A DNA stretch of 64,000 nucleotides from Vermamoeba vermiformis (lineage: Eukaryota): the NCBI GenBank assembly GCA_045837725.1, contig JBEWZL010000282.1, positions 186,001 through 250,000 of the forward strand. The letters are read 5' to 3'. A program made the translations under genes and the position numbers. Under the pieces are notes generated by a model. The model was given only the letters and a program-made list of their open reading frames with translations. It searched no databases and had not been told where the DNA came from. Shown here piece after piece: positions 1 through 64,000 of this stretch. Position 1 is the stretch's first letter; every line of letters begins with the position of its first letter.

Positions 1-682
1 ACTTACTGGCGTAAATCCACCGGTTGGGTTGGTCCAAGTAAAGTTTTTAGGTGAAAAGCTGAAGCCGCTCGAACTGAGATTGATCATAAACAGAGCTTTG
101 TTCATCGTGCACACGGCAACTGAATAGAAAATTAGACACTTGCTAGTATTATGCCGGCATATATAATGTTTGCGGAGTTAAAAATTATTGGCGGTGAGCG
201 TTGGATTTTTTGGTTTTTTGAGAACTTACCCCGCGCGTTGGCCGAGTCAATTTGATAGACAGACATGCTCGTAATCATGTTATTGCTTGGTAATGTAATG
301 AACGTGCTGAAAGAGCTGGAAGTAAGAGGCGTAGTTGACTTTCAGAAAAATGTTAGTGGATGTCATTCTACTGCGAGATTCTGAACCGCTAAATTATAGT
401 ATTTTGTTTAATTAGACTTACCCTGGCAATCTTGCTATCACCTCCGTAAAGATAATAAGTTGTGCCTGAGATGGAATAGGTTGCAGTTACACTCGTGGCG
501 CCGATAGCCAAGTTACCGGATGCAACATTCTGGTAAATATTAGATTAACATACACCGCCCATCATTTAACAAATTTAAAAATTAGTATCACTTACAGCCA
601 TGCCGAGTGTTTGGCCGAACGTCAGACTCACACAGTAAGCCGCGAGAAAGATCCCGATAAGATTGACAAGTGCAACTCCCAT
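1..682 (-). CDS. Secreted/surface protein of unknown function (5' part only, runs off the window)
   Basis: ATG at 682; exon 1 (596-682) gives signal-peptide-like MGVALVNLIGIFLAAYCVSLTFGQ; further S/T-rich exons join in frame across GT-AG introns. Confidence 0.7.
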
Positions 683-2264
683 CGATCTTTTGTTCTCTCG
701 CGTGGTTGTGGTAATTGCAATAATATTAATAAGCTAAAAATGCTGAGTGTGAATTAGCGCGAGTTTTTATTGGCAGCCTTGCCGAAATTTGACAAATGTC
801 ACTCCAAACTTACACAAACAGCCCAATAACAACGCAAGTTATATCATGCTTACGACGTAACTTTAGAATGCACTAGCATTAGATTGAGACTGTTTCATAT
901 TTGCAACGGAGAATCTCGAATTTAGTTTGCTAAATTTAGGGCGCTAAGATTGATGCAGACGGGACTAAACTTAGGACCTTTGCATATCTTGACTATGAGA
1001 CCGCTGGTGGTCGACAATTAATTTAAATGAAGATAACCGCTAATAGGGTTCGACTGCCGATATTGATTTGGGACAGCCGAAAAGAAATGTGGGCACAAAC
1101 GAGTGCAATGTGAAATAAAAATAAAAAAAGAGAATGCGACCCCCCAACAGGGCGGAATACCCAACAATCGGTTTTTACACCAACGGTTGAATTCACAGGC
1201 TATTGTCTCAAGTGAAAGATTAAGTCATTGTTGTTGTTAAGGCCCGAATCCTTGCGGAAACAGGTACTCAATAATAATGGGGAACTTGTGCACCCGCGTT
1301 TATTCAGGTAGGAACTCGATCTGCTCTGTGGTCCTATTGCTAGGATAACGAATTAGAACAGACCAAGCCACCCTCCAGCACTGCTCTACCATACGCCTCG
1401 CAAACGCTAAGGAGGCAATAGAACAATGACGGATCGCCGCGGGACCGCATCCTCAGGTATTGAAGCACTTCTCAGTTTGGTCTTGACGGAACCTGCGCAT
1501 CTCAAAATATTTCTTTTGGGAGCAAACCAGCCACAAATAACAAATTATTCTTGCGTATTTCTCTACCCCAAAACACAAATAGCAACCAAGCACGTACCTT
1601 GTTGTTTGAGTACGCATCCGTGTCACATCCGATCACCGACTACGTGCATAAGGTCTTTATATTCTAGAGGTGGACGTGTTGAAAGATATTGATGGCATTA
1701 TAATTGGACTTAGGAAGCCACAAAACAGGAGCCAAAGGTTCAACAGAGAACTCCTGATTCAGAATCTTCGTGATCGCCTGGTAAATAGGATTAATACAAA
1801 CTCGCATTTATAATTTTTATATTCTTCGGATTTATTATTATACAGTAGTACTATTACAAGTTATGTACCAATCATCAGAAAATAACAAATTAGAATTTTA
1901 ATTTAAATTTATTTTCATCTGGCAGCCAGTAACTGAGTTCAACCAAAACGGTGCAAAATATTGCGCTGGTAATTAAAGTACAAATTTAACATTTAATTGC
2001 GAGTCTCGAGGAGCACGTACCACTCTCAAAAATATTGCAATACATACTCACTATTTACTGTGAGCGTGGATCTTCAAGGATCACATCAATACAAACTAAA
2101 ATAATATCACATTGTTGTATCGTTGTTACGCTGCGTAATCATTAATGATGTTTATTCACAAAAAACCGATCAGCTCAATTTGCGCGTTACATTTTGCGCG
2201 CCAACATCACTGCTCGTTAATAAATATGTTTACATTATATTATAACTACCCTAGCTAGGCTTAT

Positions 2265-3030
2265 CTACCATCGTAGGGTTCTACCACGAACGTATACAGC
2301 TAAAATAATGATTGCGATGTACAGGGCCAAAAGAATCGCATTGATGATGTATCCCGCAAGTCCGCAAGTCTGAGCGATGCAAATAATTAAGCTAACCACA
2401 GTCAAGGCAGCAATAACGATCTAAATAAGGAGGTTGAATTAGTTTCGTGAGTTAATTTGTAGCCAGATCAAGCTTCGGATGTCACCCGAAGTTTGGTCAG
2501 GGATTTTAGGGCAAACTAAGGAAAGACTAGGTCGGTACAGTAGTGATTAACTATGTTCCTATGAGATTTCAGCCCGTACAAAAAAATCAACCGAGATCCA
2601 CGGTTAAAACTCGGGTTAATGACTCGCGATTGGCACGCAGAATCTTTTCGAATCATGCCGATCTTTCCGATAATATCAAAATATAAATATGACATAATAC
2701 TCGCTCATTTGGTATTGAATATACAAAATCGAAAAGATTTTTTTTTAGATCCGATACTTACGAAGCCAATAGCGGCAAAGAACAGCAAAATTCTATGAGC
2801 TAACCATGCGCCCACGCAACCTAGAATAGCAAACACCAATATAAGCACTTGCACGATTATACTGAACGGATAGCCAGCCGAGAAGGTGAAAAAGCCTACG
2901 AATGCGAGAACTCCTGCGATCTAGTTAACGAGTATTAGCGACACGATCGATGATTGTGACATGTGCGTATACATACCAAGCAGAAGATGAAAAGCAAGAT
3001 TTGATTGACTGATAATGTAACGACGCCCAT
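2265..3030 (-). CDS. Small (~120 aa) four-TM membrane protein
   Basis: Three phase-0 exons: MGVVTLSVNQILLFIFCL | IAGVLAFVGFF...LFFAAIGF | IVIAALTVV...VRGRTLRW*; four hydrophobic stretches. Confidence 0.75.
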
Positions 3031-3781
3031 TCCGCTTGAGTTACTTGTGATTGTGCTAGCTTGACGACGTTAGAAATAACAATATGAGGCATTAGAAAAC
3101 AACCGGTTTTCTTTTTATAGGTTAATTTGGTGCGCAGCCACGTGATACTTTCAAAGAATAGGTGGCGCAAATTGCCTGTTATTACGCCGTCACGTTTTTT
3201 GTATTACGCTCTCGTTGTAGACCACGGCTAACCGCAAAAGTATATTCGTAGATTCCAACGGACAAGCGGTGAGCAACTGAGTATTACTGAATCGTGGATG
3301 TCGGCAGAAGATTACGGATTTCATGATTTCATACTGTAAAATTAGTATGCGTATTAAAATTATATCGGTAGTTGTATATTTAAAGAGTTTGAAGGGAACT
3401 ACTCCTGAAGTATACTTTTTGTTTGGAGTTATGCGTGTTCGTTAGATTGACTGAAATCCGACCTGCAACAAAAAGGGTGATTTTTTGTAACGTGTTACCT
3501 TTAGATAGGGCCTAGGGATTACTTCCTTGTCATTGACATTGATTTGACCGTTATTTGTTCGCTGAAAAAGAACAGATGTCAAAAAATAGTTTGACACGAG
3601 CAATTTTTTTTATCTCACCGTTCATCTCCTCTTTATTTAACGAGCGACGTTTTTCCGAGGACCACATCAAAGTCGAATTGTGCAGACACGAGACTAGCAG
3701 CTCGCTTTGTTATTAGCCGAGAAGAAAACCAAAAGTCACATCCCAACTTTTGCCAATATTTCCATTTAAACACTAATAACA

Positions 3782-5591
3782 ATGCCCAAGTGTCCACAGT
3801 GCGGAACCAAGAACAAAAAAGCGTATAAATTCTGCTCTAATTGCGGTGCGCAGAGCGAAGAAGTTACAGGCGCTGGTAGCAAACATCATATTGCTGGTAA
3901 TATTTCCATCTCCAAAATTATTATTTCAATGACGGAATGCGATTCTCTCCGTACTTCTACGCGATAGGAAGTGCATTACCATTATCTTTCTGGGCATCGT
4001 CATTTGAAAAATGTTGATTGATAATTTAATTTTTTATTAATTTAATATTCGTCGGATGTAGTGATGGGCGGTGCTGCCGTAGGCAAGAGCGCGCTGACAA
4101 TTCGATTTGTAATGAAGAAGTTCGTCACAGAGGTACGTATTGGATTATTTTCCATCCCAAACCGTGCCCGACGCATACCTGATTTGACGGGCGAAAAAAA
4201 AATTCAGTCAAATCTAATATAGCTTGGTCAAAAATAGCCTAAATTTCAAGCAGTTTCTATTGATCAAGCATTAATTCAATTACTAAATGCTATTCCCGCC
4301 CTAACGTCACGCAATTTTGACTTGTCAAACTCCCATCTAACGGTCATTTTTTATCAATAGTACGACCCGACCATCGAAGACCGATATGTATCCTTATTAA
4401 TCAAATGAGCTGATAATTATTATAACTATTTAATGCTAACCCCTTTTGATTTATTGTACACGTTTTTCTTAACTCGATCGAAGGAAAAATCATTGGAATA
4501 CAAAGAGATCCCGCTCATGTTGGAAATTTTAGACACTGCTGGCACGGTTAGTACTTAATATGAACTTTAACGCCTTTGCGCTCTTGATTATGCAACTGAT
4601 AAATTTTGTTCCCTCGATCTCATTTTGACGATTTTGTGCGCTTTGCCTTGACATTTTAATTATAAAATTATTGCGCTACTTGTTAAATTGAGCAAGTTTA
4701 TCGCCCTTAATAGCTATTTATGGCGTTCCGACAATAACTGACATATTTGGATCTGATCAGGAATATTTCTCGGCCATTAGAGAGCTGTATATGAAAAACG
4801 GAGAGGTACGTTGCATTACATATATTAATAGATCGACAATACAATATTTTCAATGGCAATTAATTAAATACAAAACTTTGCAAACATTTGTAATCGTAGC
4901 TCGCCGCACCTATTTTGAACAGTGCTTTTAAATACCCCTAACGATATTTTTAAATATATTCTTCTATTTATAGTGCAACTAATCTTATTTTTACTATTTT
5001 TAGGGCTTCATCTTGGTGTACGATATTACAAACAAAAAGACACTAGAAGACGTCGATAAAATTCGCAAAGATATCGTTCGAATTAAAACAACAGATAACG
5101 TACGTGTTCTCTATGCTTCTCAAGCTATTTATAGTAATTAACGGTGTATTAAATCGGATCTAGGTCCCCATGGTACTCGTGGGAAACAAAGTTGATTTAG
5201 AAAAGAACAGAAAAGTTGAAACTCAAGAAGCTAAGGATATTGTAAGTACTACAATACTATTAGTGACACTTTTGCGCTTAAATTGGCTTTAAACGCTCGT
5301 GTAACGGCCGCGCTAAAAATGTCATAGCAGATGCGCTTAAAAAGTCATTTCAAAATAATAACAGCGATATATTTACGTACTAAAATATCAATATGGTGTA
5401 TTTTGTATATTTACCGCGTACTTACGCTATTTTAGGCCAAAATGTACGGCTGCCAACAGATCGAAGCATCTGCGAAAACGGGCAAGAACGTCGACGAAGT
5501 TTTTACGACCGTAATTGATGCTATTTGGGCAAAGAATGGTGGTCCACCAAAGAAGGAAAAAGAAAAGGACGGCAAATGCATTATTTTCTAA
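3782..5591 (+). CDS. Ras/Rap-family small GTPase with N-terminal zinc ribbon
   Basis: CPQC..CSNC, then GGAAVGKS, YDPTIEDRY, LDTAGTE, VGNKVD, EASAK, a polybasic tail and CAAX (CIIF) over spliced exons. Confidence 0.9.
4388..4483 (+). other. U12-type (minor spliceosome) GT-AG intron in the Ras gene
   Basis: 5' site GTATCCTT; branch-like TTTCTTAAC 10 nt before the AG; removal restores IEDRY|EKSLEY. Confidence 0.8.
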
Positions 5592-6179
5592 AATCAGGTT
5601 CGAAAGCGATCTCAAATCTGTTTTTAGAAATTAGCATTTCCTTAATATAATATTTAATAATTGCTTTCTTATACGAAATAATAATAAAAGCATGTACATA
5701 CCTCTACTCAAAGCGCAGAAAAAAATAATAACCCATTTTGCTCGAAAATTGCTAATTCAAACCAATTATAATATGATACCTGCCCAATATCATGATATAT
5801 TCGGTTATGAATAGTAATTTTAGGAGTAAAGTGGTCCATTGTATTGTAGTACAAATAAAGTACATTTAGAACAAACAAGTGATAGCGCACATTTTCTTCG
5901 CGTAAAATGGCTTACTGAGAATAAATTAACGATAAAAATATACCTAAAGCAATGTATGATGCACTTGGCATGCAAGGGAACATTATTGCAACAACGGCCT
6001 GCGTTGTAAATCCGCGAGTTGAAATCAAAGCGCTTCCTGACGCGGCGTCAGGCTAACTAGTGAATTAAGGACATAAAATGTCTTAAGTCGCAATTATATG
6101 ATGTCAGAAACTAGTATTAAGTTGTTTGTGCGTTTCCAGTTGCGGTTGCTTTCTTCCACGCGACCAGAAAATTTTTCCT

Positions 6180-6181
<2 letters not shown>

Positions 6182-6214
<33 letters not shown>
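6182..6214. repeat. Poly(T) tract upstream of TTC1
   Basis: 33 consecutive T. Confidence 0.9.
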
Positions 6215-6215
<1 letters not shown>

Positions 6216-6301
6216 ATTTGAGCAAAGAGGCACGCTCCCAGTCATACGTTATTTTAGATCGAACGAAAAAAACAAATACAACAACTGTCTAACAATCAAT
6301 A

Positions 6302-7456
6302 ATGGAAAAATCACCGAGAGGTAATCCCTTAACGCTAAAATTGCAATCTTTACGAGTCTAACAATTGTTGTGACGGACAGAAGAGTCATCTGTAACCGAG
6401 ATCACGAATGAGGCTTCAAAAGTCGAGGAGTCAACAACAGTAGATGAGTCTAAAGAAGTCGTAGAAGTATTATCGCCGGAAGAATTGGAAAAAGTAAGTT
6501 TTTGAAAGAAACAAATTGGTGACTAATTGACTTTGCGAATTTATTAAATATTAATTAATTCGAATAATTCGTTACTACGCATCTTTGAATACGTGCACTA
6601 TTAAATTTAACGACTGAGAATATTCCTTTAATTTTTAATAATTTTTTGGGCCGACGAAATTAAATTGAAACTTCCTTCTCCGGTAAAACCGACACAAATA
6701 ATTAATTAATTGTACAATTAGCGATTCACAATGGCAAACGAATTAAAAGAGCAAGGAAATAAGGCTTATAGTGAGAAAAATTTTGACGAGGTACGGAAAG
6801 TTTGGACGAACGGAGCGAATCCTGACCGTTCCTTCTTCGTTCATTGGTGACACAATATCATATTAATATAAGATTATAGGCTATTGCTATGTACACACGC
6901 GCTATTGATTTATTTTCGAAAACAAAAGATCCGCGCGGAGCACTGTTTTACGGCAACAGAGCCGCGTCATATTTGCAACTTGAAGATTACGAATCGGTTG
7001 TCGAAGATTGTACTAAGTAAGTACTATACATTCATAGTAATATAGGTTTATATAGATCATTAGTAGTATGACAGCAAATGCTTCTTATGGGTGGTAAGAA
7101 AAAATATTGACAAAAAATTCCTTTTTAGGGCAATTGGTCTAGACTCGTGTTATTTGAAAGGTTTTATGCGAAGAGCAATTGCACACGAAAAACTGAATAA
7201 TTTAAGCGAGGCACTCGATGATTACAAAAAAGTTTTGGAACTAGAACCGAGTTCTGTCACTGCACACGAGGCTGTTAAACGATTACCAGGAGAAATTAAA
7301 ATTAAACAAGAAAAGGAAAAAGAACAAATGCTAGGCCAATTGAAAGAATTAGGAAATAAGTTGTTAGGCACGTTTGGATTGAGTTTGGATAATTTCAAGT
7401 TTGAGCAGGATAATTCTGGTTCGTACAAGATCAATTTCAACCAAGGCAAGAAATAA
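6302..7456 (+). CDS. TTC1: Tetratricopeptide repeat protein 1
   Basis: Three TPRs (ANELKEQGNKAY; FYGNRAASY; KGFMRRAIAHE) and the characteristic C-terminus MLGQLKELGNKLLGTFGLSLDNFK. Confidence 0.85.
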
Positions 7457-7684
7457 ATAAAAGCGCACCAAATTTCTTCGAATACAATCAAATGTAATAA
7501 ATATCGATTTATGAAGCTTCGTATTCAGATCTGCCTATCTGCACTACCAACAGGCACAGCTTCGTTAACTTATGATACAATCCCTTGACGAATATAGGTT
7601 CTTAGTAACATTTAGCATAAGAGGTAAAGGTTTAATAATTGTATAAATACTACTTTCATGAGATCTGATCGCCGTGTAACAGAA

Positions 7685-9495
7685 CTATTTATTTTTGAGA
7701 CTAGCGTCCCATGAACAGCGCCATTCCGTTACACCTAATAGATAGTGATCAGTGTTCCAGCCTGCAGCGTCTAATTTCTCCAAGAACGATTCGAATAGCT
7801 TGGATGTATCGTTCGCCGATTTGTACTGCTTTCTGTGCATTAATTCTGCTGTAAAATAAGCCTTCATAATGTCCTTTTGATGCGCTTCTTTATGGATGGC
7901 AAATAGTATGCTTTCCTTCGTTCGTTTAAGCAAAAATTTCTCGCCATTTGACGCGTTAATCAGATCCACCAATTCGTCATAGTTATTGTGCACTAAATTG
8001 CTGATAGAGCATCCTAATATAGTCTATATAGACCGATTAGACGGATATTTACATATTATAATTCAATAGCACGTACTTTTTTCGAATCGAAATGCAAGAT
8101 CCTCTCCCGCTTCGATATTTCCGTCGGATCAGGGATGGTACCTGAAAATCAATATGCTCAATACGATGCTTAAAAATGATTATGTTAGCTTTTAACGTAC
8201 CGTCTTTAAGGAATTGATCCAGTACGAGATCTGCTCGTTGTCGATTTAATTTTTCGAGGATGACGCCGCTAACGGCCTTATAGTTAGCAAGCAAGTGCAT
8301 TATAGTTAAAAATACATAAGCAGCCCAGATCATCGTATTGCTGCGTGTTATGATCGGAATCAAAACAGTCGCTAAAACTAATCCGAGCAATGAGTTCGCA
8401 GTTTCCTGACTGCCATCCTTTGCAGCAACATCTAAAATAAGACAATTAAATTTAAATTTAAATTGTGGAATAATCCTCCTTGACGGAAGATCTTCTCGCT
8501 AAATTTCCTTGCTTCGTGTTCCGAGCTAAAAAGTCAGTTATTTACCGGCCATATTATTTCTACGCGCTTGATGTTGCGTAAGCGCTGCTCTAGTCGCACC
8601 ACCAGCTACTCCAACAATTGCTTTCATAACTCCCGCTACAATTCAACATCCAAAGTTAGACGTGCGTTAAACATTCAAAATCCGTATTAAATGATATTAC
8701 CTATACTAGCTAAAAGAAGGAAATACTTTGGAAATATTCCAATCAAAATTTCAAAAAAGAACGCGCTGTCGTTAATCAAATCCGCCATTAATCTCCATGT
8801 CTTTGCATTGCAATCCAGATTTGACCCCTATAATTACCATAGTCACTATTAGACTCGCTGCTATTATGTCTCCTTACCTGGATCCACGTAAACATAATGC
8901 TTCCAAGTTTAGATGCACCATCTTTCAGAATCTTCTCGTGTGATTAGGTTTATATGGCAACAATATGATACTATGCGATTGTACTCACATATTGAACGGC
9001 AGCCGCTGTCGGATCTGCTTCAGCTTCGCCGACACCAGCACCAACAAGAATCGCCTGTCAAAAAGTGTCATTTTTCATTCGCTCCGAATGATACGCAATC
9101 GATAATTTGCAATGCACTATAATGGAGTACTTACCCTGGTCGCTAATGTGCCTGTTAGCGAACTACACAACGCTTGGATCGAGTCCCAGATTTGGTATGA
9201 CAAATAATCTTTGCTTACAGAGTGCGGATAACCTGGATATTATTTTTAAATATTTGCACAATTAGAATATAATTATTCAAGGCTTAACGGACCTTCAGGA
9301 AGGAACGCTTCATAAAAAAATTGTTTGAATGATCCTTTACTCGTTGATTGCTTCTCTAATGCGATCCTAATTGTTACTTAATATTAATATATATTATTTA
9401 CCATTATTGATGCTAAAATCAATTTACTCTTTTTGATCGGTGACGTAGCACTTTTTGATCGTCCCACACGTCTCTTCAAACACTATTTTCTTCAT
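7685..9495 (-). CDS. RUS1: RUS1 / DUF647 family protein (C16orf58-like)
   Basis: FLPEGYPHSVSKDYLSYQIWDSIQ, DVAAKDGSQET, HLLANYKAV...LNRQR motifs. Confidence 0.88.
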
Positions 9496-9844
9496 AGTTC
9501 TAACACTACAATATGTCGTAGAATATGTGGTGCTTAACACGAAGTGAACAGTCAATTCCAAAGAGATTCAATTTCGTGTTTAAGATATCGAAGAACTATT
9601 TGTGTGTCTGAGCCTGAATACGAGTGCCTATTTGCTTACTCGTATTGGGTAGCTCAGTGGTATGTTATTTCACGCTATTCGGCGCTAACAGGTCAAATTA
9701 AGATTTCCTCCCTCGATCTCAACTAGGGAGGCAAAGTACAACGGTTAGTACGAAAAGAACTGCTCGATTTAGTCAAAACATGCAAGTGTAGCAGGTGTAC
9801 TTGTCGCATATATATTCTTAAACGAGAATAAGAAGGAGAATAGT

Positions 9845-12011
9845 ATGCATCTGCTGATCAAGTTAGGTGCGGGACTTCTTTTAGCTATTGAAGGGTACTC
9901 CGCGAGCAACGTTCAGTGCGATAACGGAAATTGCTATAGTACATATAATACAGGTAAGCAATTATGTTGCATTTTAGTCTAGTCTAAAATAATTTTTATT
10001 CAAATCTGTCGGAGCGTAAAAATTAAAGTCTAATAAACCTGTATTATTTGTAGATAATAAGACGGCATTTAATATGGTCATTTGGATTGTTGGAGCTGTA
10101 TTCATATTAGTAACAGTTTCTCTACTATGCGCCACTAAATCCAAAAAGACTCCCAAAGCTTCTTCACGACGTGAAGCTATTCAGCCTACAATAGTTGATG
10201 AAAAGTCAAATCAATACCGCGAACTAGAGAAGGTAATATTTATTCTCTAATATTCGGTACAAATTTTACTCAATCTGCTCAAATTTCAACTTCGCCTGCT
10301 AACTTTAATGTTATTCTAGATGCTGCTTAATAATTTGGAACTTGTTAATATAGTCGGAGAACATGCCCCATTTTCACTTAACGACGGACTTTCTCGCAGT
10401 TTAGTTCTGATCTTTGAATCTAACAAATCCATTCTCGCTTTGTTGCACAGACTTATCGACACCGATATTCAAGACGCATGTAAGTCTAATATACATCATT
10501 TTAGTAATATTCGAGCCATTTTAACAACTCCGTAGCTGTACGCTTCGAACAAGAGAACACCCTACTTCGCAAGAACAGTTTTTGCAGCAAAGTCCTGTCA
10601 TATTACAATAGGACATCCTCTTTGCTATATCTCAGACGCATCTTGCACCCTGTACTATCAGATATAGTCCGAGATAACGTCTATTGCGAAATTGATACGT
10701 CAAAGTTGCCACAGGGCACTGAAGTTGAACCGAGCCAAAAATACCTCTTGGACAAATGCAATTTAATTCTGACGGCTATATTGGGATCTATTAACGATGC
10801 TCCACCGTAAGTTTTTGATTTGCCTAATTTGGCAAAGTTTCAAACGCGTGGATTAGGCTAACGTGCTATTTTTAGAAATTTACGTAACTTGAGCCATTAT
10901 TTGAAGAAACAAGTCGTTGCTCATTTGCCGAAGTATTCATCAGTGCTTAATAACTACAATAACTTTGACACGGCCACCTCAATTGATGTCATTGAAGAAG
11001 TTGAAGAAAAATCGTCGTCTTCATCTTCATCATCATCGTCTTCTAGTGATAAGAAAAGCGAACCTAAACAAGATGATACTAAGCGCGAGTCAACGGCATC
11101 GAACAGCAATAATAACATGAGTCTGCCATTGAAACAAAGCGACAACGGTGAAAAACAACAGCAAGACAAAGAGATCTCGAGTTCGGAGAGCGAGAAGAAA
11201 GAGAACATTAACATGACGTCATCAATGCCGCCGTCCATGGAAAGCAATCCTGGCACGCCTAAGAGTCCGAGCAAGAAAAAGACTACTGGACGCAAGCGAA
11301 GGAAGAGCAGCTGTTTTGGCATTGACGACGATGAAGAGGACAAAGAAGAGAACAATCAAGTCTTTTACAACGCTATTGGCTCCATGCTCTTCTTGCGCCT
11401 ATATTGTCCAGCCATTTCTGTGCCCTCTGAGAACTCGCTCGTGAACGGTAAGTCACGTGCTGAAAGTGATTTTGAGACCCTTACTGACATCATGCTAGAA
11501 CGACCTCGAGAGAATGCTAAGCGAACGTTGACGCTTGTAGCCAAGATCTTACAGAACTTGGCTAATGGCGTACGATTTGGTCGAAAAGAACCGTTCATGA
11601 CCGTGATGAACCCCTTCATTAGCGACAACTTGGCTAACATTAAGCGCTTCTTTGACGACTTTGCTGTAAGTCTTATATTCATTAATTGTTAGTAGAAGGG
11701 ACCTAATGTTATGTTCGTAGTCTACTGAGATCAATGAGCCCAAGGACTCTGCTAAAAATGTTGATCTGCCAGCGGATGTGAGAGAAAGTGCTTTGAAAGT
11801 TATTTTTGCTTCGATAGTAGCTGTCGAGGATAAGGTACGAGAACCGCTTCATTGCAATACATTAGTGCTAATGGTTTTATAGTTGCAAAAGGAGAAGTAT
11901 TATGATTCATTGTGCCGAATTCTGGATGCAATCGGTCGAGATGTGGCAAGCTCTCCGTCGATGAACGCGGCCAAGAGGAGAGTCCAAGAGTACAATCCGT
12001 ACCAGCAGTAG
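9845..12011 (+). CDS. Neurofibromin-like RasGAP with predicted signal peptide and one TM helix
   Basis: Arg-finger LLRKNS, FLRLYCPAI, LTLVAKILQNLANGVRFGRKE; exons 1-2 give a hydrophobic leader and TM MVIWIVGAVFILVTVSLLC. Confidence 0.85.
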
Positions 12012-12143
12012 GTCTAAAATGTACAATATTGATTTTGTATTTACTTGAAAATGTACTGTAAAGTAGTAAAATTTCGTTTCACAAACGCTCGGGCTGACAA
12101 AAAAATCATTGGTCGAGTAAATTTTATTGTTATTTCAATTCTC

Positions 12144-12485
12144 ATGGCAGAACTAGACTTCACACATATTAAAGAAGTAGCTTTAGCTGTTAAGACGCTT
12201 CAAGCTAAAGTCAACGCGCAAGAATTCAGCGATCTGCTCATCCAGTCCAAGATGCTTGCTGACAACAGCATAGAAGTGATTAAAATGATTGCAAAATTAG
12301 GTTGGATTGAGTTAGCTGTTCAATTCAAGGTTTCGATTCGTGATAGCTTAGTTTCAGCTCGAGATGTAGTGCAAAACAAAGAAGAGGAGAAAGTTACTGC
12401 TTTACAAACTGCATTACAAACAGCAGGTGCCAATACTGTGGAGATAATTAAGCGAGTAAGAGAATATCAAAGCGCGCAAAATTAA
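12144..12485 (+). CDS. Small intronless all-helical protein (113 aa), function unknown
   Basis: Open frame MAELDFTHIKEVALAVK...; amphipathic helical pattern. Confidence 0.6.
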   Translation: MAELDFTHIKEVALAVKTLQAKVNAQEFSDLLIQSKMLADNSIEVIKMIAKLGWIELAVQFKVSIRDSLVSARDVVQNKEEEKVTALQTALQTAGANTVEIIKRVREYQSAQN

Positions 12486-12833
12486 CTGAAAAAATAAAAG
12501 GTAACTGACGAAAATAAATTCGATTGACCTGTAATTGACCAATTATTATTAAATAGGCATCACTTGTATTATATGTAAATAAGAAAAATATAATAAATCA
12601 AATTCTGGCTTACCCAATTTTGATTCAATTACGACCAAAAGTAGATCCGGTCCCCGTTACTTATATTGCCCTTGCTTAATGTATTATGAATATGACGGCA
12701 ATAATATGACAGGGACAGTTAATGCAATTTTTAAAATCGAAATTTATTGTACAAAACGTAGGAGGGCCTGTAATGCTTCAATTTGAAAACTTTACAACAG
12801 GAAACTTATTTATATATATTATATTATATTATA

Positions 12834-14447
12834 TTAGTTGTCTTTAGCATCAGCGAAAGTCTCCATCAGATCCGTCAAAGTAATGATGCCCAAAGGTTTC
12901 TTCTCAGCATCAACAACGTACAATCGGTGGACTTGCGTCTTAGTCAAAATATTAAGGACATCGCGCAAAGTGTTGTCTTGAGTAACTACAACGGGCTTGG
13001 CTATAATTTCCTCGGACTTGCGCTTCAAAAACTAAAAAAAATGCTGTCAGATCCAACGCAAAGTACCACTATGGCGAAATCAGAGAGCTTATAGTAATTG
13101 ATCTAGATAATCAAAATATGATAAATACCTTTTCCAATGGCTCCAACAAGGCATCAAACATCTTTTTGTTGTATTCCAAAAGCTACGAAGAATAAGTAAG
13201 CAACGGGAAGTTGGATGCGCGCACGTAAATTTTTGGTTGAACATACCTTCAAATCAGAAACGCTCAAATTATCTACAATAGCGCCATCGTCATCGACAAT
13301 AGCAACACCGCTAATGTTACTCAATTGGATTGTCTTGAACGCATCCAGAGCTCCTCGAGGAAAAAATGGGGTCAACAAGAATGTACATACAAAAGTTATA
13401 ATCATTATTATATACTAGTCTATTTGATTATTTAGTAAAAAATTACTACTTACTAGATTTGTTCAGGTTGACCGAAATAACGGGAGTCTTGCCCAAGCCC
13501 AGATCTTTGACCTTTTTGTTACCCAAGTGTAAACTGAATAACATCGATTAGTACGTTCTGATTATCACATTGCCTATTATAGCAATAATACGTACTCGTC
13601 GACCAATTTAGCCAAATACTGAATAATCTTTGATTGTGTCAAAACCGATACCAACTCGCCCTCTTTGTTCAACACAGCCAAGCGATGTGCCTATAATTTA
13701 GCATTAGAATACGAACTATCGCACTATACCCATCAACTTTAATTGATTTATCGATCTAGTTTTTGTATCGCTCGCTATGTAATAACGAGAAAAGATCTAC
13801 AAAAGGGTACATCCGCGCAGCATTTAAAACTCAATGCAAAGCGATATGCTTAGCTTAAAATAGCATTATACTAGTGTAACGTACCTTGGTCGTGCATAAT
13901 TCATTCACAGCCTTTTGTAGAGTAGCACTCGCTTCAATGGTATGATAAAAGTTTCGTTGCGATTTGTTGACAAGATCTGCAAGAGAAAACAATAGTGTTA
14001 TTTTATACGCTCGCTACTAGATATTATTTTTAATGAGGTCATGATTAAATCGAGTAATTCGACTTTGTAAATATTCAATAAAAAATATCAGAAAATCAAA
14101 AATTATTACGCAGCGATTTGTAATTATTATTTACCTAAGCAAGGCTCGTTTTCAAATTCTTCATCTTCAATGCCTAATTTTTCGCGCAGAGGGTGCTCTT
14201 GTTGAAGCTCGAGAGTGTGGGTAACGATATCGATCAGATCTAAAAACGCATAGAACTTCTTCGTCTTATGATCGTATATGGGCACTGATAATATACTGTT
14301 GTCGGCTAATTTGTTGAATACAGACTCAACCGTTTCGTGCGCCTCAGCCGAGATCAGTTTGTAGTTCGCTGGAAATATGTCTGAAACTGACTTGTTCTGC
14401 AATGCATCCTTGATTGATTTGATATGTTTAGATGTATCATTGCCCAT
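12834..14447 (-). CDS. Four-CBS-domain protein (AMPK-gamma/Sds23-like) with possible N-myristoylation start
   Basis: MGNDTS start; CBS motifs ILSVPIYD, HRLAVLN, ISGVAIVD, VHRLYVVD...GIITLTD. Confidence 0.85.
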
Positions 14448-14746
14448 TTTCTTGTGTTTAGGAGTGTGGGTGTTAGTTTTTTCTTTTTTGATCAAATACA
14501 AAAAGAAACTTTTTTTCATTGAGAGCGATGACTTGAAGTGAATCGAATGAATGGCGAGGTTACAAGAAGTGTAAATTGAAATCGGTTAAGCCATGTTTCA
14601 GTCAATTTGCTGAATACGTCCTTCTTGAAAACGATGAAATTTTCATGAATTTCAGATCAGATTTTTACCATACAAAAGCTGAAAAACTTTTCATTTTTAT
14701 CATTCAAGAAACAACAAGCACCACTCGTTACATCAAACGCTTAATA

Positions 14747-15364
14747 ATGTCTCACGTTAACTCTACTGTCCGCGATCTCATTGCTCACCAACAATTAGTG
14801 GTCGTAGGACCCAAAGAAACCCTCGAAAAAACATTTGCTATGATGCTCAAGTACAATATTCGTCACTTGCCAGTCGTCAATGACCAAGGAGAAGTAGTTG
14901 GAATGGTTTCTGACCGCGACATCCGACTTGCTGCTGACAGTCCCATTTTGAACAAAGGTATTTAGCTATTTCTTAATACTTAAATCATACCTCCTTTTAT
15001 TGCAAAGCTATTGGAGGTGTAGGAGACGAATTGCGCGATAAGGAGCTTATGCATCTATTTGGAAACATAATTAATTACCACAAACTAGAATATTTGAATT
15101 AAAAGCTGTAGTGATTCTAATCTTTTGTATTTAGATGCCCAAAAGATTGTTGATAAACTATCTAAGGTCCACGTCGAGCAAGTAATGAGCACATCTTTAG
15201 TCACTGTAGACGAAAATTCGCCAATCCTCGAAGCCGCAAAGCTTATGCGAGTGTCAAAGGTCGGCGGTCTGCCAGTACTTAAGCCTGGTACTAAATTGTG
15301 CACTGGCTGCTTGACTACAGTCGACCTTGTCGATCAGTTGATCCGAATCTTAGAGCCTTTGTAA
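14747..15364 (+). CDS. Small two-CBS-domain (single Bateman module) protein
   Basis: IRHLPVVN...GMVSDRDI and VGGLPVL...GCLTTVD; one intron. Confidence 0.88.
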
Positions 15365-15853
15365 AACCATAGCAACTAGTTGAGAGCAACCATATTTTAA
15401 AATATCGTGGTCGCTTTTAAGGCTAGTTTGTTGTCAAAATCAATGTATAAAGTCGAATTTTTCTTTCAAAATCCGTTGATCTGCGTGTCTTCCTATTTTT
15501 TTGGTTGCGAACTCTATCTTTCTGTAAGTCTGCTCACTTTTTGAACTGCGGATCTGCTCTTTCGCCTTGCCTCAGTTAGTACAATCGTTCATGAAACAAA
15601 TTAGTCCGATCTAACCATCAGCACTAGAACCAAACAACGCTGCGACTTCTTCATCAAACTCATATTGAAACTTCATATCAAAATAACCTATAACAAGTAA
15701 GTATTGACGTTTGACCAAGTCCTCCACGAGCAATTTTCCAATTTTCAATTTCATGTCTCTTCACGCTGATTGAACCACGACGCCGAACCGTTGGTGCTAT
15801 TAATTATTTTATTTATATATTAGTGTATTAGTCCTCAACTCAACATCAGTAGT

Positions 15854-17862
15854 ATGAATTGGTTGAGGGTCAGATTGGATCTTGTTGCCTTCGTGCTTAT
15901 CTTTGTGCCATTAATTTATGCAGACACATATGCACTCCCGCCTATGACCAGTACGTATAATAATAATATTATACTCTTATAAATAAACTGTGACAAGCGG
16001 TGTAATTAATTTCAACTGCGTGTCAGATCTGCTTCTAAAAAACTTGAAAAAATTATTTATTAGTAGTGCGTTCCTCAATAATACGTGATTTATAAATGTG
16101 CGCTAATAAATAATTTTCGTAATTTAATTTCGATTTTTCTTTCTTCCTCCACGTCAAGCCGGATCAATTCCACTTCCGCTTCTAATCAATTATTTATTAT
16201 AGGACTTGTTAATCAATGTTTTGACGGCCCTCTCGGTGCACAAGTATGCGTCCAAGTAAATAAAACAGGCTGTCTATCCATGGTACGTTTTATTTTTAAA
16301 AACATCGTAAACCATAATAAAATTCTGACTATAAATTTCTTAGAATGTTGATATCTCTTTAAACGGTGCTTCTTTAATGAGCGGAGAACGATCGATTGCA
16401 CAGTTGGTCCAAGATATCAAGATAAATGTACGTACTATTGACACGCACGTAATTACCTTGTAATTCCAAATGCTCATCGCACTATATTTAGAATACTGCT
16501 ACATTGCCCTTGTCATATTGCCAAAACGTAGAATTGTAAGTCCTCAAAACTTCAAAAAATTGACAGCGGATCCCGCACACTTCTGTCAACTTTTGCTATG
16601 ATATGGCAATACTAACATCATTCAGACCTCTGGGAACATGCAATGCCTGTCTCGAAGTGAAGAGCTACAGAATGACAACGCAATCACGTACAATTGAACT
16701 CGCTGGCACGGCTTCAGTCTCGTGTCCAGGCGATATCAACCAGTCATTCCAGATCGATAACTTGAGACTGGATGATTGTTTCTGGGGTATGCATATATCA
16801 CTACTTATAGTACCTTGCGTGTCTAATATATCTATACGTAGTGTGCCCTAATGACTGCCCTAATGGCGCGTGCTCAATTGACGGAAAGTGTCAGTGCAAT
16901 GCTGGTTATTACGGGCCTGATTGTTCAATTTACGAACGAAACAACTGTTATAACGGAACTATCTTCCCCGAAAATAACTTGTGCCTTCAATACTCTGAGC
17001 AAGATTGCAAACTCTTGGTAAGAACGAATTTTTTCGTGATCCAGCGAGCAAGATCTAACTTCAATGACATTCCTAGCTCGCGCATGCTATTAGTTCAGGC
17101 AATACCGTCTACAGCCATTACTTTAATATTGCAAATATCACGCACCCGGTCAACAGAAACAAGCACTATCCAATCTACCACTCAAACAACGCTGCCATCT
17201 CGCCTGGTTGCCGAGCCACAATCTATGCTTATCGATATGTTATTGACGCCTATATAGATCGAGTGGTAAGTAGCCCTCGGCCTGTCTATGGAAAGCATGA
17301 CCCATGCTAATTACAACAATTAGACCCCGCCTTTAATGCACTGCCGAGCGATCGATTACGAGTGTCAAGGACAAAAAGATTTGTTGTTGATGGGCACTTA
17401 TCCAATTGATCAATGCGAGACTGTAGTCAACATAAACTTCACTAAGTGCAATCCACCAACACCAACAGCTCCATATGCTCGCGAACCTATCTCGCACGGT
17501 CACACCCCTCCCGTAAGTCATTCTTTGGTGGACTTTTCCAATGTTAGGTATTAACATTCCGATGCAACGATTAGATTCCCCCACCACGCCCGGGACCTCC
17601 TCCTCGTCCCGCAGTGCCTGTTAGCCAAGAACCAACAGAAGAGGTCGAAGAAGGGTCGAACATTGGCAAGAACGTAGTGATCGCATTAGCAGTCCTCGTT
17701 GGTGCCGCTATTCTTATTGTCGGTGCTTATGTGTTGTACAAGCGATGGAAGCAGCGACAACAGATTGAAATGATTGGCGAATATGTCACTGAAGATATTT
17801 TTGACAGCGATGACGATGAAGAGCTTGTAACGTTAGAACCTCAGCCTGGATTGCGCGTGTAA
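15854..17862 (+). CDS. Cys-rich type I membrane protein with an EGF-like domain
   Basis: Signal peptide, CPNDCPNGACSIDGKCQCNAGYYGPDC, Pro-rich stalk, TM VVIALAVLVGAAILIVGAYVLY followed by KRWK and an acidic tail. Confidence 0.8.
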
Positions 17863-17999
17863 TATTTTTGAAATCCTCTTGTAGATAAATACTAATATTA
17901 AACTTATTTCTAATAATACCGCGTTTATCTTTTTTCATTTCAAGAAAAAAACAAAAATTTTTGAGGGATCGATCTATTTATCAATTCTACTAATAGATT

Positions 18000-19920
18000 T
18001 TAAGAGGTGTCCATGGTCTCGTTCTTAGCACCTTCTTGGGCTTGCTTCTTGGCCTTGGCCTTCTTTTTCTTCTTGTTACGCTTCAAGCTCATAGCCATAA
18101 CAGTCTTGATCTCTTCGTTGTTGTCGATCGAGAACGAAGATGAGACGTAAGGCAAGGGGAATTCGTTCAACTTCATGGTGGAGTTGGGCAACACCAAGAC
18201 GGTGCACTTGAAGTGAGCGACGAACTCACCGGCCTTCTCGAACAAAACGGGGTAAGCGTGAACCATGTCGTGCTTGACCAACTCGGTGATACCGGGGCGA
18301 GCAGTCTTGGCATCAAAAGCTCTATTATAATAACACTATTAGTCATGGGTCTCGGGTAGTACATTAACCCCGCCAAGCTCTATAACTCCGTGCACTATGG
18401 CCCGTGTTGGAGCACTGACAAGTCACGTACCTCAAAGTGAAAGGCAAGGTAGCAAATCGCTTGTTAGCTTCAGACAACAAAGCACGCGAGCTCTTCATCT
18501 TGAGACCGTAGCTCTGGTCAATAGCGCGCTTGTAGACGGTGGTTCTGGCTTCACCTTCACGGGCCTTGCCTTCACCAGTGCTCATAACAATGTCCAAGCC
18601 GTAGACTTCATTCTCTTCAAACTCGAATGTGTCGACTTGGTTCTCGAGGTCAGGCTTGTTAAGAATGACCTTGTTGGCGTCGATAATGTAACGCTTCATT
18701 TGGTGCGACAAAACACCTTCAACGGGCTTGCAGTTGAAAGTCTCAGCGACTTTTTGAATAATGTTGGAAACGTCTTGGTTCTACGATATAAAATATTAGA
18801 AATCGATGTATATTAAGGACGTGATTATCGTTGTAATATAGCGATAACTTACGGTCTTGCCGGGGCGGATCAATCTCAAAGCGCTTTCGAGAGCGAAGTA
18901 AGCGGCGCAAATAACGTCAGCAGGGCGACCAGTAAGGACGTTCTCGGGGGTCTGACCAGCAACGAGAGTGTGAGCGCATTGGGAAATGAAACCGTCGATG
19001 TGAACACCAAGATCGCTAAGCAAAAAAAATTAATAATTAGAAAAAATTTAATATAAATTAGCCTGGATCTCCAATTAAACGCTAATTTCGTCTAATATTA
19101 TATCTTGAATACTATACTAATATTATAAATAAATTAACACTTACACCTTGACAACATCACCAGTCTTGATAACGAGAGTATCGTTATCGTAAGGAGAGTA
19201 GTGGCCGACGCAGTTGTTAACAGAGACGCAAGTAGGGAAGGCAATACCACGCTTGAACTTGGTCCAAGTCTTAGAAAGGCTGGTAAAAAAATTCTGGATT
19301 AGATCTCGGATGCGCGATCAAAGATTCGGATTTGGGTCCACAATGACTTACGCTTCGTCGATCAACTTATCACCAAGAGCGCAGACCTCAACAACACGTC
19401 GTTCAGGGGTGCAAGCAGCCAAGACTTGAAGCATAACAGCTGCAGGATAAATCGTTAGTATTTGTGGATTCGGCGGTGTAATTGAAGCTGTGCGGTTGTA
19501 ATTATAATAATTTGCTTTGATATTTTGTGTGTGTAATATTCACTTGTAGGAACGATAAAATTCAAAAGGGAAGAGGACGATGCGATCAAATCAGAAAAAT
19601 AATTATCGTAGATTTAGTTTAATTTTGCTTCCATCGCCCAAAAATAGTATTACAATGTACACGTATAATTATTATGCAATTAATTCATTATAATAAGAAA
19701 GCACGAAAGAAAAAAAGTAGAACAGCTCGATCCACGAGATTACAAAATTTTGTTTGGACAGAGTAATGCATCGATCACTCATATATTAATATTACTTACC
19801 ATTAGCAATCTCAGCAGCAGCTCTGTACTTGTCCACAACTTCGGGACGTGAGAGATCTAAGTTCTCATCCTCCTCTTCTTGTTCGAGTTGAGCGTCTTCG
19901 TAATCACTGTCGTCAGACAT
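18000..19920 (-). CDS. PA2G4: Proliferation-associated 2G4 / EBP1 (inactive M24 peptidase fold)
   Basis: VVDKYRAAAEIAN, GIAFPTCVSVNN, DLGVHIDGF, EGVLSHQMKR, FVAHFKCTV and a Lys-rich tail. Confidence 0.95.
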
Positions 19921-20370
19921 TATTATATTATTTTAATAGAACGTGCTGTTATGTGCTAAAGCAACACTAAAATGATAATTTTCACGCTGGCCTCGTTGGC
20001 TTTGGCCCGCATTTTTTGGCCTTCCAAAATTTGACTCGTTATTTTGCCGATCAAATACTTACAGAGCCCACAGCTCATCTAGATATAAAAATAACTAGCA
20101 ATTGATGTAATAGCTACTTCGTTCGCGTAGAAATGAAATAATTTGGCTAATCTGGGGTTTTGAGAGAAAAACTTTTAGATTTCAATTCAACTGCACCTCC
20201 AAGCAAAATTATAAGGACAATACATTGATTCGGCATAAATACGGTAGTAATTTATTATACTCGTTTTGTCTTTTAACCACGGACACAAAGAATTCAAAAT
20301 AATTGTTCTCTGAAATCCGGATTTCGTGCGTATTTGCTTCTTTCATGTCTGTCCCAGTCGCGAGACTGAT

Positions 20371-20767
20371 TCAATGTTTGTAATAGAAGGTTGAGCATGG
20401 TTCAACCTTTTGGACGTCGTCCTCGTCCTCCAAAGCCCCTGTAGCGTTGATCATCCTGGAGACAATGTTAATCCAGCGTTGAATGAGGTTATGAGTTGCT
20501 TACGTATCAACGTCCTCCTCAAACATAAGGTCTTCTTGAGGTTCTACTTCCATTGGGACGTCCTCTTGTTCTTCTTCACTTTCAGGCTCCTCATCGGCGT
20601 CACCAGCGAGTGTCTCTGAACTCTCATTCATGTCTAATAACTCTTCCGTGATTTCCATCATTCTAAAATTACCCCAAAAATTATAAAGATATTACAGAAG
20701 ATAGTATTAAGTACCCATACCGGTCGAGTAGTTCATTCACAGAATTGGGATCAAGTTCTTCAGCCAT
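20371..20767 (-). CDS. Small, very acidic protein (~97 aa), unknown function
   Basis: Three exons join in frame: MAEELDPNSVNELLDR|MMEITEE...EEDVDT|MINATG...FYYKH*. Confidence 0.6.
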
Positions 20768-21948
20768 TTTTGATTTGTTGTGTGGGTGTTCACTCTACAA
20801 AGTGCAAGTAAAGAATACTATTATTCGCATGAAACCATATATGGTTCTTTTGTTTGGTTGCTTTGTTATAAACATTTGATCTGTTGATTTGCTTGCTTCG
20901 GCTTTGTGAACAGGCGTGCTTTCCCTGAGATTTCAGCTGGAAGGTTACCCGTCCACAGACACGGCCGATAGTAATAACCTACTGTAGGACAATGGCATTG
21001 ACTCGCAGCAAGCCTTTGAGTGACGAACTAGAGGTTGACACGCGTGTCAAAAATCATGGGAAGGCAATCGCGTAAAGGTGGTAGACGAACGACTGCATCT
21101 AGCAACTATTATTATTAGTCGACTGCAGAGTATATTATATCATGGGACAGTCAGCACTTACATACTCGGCGTCCAATGTCGGATGGAGTTTCCGCTGGTC
21201 TAAAAGTGTCACGGTGCCTCAAAAACTAATTCTTCTTTACTAATACTGCAGTTTCATGCAGATATCTAGCTAACATTGAATTTGATATCCTGGTTAGTGA
21301 GTGTAGTAAACCACCACGACACGTAAGGATCTATTTTTGGAATTTTCATTGCATACTCCGCGTTATAAAGGATGGTATGATATGGCAATAACGCACTCGC
21401 AATTAAATCAATCGATATTTTCGTTGCCTTCGCGTTCACGATGCTCGAGCCATACCTCTACCCCCAAGTGCGACTAAAATGTAAAATATTCTATTGTCAA
21501 ATATTAAATGGCGCGCGGGTGTCACTAATCATATTTCCTCAGCGACCTATTTTTAAAATTATTATTAATCATTTACGTGAGGATAGAGCTGGTAGCGCAT
21601 CTGCTTACTGTTCGTTGATTATGTCGGTACCCTTGACGACCAGCGCCAAAGGGCCTAGGTTTTCCTATTAATAGACTCATGCCACTAGTAATTGATATTG
21701 CACAGAGATTATACAGCGCATTTGTGGTGTTGCCTCAGCACGTGTACATTAGCTCGAGCGAAAAAAATTTAATCAAAACCTATCTGCGTAACAGAGAACA
21801 ACACGATCAATATGATCTACTTTACCTCAATGTAGCATACGCAGTTACTTATGATTGTTGGGTCACGGGCATGTGAGCCAGAAAGGCAATCGTAACTTTG
21901 CCAGTCACTAGCCGTTTTTTTTCGATCGACCATTTCAATTACAAAACA

Positions 21949-23807
21949 ATGACTGAAAGGAGCTGCTCTTCATGCACATTAATCAACTCGCCTACTCGTG
22001 GTAAATGTAAGGTATGCGATAGTAAGCTCGAAGAGGCAAGCTGGAACTGCGATGCGTGCACCTTGATCAATTCGGAGAATGATACAGCATGTCAAGCTTG
22101 CGGAAAATCGCGTCTTAAAAAGCCTAAAATATCGAACGATATTATTATCGACGAAAAAGAAAATTTTGGTATGTTGCAAATATTTAAATTAATTTTTCCT
22201 GGATGGCGCAAAAAAAATTCGAACTTTCGGCCCCCATCTTTCGCCCCCCATCTTTCGCCATTGATTTTAATCCTCTGTACCAACAATATAGTATGCCCGT
22301 CATGCGGTTCATCGTTTAGTTCGCTTCACATCTTCTCAGAACACCTAGAATTGCACGATCAGCTGCACCAGAACAAGAGCGAAGGTTATCTGGCCCAGTA
22401 CAAGCGACGCGTGGAGAGCGCGGTTCAACGTAATGTTATATCCTCCTCGTTCGGCAAACGCAAGATAGCAGAGTTAGACGAGCACATGCGCGGAGCAGAC
22501 TCAGAAACAATGACCAAAGGTACGCGTGCTCGATCTGACCTAAACTGACTTAGTTAAGCAATCAAAGCGAATCGAATGATACGCATTCTTACTTTTATCT
22601 CGGTTGATTATGTTACGAGCTAATTTAAGCACGTCAGGAATTAACTTCGAACTTTAGGTTTGATCTCGCTTCTAAATAAGGCGCTGAAGGGTCAGGGCAA
22701 GTGGAAAGACATTATCATGTGCAGTGACACGGGTACGTTGTAGTGGAGGAATTTGTGCTCCGATAGCGCGATGACATTTGCCACGGAACAATTTGGTGGA
22801 TGCGCCTTGCCTCGTTTTGCGCAACTGATCTGACGTGTATTCTTCCTTAGATTACTTCTCCAGTGGATTTGGAGACATGGGCTGGGGATGTGGCTATCGC
22901 AATACACAAATGATCTGCAGCGCATTGATGAACAACGTTGCAGCATTTAAGTCTTGTCTGTTCGGCGGATGTGGCTTCATACCATCAATCCTCGGGCTAC
23001 AAGGTATGGGAACGATCCAAAAGCTATATATTCATATATTTTGCGTCTCGTGATATCACATTCTGATCCACATTTGTAGAATGGTTGGAAAAAGCGTGGA
23101 AAAGCGGCATTGATCCCGACGGAGCAAACCAGCTCGGCCATGAAGTCTACGATACTAAGAAATGGATTGGCACGTCTGAGATGTACGCTTTGCTGACTAG
23201 CTTTAGAGTCAAGTAAGGATGCTGTTCGAGCCGTTACGCGGTTTTTTTCTTACGTATCTGGCTTTGGCGAATTCGCAGTTCTAACGCAGTACTGCAGGGT
23301 CGAGGTCATCGATTTCTATTCGAAGCGGCTGCCGGATGACGTCATTGAGCAGGCTCGGATGAAGGCCCCGGACAAAGAGCCGAAAAAGTATCGTCCTAAC
23401 AAAGCCATGATGCAGTGGATTTGGTCTTACTTCAACGACAGAAAGGACCAGGAGTTCATTCCCCCGCTCTACTTCCAATACGATGGTAAGTTTATAACTA
23501 TTGATACTTAAAATGGCAATTCTGAATCGGGGCTCGTTGTTACGTAGGGCACTCGTTAACCATCGTAGGATGCGTTCGAGATTTTAAGAACAACGTCGAC
23601 ATTGTGCTGTTTGACCCGTCTGTATGGAGCAGGAAGCAAAAGCCTAAGATAGAGGCGGGCACTGTTCCCTCTAAACTTAAGCGCACGATCCGCGGCATTT
23701 GTCGCGATAAATACCAGATCGGTTTTATTGCTAGCGATAAGCCAGAAGCTGAAAATTATCCTGCTGCCAACAAGACTTTTAAAACGACGGCGATTTACAG
23801 TGATTAA
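21949..23807 (+). CDS. ZUP1: ZUP1/ZUFSP-family (peptidase C78) deubiquitinase with two RanBP2/NZF fingers and a C2H2 finger
   Basis: GDMGWGCGYRNTQM catalytic Cys motif, KWIGTSE, PPLYFQ..GHSLTIVG, LFDPS. Confidence 0.85.
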
Positions 23808-24448
23808 GGCACAGAGAATTTATCATAAATTTTTATTCTTGTGGAGGACGATCCACCCAACTGATAAATTTGTCCAAAATAAGAAAGGTAAGTGGCAAAT
23901 CTGATTATCAATAATCCTATGTTAATTCATATTATAGGTGAACGTACCATCGAATTCTATCTTTGAAAGTGCTTCTAGAGTCCGCCCGAAGATTTGTGTC
24001 AACGTTTCAGGGTCCGAGATCTCTTTGATAACTCGCCCCACAACGAATCACACCTGCCAAAACGTTGCAGAATAAAAGTCCCCTATTGCAACACTACTTT
24101 TGAGCACGCTTTATGGTCGTAGTATTGCGGAGATTAAAGGTATATAAAGATAAGGAATTCCATTTATGTTAATACCAATTTACGCAGATTAATATCTCGC
24201 AACGAAACCGATAGAAATCAAAACAACCTGCTATCGTATTGGCACGTAAAACATAGAAACCCGCGTTTAGTGAATGGTTTGCCCTGGATCTAGCCCTGGA
24301 TTTGATTCACACATCACGCGGTCCTGTCCTAATTTTCCCAGGAGAGATTCGCGGGTGTGATTCCAAAAACTTGTTATGTGCTCATGCCGTTTTTATTGTT
24401 ATTATAAATAGCGAACGCAACACAACAGATCGCAAAACTGCAACAGCG

Positions 24449-25314
24449 ATGGAATTAGTGATGGCTTACGAAGATAACAGCAAGAAGCGAAAGGCTCCCG
24501 AGACGTTGCTCGAATTTAGCGACTACATTGCACCAATTTCTTACAAGAAGCAAAAGACTTGGCATTCCGAATCTCTTACCGATGCAGATGGCACAATCAT
24601 CCCGCCTTTCTACACCGTTGGCGAACTGATGGGTTTCAACTTCGACTTCCCTGAACTACCTTTGGACGAAGAAAGTCCCTCTGGTTCATCGATCGAAGAA
24701 GATGTGTCTGTTGGTGAGGAAGCATCCACTCCTGCGGACTCGCCGGATCTGTCGGCGACTAAGAAGAGAAAGAAGGGCCGTCCAGTTAAATATCAAGTTT
24801 ATCCTTCCGACTTCGACATTACCGTAGTATTGCAAGACACTAGATTCGATGAAGAGAACTCCTGTCCCAACAAGACCATCATTCGGGCCATTAAGTATAC
24901 TATGGACAACAAAGCAATTTTGCAACGCAATGTTTCATCTCTTATTGGCGTTAGGTAAAGTTTAACGGGAATATTTCGTTCGCAACCTTTACTGATCGGA
25001 TTACGTAACTAGCCCCAGTACCTTAAGTTTGTATATGAACGAAACCAATCGACAGAATGGCTGGAGGACATTTGAGAAAAAGGCTTTGAGTTGGTTGAGG
25101 AAAGTTTGGGATGTGCGCCCGATCGAACAAGGTAAGTTGAAAGCTTTGATCTTATTGCATCATACAAATTCATTGAGCATCATAATACTATTCAAATACC
25201 ATACTTCAAGTATTTAGTTTCGATTCTAACCCCGAAACTGACCGCGATTTTTTTCGAGTCGCAGATTCTCCGTCCTACCCAACTGAATTCCCTGAGGATG
25301 TATTCAACATGTAA
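24449..25314 (+). CDS. KRKAPETLLEF-family putative HTH DNA-binding protein, copy 1
   Basis: Exons 24449-24954, 25013-25131, 25265-25314; contains LQRNVSSLIGVSPSTLSLYMN...GWRTFEKKALSW. Confidence 0.8.
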
Positions 25315-27293
25315 TAGTGTTTCTACATGTCTCATAGATGTATATAGTGCGATTTTTTTGAATAAACCTTGTATTATTAGTGCGAAATCGTGTCACACAT
25401 TGTCAAACCGAAACTGATTTAAAATTGTAACGAGCTCTGTTATCTTGTAGAGGCGATAAGGGCATTTTATAGAATGGGAATAAGAAGCAAAAATGGGACA
25501 GGATAAAATTGAGAATATACTGCAATTGCCGCAAGTGGGTGACGGATCCTACGGTAAAGATAGTCGGTCGGTAAGATCACCGCTCTATATGACCCCTTAT
25601 TGAATAGTGTCCTTTCCTTAATACCCGATAAACTCAATCAGGGTCGTCCAATAGGATAGCGAGGGGCAGAAAATTAAAAGAAAACTCGCCCCACGAATCA
25701 CACGCTAAAAACAGACTGCTGCTTCTGTCATGAATCAAGTTTCATTTTCGGTCCAAGATATTCTATTAAATCTAGACTCGCAAGATAACACAGTGAGGGT
25801 AATCATATTATTGGGTCAGTTTACTGTGGGATCTAAGAAGCTTCTGGATCTGCCGAAGATGGTGTGAGCCAGATGCGTTAAGTAACCCTAAATTTAGGAG
25901 GGCACTTTGTATAAGCTTTTTATAGGGATTAACTATTCATGAAGCAGTTTCCGGCCTCAATGTCGAATTCCGCGATCAAGTGTCAGATCCGATACGAAAA
26001 CTGTCATTTTTTATGTCACCGCAGTACCCATGGGCAAAGAATCGATCACAAATCTGGACCGAAGTGCGCTTTTCTCAAGCAAGGAACTTCCAGGTTGATG
26101 ACGTCCAGCAAATCGACATCCATTTTATTGCTAACCTTCCATTTTAATTCGTTACGGCGCCGCGCTCATTCCCTAAAAACCAGGATTACAGATTTAGCTA
26201 TTTTGAAAGTGAAGCGCATTTGAATTAAATTCTTACTTGTTTGGTAATCTGCGCACGGTTGCTTTCGCCTTAGTTATCGTTATGTTTTGCGAAAATATGG
26301 GCTTTAAGAAAGTTACGAGCAGCCGACCACGTAGAGACTAGTTGTCCGAACTCAAAGTTGCAGAGATCTTACCGAATCAATGCCTCGTACTTCTTGTTAC
26401 GATCGTTCTGTCGTGACCGAACCTCCTATTGCCATCACTATTAATTCATTTCTTTGCCCCAATCGTTAGATGCGCTCAATCTCCGCTAAAGTGGTGGGAA
26501 CGGGTCCTAAAAAGGTTACAACAAGTTAAAATTTTATCTCGTGGCAAAAAACCAATCTGCCACGTGTTGGTAACAGTTCATTCGAATAAATGTCAACGTT
26601 AGCACACGAAGAACATACAAGTGCAGCTGGTGAAAGCAATTTTCGAGTCGAATCTCTCTTGGATGCGTGCACTACACTACAAAACAACTTCGGTGACATT
26701 GGTGCGCTAAAGATAACGTAAATAATAAGTGGCCTATTATTTTTGTGACGAGGTAGCGCTCGCAAGTTAGCGGTACGTTAATTCATGATTTTTAGCTTCA
26801 CCCATCTTGATGGTAATTGAATTTGATTGTAAAAATTATTGTAATATCGGCTGCCGTGGCGAATCGTTGATTTTGGTAATTTTTGTTGAACGAAATAATG
26901 CAAGTTTTCTATTAGATTTGTTCCTGATATTTTTTGTGAATACCGCTTCGACCATGGCACAGTTAATCACATATATATTACATATCTTAGATTTTAGCTA
27001 CTTTTTTGGTGTTATAATACGCAATCAAGTTTAAAGCGTGCAAAAAAATTTGGCGCTCAGCAGATTTGCTTACCAATCGTAGAACTACATTTAATATTGA
27101 CGACCATCCTTGCATTCCATTAAATACTTAAAGTCTATTATATATGTATCGCGAGAGGGTCGTTTGACTTGTTGTGTTCCGATTTTGCATTGATGATTTT
27201 ATTAGTCTATTTATTTTTGATAAGAGGACAATAGGTCCCTCAATATAATGTCTTGTATATAGTATATGTAATATTAGATAACACTATTTAACA

Positions 27294-30200
27294 ATGATCA
27301 AGTCAAGAAGCAATTCAGCCAATGCAAATGTCATGTTAAATGTTTCAGCGATCAAGGCATCCAATGTATCAAAAATATATGTGACAAGAGGCAAAAGAGC
27401 CGGCATATTCGAAATAGTAAGTGAATAATATAGGCAATCCGCATAATTGCGTTAAATTCGCTATTATGCAAACTTATTACTCGCATTGAAATAATTTCGG
27501 TGACATCCGCAATCTTTTTTGAAATTCTTGATTTAAATTCTTATACTAGGACGCTAATTAATTAAATATATAACATGCAAATACTTTATGACCGAGTTAT
27601 AGCGTCAAGTCTCATTGTGACCGAATCTGTGGTCTTCATTTACTACACCTCATTTTGCTAACATTATTATATTATAGTTATGCGCAGTATTTATATTCAT
27701 ATTAAGCGCATTTGTAATATTGGGACCGTTAGCCGGATTCTTGATCTTCCTCGCTATTGCCTTGCTAACCCTAACCTCTGGCATTCTGACCTTAATATTT
27801 GCATTGAAAAGGAGTCACTTATTGGCCGTTCATGCGGTAAGACGAAGCAAATATAACGCATACGAGCTCAACCGATTTTATTGCAATTTCAATAGATCCG
27901 ATTCTGACGTAATCTAATTTAATTTTGTATCCAAAGTTAGCTTTATAATATAGCTCAATGTGGTAATAACAGTACAAAATTTAATTTTAAAATAGCCTAA
28001 TTGTAAGAGCGGAATGTCAAGTTTTATTTTCGGAACAATTTCTTAGTTGTTCCAAATTGATTTCGAGCTCTAATATCACTATAATCAGATATAATATGTA
28101 CTCTATAATGTCGTTTCGATAGAATGAATCAATGGACGAAATTTAACAATTTTTTTCGTTTGTTCATGGGATCTATTCTGGATCTGTCGTGGATCGCACT
28201 TTGAATGCCTCAATAACGATTACTAATTCTATTTATATCATCATAGGAGTTCGTATGGATGATAATATCGATTGGAATCTCATTAGTCATCTTGATCCTC
28301 GTTTGTGTTGGGGTTGGTTTTTCATTTGAATGTTTGATTGATTTGGGCGGGCTTTGCAATTTAATTGCGCGCGCAGTTTTAGTCGCCGTATTCACTGCAG
28401 CATATTTTGCCTTAAAAGTAAGTAATAGATGAATATACAAAATTTGTTTGGTTCGTTCAATCGAACCACCGAAAATTCAATCAAAAATTAAATTGAACGG
28501 GAAAAAAAATCACAATGATAATGCGCAGTTATTATAATACAATAATTAATGGCTTTATTTGTAGACGCTCAGTTTTTACAATGTATTTTTAATGCGAAGA
28601 GAAGTTACTCGTAACCAAAGCATTTGTAAGTACAATAGATCACTCAATAATATGCATATATCGATATAATATCTTTGAATAGTAATATCAGACATTAAAC
28701 TTCTTGACTTGTCGGTAATTTGACGAAGATATTTTCGATTAAATTGTTCTAAAATTAGACACCTGTCAAATTGACACGTGCACGTGTCATTAATTAACGC
28801 CATTAATATACCACTATTGATATTGACTTGTGTTATTAGTGTTCGAAAAGCCATTCGATACAAGACTAGTGCCTACACATAGGTCAGTGGACGAGGAGTT
28901 TTCCGTGTCTGAGGACTTGACCAGTGAAGACGAAGGCACTGTCTCAGAGCGACAAGATGAAGAGAATGTCAAGCATAGGTAAGTAGTACAATACTGTCCC
29001 GTTGCGTGAAATATCAGCAAAGACTCATTCATTGCAACTGTTCTAGTGTGGTGGATCCTGTTCAACAAAACCGAGAAATTGCGATCAAACGATTCAATGT
29101 TAAGCCTAAACGAGGCATTGAGTTCTTAATCGAGTCGAAATTGATCGATGATGCTGGTGAACGAGGAGCTCATCAAGCAGTAGACTTTATACTCGAGGCT
29201 GGCGATAAGATCAGCAGATTTAAGCTCGGCGATTACTTGGGCGAAAGGTAGGTGCCGTTAACTTCCGTTAATAACCGCTGGTCGCGGTGCTACGTGTTGC
29301 CATGTGCTAACTTTGACTCGTTTAGTGACACCTTCCCGACACTTTTCCGCAACGATTTCGCGAACAGATTGAACTTTTATCAAGTTGAAATCGATCATGC
29401 GCTAAGGTACCGACACCTCATATTCATAATTAATATGTACATGTATTCCTGACACGTTGTTAGAATGTTTTTGACCAAGTTTGTGTTGCCGCGTGAGACC
29501 GAAAAGATCGATCGTGTGATGAGCGCCTTTGCTCACAAATTCTACTTGGACAATCCCACGCTGTTCAAGAACGAAGGTACATATCATTTATATCATATAT
29601 AGACCTCTAGTATATTGTAGTAGTTAACCATAGTAGCGCGAACATGATACCTAGCAACCTCGATTTTTTCGTGTTACTAACGATTGTAATGTTATTAGAT
29701 ACGGCCTATATTCTCAGTTTCTCGTTGATTATGTTGCACACTGATGCGCATAATCCTAACGTTAAAGAGAAGTTCACTAAGGATGGCTGGATCCACAACA
29801 ACGACAGAATTGATGACGGCAAGGACTTGCCTTATGAGTACTTGAGTCAATTGTACGATAGAATAGGTATGTTACTCATACATGATAAGTTTATATTAAA
29901 ATTCAAAGTTGGTTCACTCGGCCAAACAGATCTTAGAAAATATAATCCAACCGTCTGGATCTTAAAGAATCATGTTATACTAACGTCGCTTATTAAATAG
30001 TTGCCGAGGAGATTATGTTCTCCAACGTAGATAAGCGAGGTTGGTTGCTCAAGCACGCGCGTAATGCTGGTACGTTGAGTTTGTAACTGAAATTAATATG
30101 AAGAGATGTAGTGACGTCAAAGTGAGTCTAATGGTCTATGTTAAATAGGTGGTGGTCCTGCTAAGCCCTGGAAGAGACATTGGTTCGTGCTTTCGGACAA

Positions 30201-31760
30201 TTGTCTGTACTATTACGTCGATCCAGCGGTAAGTTTATTGGCCAGATGAACAGTAAAAAGGCAAAATTTAACTTACCTTATACTAAAGGATCGAAGCTTC
30301 CGTGGCATGATCCCACTTGAAGGTGTGCAAATAGCCAAAGCTTCTCACGTCTCTAAGCCTCACTGCATTCTACTTTACGATCCGACAACAGCGAATCTGA
30401 AATCGGCCAAATTGAAGTAAGTACTTGATCAAGCTTGATGATGAATATTGAGTCCATATATAGCGGTCAAAGTCATGAATCATATGACTCAATCCACAAC
30501 AATTTTGATTTTTCGGCTAATTTTTTCGATGAATTTTTATTGACCTTTGTTATGCAGATCCAATGGTCAATTAGAGCGAGGTGTGCACGAGTTCTTCTTA
30601 TTAGCATGTTCTAGCGACAAGGAGCGCGCAGAGTGGCTTGAAGCTTTGCAGCGAAATGTTAGTCGCGATCCGTTCTACGACATTATCAAAACCAAGCTGG
30701 CTAAGATGGATAAAAAGAAGTTTGGTAAGTTAATATGAACTGTATTAATATGTCTTTCGTAAAAGTCATTCAAATTTTTGATTTTATGCCCAGATTCGTA
30801 CTGTAAATTCAATTTCGTTTCTTTCTTGTATTTGCACCGCTTAAGCTATTTTTCCGCATTAATACGACCAATATATGCTAATGTGACTATTGTTTAGGCA
30901 CTACAAGCAAGAGTACTGCTACAACTAAGCGCTCAAGAACGGCATCTGTTTCAGAAAAGCGACCAGATGGCTATGGACGCGATAGAAAGCTGACCGATGC
31001 TACCTTCACGCCACCTAGCAACAAGAATAGCAGAAGAAACTTGATTGATGAGAGCCATGGCAAACGAATCTCAGTGGATGCTGGCAGCTACCAAGATTCG
31101 AAACTCATTAACCTTGAAGTCTCTCCTCGTAAGACTAGTAAGTATTAACATCACATTTGAATATGATTATATCTACGCTATGTTATTTAGAAGTTTTGAA
31201 GTTGAATCCGCTACGTTTTATTACTTGATCTTGTTATGCCGCGTTATCTAACGAAATTTATTGTAGACTATGAAAAAGATGAATATGAAGATAGCGAAGT
31301 CATCAAGCAAGTTAAAATTAAGACTGAACGCTCCCATAAGAAAGAGAAGAGTTCGGATGGAACCCCTAAAGCGACTGCAAAAGACAGCCAGAGGGCTCTT
31401 ATGGATAGCTTTAAGAAAGAGAGCATACTTGAACGAGTAGACGATCAAAGTGGTGTATCTCCTCGAGAAGAAAAGTCGAATCCGGTCAAGAGTTCTGGAC
31501 ACAAACGAAAAATCTCAATAACCAACTCGTTAATATCGGAAGGCATCAAACTCGAAGGAGAACTGCCCATAGAGCCCGTAGAGATCAAAGAGGTGCCTGC
31601 AATCCAACCTATAGTCGCTGATAAAGAACTTGAAGTCGACGAAGATCCTGAAAAGAAAATGCCGTTGACTGATAGCGAGCATATACGCCAAGACATTATT
31701 GAGATTAAGAAGGACCTGAAGGACTTGTCGAGTAGTGGTTCCGATTCATCTTCCGAATAA
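27294..31760 (+). CDS. Sec7-PH (cytohesin-like) ARF GEF with a multi-pass membrane N-terminus
   Basis: Sec7 motifs [45 protein letters not shown] motifs [21 protein letters not shown]; upstream hydrophobic exons splice in frame. Confidence 0.8.
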
Positions 31761-32730
31761 AAAAAATATGGATGCGATCCAACAATCAAAAAGGAAAAGT
31801 ACTTCTAACCTCATGCGATATTAATTGTAAATAAAAAATAGGTTATCATACAATATACGCGTTACTTAAGTTACATAGCTCGAATATGCTTTGTAGGAGG
31901 GTGCCTAGAATGCCAGAAGATCCCCTTTCATCGACCTACAACTCGCTGCGGAATACAGACCGGATAGACTGTTCGTAAGCAAGCGTGGTAGTGCATTGTG
32001 TAACAGGTAATTTTTTGACCACTGCTTCTATGACTCGCCGAAAAATCTCCGAGCAAGATTGACTTCGATAAATTACTTATTTTAGAAAGTCAAGTTACAT
32101 TTGGAATTCAAGCTTGTGCCACTGTCCTGCTAAGAGCATTTCTCAGTAATGGGGGTCACATCATTCTCAAGAACGAATTTTTTTTCATTCGGATATGTTG
32201 GAGCCGAACCTACCTACCGGTACAAATTCTCCGTGAAGACTTCAGATCGGACATTTATTTCCAAATTTAGGAACTATTCCCAAGCTCGTGCCACGGTCTC
32301 CAGTATCCCGTAGATTGGTTAGTTTGCCTACTTATGCTAATTCCAAAAACCCCCGAGCAGATGAGCCGCATCTGCTTTCGACGATCTCGAAAATCGAGAT
32401 TATCCGAATTGTCCGTAGCCATGATAAAATAATATCCGATTTATTGACATGAATGACGGTCTTGCAGGTAGCTTCATATGAGGTAAAATCTCACTGTAAT
32501 CACAGAGCACGTGCTGAGATCTACCAGGGCACGTAGCAGCCACGCACACGCTGAAAGAATTTTCGGTGGATCTCGATATTTTTTATCAGTACTTAACGTA
32601 GGTCCTAACTAACGAGATTTGCGGAGAATCTCTTCTTCGCAGCCACCGTTTGCATTCAAATAAAATTGAAAGGAAATTTACTTATCGATAAAGAATAGGA
32701 TACAAATTGATACTTCGGATATGAGATGCA

Positions 32731-33686
32731 TCACATACGCAGGTCTAGTAGGTAGTTATACCCTAGTGCTAGCGGTGTTATGTATCCTTCTTCTGCGTAG
32801 TAAGCCGGGTACGAGATCTGCGAACAAGAAGCAGCAGGTATGAAGTAGACCGGGCTCAACAGTTCATTAGGCCAGCCACGCGTCAACACTATACAACACA
32901 CCTATTACTATTTATGCACTTATCAACGACTATAGAGGTGTACTTACATGGAGCGGAACTTTGCCACGGGCGCATGTTCGGATATTGCTTGGGTCGGACC
33001 AAATGTCGCACGTAATCAATCAGCCGCCGCTCCAATTCTCGCCAACCATGCTGCCTGGGTGTATTGTTCATATAGAGACTGAACGTGCTCGGACTATCGC
33101 AATAATATTTACGTTAGTTTAGGCAAGAGATATCGCCGATTTTGGCAACTACGAAACTTTGGCCCGAGAAGCATTGCCCGCAATTAATTAAGTGCAAGAT
33201 TGAATGCTGCTAATTGAACGAACATTACCTTACGCCCAGCGCGTCAGACACGTCTTTCTGATGGACCCTCATATGCTCCACAAGCCATTTTATCGCTCGA
33301 ATTAATATCCTAAGCGGCGTGCGGCAATTCATCGGCTTGTCACACAGAGGGTCGTGCGCTATAATCAATTCAATATCGAATTCATCTGCTGATTGATTTC
33401 TTTTCTTTGATTTTTTCGGGCTCGCTTCAGGCGTGCTAGTCGTCACACTTTCCATCTCAAAACTATCATCCAAGCTGCTATTGACCGGTGATTCTACGGG
33501 CGAATAATCCACGGAAGAGTTCGGGGACGGTATCGGCGAACAAGTTTCAGAACTGTCGAGCAATTGTCCGGCTCGGTCCGTCCATCCATCAATACCCGCG
33601 TCATTGGCCAGCCTTCTCCGTTTGTTTCGCACGGGGATAATATAATCGCTGAATTCTAACAGCGTTTCTGGTGCTTTTCGTTTCAT
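32731..33686 (-). CDS. KRKAPETLLEF-family putative HTH protein, copy 2
   Basis: MKRKAPETLLEFSDY start; QKDVSDALGVSPSTFSLYMN; Tyr-rich third exon similar to copy 4. Confidence 0.8.
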
Positions 33687-36416
33687 GGTGTTGTTGTGCA
33701 GTGTTTTGGTTGAAATAAAATTAATCTCTGAATTCGGGCAAAATCGTCGAGTGTTTGCACAAATTGTTGTATCTTCCGTGTAATCTCAAACTATTATATC
33801 TTATTATGGCCTAATTGAGGCTACGACGGGCAATTTTGGTCCGAAAAGTAAAAATAGTTCTTCAGCTCGCCTTCTATATATGACGAATTGACTTTAAACA
33901 GGTCCTGTAGACATCATTAGCACCAATTTATCGATATTTATCGTTCGCGTACCGTCACGTTATTGAATTTAATCGTTTTTTTGATTGCCCGCGCAAACGG
34001 ATAGAAGGTTGAGAGGTCCAAGTCGTCATCCAAAATCGACCTATCCACGCTTCATAATTGAGCACCGGAGTTATATCCTATACACACTACGCTAATATGA
34101 CGCATTGCGATAGGTTAGTAGCGCTAATTCCTTTTCTTCGTCCGCCGGGATCTCGGCGAAACCCGCATCCGAGTTGCTTTCCAAAATTGCTTCTCTTCGG
34201 TCCATATCCAATAGTAATAACTATATTATGACTATATAATTATAATGCCCTAGCATTCCGGGCAATGCGGTGCGTTTTAAAGCAAAGCTAAGCGGTGAAA
34301 AAAGTTGCACAAATATGGAAATGCCTCATTTTCTTCTAAGCGCAATACTATTCAGTCCTTAACTATACAGCGGGATTACACGATTGTTGCTGCAAAAATG
34401 AGGCCATTAGTATCATATTATTCATCAGCCTAGCGAACCTACCACCGCATCCGATTTCTAAAGGTAGGCATTGTAGTATCTAATCCTCCACTTGTTTTTA
34501 ACATCCAAATAGGCGTTGGAATAATTGCAGACTATCAGCAAATGATCACGATAAAGTTGAATGTTGGTCCAGGATCAAGGCGAAACTAATCAGTGTGTCA
34601 TTAGCTGAATTACAAGAGGGATTAGAAAGGTATTATTAGTTAAATAACAATTAAATATTATTAAATAAGTCATACATATTCAAATTCGACCATTTGTAAC
34701 AGACTTGAGGGAAATTGGCGCGAGATCCTGAAACTTGCTCGGATAAGCATGATTTCTCTGGAAATTAGCGTAAGTACCATCGCATACTATAATAGACTTT
34801 CAGTTTACGCTTACTACTCGTTCTTATAGCGACATGGCGTATAATCGTTCCCAGTGCCAAGCCAGGGAACGCATCCAGGACGAAATCTGATGAGGACGGA
34901 GCTCGACCGGAAAGTTTTCGAGAATTTGAAGCAACTTTGCCGAAAGAAAGCAGGAGTTTATCTTCCTTTAAAGGGCTTAGGTACGTTCCTAAAGAAGAAA
35001 TTTTTGTTTAGCTGATGCAATGAGATCGACGGATAATTGAGAAAACGGTGGGATAATGTGAAACAAATTGCACTTTTCCCAACCAGTTTGGTCCTTCAAT
35101 CTTTTTGAGCTTTTGTTAAAAAAAAAACTGACCTTCGATCGACTTTGAAAAATTGTGATTGGATTACGGTCGTCGAAATTGCCTAGAAATAAGCAGATAG
35201 GCTGGATAAGCATCATAGATGATACTATGATGGTTAAAACAGCTTTTCCGCAACTTCACCAATTTTAAATGGTGATAAAATAGTCTCGATCGTACCTTTG
35301 CCATTGTAGAGACGTTCAAACCAAGCTGAATTGGCCTCGGACGGTGGTAGTTCGATTCTAAAACATATAAAACAACATGTCATAAAGATTTGCACCTTTG
35401 GCAGTTGTCACTAGCTTCAAACGAGTTACGCGACTAAACTAACCATTTTGGCGCTTCCCAATTTATCCCTCGCAACGGCTATATATATCCAATACTCCGG
35501 GCATAGTAGGGTCTATTAGACTAGTCGTGGTCTTGGTTGGACGCGTGAAAGTGAATAATAGTTTGAGTTTACTTTTTCGTTTTTTTAACACCGCATAAGC
35601 AGGTAATATCTGCCTGATTGAGCTCTATTCAAGATATTTATTGGCTGTATGATACCACGACAAGCGACCGTCCAGTCCGTGGCAATGTGGTCGGTCAGCA
35701 AAGCCAATAATAAGAGCTCGACGACAAAGCTAAGCTCTGAATAGCTTTAGAAAAATCTATGGATGCTACGTTATATCGAAGAAAAATGCAGTAAGAAAGT
35801 CCATGCTACGCACTTGGTAAGCAGTCAAAGGGCACGAGCAATCAGCTGGCTAATTAAATGAGAATTAAGCTTATTATCATTTCATATCCGGAGCTTCCAT
35901 TACAAATTACTTCTTGCATTATAGCAGATCGGAGCTTGCTGTCATATTTTAGTGGCTTTCAATAGATTGCCGCTATCGTAAGATCTCGTGAGCATTTTGT
36001 TTTTCCGACCCCTAATTACTGGCGGCCATTTTATCCTGAGAATGCCAATATTACACGAAAGAGTGATATATTTAAAGGCTCTGTAGCTGTGGCGTATGTC
36101 TAAGAGAAGCAATTTGTGGTCGATCTCAGTCGCGCGTTGTCACGTTGACGACCCTCACTAAGAAATTCATGGCGATGCCATAGCGTATATGTACATAATT
36201 ATTCTTAGTGATGCGGCCCAGTAGGACCTCGGAATGTTCAGGTCTGATGCAAAATGTCCGAGACATTTCTTGTGTGCCTACGGGACCAAAATTGTGAGCG
36301 TGAATGTTAACAAATATAATTTCAAGTACTTGCAAATAACTTACGCTATACTGTGCCTAGTTATTCCGTCTCTCTGACACGACCCTCGCTACTTGCGTTG
36401 ATTCAGCCATGGCGAG

Positions 36417-37044
36417 TCAGCTCAATCGCGCTCTAAGCCAAGCGTCAATCTTTACTTCTAATTCGCGCCAGCCATGATTTCTCTGCGTCTTGTTTAGATA
36501 CAGACTCAGCGTGCTTGGACTATATTGAAACATCAAAAATGTTAGGAAAAATGATTATACGTAAGTAACGAAGATATTGAATCAAAAGTTGCAAATTACC
36601 CACAAAAGCCTTAATATAGGGATTATATACGTACCTAACATCAAGTTCGTAAGCTACTTCTCGCTGAATCAATTTCTTATTTTCAATCAACCATTTGATA
36701 GCCTCCACAAAGCCATGTATCGGTTCTTTACATCCAAATGGCTTATTTGCGAGTAGGTCGTCGCTAAGGATTGTGTCGATGTAAAAATCTTGCAGCATGG
36801 AGCCGTGGCTGGTGCTTGATCTGTTAGATCCCGCTCCGTAGGACCATTCCGTATCGCCGTATTCTTCGTCGCTTCTTATCTTATTATTAGATTCACAATG
36901 GTAGAGTGCATTTTGACAAGGCGACTCTTCGTAAAAGACTGACTCTTGCGGCACGAACGGTTCTGGATGCTCTACTTTCCTTCGCTTTAGCGGCAAGATA
37001 TATTCGCTAAACTCTAATAACGTTTCGGGTGCTTTTCTCTTCAT
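36417..37044 (-). CDS. KRKAPETLLEF-family putative HTH protein, copy 3
   Basis: Two exons; QREVAYELDVSPSTLSLYLN...GWRELEVKIDAWL; stops right after the domain. Confidence 0.8.
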
Positions 37045-39041
37045 CTTGATGCTTTCTTTGTGCAAATGATAAAGATGAACCGCTTTTTTAAATCAATAAA
37101 AATTGAATCACTTTCCTTATTTAGCAAATTCACGTTCTTTGTCTGCGAAATTTAATAGAGAAGCCAGCGATAGTCGAGGTATTCAGATTACTTAATAGTG
37201 AGGCCCTCATTTTGTGACATACCGCGTCTTAAGTAACCATTCATCAACGCTCCAATTGCACCATAAAATTGAAGAAATATCATCTACAAGTACTTACCAA
37301 ACAGAAATTAACGTACATTACACCAATAGCCCATCTCTACTCGGTCTTGGACTTGGCTAGCATTGTCTTGATTAACGCTCCAATAAGTACACAATGTCCA
37401 CGTGAGTACTTCCACGACTGTATCGTCCATCGTCATATCGATTCTCATTGTATAGGTTGAGACGGTGTCCTGGTGTGTTTAACACAATCTCGTGTAAACT
37501 TGTCCAGTGGTCGCAAGTTCGGTCACCTGACTCCTCGTTTGAGGTTCAAACAAATAATAATTTTAAAATCATCTATTTCTCCTCGAATCAACCACAAAAA
37601 ACGCATTTACGCATACAGATAGTTCGAGTGTTATATTCATCATCATACAGCCGTTTGCGCAGCGATCGATCTTCTTCTTCTAAAAGACCACGTAAGTTAG
37701 TAATTATCACAACAAAAGCAGAATAATTATAATTTTCGATTCTTATGAACGATGGTTTGTCACTCAATACAAAACATCAATTCATAATATTTATATTTAA
37801 CATGATTTATTATTTTCGTTGGATGGGCTTGTATTTAAACGTTGAACGGTTAATCTTATATTTACATATTAATTTATGATTTAATTATTCAAATTTGCAA
37901 AAAATGGTTGTTGAAATACGAAATAAATCTGACCTTTTCACCAACGCGGACTTGTCGGAACGTTAACTTCTCACCCTCTTACTTGATTATATGCCTTGTG
38001 GTATATCATGATAAAGGATCATTTATGTTTGAATAGCGGTGCAGAAATTTACAAATAGGATATTCTGTACGCGCACATCCGACTAATGCAGGAAGGCCTC
38101 ATTACTCCAAACGAAGAAGCCAATTATAGAAAGCGCAAGATTAGACAACTACACTCGATAGTTGCAATATGGATCGATATCTGGGCCTACCAGCTTCGTA
38201 TTCCCGGATGCAAGTGGCATACGCAAAATAGAGCGCCGCATCGCTTGCTCGACTAGTAGAGCAGAAGATTGACGTATGAAATAACGATATTGGTACATAA
38301 AGGCAAGTATGACATGGCTAACTGCTTTTTTCATTGAATAGGAAACCGGTGGCAGCGCACGGTAAAGCCACCGCAACGACTAACTGCTAGCGTGTATTGG
38401 TTGCTAGCAGATCCCATTGGCAAGTCGGCAAGCAATTGCATTGTACAATTAATGCGAACATTAATTAACGTTAAATCTTATCACAGAACTAAATTTGTAC
38501 AAAAGGGCATCCGCAAACATTTCAATTTACAGAACGTAAAAAATGTGTTCCGGATTTACAAATTCGGATTTTTAGAACCTCCCGAAGGTAGAGTTTGAAA
38601 ATATCAAGCCCTATGGCTGTCGAAAGAAATTATAATCTCCGATTAATTCTTAAAAATAGCAGCAAAGTATACAAGCTCCGTGGATTCGCGCGAAGGAATT
38701 TCGTAAGTACGTTAATGCCTTGAGGCAAATATTTAAATATAAGCACTACATGTTACGTTTGCTTGACTTTGTAATGATGCAGGATGGTACTGTCGACAGG
38801 GTGTGTAGTTCGTCTTAATTTGGAAATTAAGTATTAAGGATGACGTTCACTGAATCTTAAACGGCATTTCCGAACATGTTCAAAAGGCCGAATAATTGCA
38901 ATTGTGACAAGCCGAGAGAACTTTTCCGCTACCAAGTAAGCTCTACTCTTTCCCAAGAACTACGGATGCACCCGCATATGGTGTCAAAATTTCAACTTAG
39001 TTTACTTTCTATTTTACATCGGTTTCTAAAGTACATTATAT

Positions 39042-39901
39042 TTACATATTCAACTCCAACTGAAAGATAGTTTGAGGATAATAATACGGTTGGTACGAGA
39101 TCTTGTCATTGAAGTACGCGCCGTAGTCGGGTTCTTGACTCCAACCATTATATCGTAGTTCAGGTTCTAAAATTAGCTATTAGAATCGAATTCAATAACT
39201 TTACTCGAATTAGGACTTACGTGAGGGCGATTCTTGCACGGGTAAACTTCGCGGAGTTAGATGCTGCTTGGCGTTGAAGACAGATCTCATCCAACCAATC
39301 AATTTGCGCTCTAGTTGCTTCCAGCCATGTTGTCTAGGCGTATTGTTCATATAGAGGCTCATCGTGCTGGGACTACAGATGAAGCGGATTATTTATTGCT
39401 CGCGTCACGAGAGGTATGTTTAGCGATTTCAAAATAGATACTTGACATGCGCTGAAAGGAATAATTATCTAATACTCACCTGACTCCAAGTGCATCTGAA
39501 ATTTCCTTCTGCAGGATCCTTTTGTTCTCTGTGATCCATTTAATGGCGTGTACAAGCGACTTCAGCGGTTTGCGGCTATTCGAGGGCTTGTCAGCGAGAG
39601 GATCATGAGCTAAGAACTCTTCAATATCGAAGTCATCTGTCGAGCTAACACTGTTACTGCGTCGTCGGTGAACAGGTGGCGAGTTCGCGACTTCTTCGAG
39701 CAGGTCGGATTCGCTGCTGTTTTGATAAGACGGCGATGACACCGGTGAGCTGTTGAAATCTGATTCATACGAGTAGTCGTATAACTGATGCGAGGCGAAG
39801 GCCAGCGGCTCTAATGGCTCAGGAGTGAACTTGAACTTCTTGTTTACGGGATGCAGGTAATCGCTGAACTCGAGTAACGTTTCGGGTGCCTTTCTCTTCA
39901 T
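39042..39901 (-). CDS. KRKAPETLLEF-family putative HTH protein, copy 4
   Basis: Three exons; QKEISDALGVSPSTMSLYMN...GWKQLERKLIGW; Tyr/Pro-rich tail ending LELNM*. Confidence 0.82.
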
Positions 39902-41645
39902 TTTTATTATGACCGTTAGTCTTGTGGTACTCTACAGAATGCTTTCAATTTGAATGCTAATGGGTGCGGAATGACCTTTTTGTGGCCCGCAGCCATTAAT
40001 CAATCTCGCGCAATCTCTACCAAAAATAGGCAACAACTTAGCGAATCTATACCAAATTAGTATTTGTGAGCTATACTTGGCGCATCAAAAGCCCGTTAAT
40101 CGGAATAATTTGTACGGGCTTGCACGCTCTTTCAACGTTAACAAAATTTCATATTGTGAACCCATTGTAAAATCAAAAGGATGCGCATAGCCATAAAAGT
40201 AAATTTAGGGAAACGTATCGTATTTGTTGCGCTCTGATCACGCACACATGCGGAAAAATGCTTACTAAGCGTGAGTGCTGTGGATCTGCCATGTTTCGTA
40301 ATAACAGCCTCCGCTTGTTAGGAGTTTACTGAGTATACCAAAACTTTGCGAAATTGCATTCTAAAAATACTTTTGGATTTATTTAAATTTAGCCGAGTCT
40401 GATGGCGTGTGCCGATGATCTTTTCGATAATAGTGTAGGATTAATTAATTTTTATTTGGATTACGAGCTCCTTCCGCACCTACGGAAGAAGGAAGAAGGT
40501 CACGCTTGGTATCACCTCAGCATTGAAAAGGCAGAGCCAACGATAGAGAAATGCCTATGGTTGTACTATAGAAAGAGCATGAGGTAATGAAAGTGCTTGC
40601 GATCTAAATTATTCACTTAACCTTAAAAATCAACGGACCTTTTTAAATCTTGCCAGGATGATTCTTTATTATTTCTATATGATCAGCCATTTAAATGTAA
40701 CTGAATCATGACAATAGAACGCTTCAAAGCAAAATTTCGTGCAAGGGCCGAGTTGGCACGAATTTTTTTATTTCAAACGATTCTCCCTTTGAAACCATCC
40801 CCACAACACTGGTTACTAACATTAATAATATAATGAGCTTTATTATAGAGCATCTGGTTAACGAACCATTGCCGAAAGGAATATTGCAAGATGAGGGCAC
40901 CAACACGTCATTTCTCCGGAGAAATTCATTTTCATATACTGCTTGCCACCAAAATAAGCAACCGAATATTGTTAGAATCTTTAAATGGTACGTCGCTAAC
41001 AAGATTTCAAAAATGAGGATAATTTCAAATCCGGGTGGAAATAAAAATAATTGGACTTCCTGATACAATTAATAACAGCTACAATTATCATCGCACCTAG
41101 AGGAAAAATTAGATTTTTGCGGTGTGGCACATCTTGTTTTACTGATGTTGCAGTATTTCAATCTTTGTTGCCACGCGACTTTATGTCATTGATTGTATGC
41201 AAAACTCCCGAAGTTCGGCTTCCTGCAGCTGATTATTCAGTTCATGATCACCTTGGAGCGAGGCATCTGCGTCACTGAATTGACGCATTTTAAAATCAGT
41301 TAATTCCGCTGGTAATCAATCAATACCGATTCTATTGCTCTATTATATTATGTCGTAAACGCGTAAAACGTGCACACTAAACGAGTTTGATCTTTTTGTG
41401 GCCTTGTGAGATCTCGTTAGCCGTTTGCCGCGGGTGAGGCAGATCGAGTTGCACGATTTGGCCTCGTTATGTCATGACAGCAAGAGAGAAGATAAGCGAG
41501 AAAAAGATTGCATGTGCAATCAAATGTCTATCTCCTTCTACAAATCAAAGATTCTCTCAATAACTTACATTTATTTTACATCCGGTTTGATTTGACGTCT
41601 CAAAGCATTCTAAAGCATATTTACATCGGTATTTTACGTCTTATA

Positions 41646-42312
41646 CTAGGATTGGCTGCTTAACGACTTGCTGCTTTCGCTTTCGCTGTTTTCCTTTTCG
41701 TCTTTATTCTCCGCTCCTTCTTCGTCTTCATTCAACGTTCTAATCCAATCGATTAGCTTTCGTTCTAGATCTTTCCATCCATGCACTCGAGGAATACAGT
41801 TCAGATAAAGACTAAGGGTGCTAGGGCTGTCAACCATGTTAGATGTGATCTCATTTAGCGAGTATTTAATTAATATCAGTCTTTTCGCGACGATCCTAAT
41901 TTATAATAATAATAAATTATTACCTAACGCCGAGAGCTTCCGATATATCCCGCTGCAGCATCTTTTTATTCTCTAAGATCCATTTAATCGCTATTAACAG
42001 AGTTTTATGAGGTAATTTGCTATTTGGCGGCTTTGTTGCGACAGGGTCCAAGTCGTATACTGATTTGATATCGAAATCCGATGGGACTTCGACGTTTTCC
42101 TCTTCTTTGCCTGATGAATTTTGGGGATCGCTAGATCCGTCGTAAACTTCCAAGTGCAATGACTCGGATCGATCTTGAATATTATTGGAATTTAATTGAT
42201 GCGCATCTGAGCTATTGTTCGTGTCGACAGACGACGTCCTAAACTTTTTCCATTGTGTTGGGATAATATAATCAGAAAATTCAAGAAGCGTCTCTGGTGC
42301 TTTTCGCTTCAT
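41646..42312 (-). CDS. KRKAPETLLEF-family putative HTH protein, copy 5
   Basis: Two exons; QRDISEALGVSPSTLSLYLN...GWKDLERKLIDW; acidic tail. Confidence 0.82.
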
Positions 42313-43279
42313 TTTATAATGAAACTATTAATAAATACATCAATGGTCGAGTCCACTCTCGTTGATTGCAAGTGTTCGAGAGAAGGAAATACGCAACAAA
42401 AAGCTCCGGTAGTTTGACCATAAAAGGAATAGGTGACTGTCGGTTTACCTTAACAATCAATCTTCGATTAGAAGAGCACAAAAGGAATAAGTATCTTGGT
42501 TTTGAATAAGTATAGTTACAACAGTGCTTGTAGTCGCAACGAGGTAACTTTGCTGTCGTTTACAAATCTTACCTTTTTTGGCTTAATCTTGGTCAATTTA
42601 ACGTTACCTGTTATCTAATTTGCTGAATTTGCCACTCATCGCAACGGGTTTTTTATTGCGCGCGGATGACCAAAGCGCTGATTCAGTAGTTGTTTTTAAT
42701 AGATCCAGTCTTGACTCGTCAAATTCCCAAGCTATGAGCATAAATGGGCTATACTTCTGATATTTGGTTACAATTCATCAATTTAACGCTGGATACAATT
42801 AATATTGCGGTAGTGCGGAGGAGACTAGGGGCACGTCTCCAAGCCTCTTTCAACGAAACGACAACAGATCGGCGAAACACGGCAATCTTTTTAATTTAAT
42901 CAATTCAGTGTTTTGAATCGAAAATGGTCTTTTCCTGAGCAGATCCATTGCCCAAATATGGAAAAATCAATGTGACGAAGATTTTGTCTCTTTGCCATTC
43001 ACAACTCCGAAATTACCCGTCCTAATGCACCATTCTTTAATATTTAACGTTCTTACATTCGTTTCCTCATTCACTGAACAAACCTTACTGTTGTAGCTGC
43101 ATTTGCCTATATAAGGCCAGCGTTCTCAAATTGAAATCTACCATCGCGCGAAGCATACCGCGTACCGGAAGAAAGTTGTTTTGTATTATTGCTAGTGTTC
43201 CCAATGATAGCGGTATTTGTACAAGTCAGGGAACAAATTTCGAAGTCTTTAATTAACGCTATTTATTAAGTACACCAGC

Positions 43280-44550
43280 TCATACTTTTTGGTCTTTAAC
43301 AGCCTCGACATATTCATCAATAATTACAGGCCCTAAGACAGACAAAGCGGTTAGTTTCGCCGTTAATTGAAACGCGTGCAGATCTATTTATCAAGGAGTC
43401 GCAATCACTTACAAGCACTATCTTCCGTGTAATCACTCAGATCTGCAGCAATAGAGTGCGCAAAATCGAAAAACATCTTCCATTGATCAATATTGACCAC
43501 TTTATACGTCGTTTGCTGTATTAAGATGCAATATTAGACCGACGGATCAACAATTCAGAATTTCATCTAAATTAGTCTTACTATTTTTAAAAACTTAGCG
43601 AATCGCTTAGCATGGGAGTTATTAGGCAATAGAAGTAGCAGCAATGACTCCGACGTGTCCAGATCTAGCGAGGATTAGGCACAAACGCGCGGAAACCATG
43701 ACAATCCGTTACACGCGGATTAATAGCACTTACCTATTGACTTTTGTTCTTCTTTCTCTTTAGCAAAGTCAAATGCGTAGATGTACACCTCCCGTAGTGT
43801 TGATTTATCTTTCAGTTCGTTGCGGAGCGCATCCAACTTGTCTCGTAACTTGTCGACACTATCAACTCTGGAGCATGAATTAATATTAATGTATAGATAC
43901 ATATAGTTATTCGATGGAATAGAATACTTACTGCATTCCTGTCATGCCCTCAATAAATTCTTCTCTACTGAAAAAGCCCATCCGGCTTGCCTTCAGCTTC
44001 CAAGCCAGAACTAATAGTGCGATCTTGAATATTATCAATCAGTAAGTCGCATTTCATTGAAAGAGAATGTTATAGGTCCCTTACGTCCTCAGCGGGTACA
44101 TTCAGATCTTGACAAAGTCGTTCCATATTTACAGGACCAATTTGGTCTTCATCTTCGTCTATATTAAATTCAAAAGTGTTCAATATGAGCCCTTGATACG
44201 CAAACAAGTGCAAGAATGACTTTTTGGCGCGATCCACCTACCTTTGTATTCCTCGAAGAATTTGTTCAGTTTCGTCTTAGTGAATTTTGAAGTATCTTTA
44301 GCTTTTGATTTTGGCGCGGTTGTACGTTGTTTCTTTGTCTTTGGTGCCTCATCTTCGACCTCTGCGAGAAAATAAATTAATTTGCGTCGAAAAATTATTA
44401 AAAATAACTATTGCTTGCCTTCTTCCTCCTCAACCTTCTTTCTCTTGGATGCTATTCATCAAAATTAATTTCAATCAATACAAAATTCAACAGACTGTCA
44501 AAAAGGGGGATCCAACAACTAAACGTACCTCTAGTATTTCTCTTCGACAT
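43280..44550 (-). CDS. DCN1-like cullin neddylation protein (DCUN1D4/5 type, basic N-terminus)
   Basis: LCQDLNV, LVLAWKL, FSREEF, YIYAFDFAK, DQWKMF, DSAWPVIIDEYV. Confidence 0.88.
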
Positions 44551-44705
44551 TTTGGTTATTATATGATAATACTATTATTAGTCAATAGTACTTGAGGCCT
44601 TTTGTCACCGACACAGAAGTGAATATTGAAAAGAAAACTTTCGTCTTTTTTTGCTGATGAACGTCAAATAGCACAAGAACTATTTGATGCGAAATAAAAT
44701 TAAAT

Positions 44706-47700
44706 ATGAAGCGGCAACGATTTAAGGTGAGGCCTGATACGAATATCTTGCTTTTACGATCCGCAATCACTTCTCCTCAAAAAATAATATCAAATGATTT
44801 TATTACAACTATTATGATTATTAAATTGATACTTGACGCTTATACTGTTATAATTATAGTTTGTCCTATTTTTTTCAATTTTTTGATTTAAATTTAATTA
44901 GCAAAACGCGGCACCAGCGCCAGCAGCGAAGAAAGGAGCCAACAGACCGCAAACCAATAAGAAAGATGAGGCTAAATTAACTTTATTAGAAGACCCACGA
45001 TTAACACTCGCATTATTCTTCTTTATTTGTGGCGGCATCTACTTCGTCTTTGGATCAGCTCCCTTTAGAATGATTGGTTATTGGACTGGTATTAGTGACC
45101 CTCATTTGCCTCATTTTGCAAAAGGTACGTACTAAATACGATGCATGGAGCTCCAGCATCTTCTACAAATTGTCAGTTCTAACGAGATATCAGATGTCCA
45201 AGGCTTACCAGAGCCATCACCTGATTGGCCCAATTTTTCAGCAAACCACAAATCATCATTTTTGTGGGGCACATGGCGGCCAGCAGCCTACTGTGGTGTG
45301 CGGACACGTGTCGGAGAAGATGCGTTGATCGGTGGTCTTATGTGGGGTGTGCCTATCTACCAGCAGTACCGTACGTACAACATCATGTATATTTATCATA
45401 TAAGACTGGCAAGTACTGAACAATTAATGGGTTAGGCTTGAGACATTTAGCCAAGTCTGAAGAGGACGTTGGTTACAAGTGGCACATGCACAACGGTCGA
45501 GACTTTGGATTGCAGTCACTGAACGACACTAAGGGCGATGTACACATTAATACCACGTGGATTAAATTCAATGCTGATAACAAATATGGTACGAAATAGC
45601 TTTGACAACTTGCTTTTGAGTGCTAATTGTGCTGCATAGGCGGAGATTGGGTCCTCCGTATTAACGTCGAAAGAAAGTCCTCGCGCATGCCTGTGGATTT
45701 GTACTATTACTTTGGCCTTGAGCACGCTGTAGCCGGTGAAATTTCACCGTCAATGTTGCCCTCAGCCACTGAAAATTACTTCTCATTGACCGGATCCACT
45801 CCTTCTACAAACAACTTTTTGTTGTCCGTATTTGATAGTAAGTCCTCATTGTTGATTAATATTGCGTTATGTTTATATATTAACGATGTTATTAGGCTCA
45901 ACAAAGTCGAGTACAAACTACGCTGGAGTCTCGATCCCGGAAGTCTGGACTATTGAGAACAAAATTCCATTGTACTACGACGAGCGACAAGGCATTAAAC
46001 TACGCACTGGCGCTACACACGACAGCAACACTTTTGTCGTGCAGAAGACCGCTGTAGCCCCTTTCTCGGTACGTGTTAGGACCTCCATCTAGCGCATTAA
46101 CCAACATTTTTTTTAACCACAGATCGATATCGTATTCACATCCGATATAATTAATCGATTTAAAACCGAAGAAGAGGCTAAGAAATTCCAAGAAAAGTTA
46201 ATAGGTACGCGACTTGATTTTGACAGTAGGCGGATCTGAGAGCCGTAATAATAATCATGGTGACGCAGATGAACTGCCAAAGTCCATTGAACAACGCACC
46301 GCAGAATTCGATGCCAAATTCAACAAAGTTTTCCCGTTGAAAGTCAATAACATGACTGAAGGCCACACTCGATTTGCCAAAGTCGCGCTGAGTAACTTGC
46401 TTGGCGGTATCGGGTAAGTACATTTTATTAAACCTTCAAACCATATAAATATAATGGTATTTAGATACTTCTATGGTCGTAATCGAATCTACAAGCCTCC
46501 CGCAAATGAAGGAGAACAGCCCTGGTACTTCTCGGAACAAAAGTAAGGCGGAAAAATATGAGGTGAACGATGATTGGTCGTAACACAGTATTTCCTTTTT
46601 AGGGAATTATTTACAGGAACGCCAAGCAGAGCCTACTTCCCTCGTGGATTTTGGTGGGACGAAGGATTCCATCAATTAATTATCAGCAAATGGGACGACG
46701 ATTTAAGCCGTGACATGATCTCGAGTTGGCTGAATGTCATGGAGAAGAACGGTTGGATCCCACGTGAACAAATCTTGGGCAGTGAGGCTGAGAGTCGGGT
46801 ACGTCAAACATTGCAAAAATTTTTCACACCGCACTTCGATTGACACGTGTCCATGTGCTGCAGGTCCCCGCGGAGTTTATCATTCAATATCCCACGCACG
46901 CCAATCCTCCAGCCATGTTCATGACCATTGACAACATGCTCGAGGCCAGAAAAGGAAAGTTGACCAAAGAAGACCGCGAGTGGTTCAAAGGTACGCCGTT
47001 CAAATGTCCTACTCGACCACGTGTCTAATTCCATATAAGGTGTTTTGACTAAACTCGCGCATCACTTCCAATGGTTCATGAACTCGCAACACGGCATCAA
47101 GACGAACACGTTTGGCTGGCAAGGTTCGAAGGGCAATCACACTCTTGCCTCGGGTCTGGACGATTATCCTCGCTTTGCAGTGCGTTCAGACTTTGAAGAA
47201 CACGTGGACTTGACGACTTGGCTCGTGGTAGCTTCAAGGACGTTGAACAAATTGTCACGTGTTCTCGTGCCTGAAAAGGAAATTGAGGCGTACGACGTGA
47301 TCGGTCGCATTCTTGCAAGAAACATCCAACGTAAGGGCTTACATTATTCACCCATCATATCTTAATACCTATATTAGGTCGCTATTGGGACAGTCAAATC
47401 AATGCCTATTGTGATTTTGATGGTCAAAAAGGTAGGTATCCTCGATCCATGTTAGTCGGATCTGATCTGACGTATGTTTAGGTCAATTCTCGGAACACTT
47501 AGGCTATGTAAGCTTGTTCCCGTTCTTGTTCGGATTGGTCGAAGCAGAGTCACCGCGCTTGCAACACATTTACAACATTATGAGTGACCCGGCATTGATG
47601 TACTCGAAGTTCGGTCTCAGATCTCTGTCCAAGTCCGACAGTTGGTACGGCCTTGATGAAAATTACTGGCGTAGTCCGATTTGGATCAATATCAACTACT

Positions 47701-47985
47701 TGGCATTGAAGTAAGTCTATGACAATCAAAACTATTTGAATTTTTTTTTACACTTTTGCTAGGGCGCTATATCAATACGGCGGTGTATATGGACCTTATT
47801 CGGCGCAATTCAGTGAATTATACAAAGATCTACGACACAACGTCATGCACAACATGTATCGCGTGTACAACCGACAAGGTGCAGTGTTTGAGAATTACTC
47901 ACCGGACAATGGAAAAGGCAAAGGACAAGCTCCGTTCGCGGGGTGGAGTTCGTTAGTAGTACTAATTATGTCGGAACAATATTAA
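44706..47985 (+). CDS. MOGS: Mannosyl-oligosaccharide glucosidase I (GH63)
   Basis: Type [65 protein letters not shown]. Confidence 0.95.
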
Positions 47986-48096
47986 AGTGCACTAATATTC
48001 GACAATGCATTTGACGTTTACGACTTCCAGTTGCATCCCGTACTCTGAAGCACAATGATAAATCATTCTATCCTCTTATTTGGGGATTAAGCGCGT

Positions 48097-48395
48097 AAAA
48101 GGCAAAAAAAGAATGCACTCACCGGGAATCGAACCCGGGTCGCCCGCGTGGCAGGCGGACATCATGCCCCTAGACCATGAGTGCCTTGTTGATTTTGCTC
48201 GACGACTTTTTCACGCTACCGACCCGTTGGAGGAACTCAATCCTTGCGCCGTATTTTGTTTGACTTACTCTCAACATGCAGAAGTCATTCGCCAATTTCG
48301 CCAAGTTCAAGTCACGCAACTGAAAGATGTAGTGCGCGTAATGTGCTTGTACGCACTGGTGTACGAGACAAAAGCAGCGAGGTCCTGCCAATCTT
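48097..48395 (-). repeat. Inverted, diverged duplicate of 54190-54548 (DDX55 exon, intron start and tRNA-Gly)
   Basis: Reverse complement aligns with ...tcgctgcttttgtctc...cactacatctttcagttgcgtgactt...ttctgcatgttgagagtaagt...ctccaacgggtcgg...gcaaaatcaacaaggcactc; exon copy has a 1-nt deletion. Confidence 0.9.
48114..48184 (-). tRNA. tRNA-Gly (GCC)
   Basis: 71 nt cloverleaf: GCACTCA/TGAGTGC acceptor stem, anticodon loop CTGCCAC, GGTTCGATTCC B box, downstream T run. Confidence 0.95.
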
Positions 48396-48450
48396 TCGTA
48401 GCACGAGAACAGTGCAACATTACAAATTCCGTTCTGTTATTGATGCATCA

Positions 48451-50585
48451 ATGGACTTTGATACTCTCCCGAATGAGTTGCTCCTTGCTATCTTTTCTGA
48501 AGTTAGCCAAATCAAGCCAATTATAAGTATTTCGCGCGTGTCGAAGAGCTGGAGAAGAGTGTCGTTTGATCCTGCGCTATGGAAGGTAAATTATTTTTAA
48601 TAATTAGGATTTAATCGAAACTCGATCGAGTGTCCAATACCTGTTATTAATAATGGCATTTTAATTGAACAGAAATTTTACCAACGTTATTATCCACTGG
48701 ATCCGTTAGTTCCGTCCGATAACCAGTGGTATCTTGCATTCGTGAACAAACATAAATTATTTCAAGCGATGCGTCATGATAAGTATGTGTCAGCTCAAAT
48801 CTAGATCTCATCTGTATTTTCAAATAGTGCTATAATAATCTTGATTTCTCGTAGCGTTACAATCCGCTCACTATTTTCAAAAGAGAAATTGCTGGACGCG
48901 TTACAAGACTTGTCATTTTCGACTGAAGTGTCCTTGTTTAAAGACACGGTGGTAGTAACACCACAAACATATTCACGCGGGGATGGCTATAATTATTACA
49001 AAGAGCTTGGCTGCCATCTTATTAATTTTAGAACCGAAGAAATGAGGGTAAGGATCCGCATGCGGCTTTATTTCTGTACTCAACACTTTAAACTAGATTC
49101 TCAGTCATGAATACTACGTCAAGGTATATGGAGATTACACAGCATTAATTGTAAGGCAATATCTTCAGTCTACGCTCAAGATCTGGTAGTTTAAATGTTT
49201 GTTTCTAGGATCTCGCGCAAAAAGACCAATCAATCAAAATGACAGTTATTAAGACTCCAAATACCCTCGAGGATATAAACGAATCAGATGTGATCCGAAA
49301 TGAGTACGAGTTAGCAAACACACGCGAGTGGATTTGGAACAGAGATCTCAAAACGCCTTCAATGCTTTATAAAGAAGACCAGGAGTAAGTAATAAGTTAT
49401 AAACATTATATGTGGTCCAATTGCGTCTTCAGCAACTATTTTTTCAACTGGAGTACTGGAGAACGACATCCGCTTTTAAACTTTAAGCGCGGAATGTTGT
49501 ACAAGGATTTAATCATTGAACTCATCGATGATAAAACCGCGAGAGTAATTAAAGATAGTATTGAGCTGCATAGATATGATTTCGAACACAAAATTGAAGC
49601 TGTTTGTACGAACGAGAATTTGGTACGCGTCGGATCTGGTCAGCTTCGTTAATTAATTCTGCTTCTAGATCGCATTCGCTATAGCTAGAGACGAAGTCGT
49701 CCATATTTTTGATATGAAAACCGACCAGCGAACCTCCTTGAAGATCCCGCATCTAACTCCTCATGAACACAGCGTTCGCGAGAGACTTGGCGGAACACTG
49801 CGCGGTGCAATCAAACCTCGATTATACCTGTTCGATGACATACTAGTCATAACATTACATAGCTTGATCTACTTCTACGACATAAACAGAACAAAAGAAT
49901 TGCTCAAGATCTCGTTGCAACTCCGCTGGCCAGTGCATCATGTACTGCGAGTAAGATCCGCTCATTTGTATGAATATATATACTAATTTTATATTAGGCC
50001 TCATCTACTGAATTTATATGCCGTGCCGGTTTGAATATTTTGGTGATTAGAATTGAAGTAGATCCCAATCCGATCAAAATCCTAAAGATGCCGCCAAAAT
50101 CTGATATAACTGTATGTGGATGATATATTATAACTATTTATATAAAACTAACTGCAACAGAAACTGTCAATCAACGGATCCAAATTTAATGCCGAAGTAT
50201 TGGCACTAGACCATACTCCATTCTTAAAATCGTTCTACTTTGTGAATAACGACCGACAGAGGTAGTAATAACGTAATTATAATGTCTTTATTGAACGTCT
50301 AAACTCAGGTTCGGAGTAATTTATAATATCAATTCTGAGGAAGAAGTTAACACGAGAGCGATGGAATTATTTACAATATTACCAAATAAGGAAAGAATAA
50401 CCAGTATTGTTCACTTTAAATGTAAACGGAGTACCATACCTTCGAAAGAGCATGAACAAAGCAAACCGATCCGTGGCCCAGCAATTATTTTCTGCGAGCA
50501 ATTCATGAACGATCGATGGCAATATGCCACGCCTGAACAATGGCCTGATGTCATTATCGATTTTCAACTAAACATTAACAAGTAA
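48451..50585 (+). CDS. F-box protein with divergent C-terminal region
   Basis: N-terminal FDTLPNELLLAIFSEV...ISRVSKSWRRVSFDPALWK; many small exons follow. Confidence 0.75.
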
Positions 50586-50755
50586 CGACGAGTCTAGTGG
50601 ATCCAAGGAATGATAGCTCAGATCTATTGTGACACGTGTCAAACCAAAGTTCCGATGGCACTACCTAACCGTTATATATGCCAAATAAAGCCCTCTTTGA
50701 GTTTTCATTGCACAAAAAGCATTGTTCTAATGACGTTTTATACATGAGTGAAAGG

Positions 50756-51916
50756 CTAGTACAAGTCAAGCTTGCCAGTGACTTGGTCAACAAGATGTTC
50801 AGGTCCTATTAATAGCACAGTAAGTACTCGGCACCTACTCCTATATTAAAGTGGTATCGTACCTGCCACTGCTAATACAGTCGATGTGCCGGCCTCCACT
50901 TGTGTTCGACCCGCGTCTCTGACACGATGCGTCGGCAAGCCCAATTCAATAGCTCTACGCTCTAATTGCTCCCTAAAACAGCGTCCAATCAGTTTAAATC
51001 GATCGTTAATTAACCTCTAATTACATTTGTTCTTTGCCATCAATCTTCACAACCACCTTCTTTTCACCACTGCGCTCCCATTCAGATAACACGCCAGGGC
51101 TCGAACTCAACATTCGCTTGTAGATGCCTTCAGGTATAATAAATATATTAGTATAGTACTTAAGTGTTGTTATTATGTATGGCGTACCTAACGTGCCATG
51201 ACTGCACTGAGCGGCTATTTTTCCGATGCCCATTTTTAAGTCCGCTCGAACACACAACACTAATTTATGACCTGAACTTGAATTCTTATATATTTGTTCC
51301 AATAAATCATCGGAAAATCTAAAACAGAAAAATGAGTTTCGAATAAAAAAATGCTATTTTTGGGATCTGGCTTACATATTAGCAGAAGGCGATGTAAATG
51401 ATTTCTTAGAATTAATGTGCTTGCCAGTGAGCGGCTTATCAATATCGGGGTCATCTCCGTGCTCTAACAGCCAATTCATAGCGGATTCAGCAGACGAGTT
51501 GTCCGTCAGTACGAGCGCCTTAATAACTCTGTTTTCTGGGAACCCCATTTCAACCAAATGTGATAAAAATATTGGATTGACGTCGTATTCTGGTTTACTA
51601 GACTCTTTGTTGTTATTTAACGGAATTTTTGTGTTGCTCGTTGATTTTTCGTTTGAAGGAAGTGACATTTTTAGCGCTTGTGAGAGTTCGTCATCAGAAT
51701 CGTAGTTATTTTCTGGCTTCTATAGTCATAATTAATACGGATATAATATTTAACGTCATAATAAGCGCATGGAATTGAATTCTAATTTTTGAATTTTCCA
51801 AATAAATATTTAAATTAAATCTAGTGCTTGCAAATCGCTAATTTCACGTGAATAAATTCATATAAGCTTATCATTATAATTTAAAATATTATTCGTACTT
51901 CTGGCTTTGGTTCCAT
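50756..51916 (-). CDS. PTH2: Peptidyl-tRNA hydrolase 2 with N-terminal UIM and UBA
   Basis: [65 protein letters not shown]...[11 protein letters not shown]-like [12 protein letters not shown]. Confidence 0.88.
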
Positions 51917-52206
51917 TTCAAAGACTTAAGTCTGTGAGATCTCGGTTGATTACAAATAATTCTTTGGGAAGTTTAGTAGCAGTTGTATATTATAGTTAGA
52001 AAGGCTGTGTTGCTTTACTAACAAAATGTGATTAGCTGAATGGCGAAAAAAGAAATTTCATACGCCGCTATTTACCAGGGCTCAAAACAGGATCAGATCT
52101 GTTTGCGCTGGCGACTAATTATTGCTTGTTATTACTGTAATAGATCTACACGTTTCAAGATTCGACCGAACGTATTTTTGCTTTTTTAAAATACGAATCT
52201 TGAATA

Positions 52207-55200
52207 ATGGCAACGGCAGGATCTTGGAAGGCGATTCAGCCCAAGCTGAGCGATACAGTGATGAAAATCATTCACGAAAAATTTAAATTTGAAACAATGA
52301 CTCCTGTGCAAGCTGCTACTATCCCAAAATTTTTAGAAAATAAGGATGTCGCTGTCGAGGTAATTATAATGATTATTTAGGGCGTAAAATATTATAAATA
52401 TCGATACGTACTTTCAATCAATTATTTCCAAGCTTTAAATAATATTTTTAAAATCAGATCTTGCGATCCATCCAAGATCGCAAATTAATAATTCGGATCT
52501 CGTCACGTAAATTAAACAATAAAATATCATTAATAAATCTATATTATTTAGGCTCCTACAGGCTCAGGCAAAACATTATCATTCGTCGTGCCCGTGATCG
52601 AACGACTTTTGAAACGTCAAGCAGAAGACGGACCGTTGAAAATGAACGAAGTTGGTGCTCTTATCATTACACCAACTAGGTAATATTAATATACTATACC
52701 TTCGCTATTAACCGAAATTACTAACCAATTTTTCGTCGTGATCCTGATCTGACATTTATTTTTCAGAGAACTCTGGAGCAGATCTCAGAAGTGGCTAAAA
52801 TATTTACCGACGAGACAGGCTTTGGTCTATTACTATTAATAGGAGGCACTGATGTCACTGAGGATGTGAAAGCTTATCGCGAACACGGCGCTAATATTAT
52901 TGTCGCTACACCGGGCAGATTGGACGATTTTACCAACAGAATTAACGACATTAAGTTCAAGACATTAGAAGTGCTTATATTAGACGAGGCTGATAGGTAA
53001 GACAAATGCTCTAATAGATTTATATAATCGGATCCCGATCGCTGCTTAAAATGTTTCAGAAACCTAACTAAAATATTAGGTTGCTTGATATGGGCTTCCA
53101 TATGAAGATTACTACTATCTTGCAACGTCTACCTAAGCAAAGAAGAACAGTACGTACCGACAGATCCGATCGCGAACGAAAATTGCTTTCTGAATATTCT
53201 TTTAGGGCTTATTCTCGGCTACTCAGACCAAAGAAGTATCAGAGCTTATGAAAGCAGGCCTAAGAAACCCTTATAAGATCACTATTAAAGTCGAAGAAAA
53301 AGACACCAACAAAACTCAAACCGTTCCTGCTTCGTACGTGGTCTTTAAATCCGCTCTTATTAGTTACTAATATTACAGTTAACATAGATTAACGAATTAT
53401 TATATGACTGTTGATCCTGACGAGAAGATCCCGCAATTAGTACACTTTTTGAAACAACACAAAGACAAGAAAATTATTTTATTCTGTCTCACTTGCGACT
53501 ACGTCAATTTCATATGGAAGGTAAGTACATATCGTATTTTAATACTAATATAATTATACTAACGTCTCTAATGTAGATCTTGAGAACTATTGACGAATTA
53601 CAATCAATTCCCGTTCTGTCTCTTCACGGAAAAATTCCCCATAACAAACGAACAGGTAATAGCGAGTAAAATAATACCACGGCGATAATAGACTAATTAT
53701 ATTATAGAGGTCTATAAGAAGTTTGTTGAAGTTTCAGCGTCAGTGCTCGTGTCATCTGACGTCGCTGCACGAGGACTTGACATGCCCGACATTGATTGGA
53801 TCGTGCAGTAAGCAATACGATACTATTATACATCATAATGATACTAATGGTACACTTGTCGTAATCTAGACTGGATCCGCCACAAGATCCCGCAGCATTT
53901 GTTCATCGAGTTGGTAGAACAGCACGCATGGGTCGTCAAGGCCACTCTCTCGTGTTTCTAAATAGCAACGAGATCACTTATTTAGGTACGAAATGTAGCT
54001 GTTCCAATTACACTTGATGCTAACATTAGGTGCAGAACTATTGAAGCTGCGACGCGTACCAATCAACGAAATGCCGAAACAGACTGGCGTTGAGAATGTA
54101 CTCACAAAGATCAAGAACGACATTATGAAAGACAGAGAGTACATGGAAAAGGTGCGTGCCAGTGACAGATGGAGTCCATTATTAACACGTATTGACAGAG
54201 CGTCGCTGCTTTTGTCTCATACATCAGCGCGTACAAACAACATCAAGCACACTACATCTTTCAGTTGCGTGACTTGGACTTGGCGAAATTGGCGAATGGC
54301 TTCTGCATGTTGAGAGTAAGTACAAACAACTAAATTGAGGTCCTCCAACGGGTCGGGACCGTGAAAAAGTGGTCCAGCAAAATCAACAAGGCACTCATGG
54401 TCTAGGGGCATGATGTGTGGCATGACACGCTGTCTTTCACTCCCTGTAAAATCAACAAGGCACTCATGGTCTAGGGGCATGATGTCCGCCTGCCACGCGG
54501 GCGACCCGGGTTCGATTCCCGGTGAGTGCATTCTTTTTTTGCCTTTTGACCTTCTTCTCTCCTCGTTCGCCTGTTTGCTGAGGTCTTGTTCCATCTTTCA
54601 TTTTGCCTCCTTTTATGAACACACTTTCTCTTACGTTTATGTTTGAACTTTGTACTCACAAAACAATGACAGATGCCTCGCATGTCCGAGATCAGGAGCG
54701 TACCTGAAGGTTTCGTCGAGTTGCCCCAAGAGAAGATCGACGCTGTGCCCTACAAAGACAAGAAGCGCGAGAAAGCTCGCAAAGAAAAGCTCGCTCAGGC
54801 TAAAATCGAAGAACAACAAAAGAAAGAAGAACGCGAGCGAATGAAGAAAGAGAAGTACGAACAAGATCAAATTAATAGAAAGAGAAATCAAGAGATGAAG
54901 AAACGAAAATTAGAACAATTGTACGACGATGAAGATGACGAGGAAGATATGCGCCGTGAAGCTCGTCTGCTTAAGAAACTGAAGCGCGGTGAGATTACCG
55001 AAGAAGAGTTTGAATTCGCTGTTGGTGAAAAAGATATGGAAGCGGAGTTTGATGGCGAAGGCGATGAACGCGCAGATCCAAAGAACGAAGACGGAAACGA
55101 AGAAGCGAATCCAGAAGATAACATGGAAGAAGACCCTGTCGAAGACAAAGAAGAGGTTAGCAATAACAACGACGGCTCAGGACAAGCCACAAATAAGAAA

Positions 55201-55248
55201 AAGAAGAAAAAGAAAAAGAAGAAGGCCAAGTCGAAGCCAATCATGTAA
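52207..55248 (+). CDS. DDX55: DEAD-box RNA helicase DDX55/Spb4
   Basis: [46 protein letters not shown]-terminal [10 protein letters not shown] and [11 protein letters not shown]. Confidence 0.92.
54391..54416 (+). pseudogene. Truncated 5' fragment of tRNA-Gly (part of a 38-bp direct duplication, 54379-54416 vs 54448-54485)
   Basis: aaaatcaacaaggcactcatggtctaggggcatgatgt occurs twice, 69 bp apart. Confidence 0.85.
54460..54530 (+). tRNA. tRNA-Gly (GCC) inside the last DDX55 intron
   Basis: Identical to the 48114-48184 copy; followed by a T-run Pol III terminator. Confidence 0.95.
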
Positions 55249-55409
55249 AAATAAAACATGCGGATCTAATATTAACAAAATTAGTTTATTGTTGTAACAA
55301 AAGGGGTTTTAATATTGTTTTCCTGTTATTCGCATTCGATGAAGGAATAACAAAAGGTTTTGTATCGCCACAAATACTTGCGCAAGAAAATTTGAATCCA
55401 GATCTGATC

Positions 55410-58400
55410 TTAGTTCTTCTTTTCGCGCACTTGGTTGACATAACGCAAAGTGCGGTTTCCGAAGAAGATCAAAGGCATAGCCAAAGCAGCAGCGTAGTAG
55501 AGAGCTTGGAACATGTTCAAAGCCAACCAGTATTGGAACAACAAGGCCAACATCAAACCAAAAGTGACTTGGAATCCAACGGCGGGCAAGAAAGCAGCAC
55601 CAGTGGGGAAGTCACGAATGTTAGCACCGACAGTCAAGAGCTGCATATACAAATAAATTAGTTCACTTGTAAGCATTAGCGAGCTTGAAAAGGAATTCGG
55701 TTTTTTTTTTTTTTCGGATCGAATCTGGTTACTTACACCAATGAGAAGGAAGGCGAGAGGAGCCAAAGTCAAACCAGTGAAGAGGGTTGACAAAGTGGCA
55801 GGAGGACGCTTCTCAGGGGTAGCAAAGACGTGTTGAATCTCGGGCAAGAGAGTGGAGGTGGAAGCAGATTTGGGCTTGGCAGATCCAACCTCGACATTGA
55901 CGTTAGCGGCGTGCAACACGATGGCATTCTCGGCGAAGGGATCACCCAAGACAAGTTCGAGCTTGTATTGACCCTTGATGAACAAGTGGGCAGTCTTGTC
56001 AAAGTTCTGTTACAAGTAAGATTTTGTTAGTCAAAGTGACCGTTACGAAGTTGCCAGATCGAGCTTAAAAAATTGAATTGAATTGTCTCAGCAACACTTC
56101 TCGACTACTTACCACGCTCCATTTGTAAGCCTTGGACTTGGCGTCGTATTTGCCAACAAAAGTAACGGCATCTGCGTTCTCTTCCTTAGGGATCAACTTC
56201 AAGTGAGCTTGCTTGACTTGGATCGAGCCAGCATCAGCGCGGAGAGCAGCAACGAAGTGCAAGTTGGTTTGACCAGCGGCGACGGAGACTGAAGGGGCAG
56301 CAGTCTTGCCAGTAGGGTCAACAGCAATGCGGCGCGTGTTGGCGGATTTGTCGTCAACTTCAGAACTGTCGCTCAAATGGGCCTCAACGGATTGCAAAGC
56401 AATCTTGGTGGCAACACGAACGACGCGCTTGGTGGAAGTAGTCGATTGGTAGTCCTTGCTAGGAGCAGTAACGCTCAAGTCCAAAGTGTAAGCACCAGCA
56501 TCCGGCTTAGATGCGAGCAAGTTATAAGCAAAAGTAGCGTCAGCGGACTCAGTCAACTTGACGTTAGTGGCAACAGCTTCCTTCTTAGCGGGAGTCGAGG
56601 CCTTGTTGATTTGAACGGCAGCCTTGGAGACGGGGTGGCCGAACAGATCAGTAACGCGGAGCTAATGAGGCAAAAAATGGTTAGAATAATATTCTATTAC
56701 GATATAATAGTGTTAATATTTAATTTTGATTTTAAAATGTAATTCATTGCTCAAGTATAATATGTTGAGCAAGATCCGTTTTGTAAGGATTTATAAGATC
56801 GGTTATAAGTAGTGTAAATGCTTTAATTATGAACTTACCTTGACTTCGCCGTTCTTCTCAGACAACGTAGAGGTACCTTCAACGACAGAGACCACGAGAG
56901 GTTGAGGTCTAACGCTAGCAACAGCATTCAAGCCGAGAACGAGAGCTTGACCTTCGCTAACAGTGCCGACGTTCTTGTGTTGCACGAGGTACTCAGCGAT
57001 GTTCGAGACGTGAGCCTAGAATCACATATTAATAAAACAACTCTAAAATCGGATCCAGTACGCGAAAAAAATTAAAATAAAATTAAGTTCATTTTTTGAG
57101 CCTTTAAGGAGCTCAATTAATATTTAAGTATTGATCAGTCATGAATAGTCCACCTTTACATCTTCGGAACGAGGAATTCATTTTCATCATTTCAATATTA
57201 TTGATTCGTATAATTATTCTCATGCTTATTGTACTTACGTCAGTGACTTCCTTGACACCCTTGTCCTTGCGAACAACGTTGGTGTATGAAGAAACACCAT
57301 CAATGAGAGTAGCAGTGGTTCTCAAGGGAGAAACAGATCCGTCCTAAAAAGAATTGAGTTAGCACTAAGATACTGTAAAATAGCATATAATCCATATGTT
57401 CTCGTAAACGCATATGCCTTTGAGTAAAATAGCCGAATAATATTATTAAATTATGCAAGCACAAAGAGAATTAAGCTGGTGATTTGTAACGGCTTGGATA
57501 ACCCTTCAATATTGCCTAATGTGGCTATAGTAATACTTACAACGTGCTTGAAGACCAAACCAGTGCCTTCGACTTGATCACCGCTCTTCATGGTAGCACC
57601 AATGCGAGATGCGACACCGTCGATCTTGGTACGTTCGCTCTCGTCAGCGTGCTTGAACAAGCTAGACAAAGTCTTCAAAGCAAGACCAGTCCAGTAGGCT
57701 GATCCTTCATCACTGTCGGCGTTCAACTTGAACAAACCTTCCTTCTCATTCAACAAGTTGAGCAAGTTACCCAATCCAGCCAAAGCCTTCTTAGAATCAA
57801 CGGTGGTGTGGCCCTAATGGCGTAAAAATATTTTAAAATTTATTATAGGCAAATAAAATACTGCGGATACGATTTGTAATAACGAACTTGTGATCGAGCA
57901 GCAGATTTCAAAAAAAGTTCATTAAGCACGCTTTAAATGCAGTACTTACGTTAGCTTGCAAAGCTTCCCAAGTAGCAACAGCGCGGTAGAAGTCAACAAC
58001 GTTATCGCCGCTCAAACCAGCGCTGATCTTCTTTGTCACGTCATCGGAGACTTTCTCGCCACATTTAAGTGCTTCCAAAACAGCAACAGCGTGATAGATT
58101 GACTCCAAATCACCGTTGAGGGCTGTGTATAATACAAATAAATAAGTATTGATTGTATGTGATGACAAGGCGAATCTGAAAAATTTTTGTTGCGAGATGA
58201 AAATAAATATCTCGATACAATACGCATCATCCACGCATTTGCAGCAAAATATTATCATAGGTGCTAGATATAGTGTTATTGTACTAATTTCCTAGCGCTA
58301 AGATACTACGCCAAAATTATTTTTGAATCTATTATTATTTTCCTTCTTCGCAACGAATAACTGCTGTTAATATTCTCCATGCGTGTAATCCATCACAGAT

Positions 58401-58681
58401 ACAATTAATAAATAATTTTGATATTATTACTCACCAGTCTTGGCGTAAGAACAAACAGAAGCTTGATTCGGGATGGTAGCCTTCAATTGTTGCAAGGCAG
58501 CAACAGCATCGTGAGTATCCTTAATCTTGCCGTTGAATGAACCATCCTTAGATTGAGCCTTGTTAATCAGTTGCTGTAAAGCTGCTGAGTCAGAGGATGA
58601 GAAAAAATCTGAGACTGCAGCCAAGCCAGAGAGGGCCAATACGCCCAATAATAATATAGACAGCAAGGTCGATGACCTCAT
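55410..58681 (-). CDS. RPN2: Oligosaccharyltransferase subunit ribophorin II (Swp1)
   Basis: Signal peptide; GQYKLELVLGD, LPEIQHVFATPEKRPP; three C-terminal TMs with YWLALNMFQ and FGNRTL. Confidence 0.9.
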
Positions 58682-58880
58682 TTCTGTGGCTTATCTAAAA
58701 ATAACAAAACAACAACACAGGCTCCGTCCAACAAGCCATAAAAAATATCTAGGTTTGGTCAACGTTTGGTCAAAGCCAAAGTAACCAACCGGATGTAGCT
58801 TCAGTTACAGCAAATTAAGTTTATTTACATGATAGTTTGAGTATATTATCTTAAAGGAACGGTATTAAGCTCAATTACAT

Positions 58881-59666
58881 CTATTCGCCGAGTTGTTCCT
58901 TCATCTGAGCAATTTTCTTCTTCTTGTCTTCCAGATCGACCGGCTTCTTGGCAAGGTGACCCTTGTTGGCTTGATAATACAAAACTGTCAAATATCTGCA
59001 AATAATTGCGTTAGTAACTCTGCTAATAGCACAAACTAATTTCAAAGGCTTACGGTGTTACGCGTGATCGCGATCTCACCATGAATGATTCTAAATAGTA
59101 AAATGAGCTTACCTTCCCATAACGTTGAAGCCAGACAAATGATCTACTGCGTTTTTAGCGTCAAAAATGTCTTCGTACACGACAAATGCTGTGCCTTTTG
59201 TTTCTGGCTTCGTGCCGCTAGATTGAGTAATCGTTAGCATCAATATTTAGCATTATTAAATATCATACACGTGTGTAATGATTTTGGTATAGTTATTAAG
59301 CCTATTATGAATGAGATAAGAGCACTTACATCCTGATTTGACGGATGGCACCGTAGCGACCAAAGACGTCGTACATTTCGTCTGAAGAAATTTTGTAAGG
59401 CAAGTTCTTGACATATAAGATACGATTAACGTCCTTCGGCAATTTTGTCTGTTAGAATAAGGTTAAGGAAAAAATAATAATTATTGGTAATTGTAAAATA
59501 ATTATTCTGTTGCCAGCATTAAAATAGGCATTATCAATATGATACAGCACTATAATTATTAATAAAAGCATTATTATTGCTGATTAATGCGTCGATTATG
59601 AATTGGATCGTTGAATGGTTGTTTTGTTGAAAAGGATACTGCCGCTCTCTTTGATGCCAAAGCCAT
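58881..59666 (-). CDS. SF3B6: Splicing factor 3B subunit 6 (p14 branch-site protein)
   Basis: [62 protein letters not shown]. Confidence 0.95.
59449..59639 (-). other. U12-type intron 1 of SF3B6
   Basis: 5' site GTATCCTTTT and consensus branch TTCCTTAAC 13 nt before the 3' end; phase 0, KRAA|TKLP. Confidence 0.92.
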
Positions 59667-59895
59667 TATTATAATATACAAAAGGTGAGTAGTGTTACAC
59701 TAGGCTCAAAGAAATACAATAAAGCCCGAGTTTGAAACAGACAAGAAAAGTTTGCTGCAGAATTTTTCAGGGCAGCTGAACTCTTCAATTTAATAGCAAA
59801 GTATGACGCCAAGAAGGCTTTTGTATTAGATTATGCATAATATTGAGGGTTTAGGAAACAGGGAGGTAATTTACTTTCAGATCAAGTACAACCAC

Positions 59896-62800
59896 TTAGT
59901 AGGAAACAGTAAAAGTGCGAGAAGTGCCGTGGAACGGTGTAATGGTGCCCCAAAGGCTTCTGGAGTCACCAAAGTGTTGAATTCTGTAAGTGCCAGGGAC
60001 CACGTCCTTTAAAAAAGAAACAAATCAGTCAGAACCAGATCCCGCGAGACAGTGACTTGTAATGAACTTACAGGACCAATCTCCCAGTAGATAGTGGCAA
60101 GGGACTCAGTGATGTATCTGCGAGTCCAGCGGTACTTGGTGTCCCAGCTACCATCAGTACGGATAATCGTCCAGCTGAGAAAAATAGCGTTAGATCCGGC
60201 ACTTCAATGCGAGCCGTGTTTTACTCACGTGTTGTCAGAGTTGAGTTTCTCGACGGTCAAGAAAGTGTCTTCAGTCTTAAAGTTGTTTCTAGGACTGCCA
60301 GTGTAGAACACGACTTCAACAGTCTCGCCAATCTTGTAGCTGGGCTTGGCGTCAGTAAACACAGTGCCGAATGGTCCAGTGTCGAGTTCAACACCAGGTT
60401 GGAGCGAGAACTACATTGAAAGTCAGAAGTGAAGGGAGTTGTGGACAGGTATTCAAAAAAAAAAAAAAAAATAAAAAAATAAGAAAATGACGTGGAATTA
60501 CGTGTTATTGTACTTACAGTAGATTGGCTCAAGTCTTCAGGAGCGACGCCGAAAGGCGTGGGAGCACCAGTGGCAATGTCTTTGGCCAACTTGCTGAACT
60601 CTTGTTGATAGGCTAAACGAGATAAGTGAGCGAAGCTTCACAATAGTACGAGTATAAGTAAGTAACGTACCGGCAAGAGTCCAGGGGCCGAAAATAGTTG
60701 AGGCACCTTCGTAGCGTTGGGCGGCTGTTGAAAAGCGGGTTAGAAAGAACAATTGATTGAATGTATAGAACTTACTGTATTCTTCAGCAGTGGCAATGTA
60801 GTGCGAGTATTGGTTGCTCAAACCAGCAATCACAACAATCGTGTTGTCATCGGCAGCACCGTTTTGCTTCAATGCGTTCAAGACACTGGCCTAAACAATG
60901 AAAGGTTAGCTATGGAGTACTAATAGTAGGACACGAGGCACGTACTCTCAATCTACGGCCAGACATAGTAGTGAACTCTCCGGGCACACCAATGATGTAG
61001 AAGTTGCCCAAGCGGAACAATTGAATGGGCATGATACCAGGACTCCAACGAGAAGGCCAAGTCATACCTCCGACGTACAAAAGAATGGGCTTGGGGTGAT
61101 GGCATTTGACCTGTCAAAGTGAGGTTAGAGAGATATTGTTTTGACACGTGACAATATAGATGGTGCGTACTTGATCAGCAGGAGGGTCAGCGAGCACGTG
61201 ACTAGCGAGCCAGTTCCAGTAAGGATTGACCTTGGAGCTGTTGGTGCCTTGAACGAAGTCGAAGTCACCAGGGCCGTCAGTAGTACCGCCAGCAAACGAG
61301 TCACCGAGAGCAGCGACGCAAGTACTGACGTTAGCTTGTTGACCAGAGTACTCGGGGGTCACAGTGATGTGTTCCATGTCGAGGAAAGTGTGGCGGAAGT
61401 CAACGGGACCCTTTAAAGCAGCTGAATACAAATAAGTTAGGCAACATTGAAAATGAAACATGACGTGACGTACTCGAAGCTGATTGGTAGAGTTCATAAG
61501 CCTTCTTGAATTGGTTGGTACCAATTATTTCTAATAAAGTCAGTAAACTTTTGTCATGACTGAACATTCATTTCTTACTAGTGCTCTCGAATCTAAAGGA
61601 GAATACGTTAGAACTGTAGCAATCAAACATGACTAGAATGACTTACTCGTCGCGACCAGGTCCGTAGCCGTGGCAACCTTGAGAGGTACCACCGCAAGTA
61701 GAATGAGCGTACTAATAGGGTCGTTAGTGTGATCAAGAGGCACGTGTCTAACTTACATCGCAAGGCATGCCGTTGTCGCAAAAAGCACCGCGAGTGTTGG
61801 GCGAGACATCACCTTCGTTGCTTTGAGCCACAGCGCCGACCCAATTGCCCATACCAGGCAAAGTGCCATTGGGATTCATCTTTTCTTCCCAGAGCATTGA
61901 CGCGTAGCCCTTGTTATCACCGCTGACCTGCGACGAAAAGTCAGTCGACATGTCACAACTATGACATTTTGACACTTACAAATCCATTCGTGTTGCTCAT
62001 TGAGGTACCGTGGACGGAGAACCAAGCAATGGCACCGAGATCTAACGCATGATATTAGTAGTGTTCCAATAATAAAACTGCGGTGGTCTGTCAATCTTAC
62101 CAGTGTTGTCAGCACTGACGAACTTAAGCAAAGTGATGGCCTTGTCAGTGTTGCCAATCTTTGACCATTGTTGTCTTTCGCTCTCAGGATTCAATTCGTA
62201 AGCAGAAGGAGAACGGCTAAGAAGGGATTCGTAAGTACACAGACAAAAGTTTTGTGTGCACGTGACTTCTCGGAGTTGTACAAACGTATCTTGGAGTATT
62301 AACGAAAGGAGTACATACTTGATGTTAGTGAGGGCAGTCATGACGTCAGTGTTGACGATGACACGACCGACTTGAAGTCTCTCGTGAGCGCGTTGAATGG
62401 CGTTAACAATGCCATTAACGATGACTTCAAAGTTCTCATTGTGGAAGCCCCAAGTTGTGACGTCGTAAAGAGGGTACCTGTCATATAATATTAATGAGTT
62501 TCATAATATATAAGGCGATAGAACGTCGTTTGAATGCCGATAGATCAAGAAGCTAAAAAAAGTAAAGATGGAAATATTTTTAGATTTAATGTGTAGCGTC
62601 ATTAATCAAATAATTTTGGGAACTATAATCGTACCAGTTGTATCCACCAGGTCCATCGTGAGTGTGAGTGGCGCTAATCATGACATTCTCGATCGTGTAG
62701 GTGTTGCCGTAGATATGCTCTATTGGGATTGATTAGAATTTAAATATTATGCTAAGTGATACGCGTACTCAATCGCTCTACTACGGTAAGCTTGACTGAA

Positions 62801-63346
62801 TCAGGAGTGAAGCACAGATCTGCTGAGACGAACGCGACTCTTTGTTGAGTAAGACTGTGACATTTTAAAGTAAATAATATGCCCCTTGATTGCACGAATA
62901 TGTTGCAAGTACTTACCGATCAACAACGATGTAAGCACGAGCGCGAAGACGGAAATGAAGGCCATAACCAATTTGGTTCAGCATCTGTCAAGGAAATTTT
63001 TTAATTACGGCCAATTACTTGATAATAATATTGGACTTACAGCATAGCCCATGAAACCGACTAAGTAGTGATAAAAATCATGTTAGTATCTTTTTTAGTA
63101 ATAAATCGTATAAAAGCGGATCTCGAATAAATTGTTTTTCATTTATGCCCTATTCATTATACTGTATTTACCTTCGGCTACAGGGCCAGTAATATCGTAA
63201 ATTCCTGCACCAACGAGAAACGGATTTGAATTCAAATCATCGTCAGTTTTAGTGGAGCGTTTAGCGGCATTAATTAAGCCTGATATGCATACTAATGCAA
63301 ATAAAATATATAGAGGCCTCTTAAATGGCCGGTGAGCAGTTGCCAT
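59896..63346 (-). CDS. Neutral/alkaline non-lysosomal ceramidase (ASAH2-like)
   Basis: VGAGIYDITGP, GFMGYA, RLRARA, SATHTHDGP, NRSPSAY, SGDNKG, AGGTTDGPG, VPGEFTTMSGRR, QRYEGAST, GTYRIQHFG. Confidence 0.95.
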
Positions 63347-63541
63347 TGTGATCTGTCAGATAGGACAAATGAGTGAACATTGAGGACGGGCCGCCTTATA
63401 ATTTTATGCTGTTTTATAATTAAAAATATTACTTACCCTTGTGTAAGGTATATAAAGATACAAATTATTAGTCAAGACAAAGAGGAAAAGATTTTGAGTC
63501 CCAAGTAGTGGACATTTCGAAGCCATTTTCAAACAGCAACA

Positions 63542-64000
63542 ATGTTAGCGAGAATTCAATACAAAACTCTACTTAACACTACTAATGTGCTAGTTACTAG
63601 ACTGGTCAAGCGAAGATACAGCATAGAAGACAGTATTTTTGAGGATGCGAAGAGATCAGATCATTCAATTTCATCCAGGACGGCTTCCTGGCTCGAAAAA
63701 GGCTTGAAATTCGAGAATATAGGACAGGGAGTTAGTAAATTATCGTTTGCACGAGATGAAGCGAAGAATGCGCTCTCTACGCCTGTTGTGAGTGCTTTAC
63801 TCGAGGCATTAAGACTGCTAGCAGAAAAAAATGAAGAAAAATCAGAAGACGCGCCCAAAGTTGTCATATTATCGGGAGAAGGTATTTAATTTCCTCGTAA
63901 AATGTTGCAAATTGAAAAAATATTTTCAGATCTGAGCATTTACGAATATTTTGATATTTAGGTACTTATTTCTCAGCTGGAGGTGATATTTCAGAGTTAC
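63542..64000 (+). CDS. Enoyl-CoA hydratase/isomerase (crotonase) family, 5' part, probably mitochondrial
   Basis: Arg-rich presequence-like N-terminus; SFARDEAKNALS...VVILSGE|GTYFSAGGDI. Confidence 0.85.

What the first reader, a model, noticed from the sequence alone, without database searches (positions are those of the whole stretch)
24449..42312. Five-gene local family of stand-alone lambda-repressor-like HTH proteins (candidate undescribed transcription-factor cluster)
Seen: five paralogues (24449+, 33686-, 37044-, 39901-, 42312-) share two conserved blocks separated by a divergent Ser/acidic linker. The ~80 aa C-terminal block reads roughly FDI..(L)..DP...KP.....P...L..AIKW..E.K...Q..(I/V)S..LGVSPSTLSLY(M/L)N...R..GW..LE.KL..W. 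All five have the same phase-2 intron inside the Ser of (G/D)VS|PST, which is why the ORF track hides the domain. Knowledge: Q..IS..LGVS.STLS.Y.N is the Cro/C1 (lambda-repressor-like) HTH pattern. From memory it also resembles the HNF1/HMBOX1 POU-specific-like domain (DP...IK......IPQREV...G..QS.LS..LN...W), CUT domains and the phage MuB N-terminal HTH. In animals the eukaryotic members usually come with a homeodomain; none is present here. Inference: a lineage-specific family of homeodomain-less regulators. The near-invariant recognition helix (SPST(L/F/M)SLY) suggests a shared DNA target, with different tails providing different outputs.
Basis: partly seen in the sequence, partly recalled or inferred. 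Interest (0 to 1): 0.85.

Follow-up and report, generated by a model that had tools for sequence, protein, structure and literature searches.

The report
Cluster of stand-alone HNF1-like HTH genes
Five neighbouring, spliced and expressed genes encode small proteins whose C-terminal domain folds like the phage-repressor-type DNA-binding domain of animal HNF1, POU and CUT factors but has no homeodomain beside it, so they look like a small, previously unnamed family of gene regulators.

Summary
Five paralogues start at 24449(+), 33686, 37044, 39901 and 42312(-). Each has a GT..AG phase-2 intron (58-135 nt) in the same Ser codon, which splits a helix-turn-helix. Three database proteins from relatives (P0023, P0024, P0032) carry exactly the predicted exon junction. 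An intron-less contig set (X1) covers all five genes and shows the g2 junction. dN/dS of g1 against an orthologue is 0.02-0.05.

An AlphaFold2 model of the g4 orthologue gives a confident domain (pLDDT 84-94). Its best structural neighbours are the MuB N-terminal domain (Z 8.8), HNF-1A (7.6), POU-specific (6.9) and CUT domains (6.7). Sequence matches stay below Pfam cut-offs: HNF-1_N E 1.3e-4 and HTH_3 E 1.4e-3. No homeodomain was found.

The family is tiny, with 8 clusters among 1.84 billion representatives.
- second introns in g1, g2 and g4;
- a third conserved block, a C-terminal tail, in g1, g2 and g4;
- truncated public gene models.

DNA binding and regulatory function are inferred, not shown. 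Verdict: a real, new stand-alone variant of the lambda-repressor-like / HNF1-POU-CUT type of domain. Interest is moderate. The organism is unknown.

The parts
24449..25314 (+). g1, 224 aa: exons 24449-24954, 25013-25131 and 25265-25314; introns 24955-25012 (58 nt, phase 2 in the Ser codon) and 25132-25264 (133 nt). The start may instead be the ATG at 24461.
   Evidence: The orthologue in L003 has the same intron position and the same tail. dN/dS against L003 is 0.05 for exon 1 and 0.02 for exon 2. An X1 contig covers 24307-24729. Intron 2 is predicted from GT..AG and tail homology only.
32731..33686 (-). g2, 253 aa: exons 33686-33229, 33093-32948 and 32888-32731; introns 33228-33094 (135 nt) and 32947-32889 (59 nt).
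   Evidence: Intron 2 is seen as joint 32888|32948 in an X1 contig. The intron-1 junction is seen as a loose end at 33095. The public proteins P0012 and P0016 stop at the intron.
36417..37044 (-). g3, 170 aa: exons 37044-36635 and 36519-36417; intron 36634-36520 (115 nt). It has no C-terminal tail.
   Evidence: The spliced orthologue P0032 (174 aa) reads across the same junction and also ends just after the domain. An X1 contig covers 36835-37020.
39042..39901 (-). g4, 232 aa: exons 39901-39480, 39372-39221 and 39166-39042; introns 39479-39373 (107 nt) and 39220-39167 (54 nt).
   Evidence: The spliced orthologues P0023 and P0024 (228 aa) match all three exons, including the tail. X1 depth is 2.16 in bin 39400-40003.
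41646..42312 (-). g5, 189 aa: exons 42312-41924 and 41826-41646; intron 41923-41827 (97 nt). It has an acidic/Ser C-terminus and no tail motif. The 3' end is unverified.
   Evidence: The orthologues P0014, P0015 and P0017 are exon 1 only. An X1 contig covers 42094-42361.
39222..39606 (-). Example of the lambda-repressor-like domain, in g4: about 81 residues, from the D-F-D-I block to the end of helix 4, interrupted by intron 1. The turn and the recognition helix lie at the intron.
   Evidence: Model of orthologue P0023: helices 92-97, 113-125, 130-137, 141-148 and 158-176, pLDDT 84-94. Across 8 full-length sequences 18 of 81 columns are invariant, and 10 of them lie in the turn plus helix-3 stretch. 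The start coordinate is approximate.
39854..39901 (-). Example of the N-terminal 16-residue motif, in g4: a basic K-R-K followed by an acidic/hydrophobic stretch. It is invariant or nearly so in every family member.
   Evidence: Alignment A1: 11 invariant columns within the first 15 residues across 12 sequences.

Best explanation
These are five real, expressed, intron-containing paralogous genes of a small lineage-restricted family.

Each protein has four parts:
1. An invariant 16-residue N-terminal motif: a basic K-R-K, probably a nuclear-import signal, followed by an acidic/hydrophobic stretch that probably docks a shared partner.
2. A divergent, disordered Ser/acidic linker.
3. An 80-90-residue lambda-repressor-like helix-turn-helix domain of the HNF1 / POU-specific / CUT type. 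It has one short N-terminal helix and four main helices.
4. In g1, g2 and g4 only, a short aromatic/acidic C-terminal tail.

Most likely they are sequence-specific DNA-binding transcription regulators. Helix 3, which is nearly invariant and starts right at the conserved intron, would enter the major groove. The invariant Gln at the start of helix 2 would hold the backbone, as in phage repressors and POU-specific domains. Because helix 3 is almost identical in all paralogues, they would recognise similar sites. The linkers and tails would give different outputs: tail-bearing g1, g2 and g4 against tail-less g3 and g5.

Shown: the genes, the splicing, purifying selection, the fold class, the absence of a homeodomain, and the narrow distribution.
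Inferred: DNA binding, nuclear location, partner binding, and any division of labour between paralogues.
For: Genes and splicing. The same phase-2 GT..AG intron occurs in 5 of 5 window genes and in 3 of 3 copies in L001 and L003. The junction is read through in P0023, P0024 and P0032. X1's contigs skip five GT..AG introns in the neighbouring Sec7 gene, so the run behaves as cDNA. They cover all five genes, have zero depth in the intergenic bins 25508-27319, 37588-38191 and 40004-41211, show g2 intron 2 as a joint, and show the g2 intron-1 junction as a loose end.

Selection. dN/dS of g1 against L003 is 0.05 over 162 codons of exon 1 and 0.02 over 39 codons of exon 2, with dS about 1.7.

Fold. 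AF2 with the 25-row alignment gives pLDDT 84-94 over residues 90-176. In VIA-align against 48,161 chains, rows 1-9 and 11-15 are, by their entry titles, lambda-repressor-like HTH domains: MuB NTD Z 8.8 (65 of 65 aligned, rmsd 1.6), HNF-1A Z 7.6 (80 aligned, model 91-181 against chain 96-181), Oct4 6.9, HNF-6 CUT 6.7, SATB1 6.7, Brn-5 6.6. Foldseek's listed hits are MBF1/EDF1, HNF-1A (prob 0.99, 24% identity), MuB NTD, HigA, C-proteins and HipB.

Sequence.
- Pfam HNF-1_N E 1.3e-4 for P0023 and 1.4e-4 for P0024.
- HTH_3 E 1.4e-3, plus HTH_37 and HTH_31, for P0032.
- ESM Atlas nearest clusters HNF-1_N 0.83 and CUT 0.82 and 0.79, a lead only.
- JGI/IMG's automatic name for P0023 and P0024 is 'transcriptional regulator with XRE-family HTH domain'.

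Conservation. 18 of 81 domain columns are invariant in 8 full-length sequences, 10 of them in the turn plus helix 3. The Gln at the start of helix 2 is invariant in 12 of 12 sequences.

No homeodomain. Pfam lists none for P0023, P0024 or P0032 at E up to 10, and the window has no helix-3 signature.
Against: No experiment or computation here shows DNA binding.

- All sequence matches to known HTH families are below Pfam's gathering scores: 22.9 against 29.7, and 19.1 against 23.
- HNF-1_N is not hit by P0032.
- PDB sequence searches with single proteins and with three profiles gave only chance hits.
- Foldseek gave no hit with E <= 0.001.
- VIA's own note says Z under 8 can reflect a common helical arrangement.
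- The model is of an orthologue about 80% identical to g4, not of a window protein. Its alignment has only three rows that span the whole domain.
- Lambda-like HTH domains also serve non-transcriptional roles, such as MBF1/EDF1 on ribosomes and the MuB NTD.
- No shared upstream motif was found among the five genes.
- X1 is labelled 'RNA?' only as a guess, and the g2 junction rests on one contig with 12 letters beyond the junction.
Confidence: 0.6

Rival explanations
1. The domain has the lambda-repressor fold but is not used for promoter recognition. It binds another protein, RNA or the ribosome, as MBF1/EDF1 does on collided ribosomes. Alternatively it binds DNA non-specifically or drives oligomerisation, as the MuB N-terminal domain does. 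In that case the proteins are adaptors, not transcription factors.
For: The best Foldseek rows are MBF1/EDF1 in ribosome entries, at E 1.3e-2 to 3.1e-2. The best VIA row is the MuB NTD at Z 8.8. The most conserved non-domain element is a short N-terminal linear motif typical of partner docking. No common upstream motif suggests autoregulation.
Against: The MBF1 alignments have rmsd 13-14 Å, and no MBF1 family appears in the Pfam lists. The strongest conservation sits on the turn and helix 3, the DNA-reading surface in all characterised relatives. The best sequence-level match is a bona fide DNA-binding domain, HNF-1_N.
Confidence: 0.17
2. The family descends from a bacterial, phage or mobile-element XRE-type HTH acquired by horizontal transfer and then expanded by tandem duplication. 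Its likeness to HNF1, POU and CUT would then be convergent or merely fold-level. This concerns origin; the function could still be regulatory.
For: - Very narrow distribution: 8 clusters among 1.84 billion.
- The g3 orthologue's best Pfam matches are bacterial-type HTH_3, HTH_37 and HTH_31, with TnsD at E 0.045.
- JGI's automatic XRE label.
- The top structural hit is a phage transposition protein domain.
Against: - Every copy has spliceosomal introns, one at an identical position, so duplication followed intron gain.
- Eukaryote-type neighbours rank above bacterial XRE proteins in VIA: Z 6-7.6 against about 5.
- The N-terminal extension helix aligns with HNF-1A's over 80 residues.
- No transposase or other mobile-element gene lies beside the genes.
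- No prokaryotic protein was retrieved at E <= 0.001 by the profile search.
Confidence: 0.15
3. The copies are decaying duplicates or mis-assembled repeats, and the apparent introns are chance.
For: - Public gene calls stop at the intron (P0012, P0029, P0014 and others).
- One related genomic copy, L001b, carries an in-frame stop where P0031 has Trp.
Against: - dN/dS of 0.02-0.05.
- Spliced database proteins.
- Coverage by intron-less contigs.
- All five reading frames are intact across their exons.
- Orthologues exist for each of the five paralogues in other records.
Confidence: 0.02

Closest known systems
HNF-1 N-terminal region / HNF (POU-specific-like) domain of HNF1A, HNF1B and HMBOX1 (Pfam PF04814)
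   Same: It is the best Pfam match of the g4 orthologue: E 1.3e-4, protein 14-150 against profile 24-157 of 175. The structural match to HNF-1A is Z 7.6 with 80 residues aligned, including the extra N-terminal helix. Both have the layout short N-terminal element, acidic/Ser linker, HTH domain. The HNF domain is described as about 90 residues with five helices (PMC4901127, passages read).
   Different: The score is below the gathering cut-off (22.9 against 29.7), and the g3 orthologue does not hit the family. No homeodomain follows. The N-terminal motif was not matched to the HNF1 dimerisation segment. Identity in the structural alignments is 19-24%.
POU-specific domain (Oct1, Oct4, Brn-5)
   Same: Four-helix lambda-repressor-like fold: Z 6.9 (Oct4), 6.6 (Brn-5) and 4.9 (Oct-1 NMR).
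   Different: There is no Pfam POU match at E up to 10. According to the 2015 review, the POU domain has not been found independently of a homeodomain (PMC4901127, passage read). Here the domain stands alone.
CUT and CUT-like domains (ONECUT/HNF-6, SATB1/2, CUX2)
   Same: Z 6.7 (HNF-6), 6.7 and 6.3 (SATB1), 6.0 (SATB2) and 5.5 (CUX2). The ESM Atlas neighbours score 0.82 and 0.79, a lead only.
   Different: There is no Pfam CUT match. There is a single copy per protein and no homeodomain. The fungal TF survey lists CUT and HD+CUT combinations in animals only (PMC5415576, passage read).
N-terminal domain of phage Mu MuB (PDB 2mqk)
   Same: It has the highest structural score: Z 8.8, rmsd 1.6 Å, 65 of 65 residues. 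Foldseek gives TM 0.77.
   Different: Identity is 15-17%. MuB's domain is followed by an AAA+ ATPase, which is absent here. No transposition genes lie nearby.
Bacterial/phage XRE (HTH_3, Cro/C1) regulators and eukaryotic MBF1/EDF1
   Same: They belong to the same fold superfamily. The g3 orthologue hits HTH_3 at E 1.4e-3. Many XRE, antitoxin, C-protein and Aca structures score Z 4.5-5.5. JGI's automatic label is XRE.
   Different: The scores are below the HTH_3 cut-off (19.1 against 23). Unlike typical XRE domains, this one has an extended N-terminal helix and a long loop between helices 3 and 4. No MBF1 N-terminal family is hit.

Membership tests
HNF-1_N (PF04814) | Sequence score at or above Pfam's gathering cut-off (29.7 bits) | tested here: not met
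   P0023 scores 22.9 bits (E 1.3e-4) and P0024 22.7 bits. P0032 has no hit at E up to 10. The exon-1-only window proteins have no hit in 5 of 5.
HNF-1_N (PF04814) | Five-helix POU-specific-like fold | tested here: met
   The model has helices 92-97, 113-125, 130-137, 141-148 and 158-176 at pLDDT 84-94. VIA gives Z 7.6 to HNF-1A with 80 residues aligned. Both rest on a predicted model of an orthologue.
HNF class (HNF1A, HNF1B, HMBOX1) | Atypical homeodomain downstream of the HNF domain | tested here: not met
   P0023, P0024 and P0032 have no homeodomain family. The window models end 0-80 residues after the domain. The six frames of the window have no WF.N.R-type signature. A search for longer fused forms found none, which is weak evidence.
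HNF class | N-terminal dimerisation domain | tested here: inconclusive
   A conserved N-terminal motif exists, but the Pfam alignment begins after it, at profile position 24. No homology to the HNF1 dimerisation segment was shown.
HTH_3 / XRE (PF01381) | Sequence score at or above the gathering cut-off (23 bits) | tested here: not met
   P0032 scores 19.1 bits, E 1.4e-3. HTH_3 is not listed for P0023 or P0024.
Lambda-repressor-like DNA-binding domain superfamily (fold level) | Helical bundle with a helix 2 - turn - helix 3 HTH, superposable on phage repressor, POU-specific and CUT domains | tested here: met
   By their entry titles, VIA rows 1-9 and 11-15 are members of this superfamily, and lambda cI itself scores Z 4.7. 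All Foldseek rows shown in the top 15 are members.
POU-specific (PF00157) and CUT (PF02376) | Sequence match to the family profile | tested here: not met
   Neither family is listed at E up to 10 for P0023, P0024 or P0032. HMMER's filters drop most matches above E of about 0.1.
MuB | N-terminal HTH followed by an AAA+ ATPase | tested here: not met
   The fold match is Z 8.8, but no ATPase family appears in the Pfam lists, and the proteins are only 170-253 aa.
Sequence-specific transcription factor (functional class) | Binds defined DNA sites and changes transcription | not testable with these tools
   This needs SELEX, DAP-seq or ChIP, plus reporter or knockout assays.

The most novel reading that the evidence does not exclude
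The window's introns look fungal or protist-like: short, with CTAAC-type branch sites. If the organism is indeed not an animal, this family would be a stand-alone relative of the HNF / POU-specific / CUT group outside animals. That would mean this type of domain existed as an independent DNA-binding module before, or apart from, its fusion to homeodomains. It would give a handle on the origin of three 'animal' transcription-factor classes. The invariant N-terminal motif and the tail would then be the family's own docking sites for a shared co-regulator.
Probability: 0.15. Interest if true: 0.8.

Novelty: new variant of a known kind. Interest (0 to 1): 0.5.

Why it matters
In eukaryotes, lambda-repressor-like domains of the POU-specific, HNF and CUT type are known almost only as partners of a homeodomain. 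The 2015 review states that the POU domain has not been found without one (PMC4901127, passage read). A survey of fungal transcription factors lists only a handful of homeodomain plus lambda-repressor-like combinations, mostly in zygomycetes (PMC5415576, passage read).

A conserved, expressed, tandemly expanded family that carries such a domain alone would add a new regulator family to the organism's repertoire. It could also bear on how these domains arose.

There is a practical point too. Public gene calls for this family stop at the intron and so miss the recognition helix (P0012, P0029, P0014 and others). Domain-based annotation therefore cannot see it.

Tried and rejected
- **Pfam on exon-1-only proteins:** nothing relevant in 5 of 5.
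- **PDB sequence searches:** I ran A1, P0023, A3 and A4. They gave only chance hits: nup43 at E 9.5, XPF at E 0.57, none, and a lipoprotein at E 0.22.
- **Single-sequence AF2:** unusable, with mean pLDDT 50.
- **NCBIfam:** nothing meaningful.
- **The search for related loci with A2:** I repeated it with A1.
- **Whole genome:** not held.
- **Earlier findings of this scan:** none by place, sequence or words.
- **Homodimer prediction (two copies of P0023):** no verdict, score 0.00. This is no evidence either way.
- **Search for longer, fused forms with A4:** none among 7,998 scored candidates. This is weak evidence.
- **Shared upstream motifs in 700 nt before the five starts:** one A/T-rich 8-mer in 4 of 5, no better than the maximum seen in shuffles.
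- **Naming the organism:** the ESM Atlas look-up on a neighbouring protein gave no taxa. Rfam and ARAGORN gave only two tRNA-Gly genes. The taxon stays unknown.
- **RNA runs:** no RNA holder was listed. The raw RNA reads X5-X7 come from a diverged relative: 462 of the 573 laid reads are 90-95% alike, and only 148, 138 and 287 reads were laid. They cover mainly g2 exon 1, so they did not test the junctions.
- **psq / CENP-B / Tc5-transposase-type HTH (my own initial rival):** rejected. No such family appears in the Pfam lists, and no such structure is among the 50 VIA rows.
- **Local profile libraries in the script box:** none present, so I could not run HHpred-like comparisons of the spliced window proteins.
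- **Paper searches:** 'PF04814' gave 6 papers and 'HNF-1_N' variants gave 7. By their titles and abstract starts in the listings, none concerns a stand-alone or non-animal family. These two searches and one search are the only basis for saying the family is not in print. Supplementary files were not seen.

Full report
**1. What is there**

The window has about 40% G+C and carries ordinary eukaryotic genes with short GT..AG introns. Around the finding lie:
- a RanBP-zinc-finger plus peptidase C78 gene at about 21.9-23.8 kb;
- a Sec7 gene at about 28.4-31.8 kb;
- further out, RasGAP, UBA, ribophorin II and neutral ceramidase genes.

Four begin with the same 16-residue motif. In g1 the motif is preceded by 11 residues, or by 7 if the second ATG at 24461 is used, as in its orthologues. 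tblastn of the models against the window finds these five loci and no others. Paralogue-to-paralogue E-values for the exon-1 pieces run from about 1e-13 to 1e-43.

**2. The intron**

Each ORF ends at a donor placed after the second base of a Ser codon (..GT[T/A/C] AG|GT..). An acceptor 58, 135, 115, 107 or 97 nt downstream supplies the third base and continues the frame into the rest of the helix-turn-helix. Four of the five introns have a CTAAC- or CTGAT-like branch site near the 3' end.

The same intron position is present in three further genomic copies recovered from metagenome contigs: two tandem copies in L001 and one in L003. L002 repeats L001a.

Evidence that the junction is used:
- A look-up of cluster members found P0023 and P0024 (228 aa, about 80% identical to g4) and P0032 (174 aa, the g3 orthologue). 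All three read straight across the predicted junction.
- Run X1's contigs are 99% or more identical to the window for 18 of the 27 laid records. They skip five GT..AG introns in the Sec7 gene, so the run behaves as cDNA although its label is a guess.
- X1's contigs cover all five genes and have zero depth in the intergenic bins.
- X1 shows a joint 32888|32948, which is a second intron in g2.
- X1 has a loose end at 33095 whose ten letters equal 33231-33240. That is the g2 intron-1 junction, and this 10-mer occurs once in the laid stretch.

The raw RNA reads X5-X7 belong to a diverged relative and did not test the junctions.

**3. Refined models**

| Gene | Strand | Exons | Length |
|---|---|---|---|
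| g1 | + | 24449-24954, 25013-25131, 25265-25314 | 224 aa |
| g2 | - | 33686-33229, 33093-32948, 32888-32731 | 253 aa |
| g3 | - | 37044-36635, 36519-36417 | 170 aa |
| g4 | - | 39901-39480, 39372-39221, 39166-39042 | 232 aa |
| g5 | - | 42312-41924, 41826-41646 | 189 aa |

The second introns of g1 and g4 are predicted from GT..AG sites and from homology of the resulting tail to P0023, L001a and L003. That of g2 is seen in X1.

g1, g2 and g4 share a short aromatic/acidic C-terminal tail ending in Met-stop, also present in P0023 and L001a. g3 and g5 lack it, as does P0032.

Paralogues are 34-46% identical overall and 42-67% identical in the 81-column domain. Across 8 full-length sequences 18 columns are invariant, and 10 of them lie in the turn and helix 3.

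**4. Are they functional genes?**

All five frames are intact. Against the L003 orthologue, g1 has dN/dS of 0.05 over 162 exon-1 codons and 0.02 over 39 exon-2 codons, with dS near saturation at about 1.7. Only 40 bases of the 58- and 63-nt introns align as identical. So both halves of the split domain are under strong purifying selection.

Each of the five paralogues has its own closer relative among the database proteins:

| Paralogue | Closer relatives |
|---|---|
| g1 | P0029 |
| g2 | P0012, P0016, P0011 |
| g3 | P0030, P0032, P0013 |
| g4 | P0006-P0010 |
| g5 | P0014, P0015, P0017 |

The five-fold set therefore predates the split of several related organisms. L001 shows two copies in tandem 1.7 kb apart. 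P0014 (g5-like) and P0020 (g4-like) report the same longest-contig length, 207,075. P0017 and P0021 likewise share 426,967. This fits a conserved cluster, but I did not verify it.

**5. What the domain is**

*Sequence.* Exon-1-only proteins hit nothing in Pfam. The full-length g4 orthologue hits HNF-1_N at E 1.3e-4: 22.9 bits against a cut-off of 29.7, protein 14-150 against profile 24-157 of 175. It also hits HTH_24 at E 0.002. The g3 orthologue hits HTH_3 at E 1.4e-3 (19.1 bits against 23), and also HTH_37 and HTH_31, but not HNF-1_N. The ESM Atlas puts HNF-1_N (0.83) and CUT (0.82, 0.79) nearest. All are under 0.9, so this is a lead only.

*Structure.* With a 25-row alignment, AlphaFold2 gives pLDDT 84-94 over residues 90-176, with helices at 92-97, 113-125, 130-137, 141-148 and 158-176. 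The alignment held three full-length proteins plus unaltered exon-1 and exon-2 translations as separate rows. The rest of the protein is disordered.

Foldseek finds no hit with E <= 0.001, but every row in its top 15 is a lambda-repressor-like protein:
- MBF1/EDF1;
- HNF-1A, with probability 0.99 and 24% identity over 90 columns;
- MuB NTD, with TM 0.77;
- HigA, C.BclI, HipB and ClgR.

VIA-align against 48,161 representative chains gives:

| Target | Z | Detail |
|---|---|---|
| MuB NTD | 8.8 | 65 of 65 aligned, rmsd 1.6 Å |
| HNF-1A | 7.6 | 80 aligned, model 91-181 against chain 96-181 |
| Oct4 POU-specific | 6.9 | |
| HNF-6 CUT | 6.7 | |
| SATB1 CUT | 6.7 and 6.3 | |
| Brn-5 | 6.6 | |
| SATB2 CUT | 6.0 | |
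| Bacterial XRE-type regulators | about 5 | |
| Lambda cI | 4.7 | |

The tool warns that Z under 8 can be a common helical arrangement. The case rests on the consistency of the list and on its agreement with the sequence-level hits. No psq/CENP-B, homeodomain or winged-helix structure is among the 50 rows.

**6. Stand-alone status and distribution**

No homeodomain family is listed for P0023, P0024 or P0032. The window models end 0-80 residues after the domain. X1 depth falls to zero soon after each gene. A crude homeodomain helix-3 pattern is absent from all six frames of the window.

A full HMMER scan of 1.84 billion representatives with the exon-1 profile found 8 proteins at E <= 0.001, all family members, and nothing else of any length. 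Word-based searches found 10, 3 and 0 (longer forms).

One member comes from a transcript catalogue source and others from JGI/IMG, ENA, Logan and NCBI. I could not establish the organism. The intron features are fungal or protist-like, which is my inference.

**7. How it most likely works**

*Shown:* the fold class, the conservation pattern, the disordered acidic linker, the terminal motifs.

*Inferred from established knowledge of lambda/434 repressors, POU-specific and HNF1 domains (recalled, not tested here):*
- Helix 2 (130-137) and helix 3 (141-148) form the HTH.
- The invariant Gln at the start of helix 2 and the invariant turn plus helix 3 would contact the backbone and the major groove.
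- The conserved aromatic/Gly-Trp loop and helix 4 would pack the core.

Near-identity of helix 3 across paralogues that are otherwise 34-46% identical predicts similar DNA sites.

The N-terminal motif is invariant at 11 of its first 15 positions in 12 sequences. It combines a basic triplet, a likely nuclear-import signal, with an acidic/hydrophobic stretch of the kind found in activation or docking motifs. The tail has the same character. Tail-bearing (g1, g2, g4) and tail-less (g3, g5) members may therefore differ in output.

Whether the proteins dimerise is open; the dimer job gave no verdict and is reported only under Tried and rejected.

**8. Comparison with the known, and novelty**

The family works like a POU-specific/HNF-type domain and belongs at fold level to the lambda-repressor-like superfamily. 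It fails the sequence cut-offs of HNF-1_N and HTH_3 and lacks the homeodomain that defines the HNF, POU and CUT classes. I therefore do not file it as a member of any of these.

The review PMC4901127 (passages read) describes the HNF domain as about 90 residues and five helices upstream of the homeodomain. It also says the POU domain has not been found independently of a homeodomain. PMC5415576 (passages read) lists homeodomain plus lambda-repressor-like combinations in 7 fungal genomes, mostly zygomycetes, and CUT in animals only.

Three paper searches found nothing on a stand-alone family of this kind. Supplements were not available. The only existing label is an automatic 'XRE-family HTH' on two JGI/IMG proteins.

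**9. Verdict**

I rate it a new variant of a known kind: real and well supported as a gene family and as a fold, with function inferred. Interest is moderate at 0.5. It would be higher if the organism proves to be a non-animal and a profile-level link to HNF, POU and CUT is confirmed.

Noticed in passing
window 48114-48184 (-) and 54460-54530 (+): Two identical-scoring tRNA-Gly(GCC) genes lie in inverted orientation about 6.3 kb apart. Each sits inside a longer repeated stretch: the ORF translations at 48062-48526 and 54217-54597 share long similar strings beyond the tRNA. This could be a segmental inverted duplication or a tRNA-linked repeat.
   Followed up: no
window about 34000-35800: A transcribed locus lies between g2 and g3 with no recognisable ORF family. 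X1 and the relative's RNA reads cover it. There are minus-strand joints at 34604|34676 and 34587|34676, and 'opposite strands' joints at 35346-35429 that suggest a hairpin or inverted repeat.
   Followed up: no
L001 7414-8019 (copy L001b) against protein P0031: The genomic copy has an in-frame stop where the database protein P0031 has Trp. This could be a polymorphism, a pseudogene allele, or a small unrecognised intron.
   Followed up: partly
public proteins P0012, P0029, P0014, P0008 and others: Public gene calls for this family, including NCBI- and JGI-sourced ones, end at the stop inside intron 1. They therefore lack the recognition helix, which explains why no domain is annotated on them.
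   Followed up: yes
window 21877-23800 (+): The gene upstream of g1 combines a RanBP-type zinc ribbon (E 6.9e-7) with a peptidase C78 domain (E 1.6e-12). By recalled knowledge of that architecture, this is a ZUFSP/UFSP-like cysteine protease.
   Followed up: partly
window 28400-31800 (+): A Sec7-domain gene separates g1 from g2. It has at least seven short introns, seen as joints in X1 and X5-X7. One joint, 30719|30897, has non-canonical GT..TA ends and four extra letters in the diverged relative's reads, which is probably an alignment effect of divergence.
   Followed up: no
window 16811-17257 (+): An ORF carries teneurin-like EGF repeats, all below the Pfam cut-offs (E 1.4e-4 to 6.5e-4). It may help place the organism once a genome is available.
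   Followed up: no

Follow-up and report, generated by a model that had tools for sequence, protein, structure and literature searches.

The gene at positions 27294-31760 on the forward strand of the window, by which we mean the whole 64,000-nucleotide stretch of Vermamoeba vermiformis DNA analysed here, has 15 exons and probably (roughly 0.8) encodes a 797-amino-acid integral-membrane ARF-GEF of the cytohesin branch of Sec7 proteins. Its transmembrane (TM) exons and its Sec7-PH exons form one gene, one mRNA and one open frame. An integral-membrane ARF GEF is the best reading of the locus because both parts lie in one gene and mRNA, the layout is conserved and purifying selection is acting. 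The integral-membrane ARF activator proposed in a sequence-only reading of this DNA stands to that extent, with membrane insertion and GEF activity as predictions from the sequence. ARF-GEFs are viewed as soluble enzymes with membrane recruitment as the regulated step. If a cytohesin is permanently embedded in a membrane its location is fixed, and only its activity is open to regulation.

We propose that the TM domain would stand where animal cytohesins have their N-terminal coiled coil and would keep the enzyme permanently on one membrane, where it would load GTP onto a GTPase of the Arf1/Arf6 type, the exchange activity being a prediction. The retained PH domain and basic helix would probably still gate the activity via lipids or Arf-family GTPases, as in cytohesins.

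Gene structure

The features of the gene are as follows.

27230..27293, forward strand: minimum 5' UTR, from an X1 contig piece covering 27230-27413
27294..27416, forward strand: exon 1, with the start codon; residues 1-41, a basic segment at the N-terminus, presumably cytosolic
27678..27836, forward strand: exon 2, predicted TM1 (38-56), turn GPLAG, TM2 (62-84) and basic loop K-R-S-H, by hydropathy
28247..28417, forward strand: exon 3, predicted TM3 (from residue 96), conserved two-Cys loop and marginal TM4 (~133-150)
28565..28625, forward strand: exon 4, last part of TM4, then the conserved motif Y-N-V-F-L-M-R-R-E with Met161
28840..28978, forward strand: exon 5, acidic Ser/Glu-rich linker
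29047..29866, forward strand: exons 6-9 (29047-29247, 29326-29406, 29464-29576 and 29699-29866), Sec7 domain, from model coordinates and transcript joints
30001..30724, forward strand: exons 10-13 (30001-30069, 30149-30228, 30289-30416 and 30558-30724), PH domain and basic C-terminal helix (S-R-D-P-F-Y-D ... K-K-K), from Pfam, the cytohesin-3 alignment and joints
30898..31760, forward strand: exons 14-15 (30898-31137 and 31267-31760), Ser/Lys/Glu-rich tail of ~245 residues and TAA stop
31830..31835, forward strand: AATAAA, likely polyadenylation signal

All 14 introns are of the GT-AG type, and when they are removed a single open frame of 797 codons is left. The donor is GTAAGT in eight of the 14, and the intron phases of the upstream exons are 0, 0, 0, 0 and 1, followed by 2 into the exon at 29047. 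The coordinates, donors and acceptors that had been given for exons 1-5 in the sequence-only reading, with correct phases into 29047, are all confirmed. Upstream of the gene there is an in-frame TAA at 27279, five codons 5' of the ATG at 27294, and the depth is zero in the bins 26800-27147 in all four runs; at the other end, transcript depth is zero from 31846 onward. Exon 1 ends identically in the fragment P0108 and in L001, a genomic contig from a third relative, and the match to another fragment, P0107, stops at the same end of exon 3. No paralogues of the gene were found within the 64-kb window. An Rfam scan of the window gave tRNAs only (n=2). A ceramidase exon matched JGI products at 64% and 48% and next plants at 33-37%, a result that was not informative on the taxon.

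Transcript evidence

A public contig of at most 2,538 nt, taken to be intron-free because it is too short to hold the introns, encodes a 799-aa product (P0001) with the hydrophobic start, Sec7 and PH in one frame. This product agrees with the window model at 716 of 796 aligned residues (90%), and it is the sole match of the exon 3 peptide among longer proteins. Spliced reads come from three RNA runs, X21, X22 and X23 (40, 39 and 80 aligned reads in total, X21 and X22 being one sample), and since none of the reads is at least 99% alike, they derive from a close relative and not from this strain. The joint 28417>28565 is crossed by four reads of X21, one of X22 and one of X23, and the joint 28625>28840 by four, one and two, respectively; each is also crossed by one X1 contig, the RNA nature of the X1 contigs being a guess. 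These are the two junctions that had been singled out as the place to check the fusion. The joints 27836/28247 and 28978/29047 are crossed by X1 contigs only, and 31137/31267 is spanned by an X1 contig of 722 nt. The junction 27416/27678 is absent from the listed joints of reads and contigs and is supported by the continuity of the products P0001 and P0002.

Two stops would be met by read-through in this region, one four codons past exon 3 (near 28420) and the TAA at 28667-28669, 14 codons past the exon 4 donor, which had been rightly placed near 28670. Both would suit a pair of genes, in which a four-TM protein ends at one of these stops and is followed by a separate soluble GEF, the joined forms being products of read-through or assembly chimeras, and so would the X1 depth, which is ~3-8 over the TM exons as against 13-42 over the 3' part. 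Spliced reads of all three runs and the X1 contig nevertheless cross both junctions, the frame is open across all 14, and the same fusion is found in P0002, at 45-48% identity, and in L001. A separate GEF would moreover need a start of its own. In the 797-aa model Met occurs at positions 1, 14, 99, 161, 313 and later, so that neither the linker exon 5 nor the first Sec7 exon contains one, as had been claimed; the upstream intron extensions of exons 4, 5 and 6 in the same frame hold no ATG. In an exhaustive profile search the TM domain had no homologue that stands alone, the only short matches being exon fragments. We regard two genes as a reading that is already largely refuted, with a very small chance of being right.

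The lower depth over the TM exons could come from 3' bias or from additional shorter transcripts. The gene might accordingly make two isoforms, the TM-anchored form and a soluble Sec7-PH protein from an internal start at Met161 (M-R-R-E-V) in exon 4. No other in-frame Met lies between the TM helices and Sec7, this one is conserved in P0001, P0002 and L001, and the X1 depth, ~7 over exons 3-5, has risen to ~18 at the first Sec7 exon. The depth does however climb further, from 18 to 42, inside the GEF part, as plain 3' bias would make it do, and no clustered molecule starts are reported in the transcript data. Met161 also lies within the Y-N-V-F-L-M-R-R-E motif, which is invariant in the same three relatives and conserved as the cytosolic end of TM4, and this would explain the conservation of the Met without any role as a start. 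We think that a second, soluble isoform is possible but doubtful.

Sec7 and PH domains

The C-terminal part of the predicted protein is cytohesin-like and by sequence homologous to cytohesin-3, with the putative catalytic Glu retained. On P0001, whose Sec7 region is 94.7% identical to that of the window model, the Sec7 profile PF01369 reaches 193.4 bits (cut-off 22) and covers profile positions 6-183 of 183, and PH (PF00169) scores 60.5 bits, the type of PH domain being neither PH_9 nor IQ_SEC7_PH. Residues 222-557 of P0001 form a continuous alignment with cytohesin-3 (E 2.4e-72) that takes in Sec7, PH and the basic helix at the C-terminus. The ten-residue Glu-finger motif that had been pointed out before is present in the model, and the finger is indeed kept, with 'lpre' over the 'lpge' of cytohesin-3 in the HMMER alignment; the codon of the catalytic Glu is the GAG at 29495-29497, residue 323 of the model. 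Motif 2 of Sec7 is conserved as well, a 15-residue stretch being aligned by HMMER over 'lsfaiimlntslhnh' of cytohesin-3. Residues of the PH pocket are kept in K-x-W-K-R, Y-Y and R-G-x-I-P-L. At the position that we take to be the equivalent of Grp1 Arg284, P0002 has Arg whereas the window model, P0001 and L001 all have His, and because of this His the binding of phosphoinositides may differ.

The N-terminal coiled coil of the cytohesin family was not found in the model, where residues 1-165 consist of the basic segment and the hydrophobic helices. When the N-terminal residues 1-560 were used in an Atlas feature search, in which 0.9 is the lead level, cytohesin clusters came up at 0.82.

Predicted transmembrane domain and topology

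Four membrane helices are predicted, at residues 38-56, 62-84, ~96-121 and ~133-156. Of the about four hydrophobic helices that had been seen in exons 2-3, three are clear segments by hydropathy and the fourth is only marginal and ends in exon 4. The estimated insertion energy is negative for three segments (about -2.9, -4.3 and -4.3) and marginal, +0.6, for TM4, which has a mean Kyte-Doolittle value of 2.13; beyond residue 200 no 19-residue stretch scores below zero. Residues 1-37 in exon 1 hold seven K+R and no D+E and include the conserved R-G-K-R-x-G-x-F-E-I, and K+R number 7 in the N-terminal segment and 0, 2 and 0 in the three successive loops, with RR after TM4. The linker at residues 166-222 has a net charge of -9 by composition. 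Both ends of the protein are predicted to be cytosolic (N-in/C-in), in agreement with the basic segments that precede TM1, separate TM2 from TM3 and follow TM4, and only this arrangement puts Sec7-PH beside cytosolic Arf-GDP.

It would also be conceivable that the N-terminus is not a four-pass domain but a monotopic wedge, in which a pair of membrane hairpins or two long helices, as in reticulons, fix the GEF to the cytosolic leaflet, perhaps with a role in curvature sensing. TM1 and TM2 together form one hydrophobic run of 46 residues with a five-residue turn, TM4 is marginal, and an AlphaFold model of the N-terminus alone drew two long helices, 28-86 and 92-172. The confidence of that model is low, however (mean pLDDT 63.5, pTM 0.32), and the full-length model, poorer still with a mean pLDDT of 37.1, breaks the region into four helices (breaks at 53/59, 84/89 and 121/127). 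Both were built on a two-row alignment and are of too low a quality to be used in a fold search. The charge pattern fits four passes, and the Glu, Asp and two invariant Cys in the loop between TM3 and TM4 are consistent with a loop exposed on the side opposite the cytosol; a wedge is in our opinion unlikely.

This loop, with the conserved pattern F-x-C-L-x-D-L-G-x-L-C-x-L in exon 3, is the best-conserved piece of the TM domain, and the ten-residue Cys-containing stretch noted in the first reading is present in it. One may speculate that the four-pass domain is a small sensor, in which the outer loop with its invariant two Cys and Asp reads an extracellular or lumenal cue (an ion, a redox state or a partner) and a signal through TM4 and Y-N-V-F-L-M-R-R-E releases an autoinhibition of the cytohesin type, so that a receptor and a GEF would be combined in one polypeptide, in an unclassified TM-cytohesin subfamily that extends beyond Dictyostelia; we consider this a long shot. 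The earlier suggestion that the protein is receptor-like found no support. The predicted outside-facing loops are ~5 and ~11-17 residues, and no receptor family was among the matches of the TM domain.

In sequence comparisons the TM domain has no match to a known family. With the N-terminus alone the best Pfam matches were DUF7847 (E 0.96) and DUF2070 (E 6.4), the best match of the N-terminal profile among PDB sequences had an E of 2.9, and the Atlas feature search gave at best 0.87, for a nematode 'transmembrane protein' cluster, followed by giant-virus and MS4A/CD20 clusters at 0.86. The 68 pattern matches in viral contigs had no relative among them. Tetraspanin reached 16.7 bits in Pfam (E 0.006) against a cut-off of 32.1, a match that disappeared when the N-terminus was scanned alone, and the large second loop with Cys-Cys-Gly of that family is absent, the TM3-TM4 loop being ~11-17 residues long. 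An internal duplication into TM1-2 and TM3-4 halves was also considered, and there is no signal of it, since the observed score was equalled or exceeded in 316 of 500 shuffles.

Relatives and selection

The layout of the window gene is found again in P0002, a 703-aa product of a 2,481-nt contig that is only 45-48% identical. Against the window model it has 61.6% identity in PH, 55.9% in Sec7, 48.4% in the TM part and 32.5% in the linker; the C-terminal tail is the least conserved part, with 22.8% identity to P0002 and 85.5% to P0001. L001 has exons 1-13 in the same order with GT-AG sites. An exhaustive search of 1.84 billion representatives with the N-terminal profile gave only the gene's own relatives at E <= 0.001.

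Between the window and L001, dN/dS is 0.057 over 130 codons of exons 2-4, where dS is 0.88, and by exon it is 0.164 for exon 1, 0.048 for exon 2 and 0.065 for exon 3. These ratios show strong purifying selection on the TM exons.

Comparison with known systems

Animal cytohesins are soluble and are recruited to membranes. Those compared here (cytohesin-3/Grp1 and ARNO; PDB 2R09 and 6BBP) share with the window gene the Sec7 domain with its Glu finger, the PH domain and the S-R-D-P-F-Y-D helix with its basic stretch, but the window gene has ~165 residues of hydrophobic helices and an acidic linker in place of the N-terminal coiled coil. Compared with cytohesin-3, its Sec7-PH linker is 12 residues shorter, its first PH loop is five residues longer, and there is an extra tail of ~245 residues.

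That cytohesin-type GEFs are soluble, as the sequence-only reading had it, is incomplete as a general statement, since a cytohesin paralogue with four TM helices, Sec7 and PH is in print for Dictyostelium, where the passages that deal with it leave it uncharacterised (PMC2826412, PMC3737031). According to these passages, DDB_G0279241 of D. discoideum (919 aa) has 'four predicted transmembrane domains', then Sec7 and then PH, in place of the coiled coil, and has counterparts in P. pallidum (PPL_10293, 686 aa) and D. fasciculatum (DFA_11559, 678 aa) (PMC2826412, PMC3737031). The coiled coil is described as missing in all three Dictyostelium cytohesins in the section on them in one of the papers (PMC3737031). 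The window gene resembles the dictyostelid proteins, as far as their published description goes, in having several (four) TM helices predicted just ahead of Sec7-PH and in its similar size. Its match to cytohesin-3 (2.4e-72) is comparable to that of DDB_G0279241 to its best human match, cytohesin-4, which is 5e-76 in a row of a supplementary table (PMC6727740). The dictyostelid TM regions are however labelled MFS or DUF2339 in the papers, and the N-terminus of the window gene has no Pfam match to either even at E <= 10.

In those passages from 2010 and 2013 TM-cytohesins are mentioned but never studied (PMC2826412, PMC3737031). The present locus adds a fusion that is supported at the transcript level, two further diverged relatives and purifying selection on the TM part, and because these three come together we argue that the anchor is probably functional. 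The TM-cytohesin relatives make up a compact family for testing what a membrane-fixed cytohesin does.

With small four-TM families whose two ends are cytosolic, such as MS4A/CD20 and the tetraspanins, the window gene shares four helices in ~130 residues and its predicted N-in/C-in topology, but it has no CD20 match and its loops are far shorter than the large loop of tetraspanins. Another exchange of the N-terminal module on a cytohesin core is described, in the part of a 2019 pan-eukaryotic survey of Sec7 GEFs that deals with it, for the ARCC/SecG type (ankyrin-Sec7-PH) of amoebozoans, alveolates and a haptophyte (PMC6727740). Proteins like these are among the best matches of the window gene outside its own family (P0003 with 40% and P0005 with 38% identity), but the window gene has no ankyrin repeats and its added module is predicted to be membrane-spanning. 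In a literature search that covered open-access papers, TM-bearing Sec7 proteins were met only in the two Dictyostelium papers, and for membrane segments in Sec7 proteins of ciliates the search brought no support. The word 'transmembrane' is absent from the main text of the 2019 survey (PMC6727740), and the row for DDB_G0279241 in its supplementary table lists the protein only as 'Sec7, PH'.

Gene model and transcript

The exon model that the sequence-only reading had proposed for the gene at 27294-31760 (forward strand) is correct, and the feature is real. The five upstream exons are exact in their coordinates and have GT donors and AG acceptors, with phases that continue the frame into the exon that begins at 29047. 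The read-through stop that had been named near 28670 is present as well, 14 codons past exon 4, and another lies 4 codons past exon 3. We completed the downstream exons from reading frames and from RNA and contig joints, which gives a gene of 15 exons that codes for 797 residues in 2,394 bases. Its 14 introns, all GT-AG, measure 57-410 nt, and 8 of them have the donor GTAAGT. A TAA lies in frame five codons 5' of the ATG at 27294, an AATAAA is found 70 nt 3' of the stop codon, and the DNA, with a G+C content of about 34-47% in the window, is eukaryotic.

When the 57-aa peptide of exon 3 was searched among longer proteins, one cluster only was found, that of P0001 (799 aa, 95% identity to the peptide). 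The longest contig of this cluster has 2,538 nt and must be a spliced copy, since a frame of 2.4 kb on a contig of 2.5 kb leaves no space for 2.1 kb of introns. P0001 has the same M-I-K-S-R-S start, followed by hydrophobic helices, linker, Sec7, PH and an acidic Ser-rich end, and 716 of 796 aligned residues are identical to the model. Three RNA-seq runs with the same species label (X21-X23) and the contigs of another run (X1) were mapped onto 26800-32000.

Reads and contigs across splice joints (X21 and X22 share a sample; X1 is presumed to be RNA)
28417>28565: X21, 4 reads (2 starts); X22, 1; X23, 1; X1, one contig
28625>28840: X21, 4 reads (2 starts); X22, 1; X23, 2; X1, one contig
27836/28247: X21, X22 and X23, none; X1, contig
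28978/29047: X21, X22 and X23, none; X1, contig

The runs gave only 40, 39 and 80 mapped reads, none of them at least 99% alike, so the reads come from a close relative. X1 contigs also contain most of the joints further downstream, and reads support several of these; the joint of exons 1 and 2 is absent from the listed read and contig joints and rests on P0001 and on P0002, a more distant relative. Spliced reads and contigs over the two joints singled out beforehand (28417>28565 and 28625>28840), together with P0001, bear out the claim that the transmembrane (TM) exons and the Sec7-PH exons are one gene with one mRNA, and the rival explanation, a TM protein and a GEF encoded by two separate genes, is nearly excluded. 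Read depth is lower over the TM exons than in the 3' part. Depth in intron 1 (27496-27669) is 0.42 in X22 and X23, with too few reads to assign, and may be unspliced RNA or reads overhanging from the exon. Methionines in frame are residues 1, 14, 99, 161 and then 313 onward, and no ATG in frame was found in the intron sequence directly 5' of exons 4, 5 and 6; a second, soluble isoform starting at Met161 is unlikely.

The GEF part

Pfam gives 193.4 bits for Sec7 and 60.5 bits for PH. The best match among solved structures is cytohesin-3, in a single alignment (residues 222-557, E 2.4e-72) that spans Sec7, PH, the S-R-D-P-F-Y-D helix and the basic stretch, with the Glu finger aligned as "lpre" over "lpge". 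Compared with cytohesin-3, the linker between Sec7 and PH lacks 12 residues here, and the first PH loop has 5 more. The PH motif W-K-R-H-W-F is encoded at 30149-30228, with three consecutive Gly in the preceding loop. In Grp1 numbering, most residues of the PH pocket are kept; at the position of Arg284, a key residue in phosphoinositide binding, the window, P0001 and L001 (the genomic contig of a third relative) have His, and P0002 has Arg.

Conservation and selection

P0002, a 703-aa product of a 2,481-nt contig, has the same layout at 45-48% identity overall, and the TM part is far better conserved than the linker and the tail.

Identity of the window model to P0001 and P0002
TM part: 93.0%; 48.4%
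Sec7: 94.7%; 55.9%
PH: 96.8%; 61.6%
Linker: 76.8%; 32.5%
Tail: 85.5%; 22.8%

Three pieces are invariant: R-G-K-R-x-G-x-F-E-I ahead of TM1, F-x-C-L-x-D-L-G-x-L-C-x-L in the TM3-TM4 loop, and Y-N-V-F-L-M-R-R-E following TM4. That the two-Cys loop is a sensor is speculation, and a very improbable one. L001, from a metagenome, carries exons 1-13 in the order and strand of the window, with GT-AG sites. Against L001, dN/dS is 0.164, 0.048, 0.065 and 0.049 for exons 1 to 4, 0.057 for exons 2-4 pooled (130 codons, dS 0.88), and 0.005 for the first Sec7 exon. A two-N-terminus profile, searched exhaustively against 1,835,955,588 representatives, found three proteins at E <= 0.001, P0002 and two short ones that represent exon 1 and exon 3, each translated past its own donor, which means that further genomic copies have the same exon ends. 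At the level of sequence, a conserved and selected module, predicted to be transmembrane, is shown to be joined to a cytohesin core whose catalytic motif is intact.

Predicted membrane topology

The N-terminal part has no match in Pfam or PDB, and an Atlas search gave sub-threshold leads only. A set of 106 Sec7 proteins was retrieved with P0001, and in just two of these, P0001 and P0002, does the N-terminus carry hydrophobic stretches for several spans. By hydropathy, insertion energy is negative for segments 38-56, 62-84 and 96-115, and marginal (+0.6) for a fourth, 133-150, with a mean Kyte-Doolittle value of 2.13; beyond residue 200 the scan found no qualifying segment. Seven basic residues precede TM1, two lie between TM2 and TM3, R-R follows TM4, and the other two loops have none. 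This charge pattern predicts a four-pass protein with both ends in the cytosol, the only arrangement that lets Sec7-PH meet Arf. An anchor in the form of a membrane hairpin or wedge is possible, at low odds. On sequence grounds the membrane-anchored reading is well supported, and we hold it probable (about 0.8) that this is a TM-anchored cytohesin in which the TM module would replace the coiled coil of animal cytohesins and fix the enzyme in one membrane, and in which the PH domain and basic helix would still gate activity. The label "receptor-like" given to it earlier is unsupported.

Relation to known proteins

Shina et al. 2010 (PMC2826412) list cytohesin-family proteins with a TM region for three dictyostelids, and Müller et al. 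(PMC3737031) describe one of D. discoideum with four predicted TM domains, Sec7 and PH; the TM-bearing paralogue is studied in neither of the two. The word "transmembrane" never occurs in the main text of a 2019 survey of Sec7 GEFs, and the supplement row for the Dictyostelium paralogue DDB_G0279241 reads "Sec7, PH", with human cytohesin-4 as top match at 5e-76 (PMC6727740). A literature search, with subscription journals outside its coverage, gave no further report of a TM-bearing Sec7 protein. As the TM-Sec7-PH layout is already in print, we class the gene as one more member of that kind; its likeness to the dictyostelid proteins is a shared layout, as judged from their published descriptions.

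Two other proteins are worth mentioning. P0005 (889 aa, Sec7/ankyrin/PH), which shares 38% identity with the GEF part, contains one hydrophobic stretch of 19 residues close to its C-terminus (residues 834-852), which may be a tail anchor and another way to fix a cytohesin-like GEF in the membrane. In P0003 (1225 aa, 4,038-nt contig), Sec7, ankyrin repeats and PH occur together with a class-3 lipase domain (PF01764), a further unusual cytohesin-derived layout.

Neighbouring genes

The domains of neighbouring exons are ordinary eukaryotic ones, and two oppositely oriented tRNA genes lie about 6.3 kb from each other (Rfam 58 bits each).

Neighbouring features in the window
8049-8498, reverse strand, RUS/UVB_sens exon
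10862-11692, forward strand, RasGAP exon
21877-22548, forward strand, RanBP2-type zinc finger exon
48114-48184, reverse strand, tRNA-Gly(GCC)
54460-54530, forward strand, tRNA-Gly(GCC)
55410-56661, reverse strand, ribophorin II exon
62042-62500, reverse strand, neutral ceramidase exon

The top relatives of the ceramidase exon are JGI products at 64% and 48%, and the lineage therefore looks poorly sampled.
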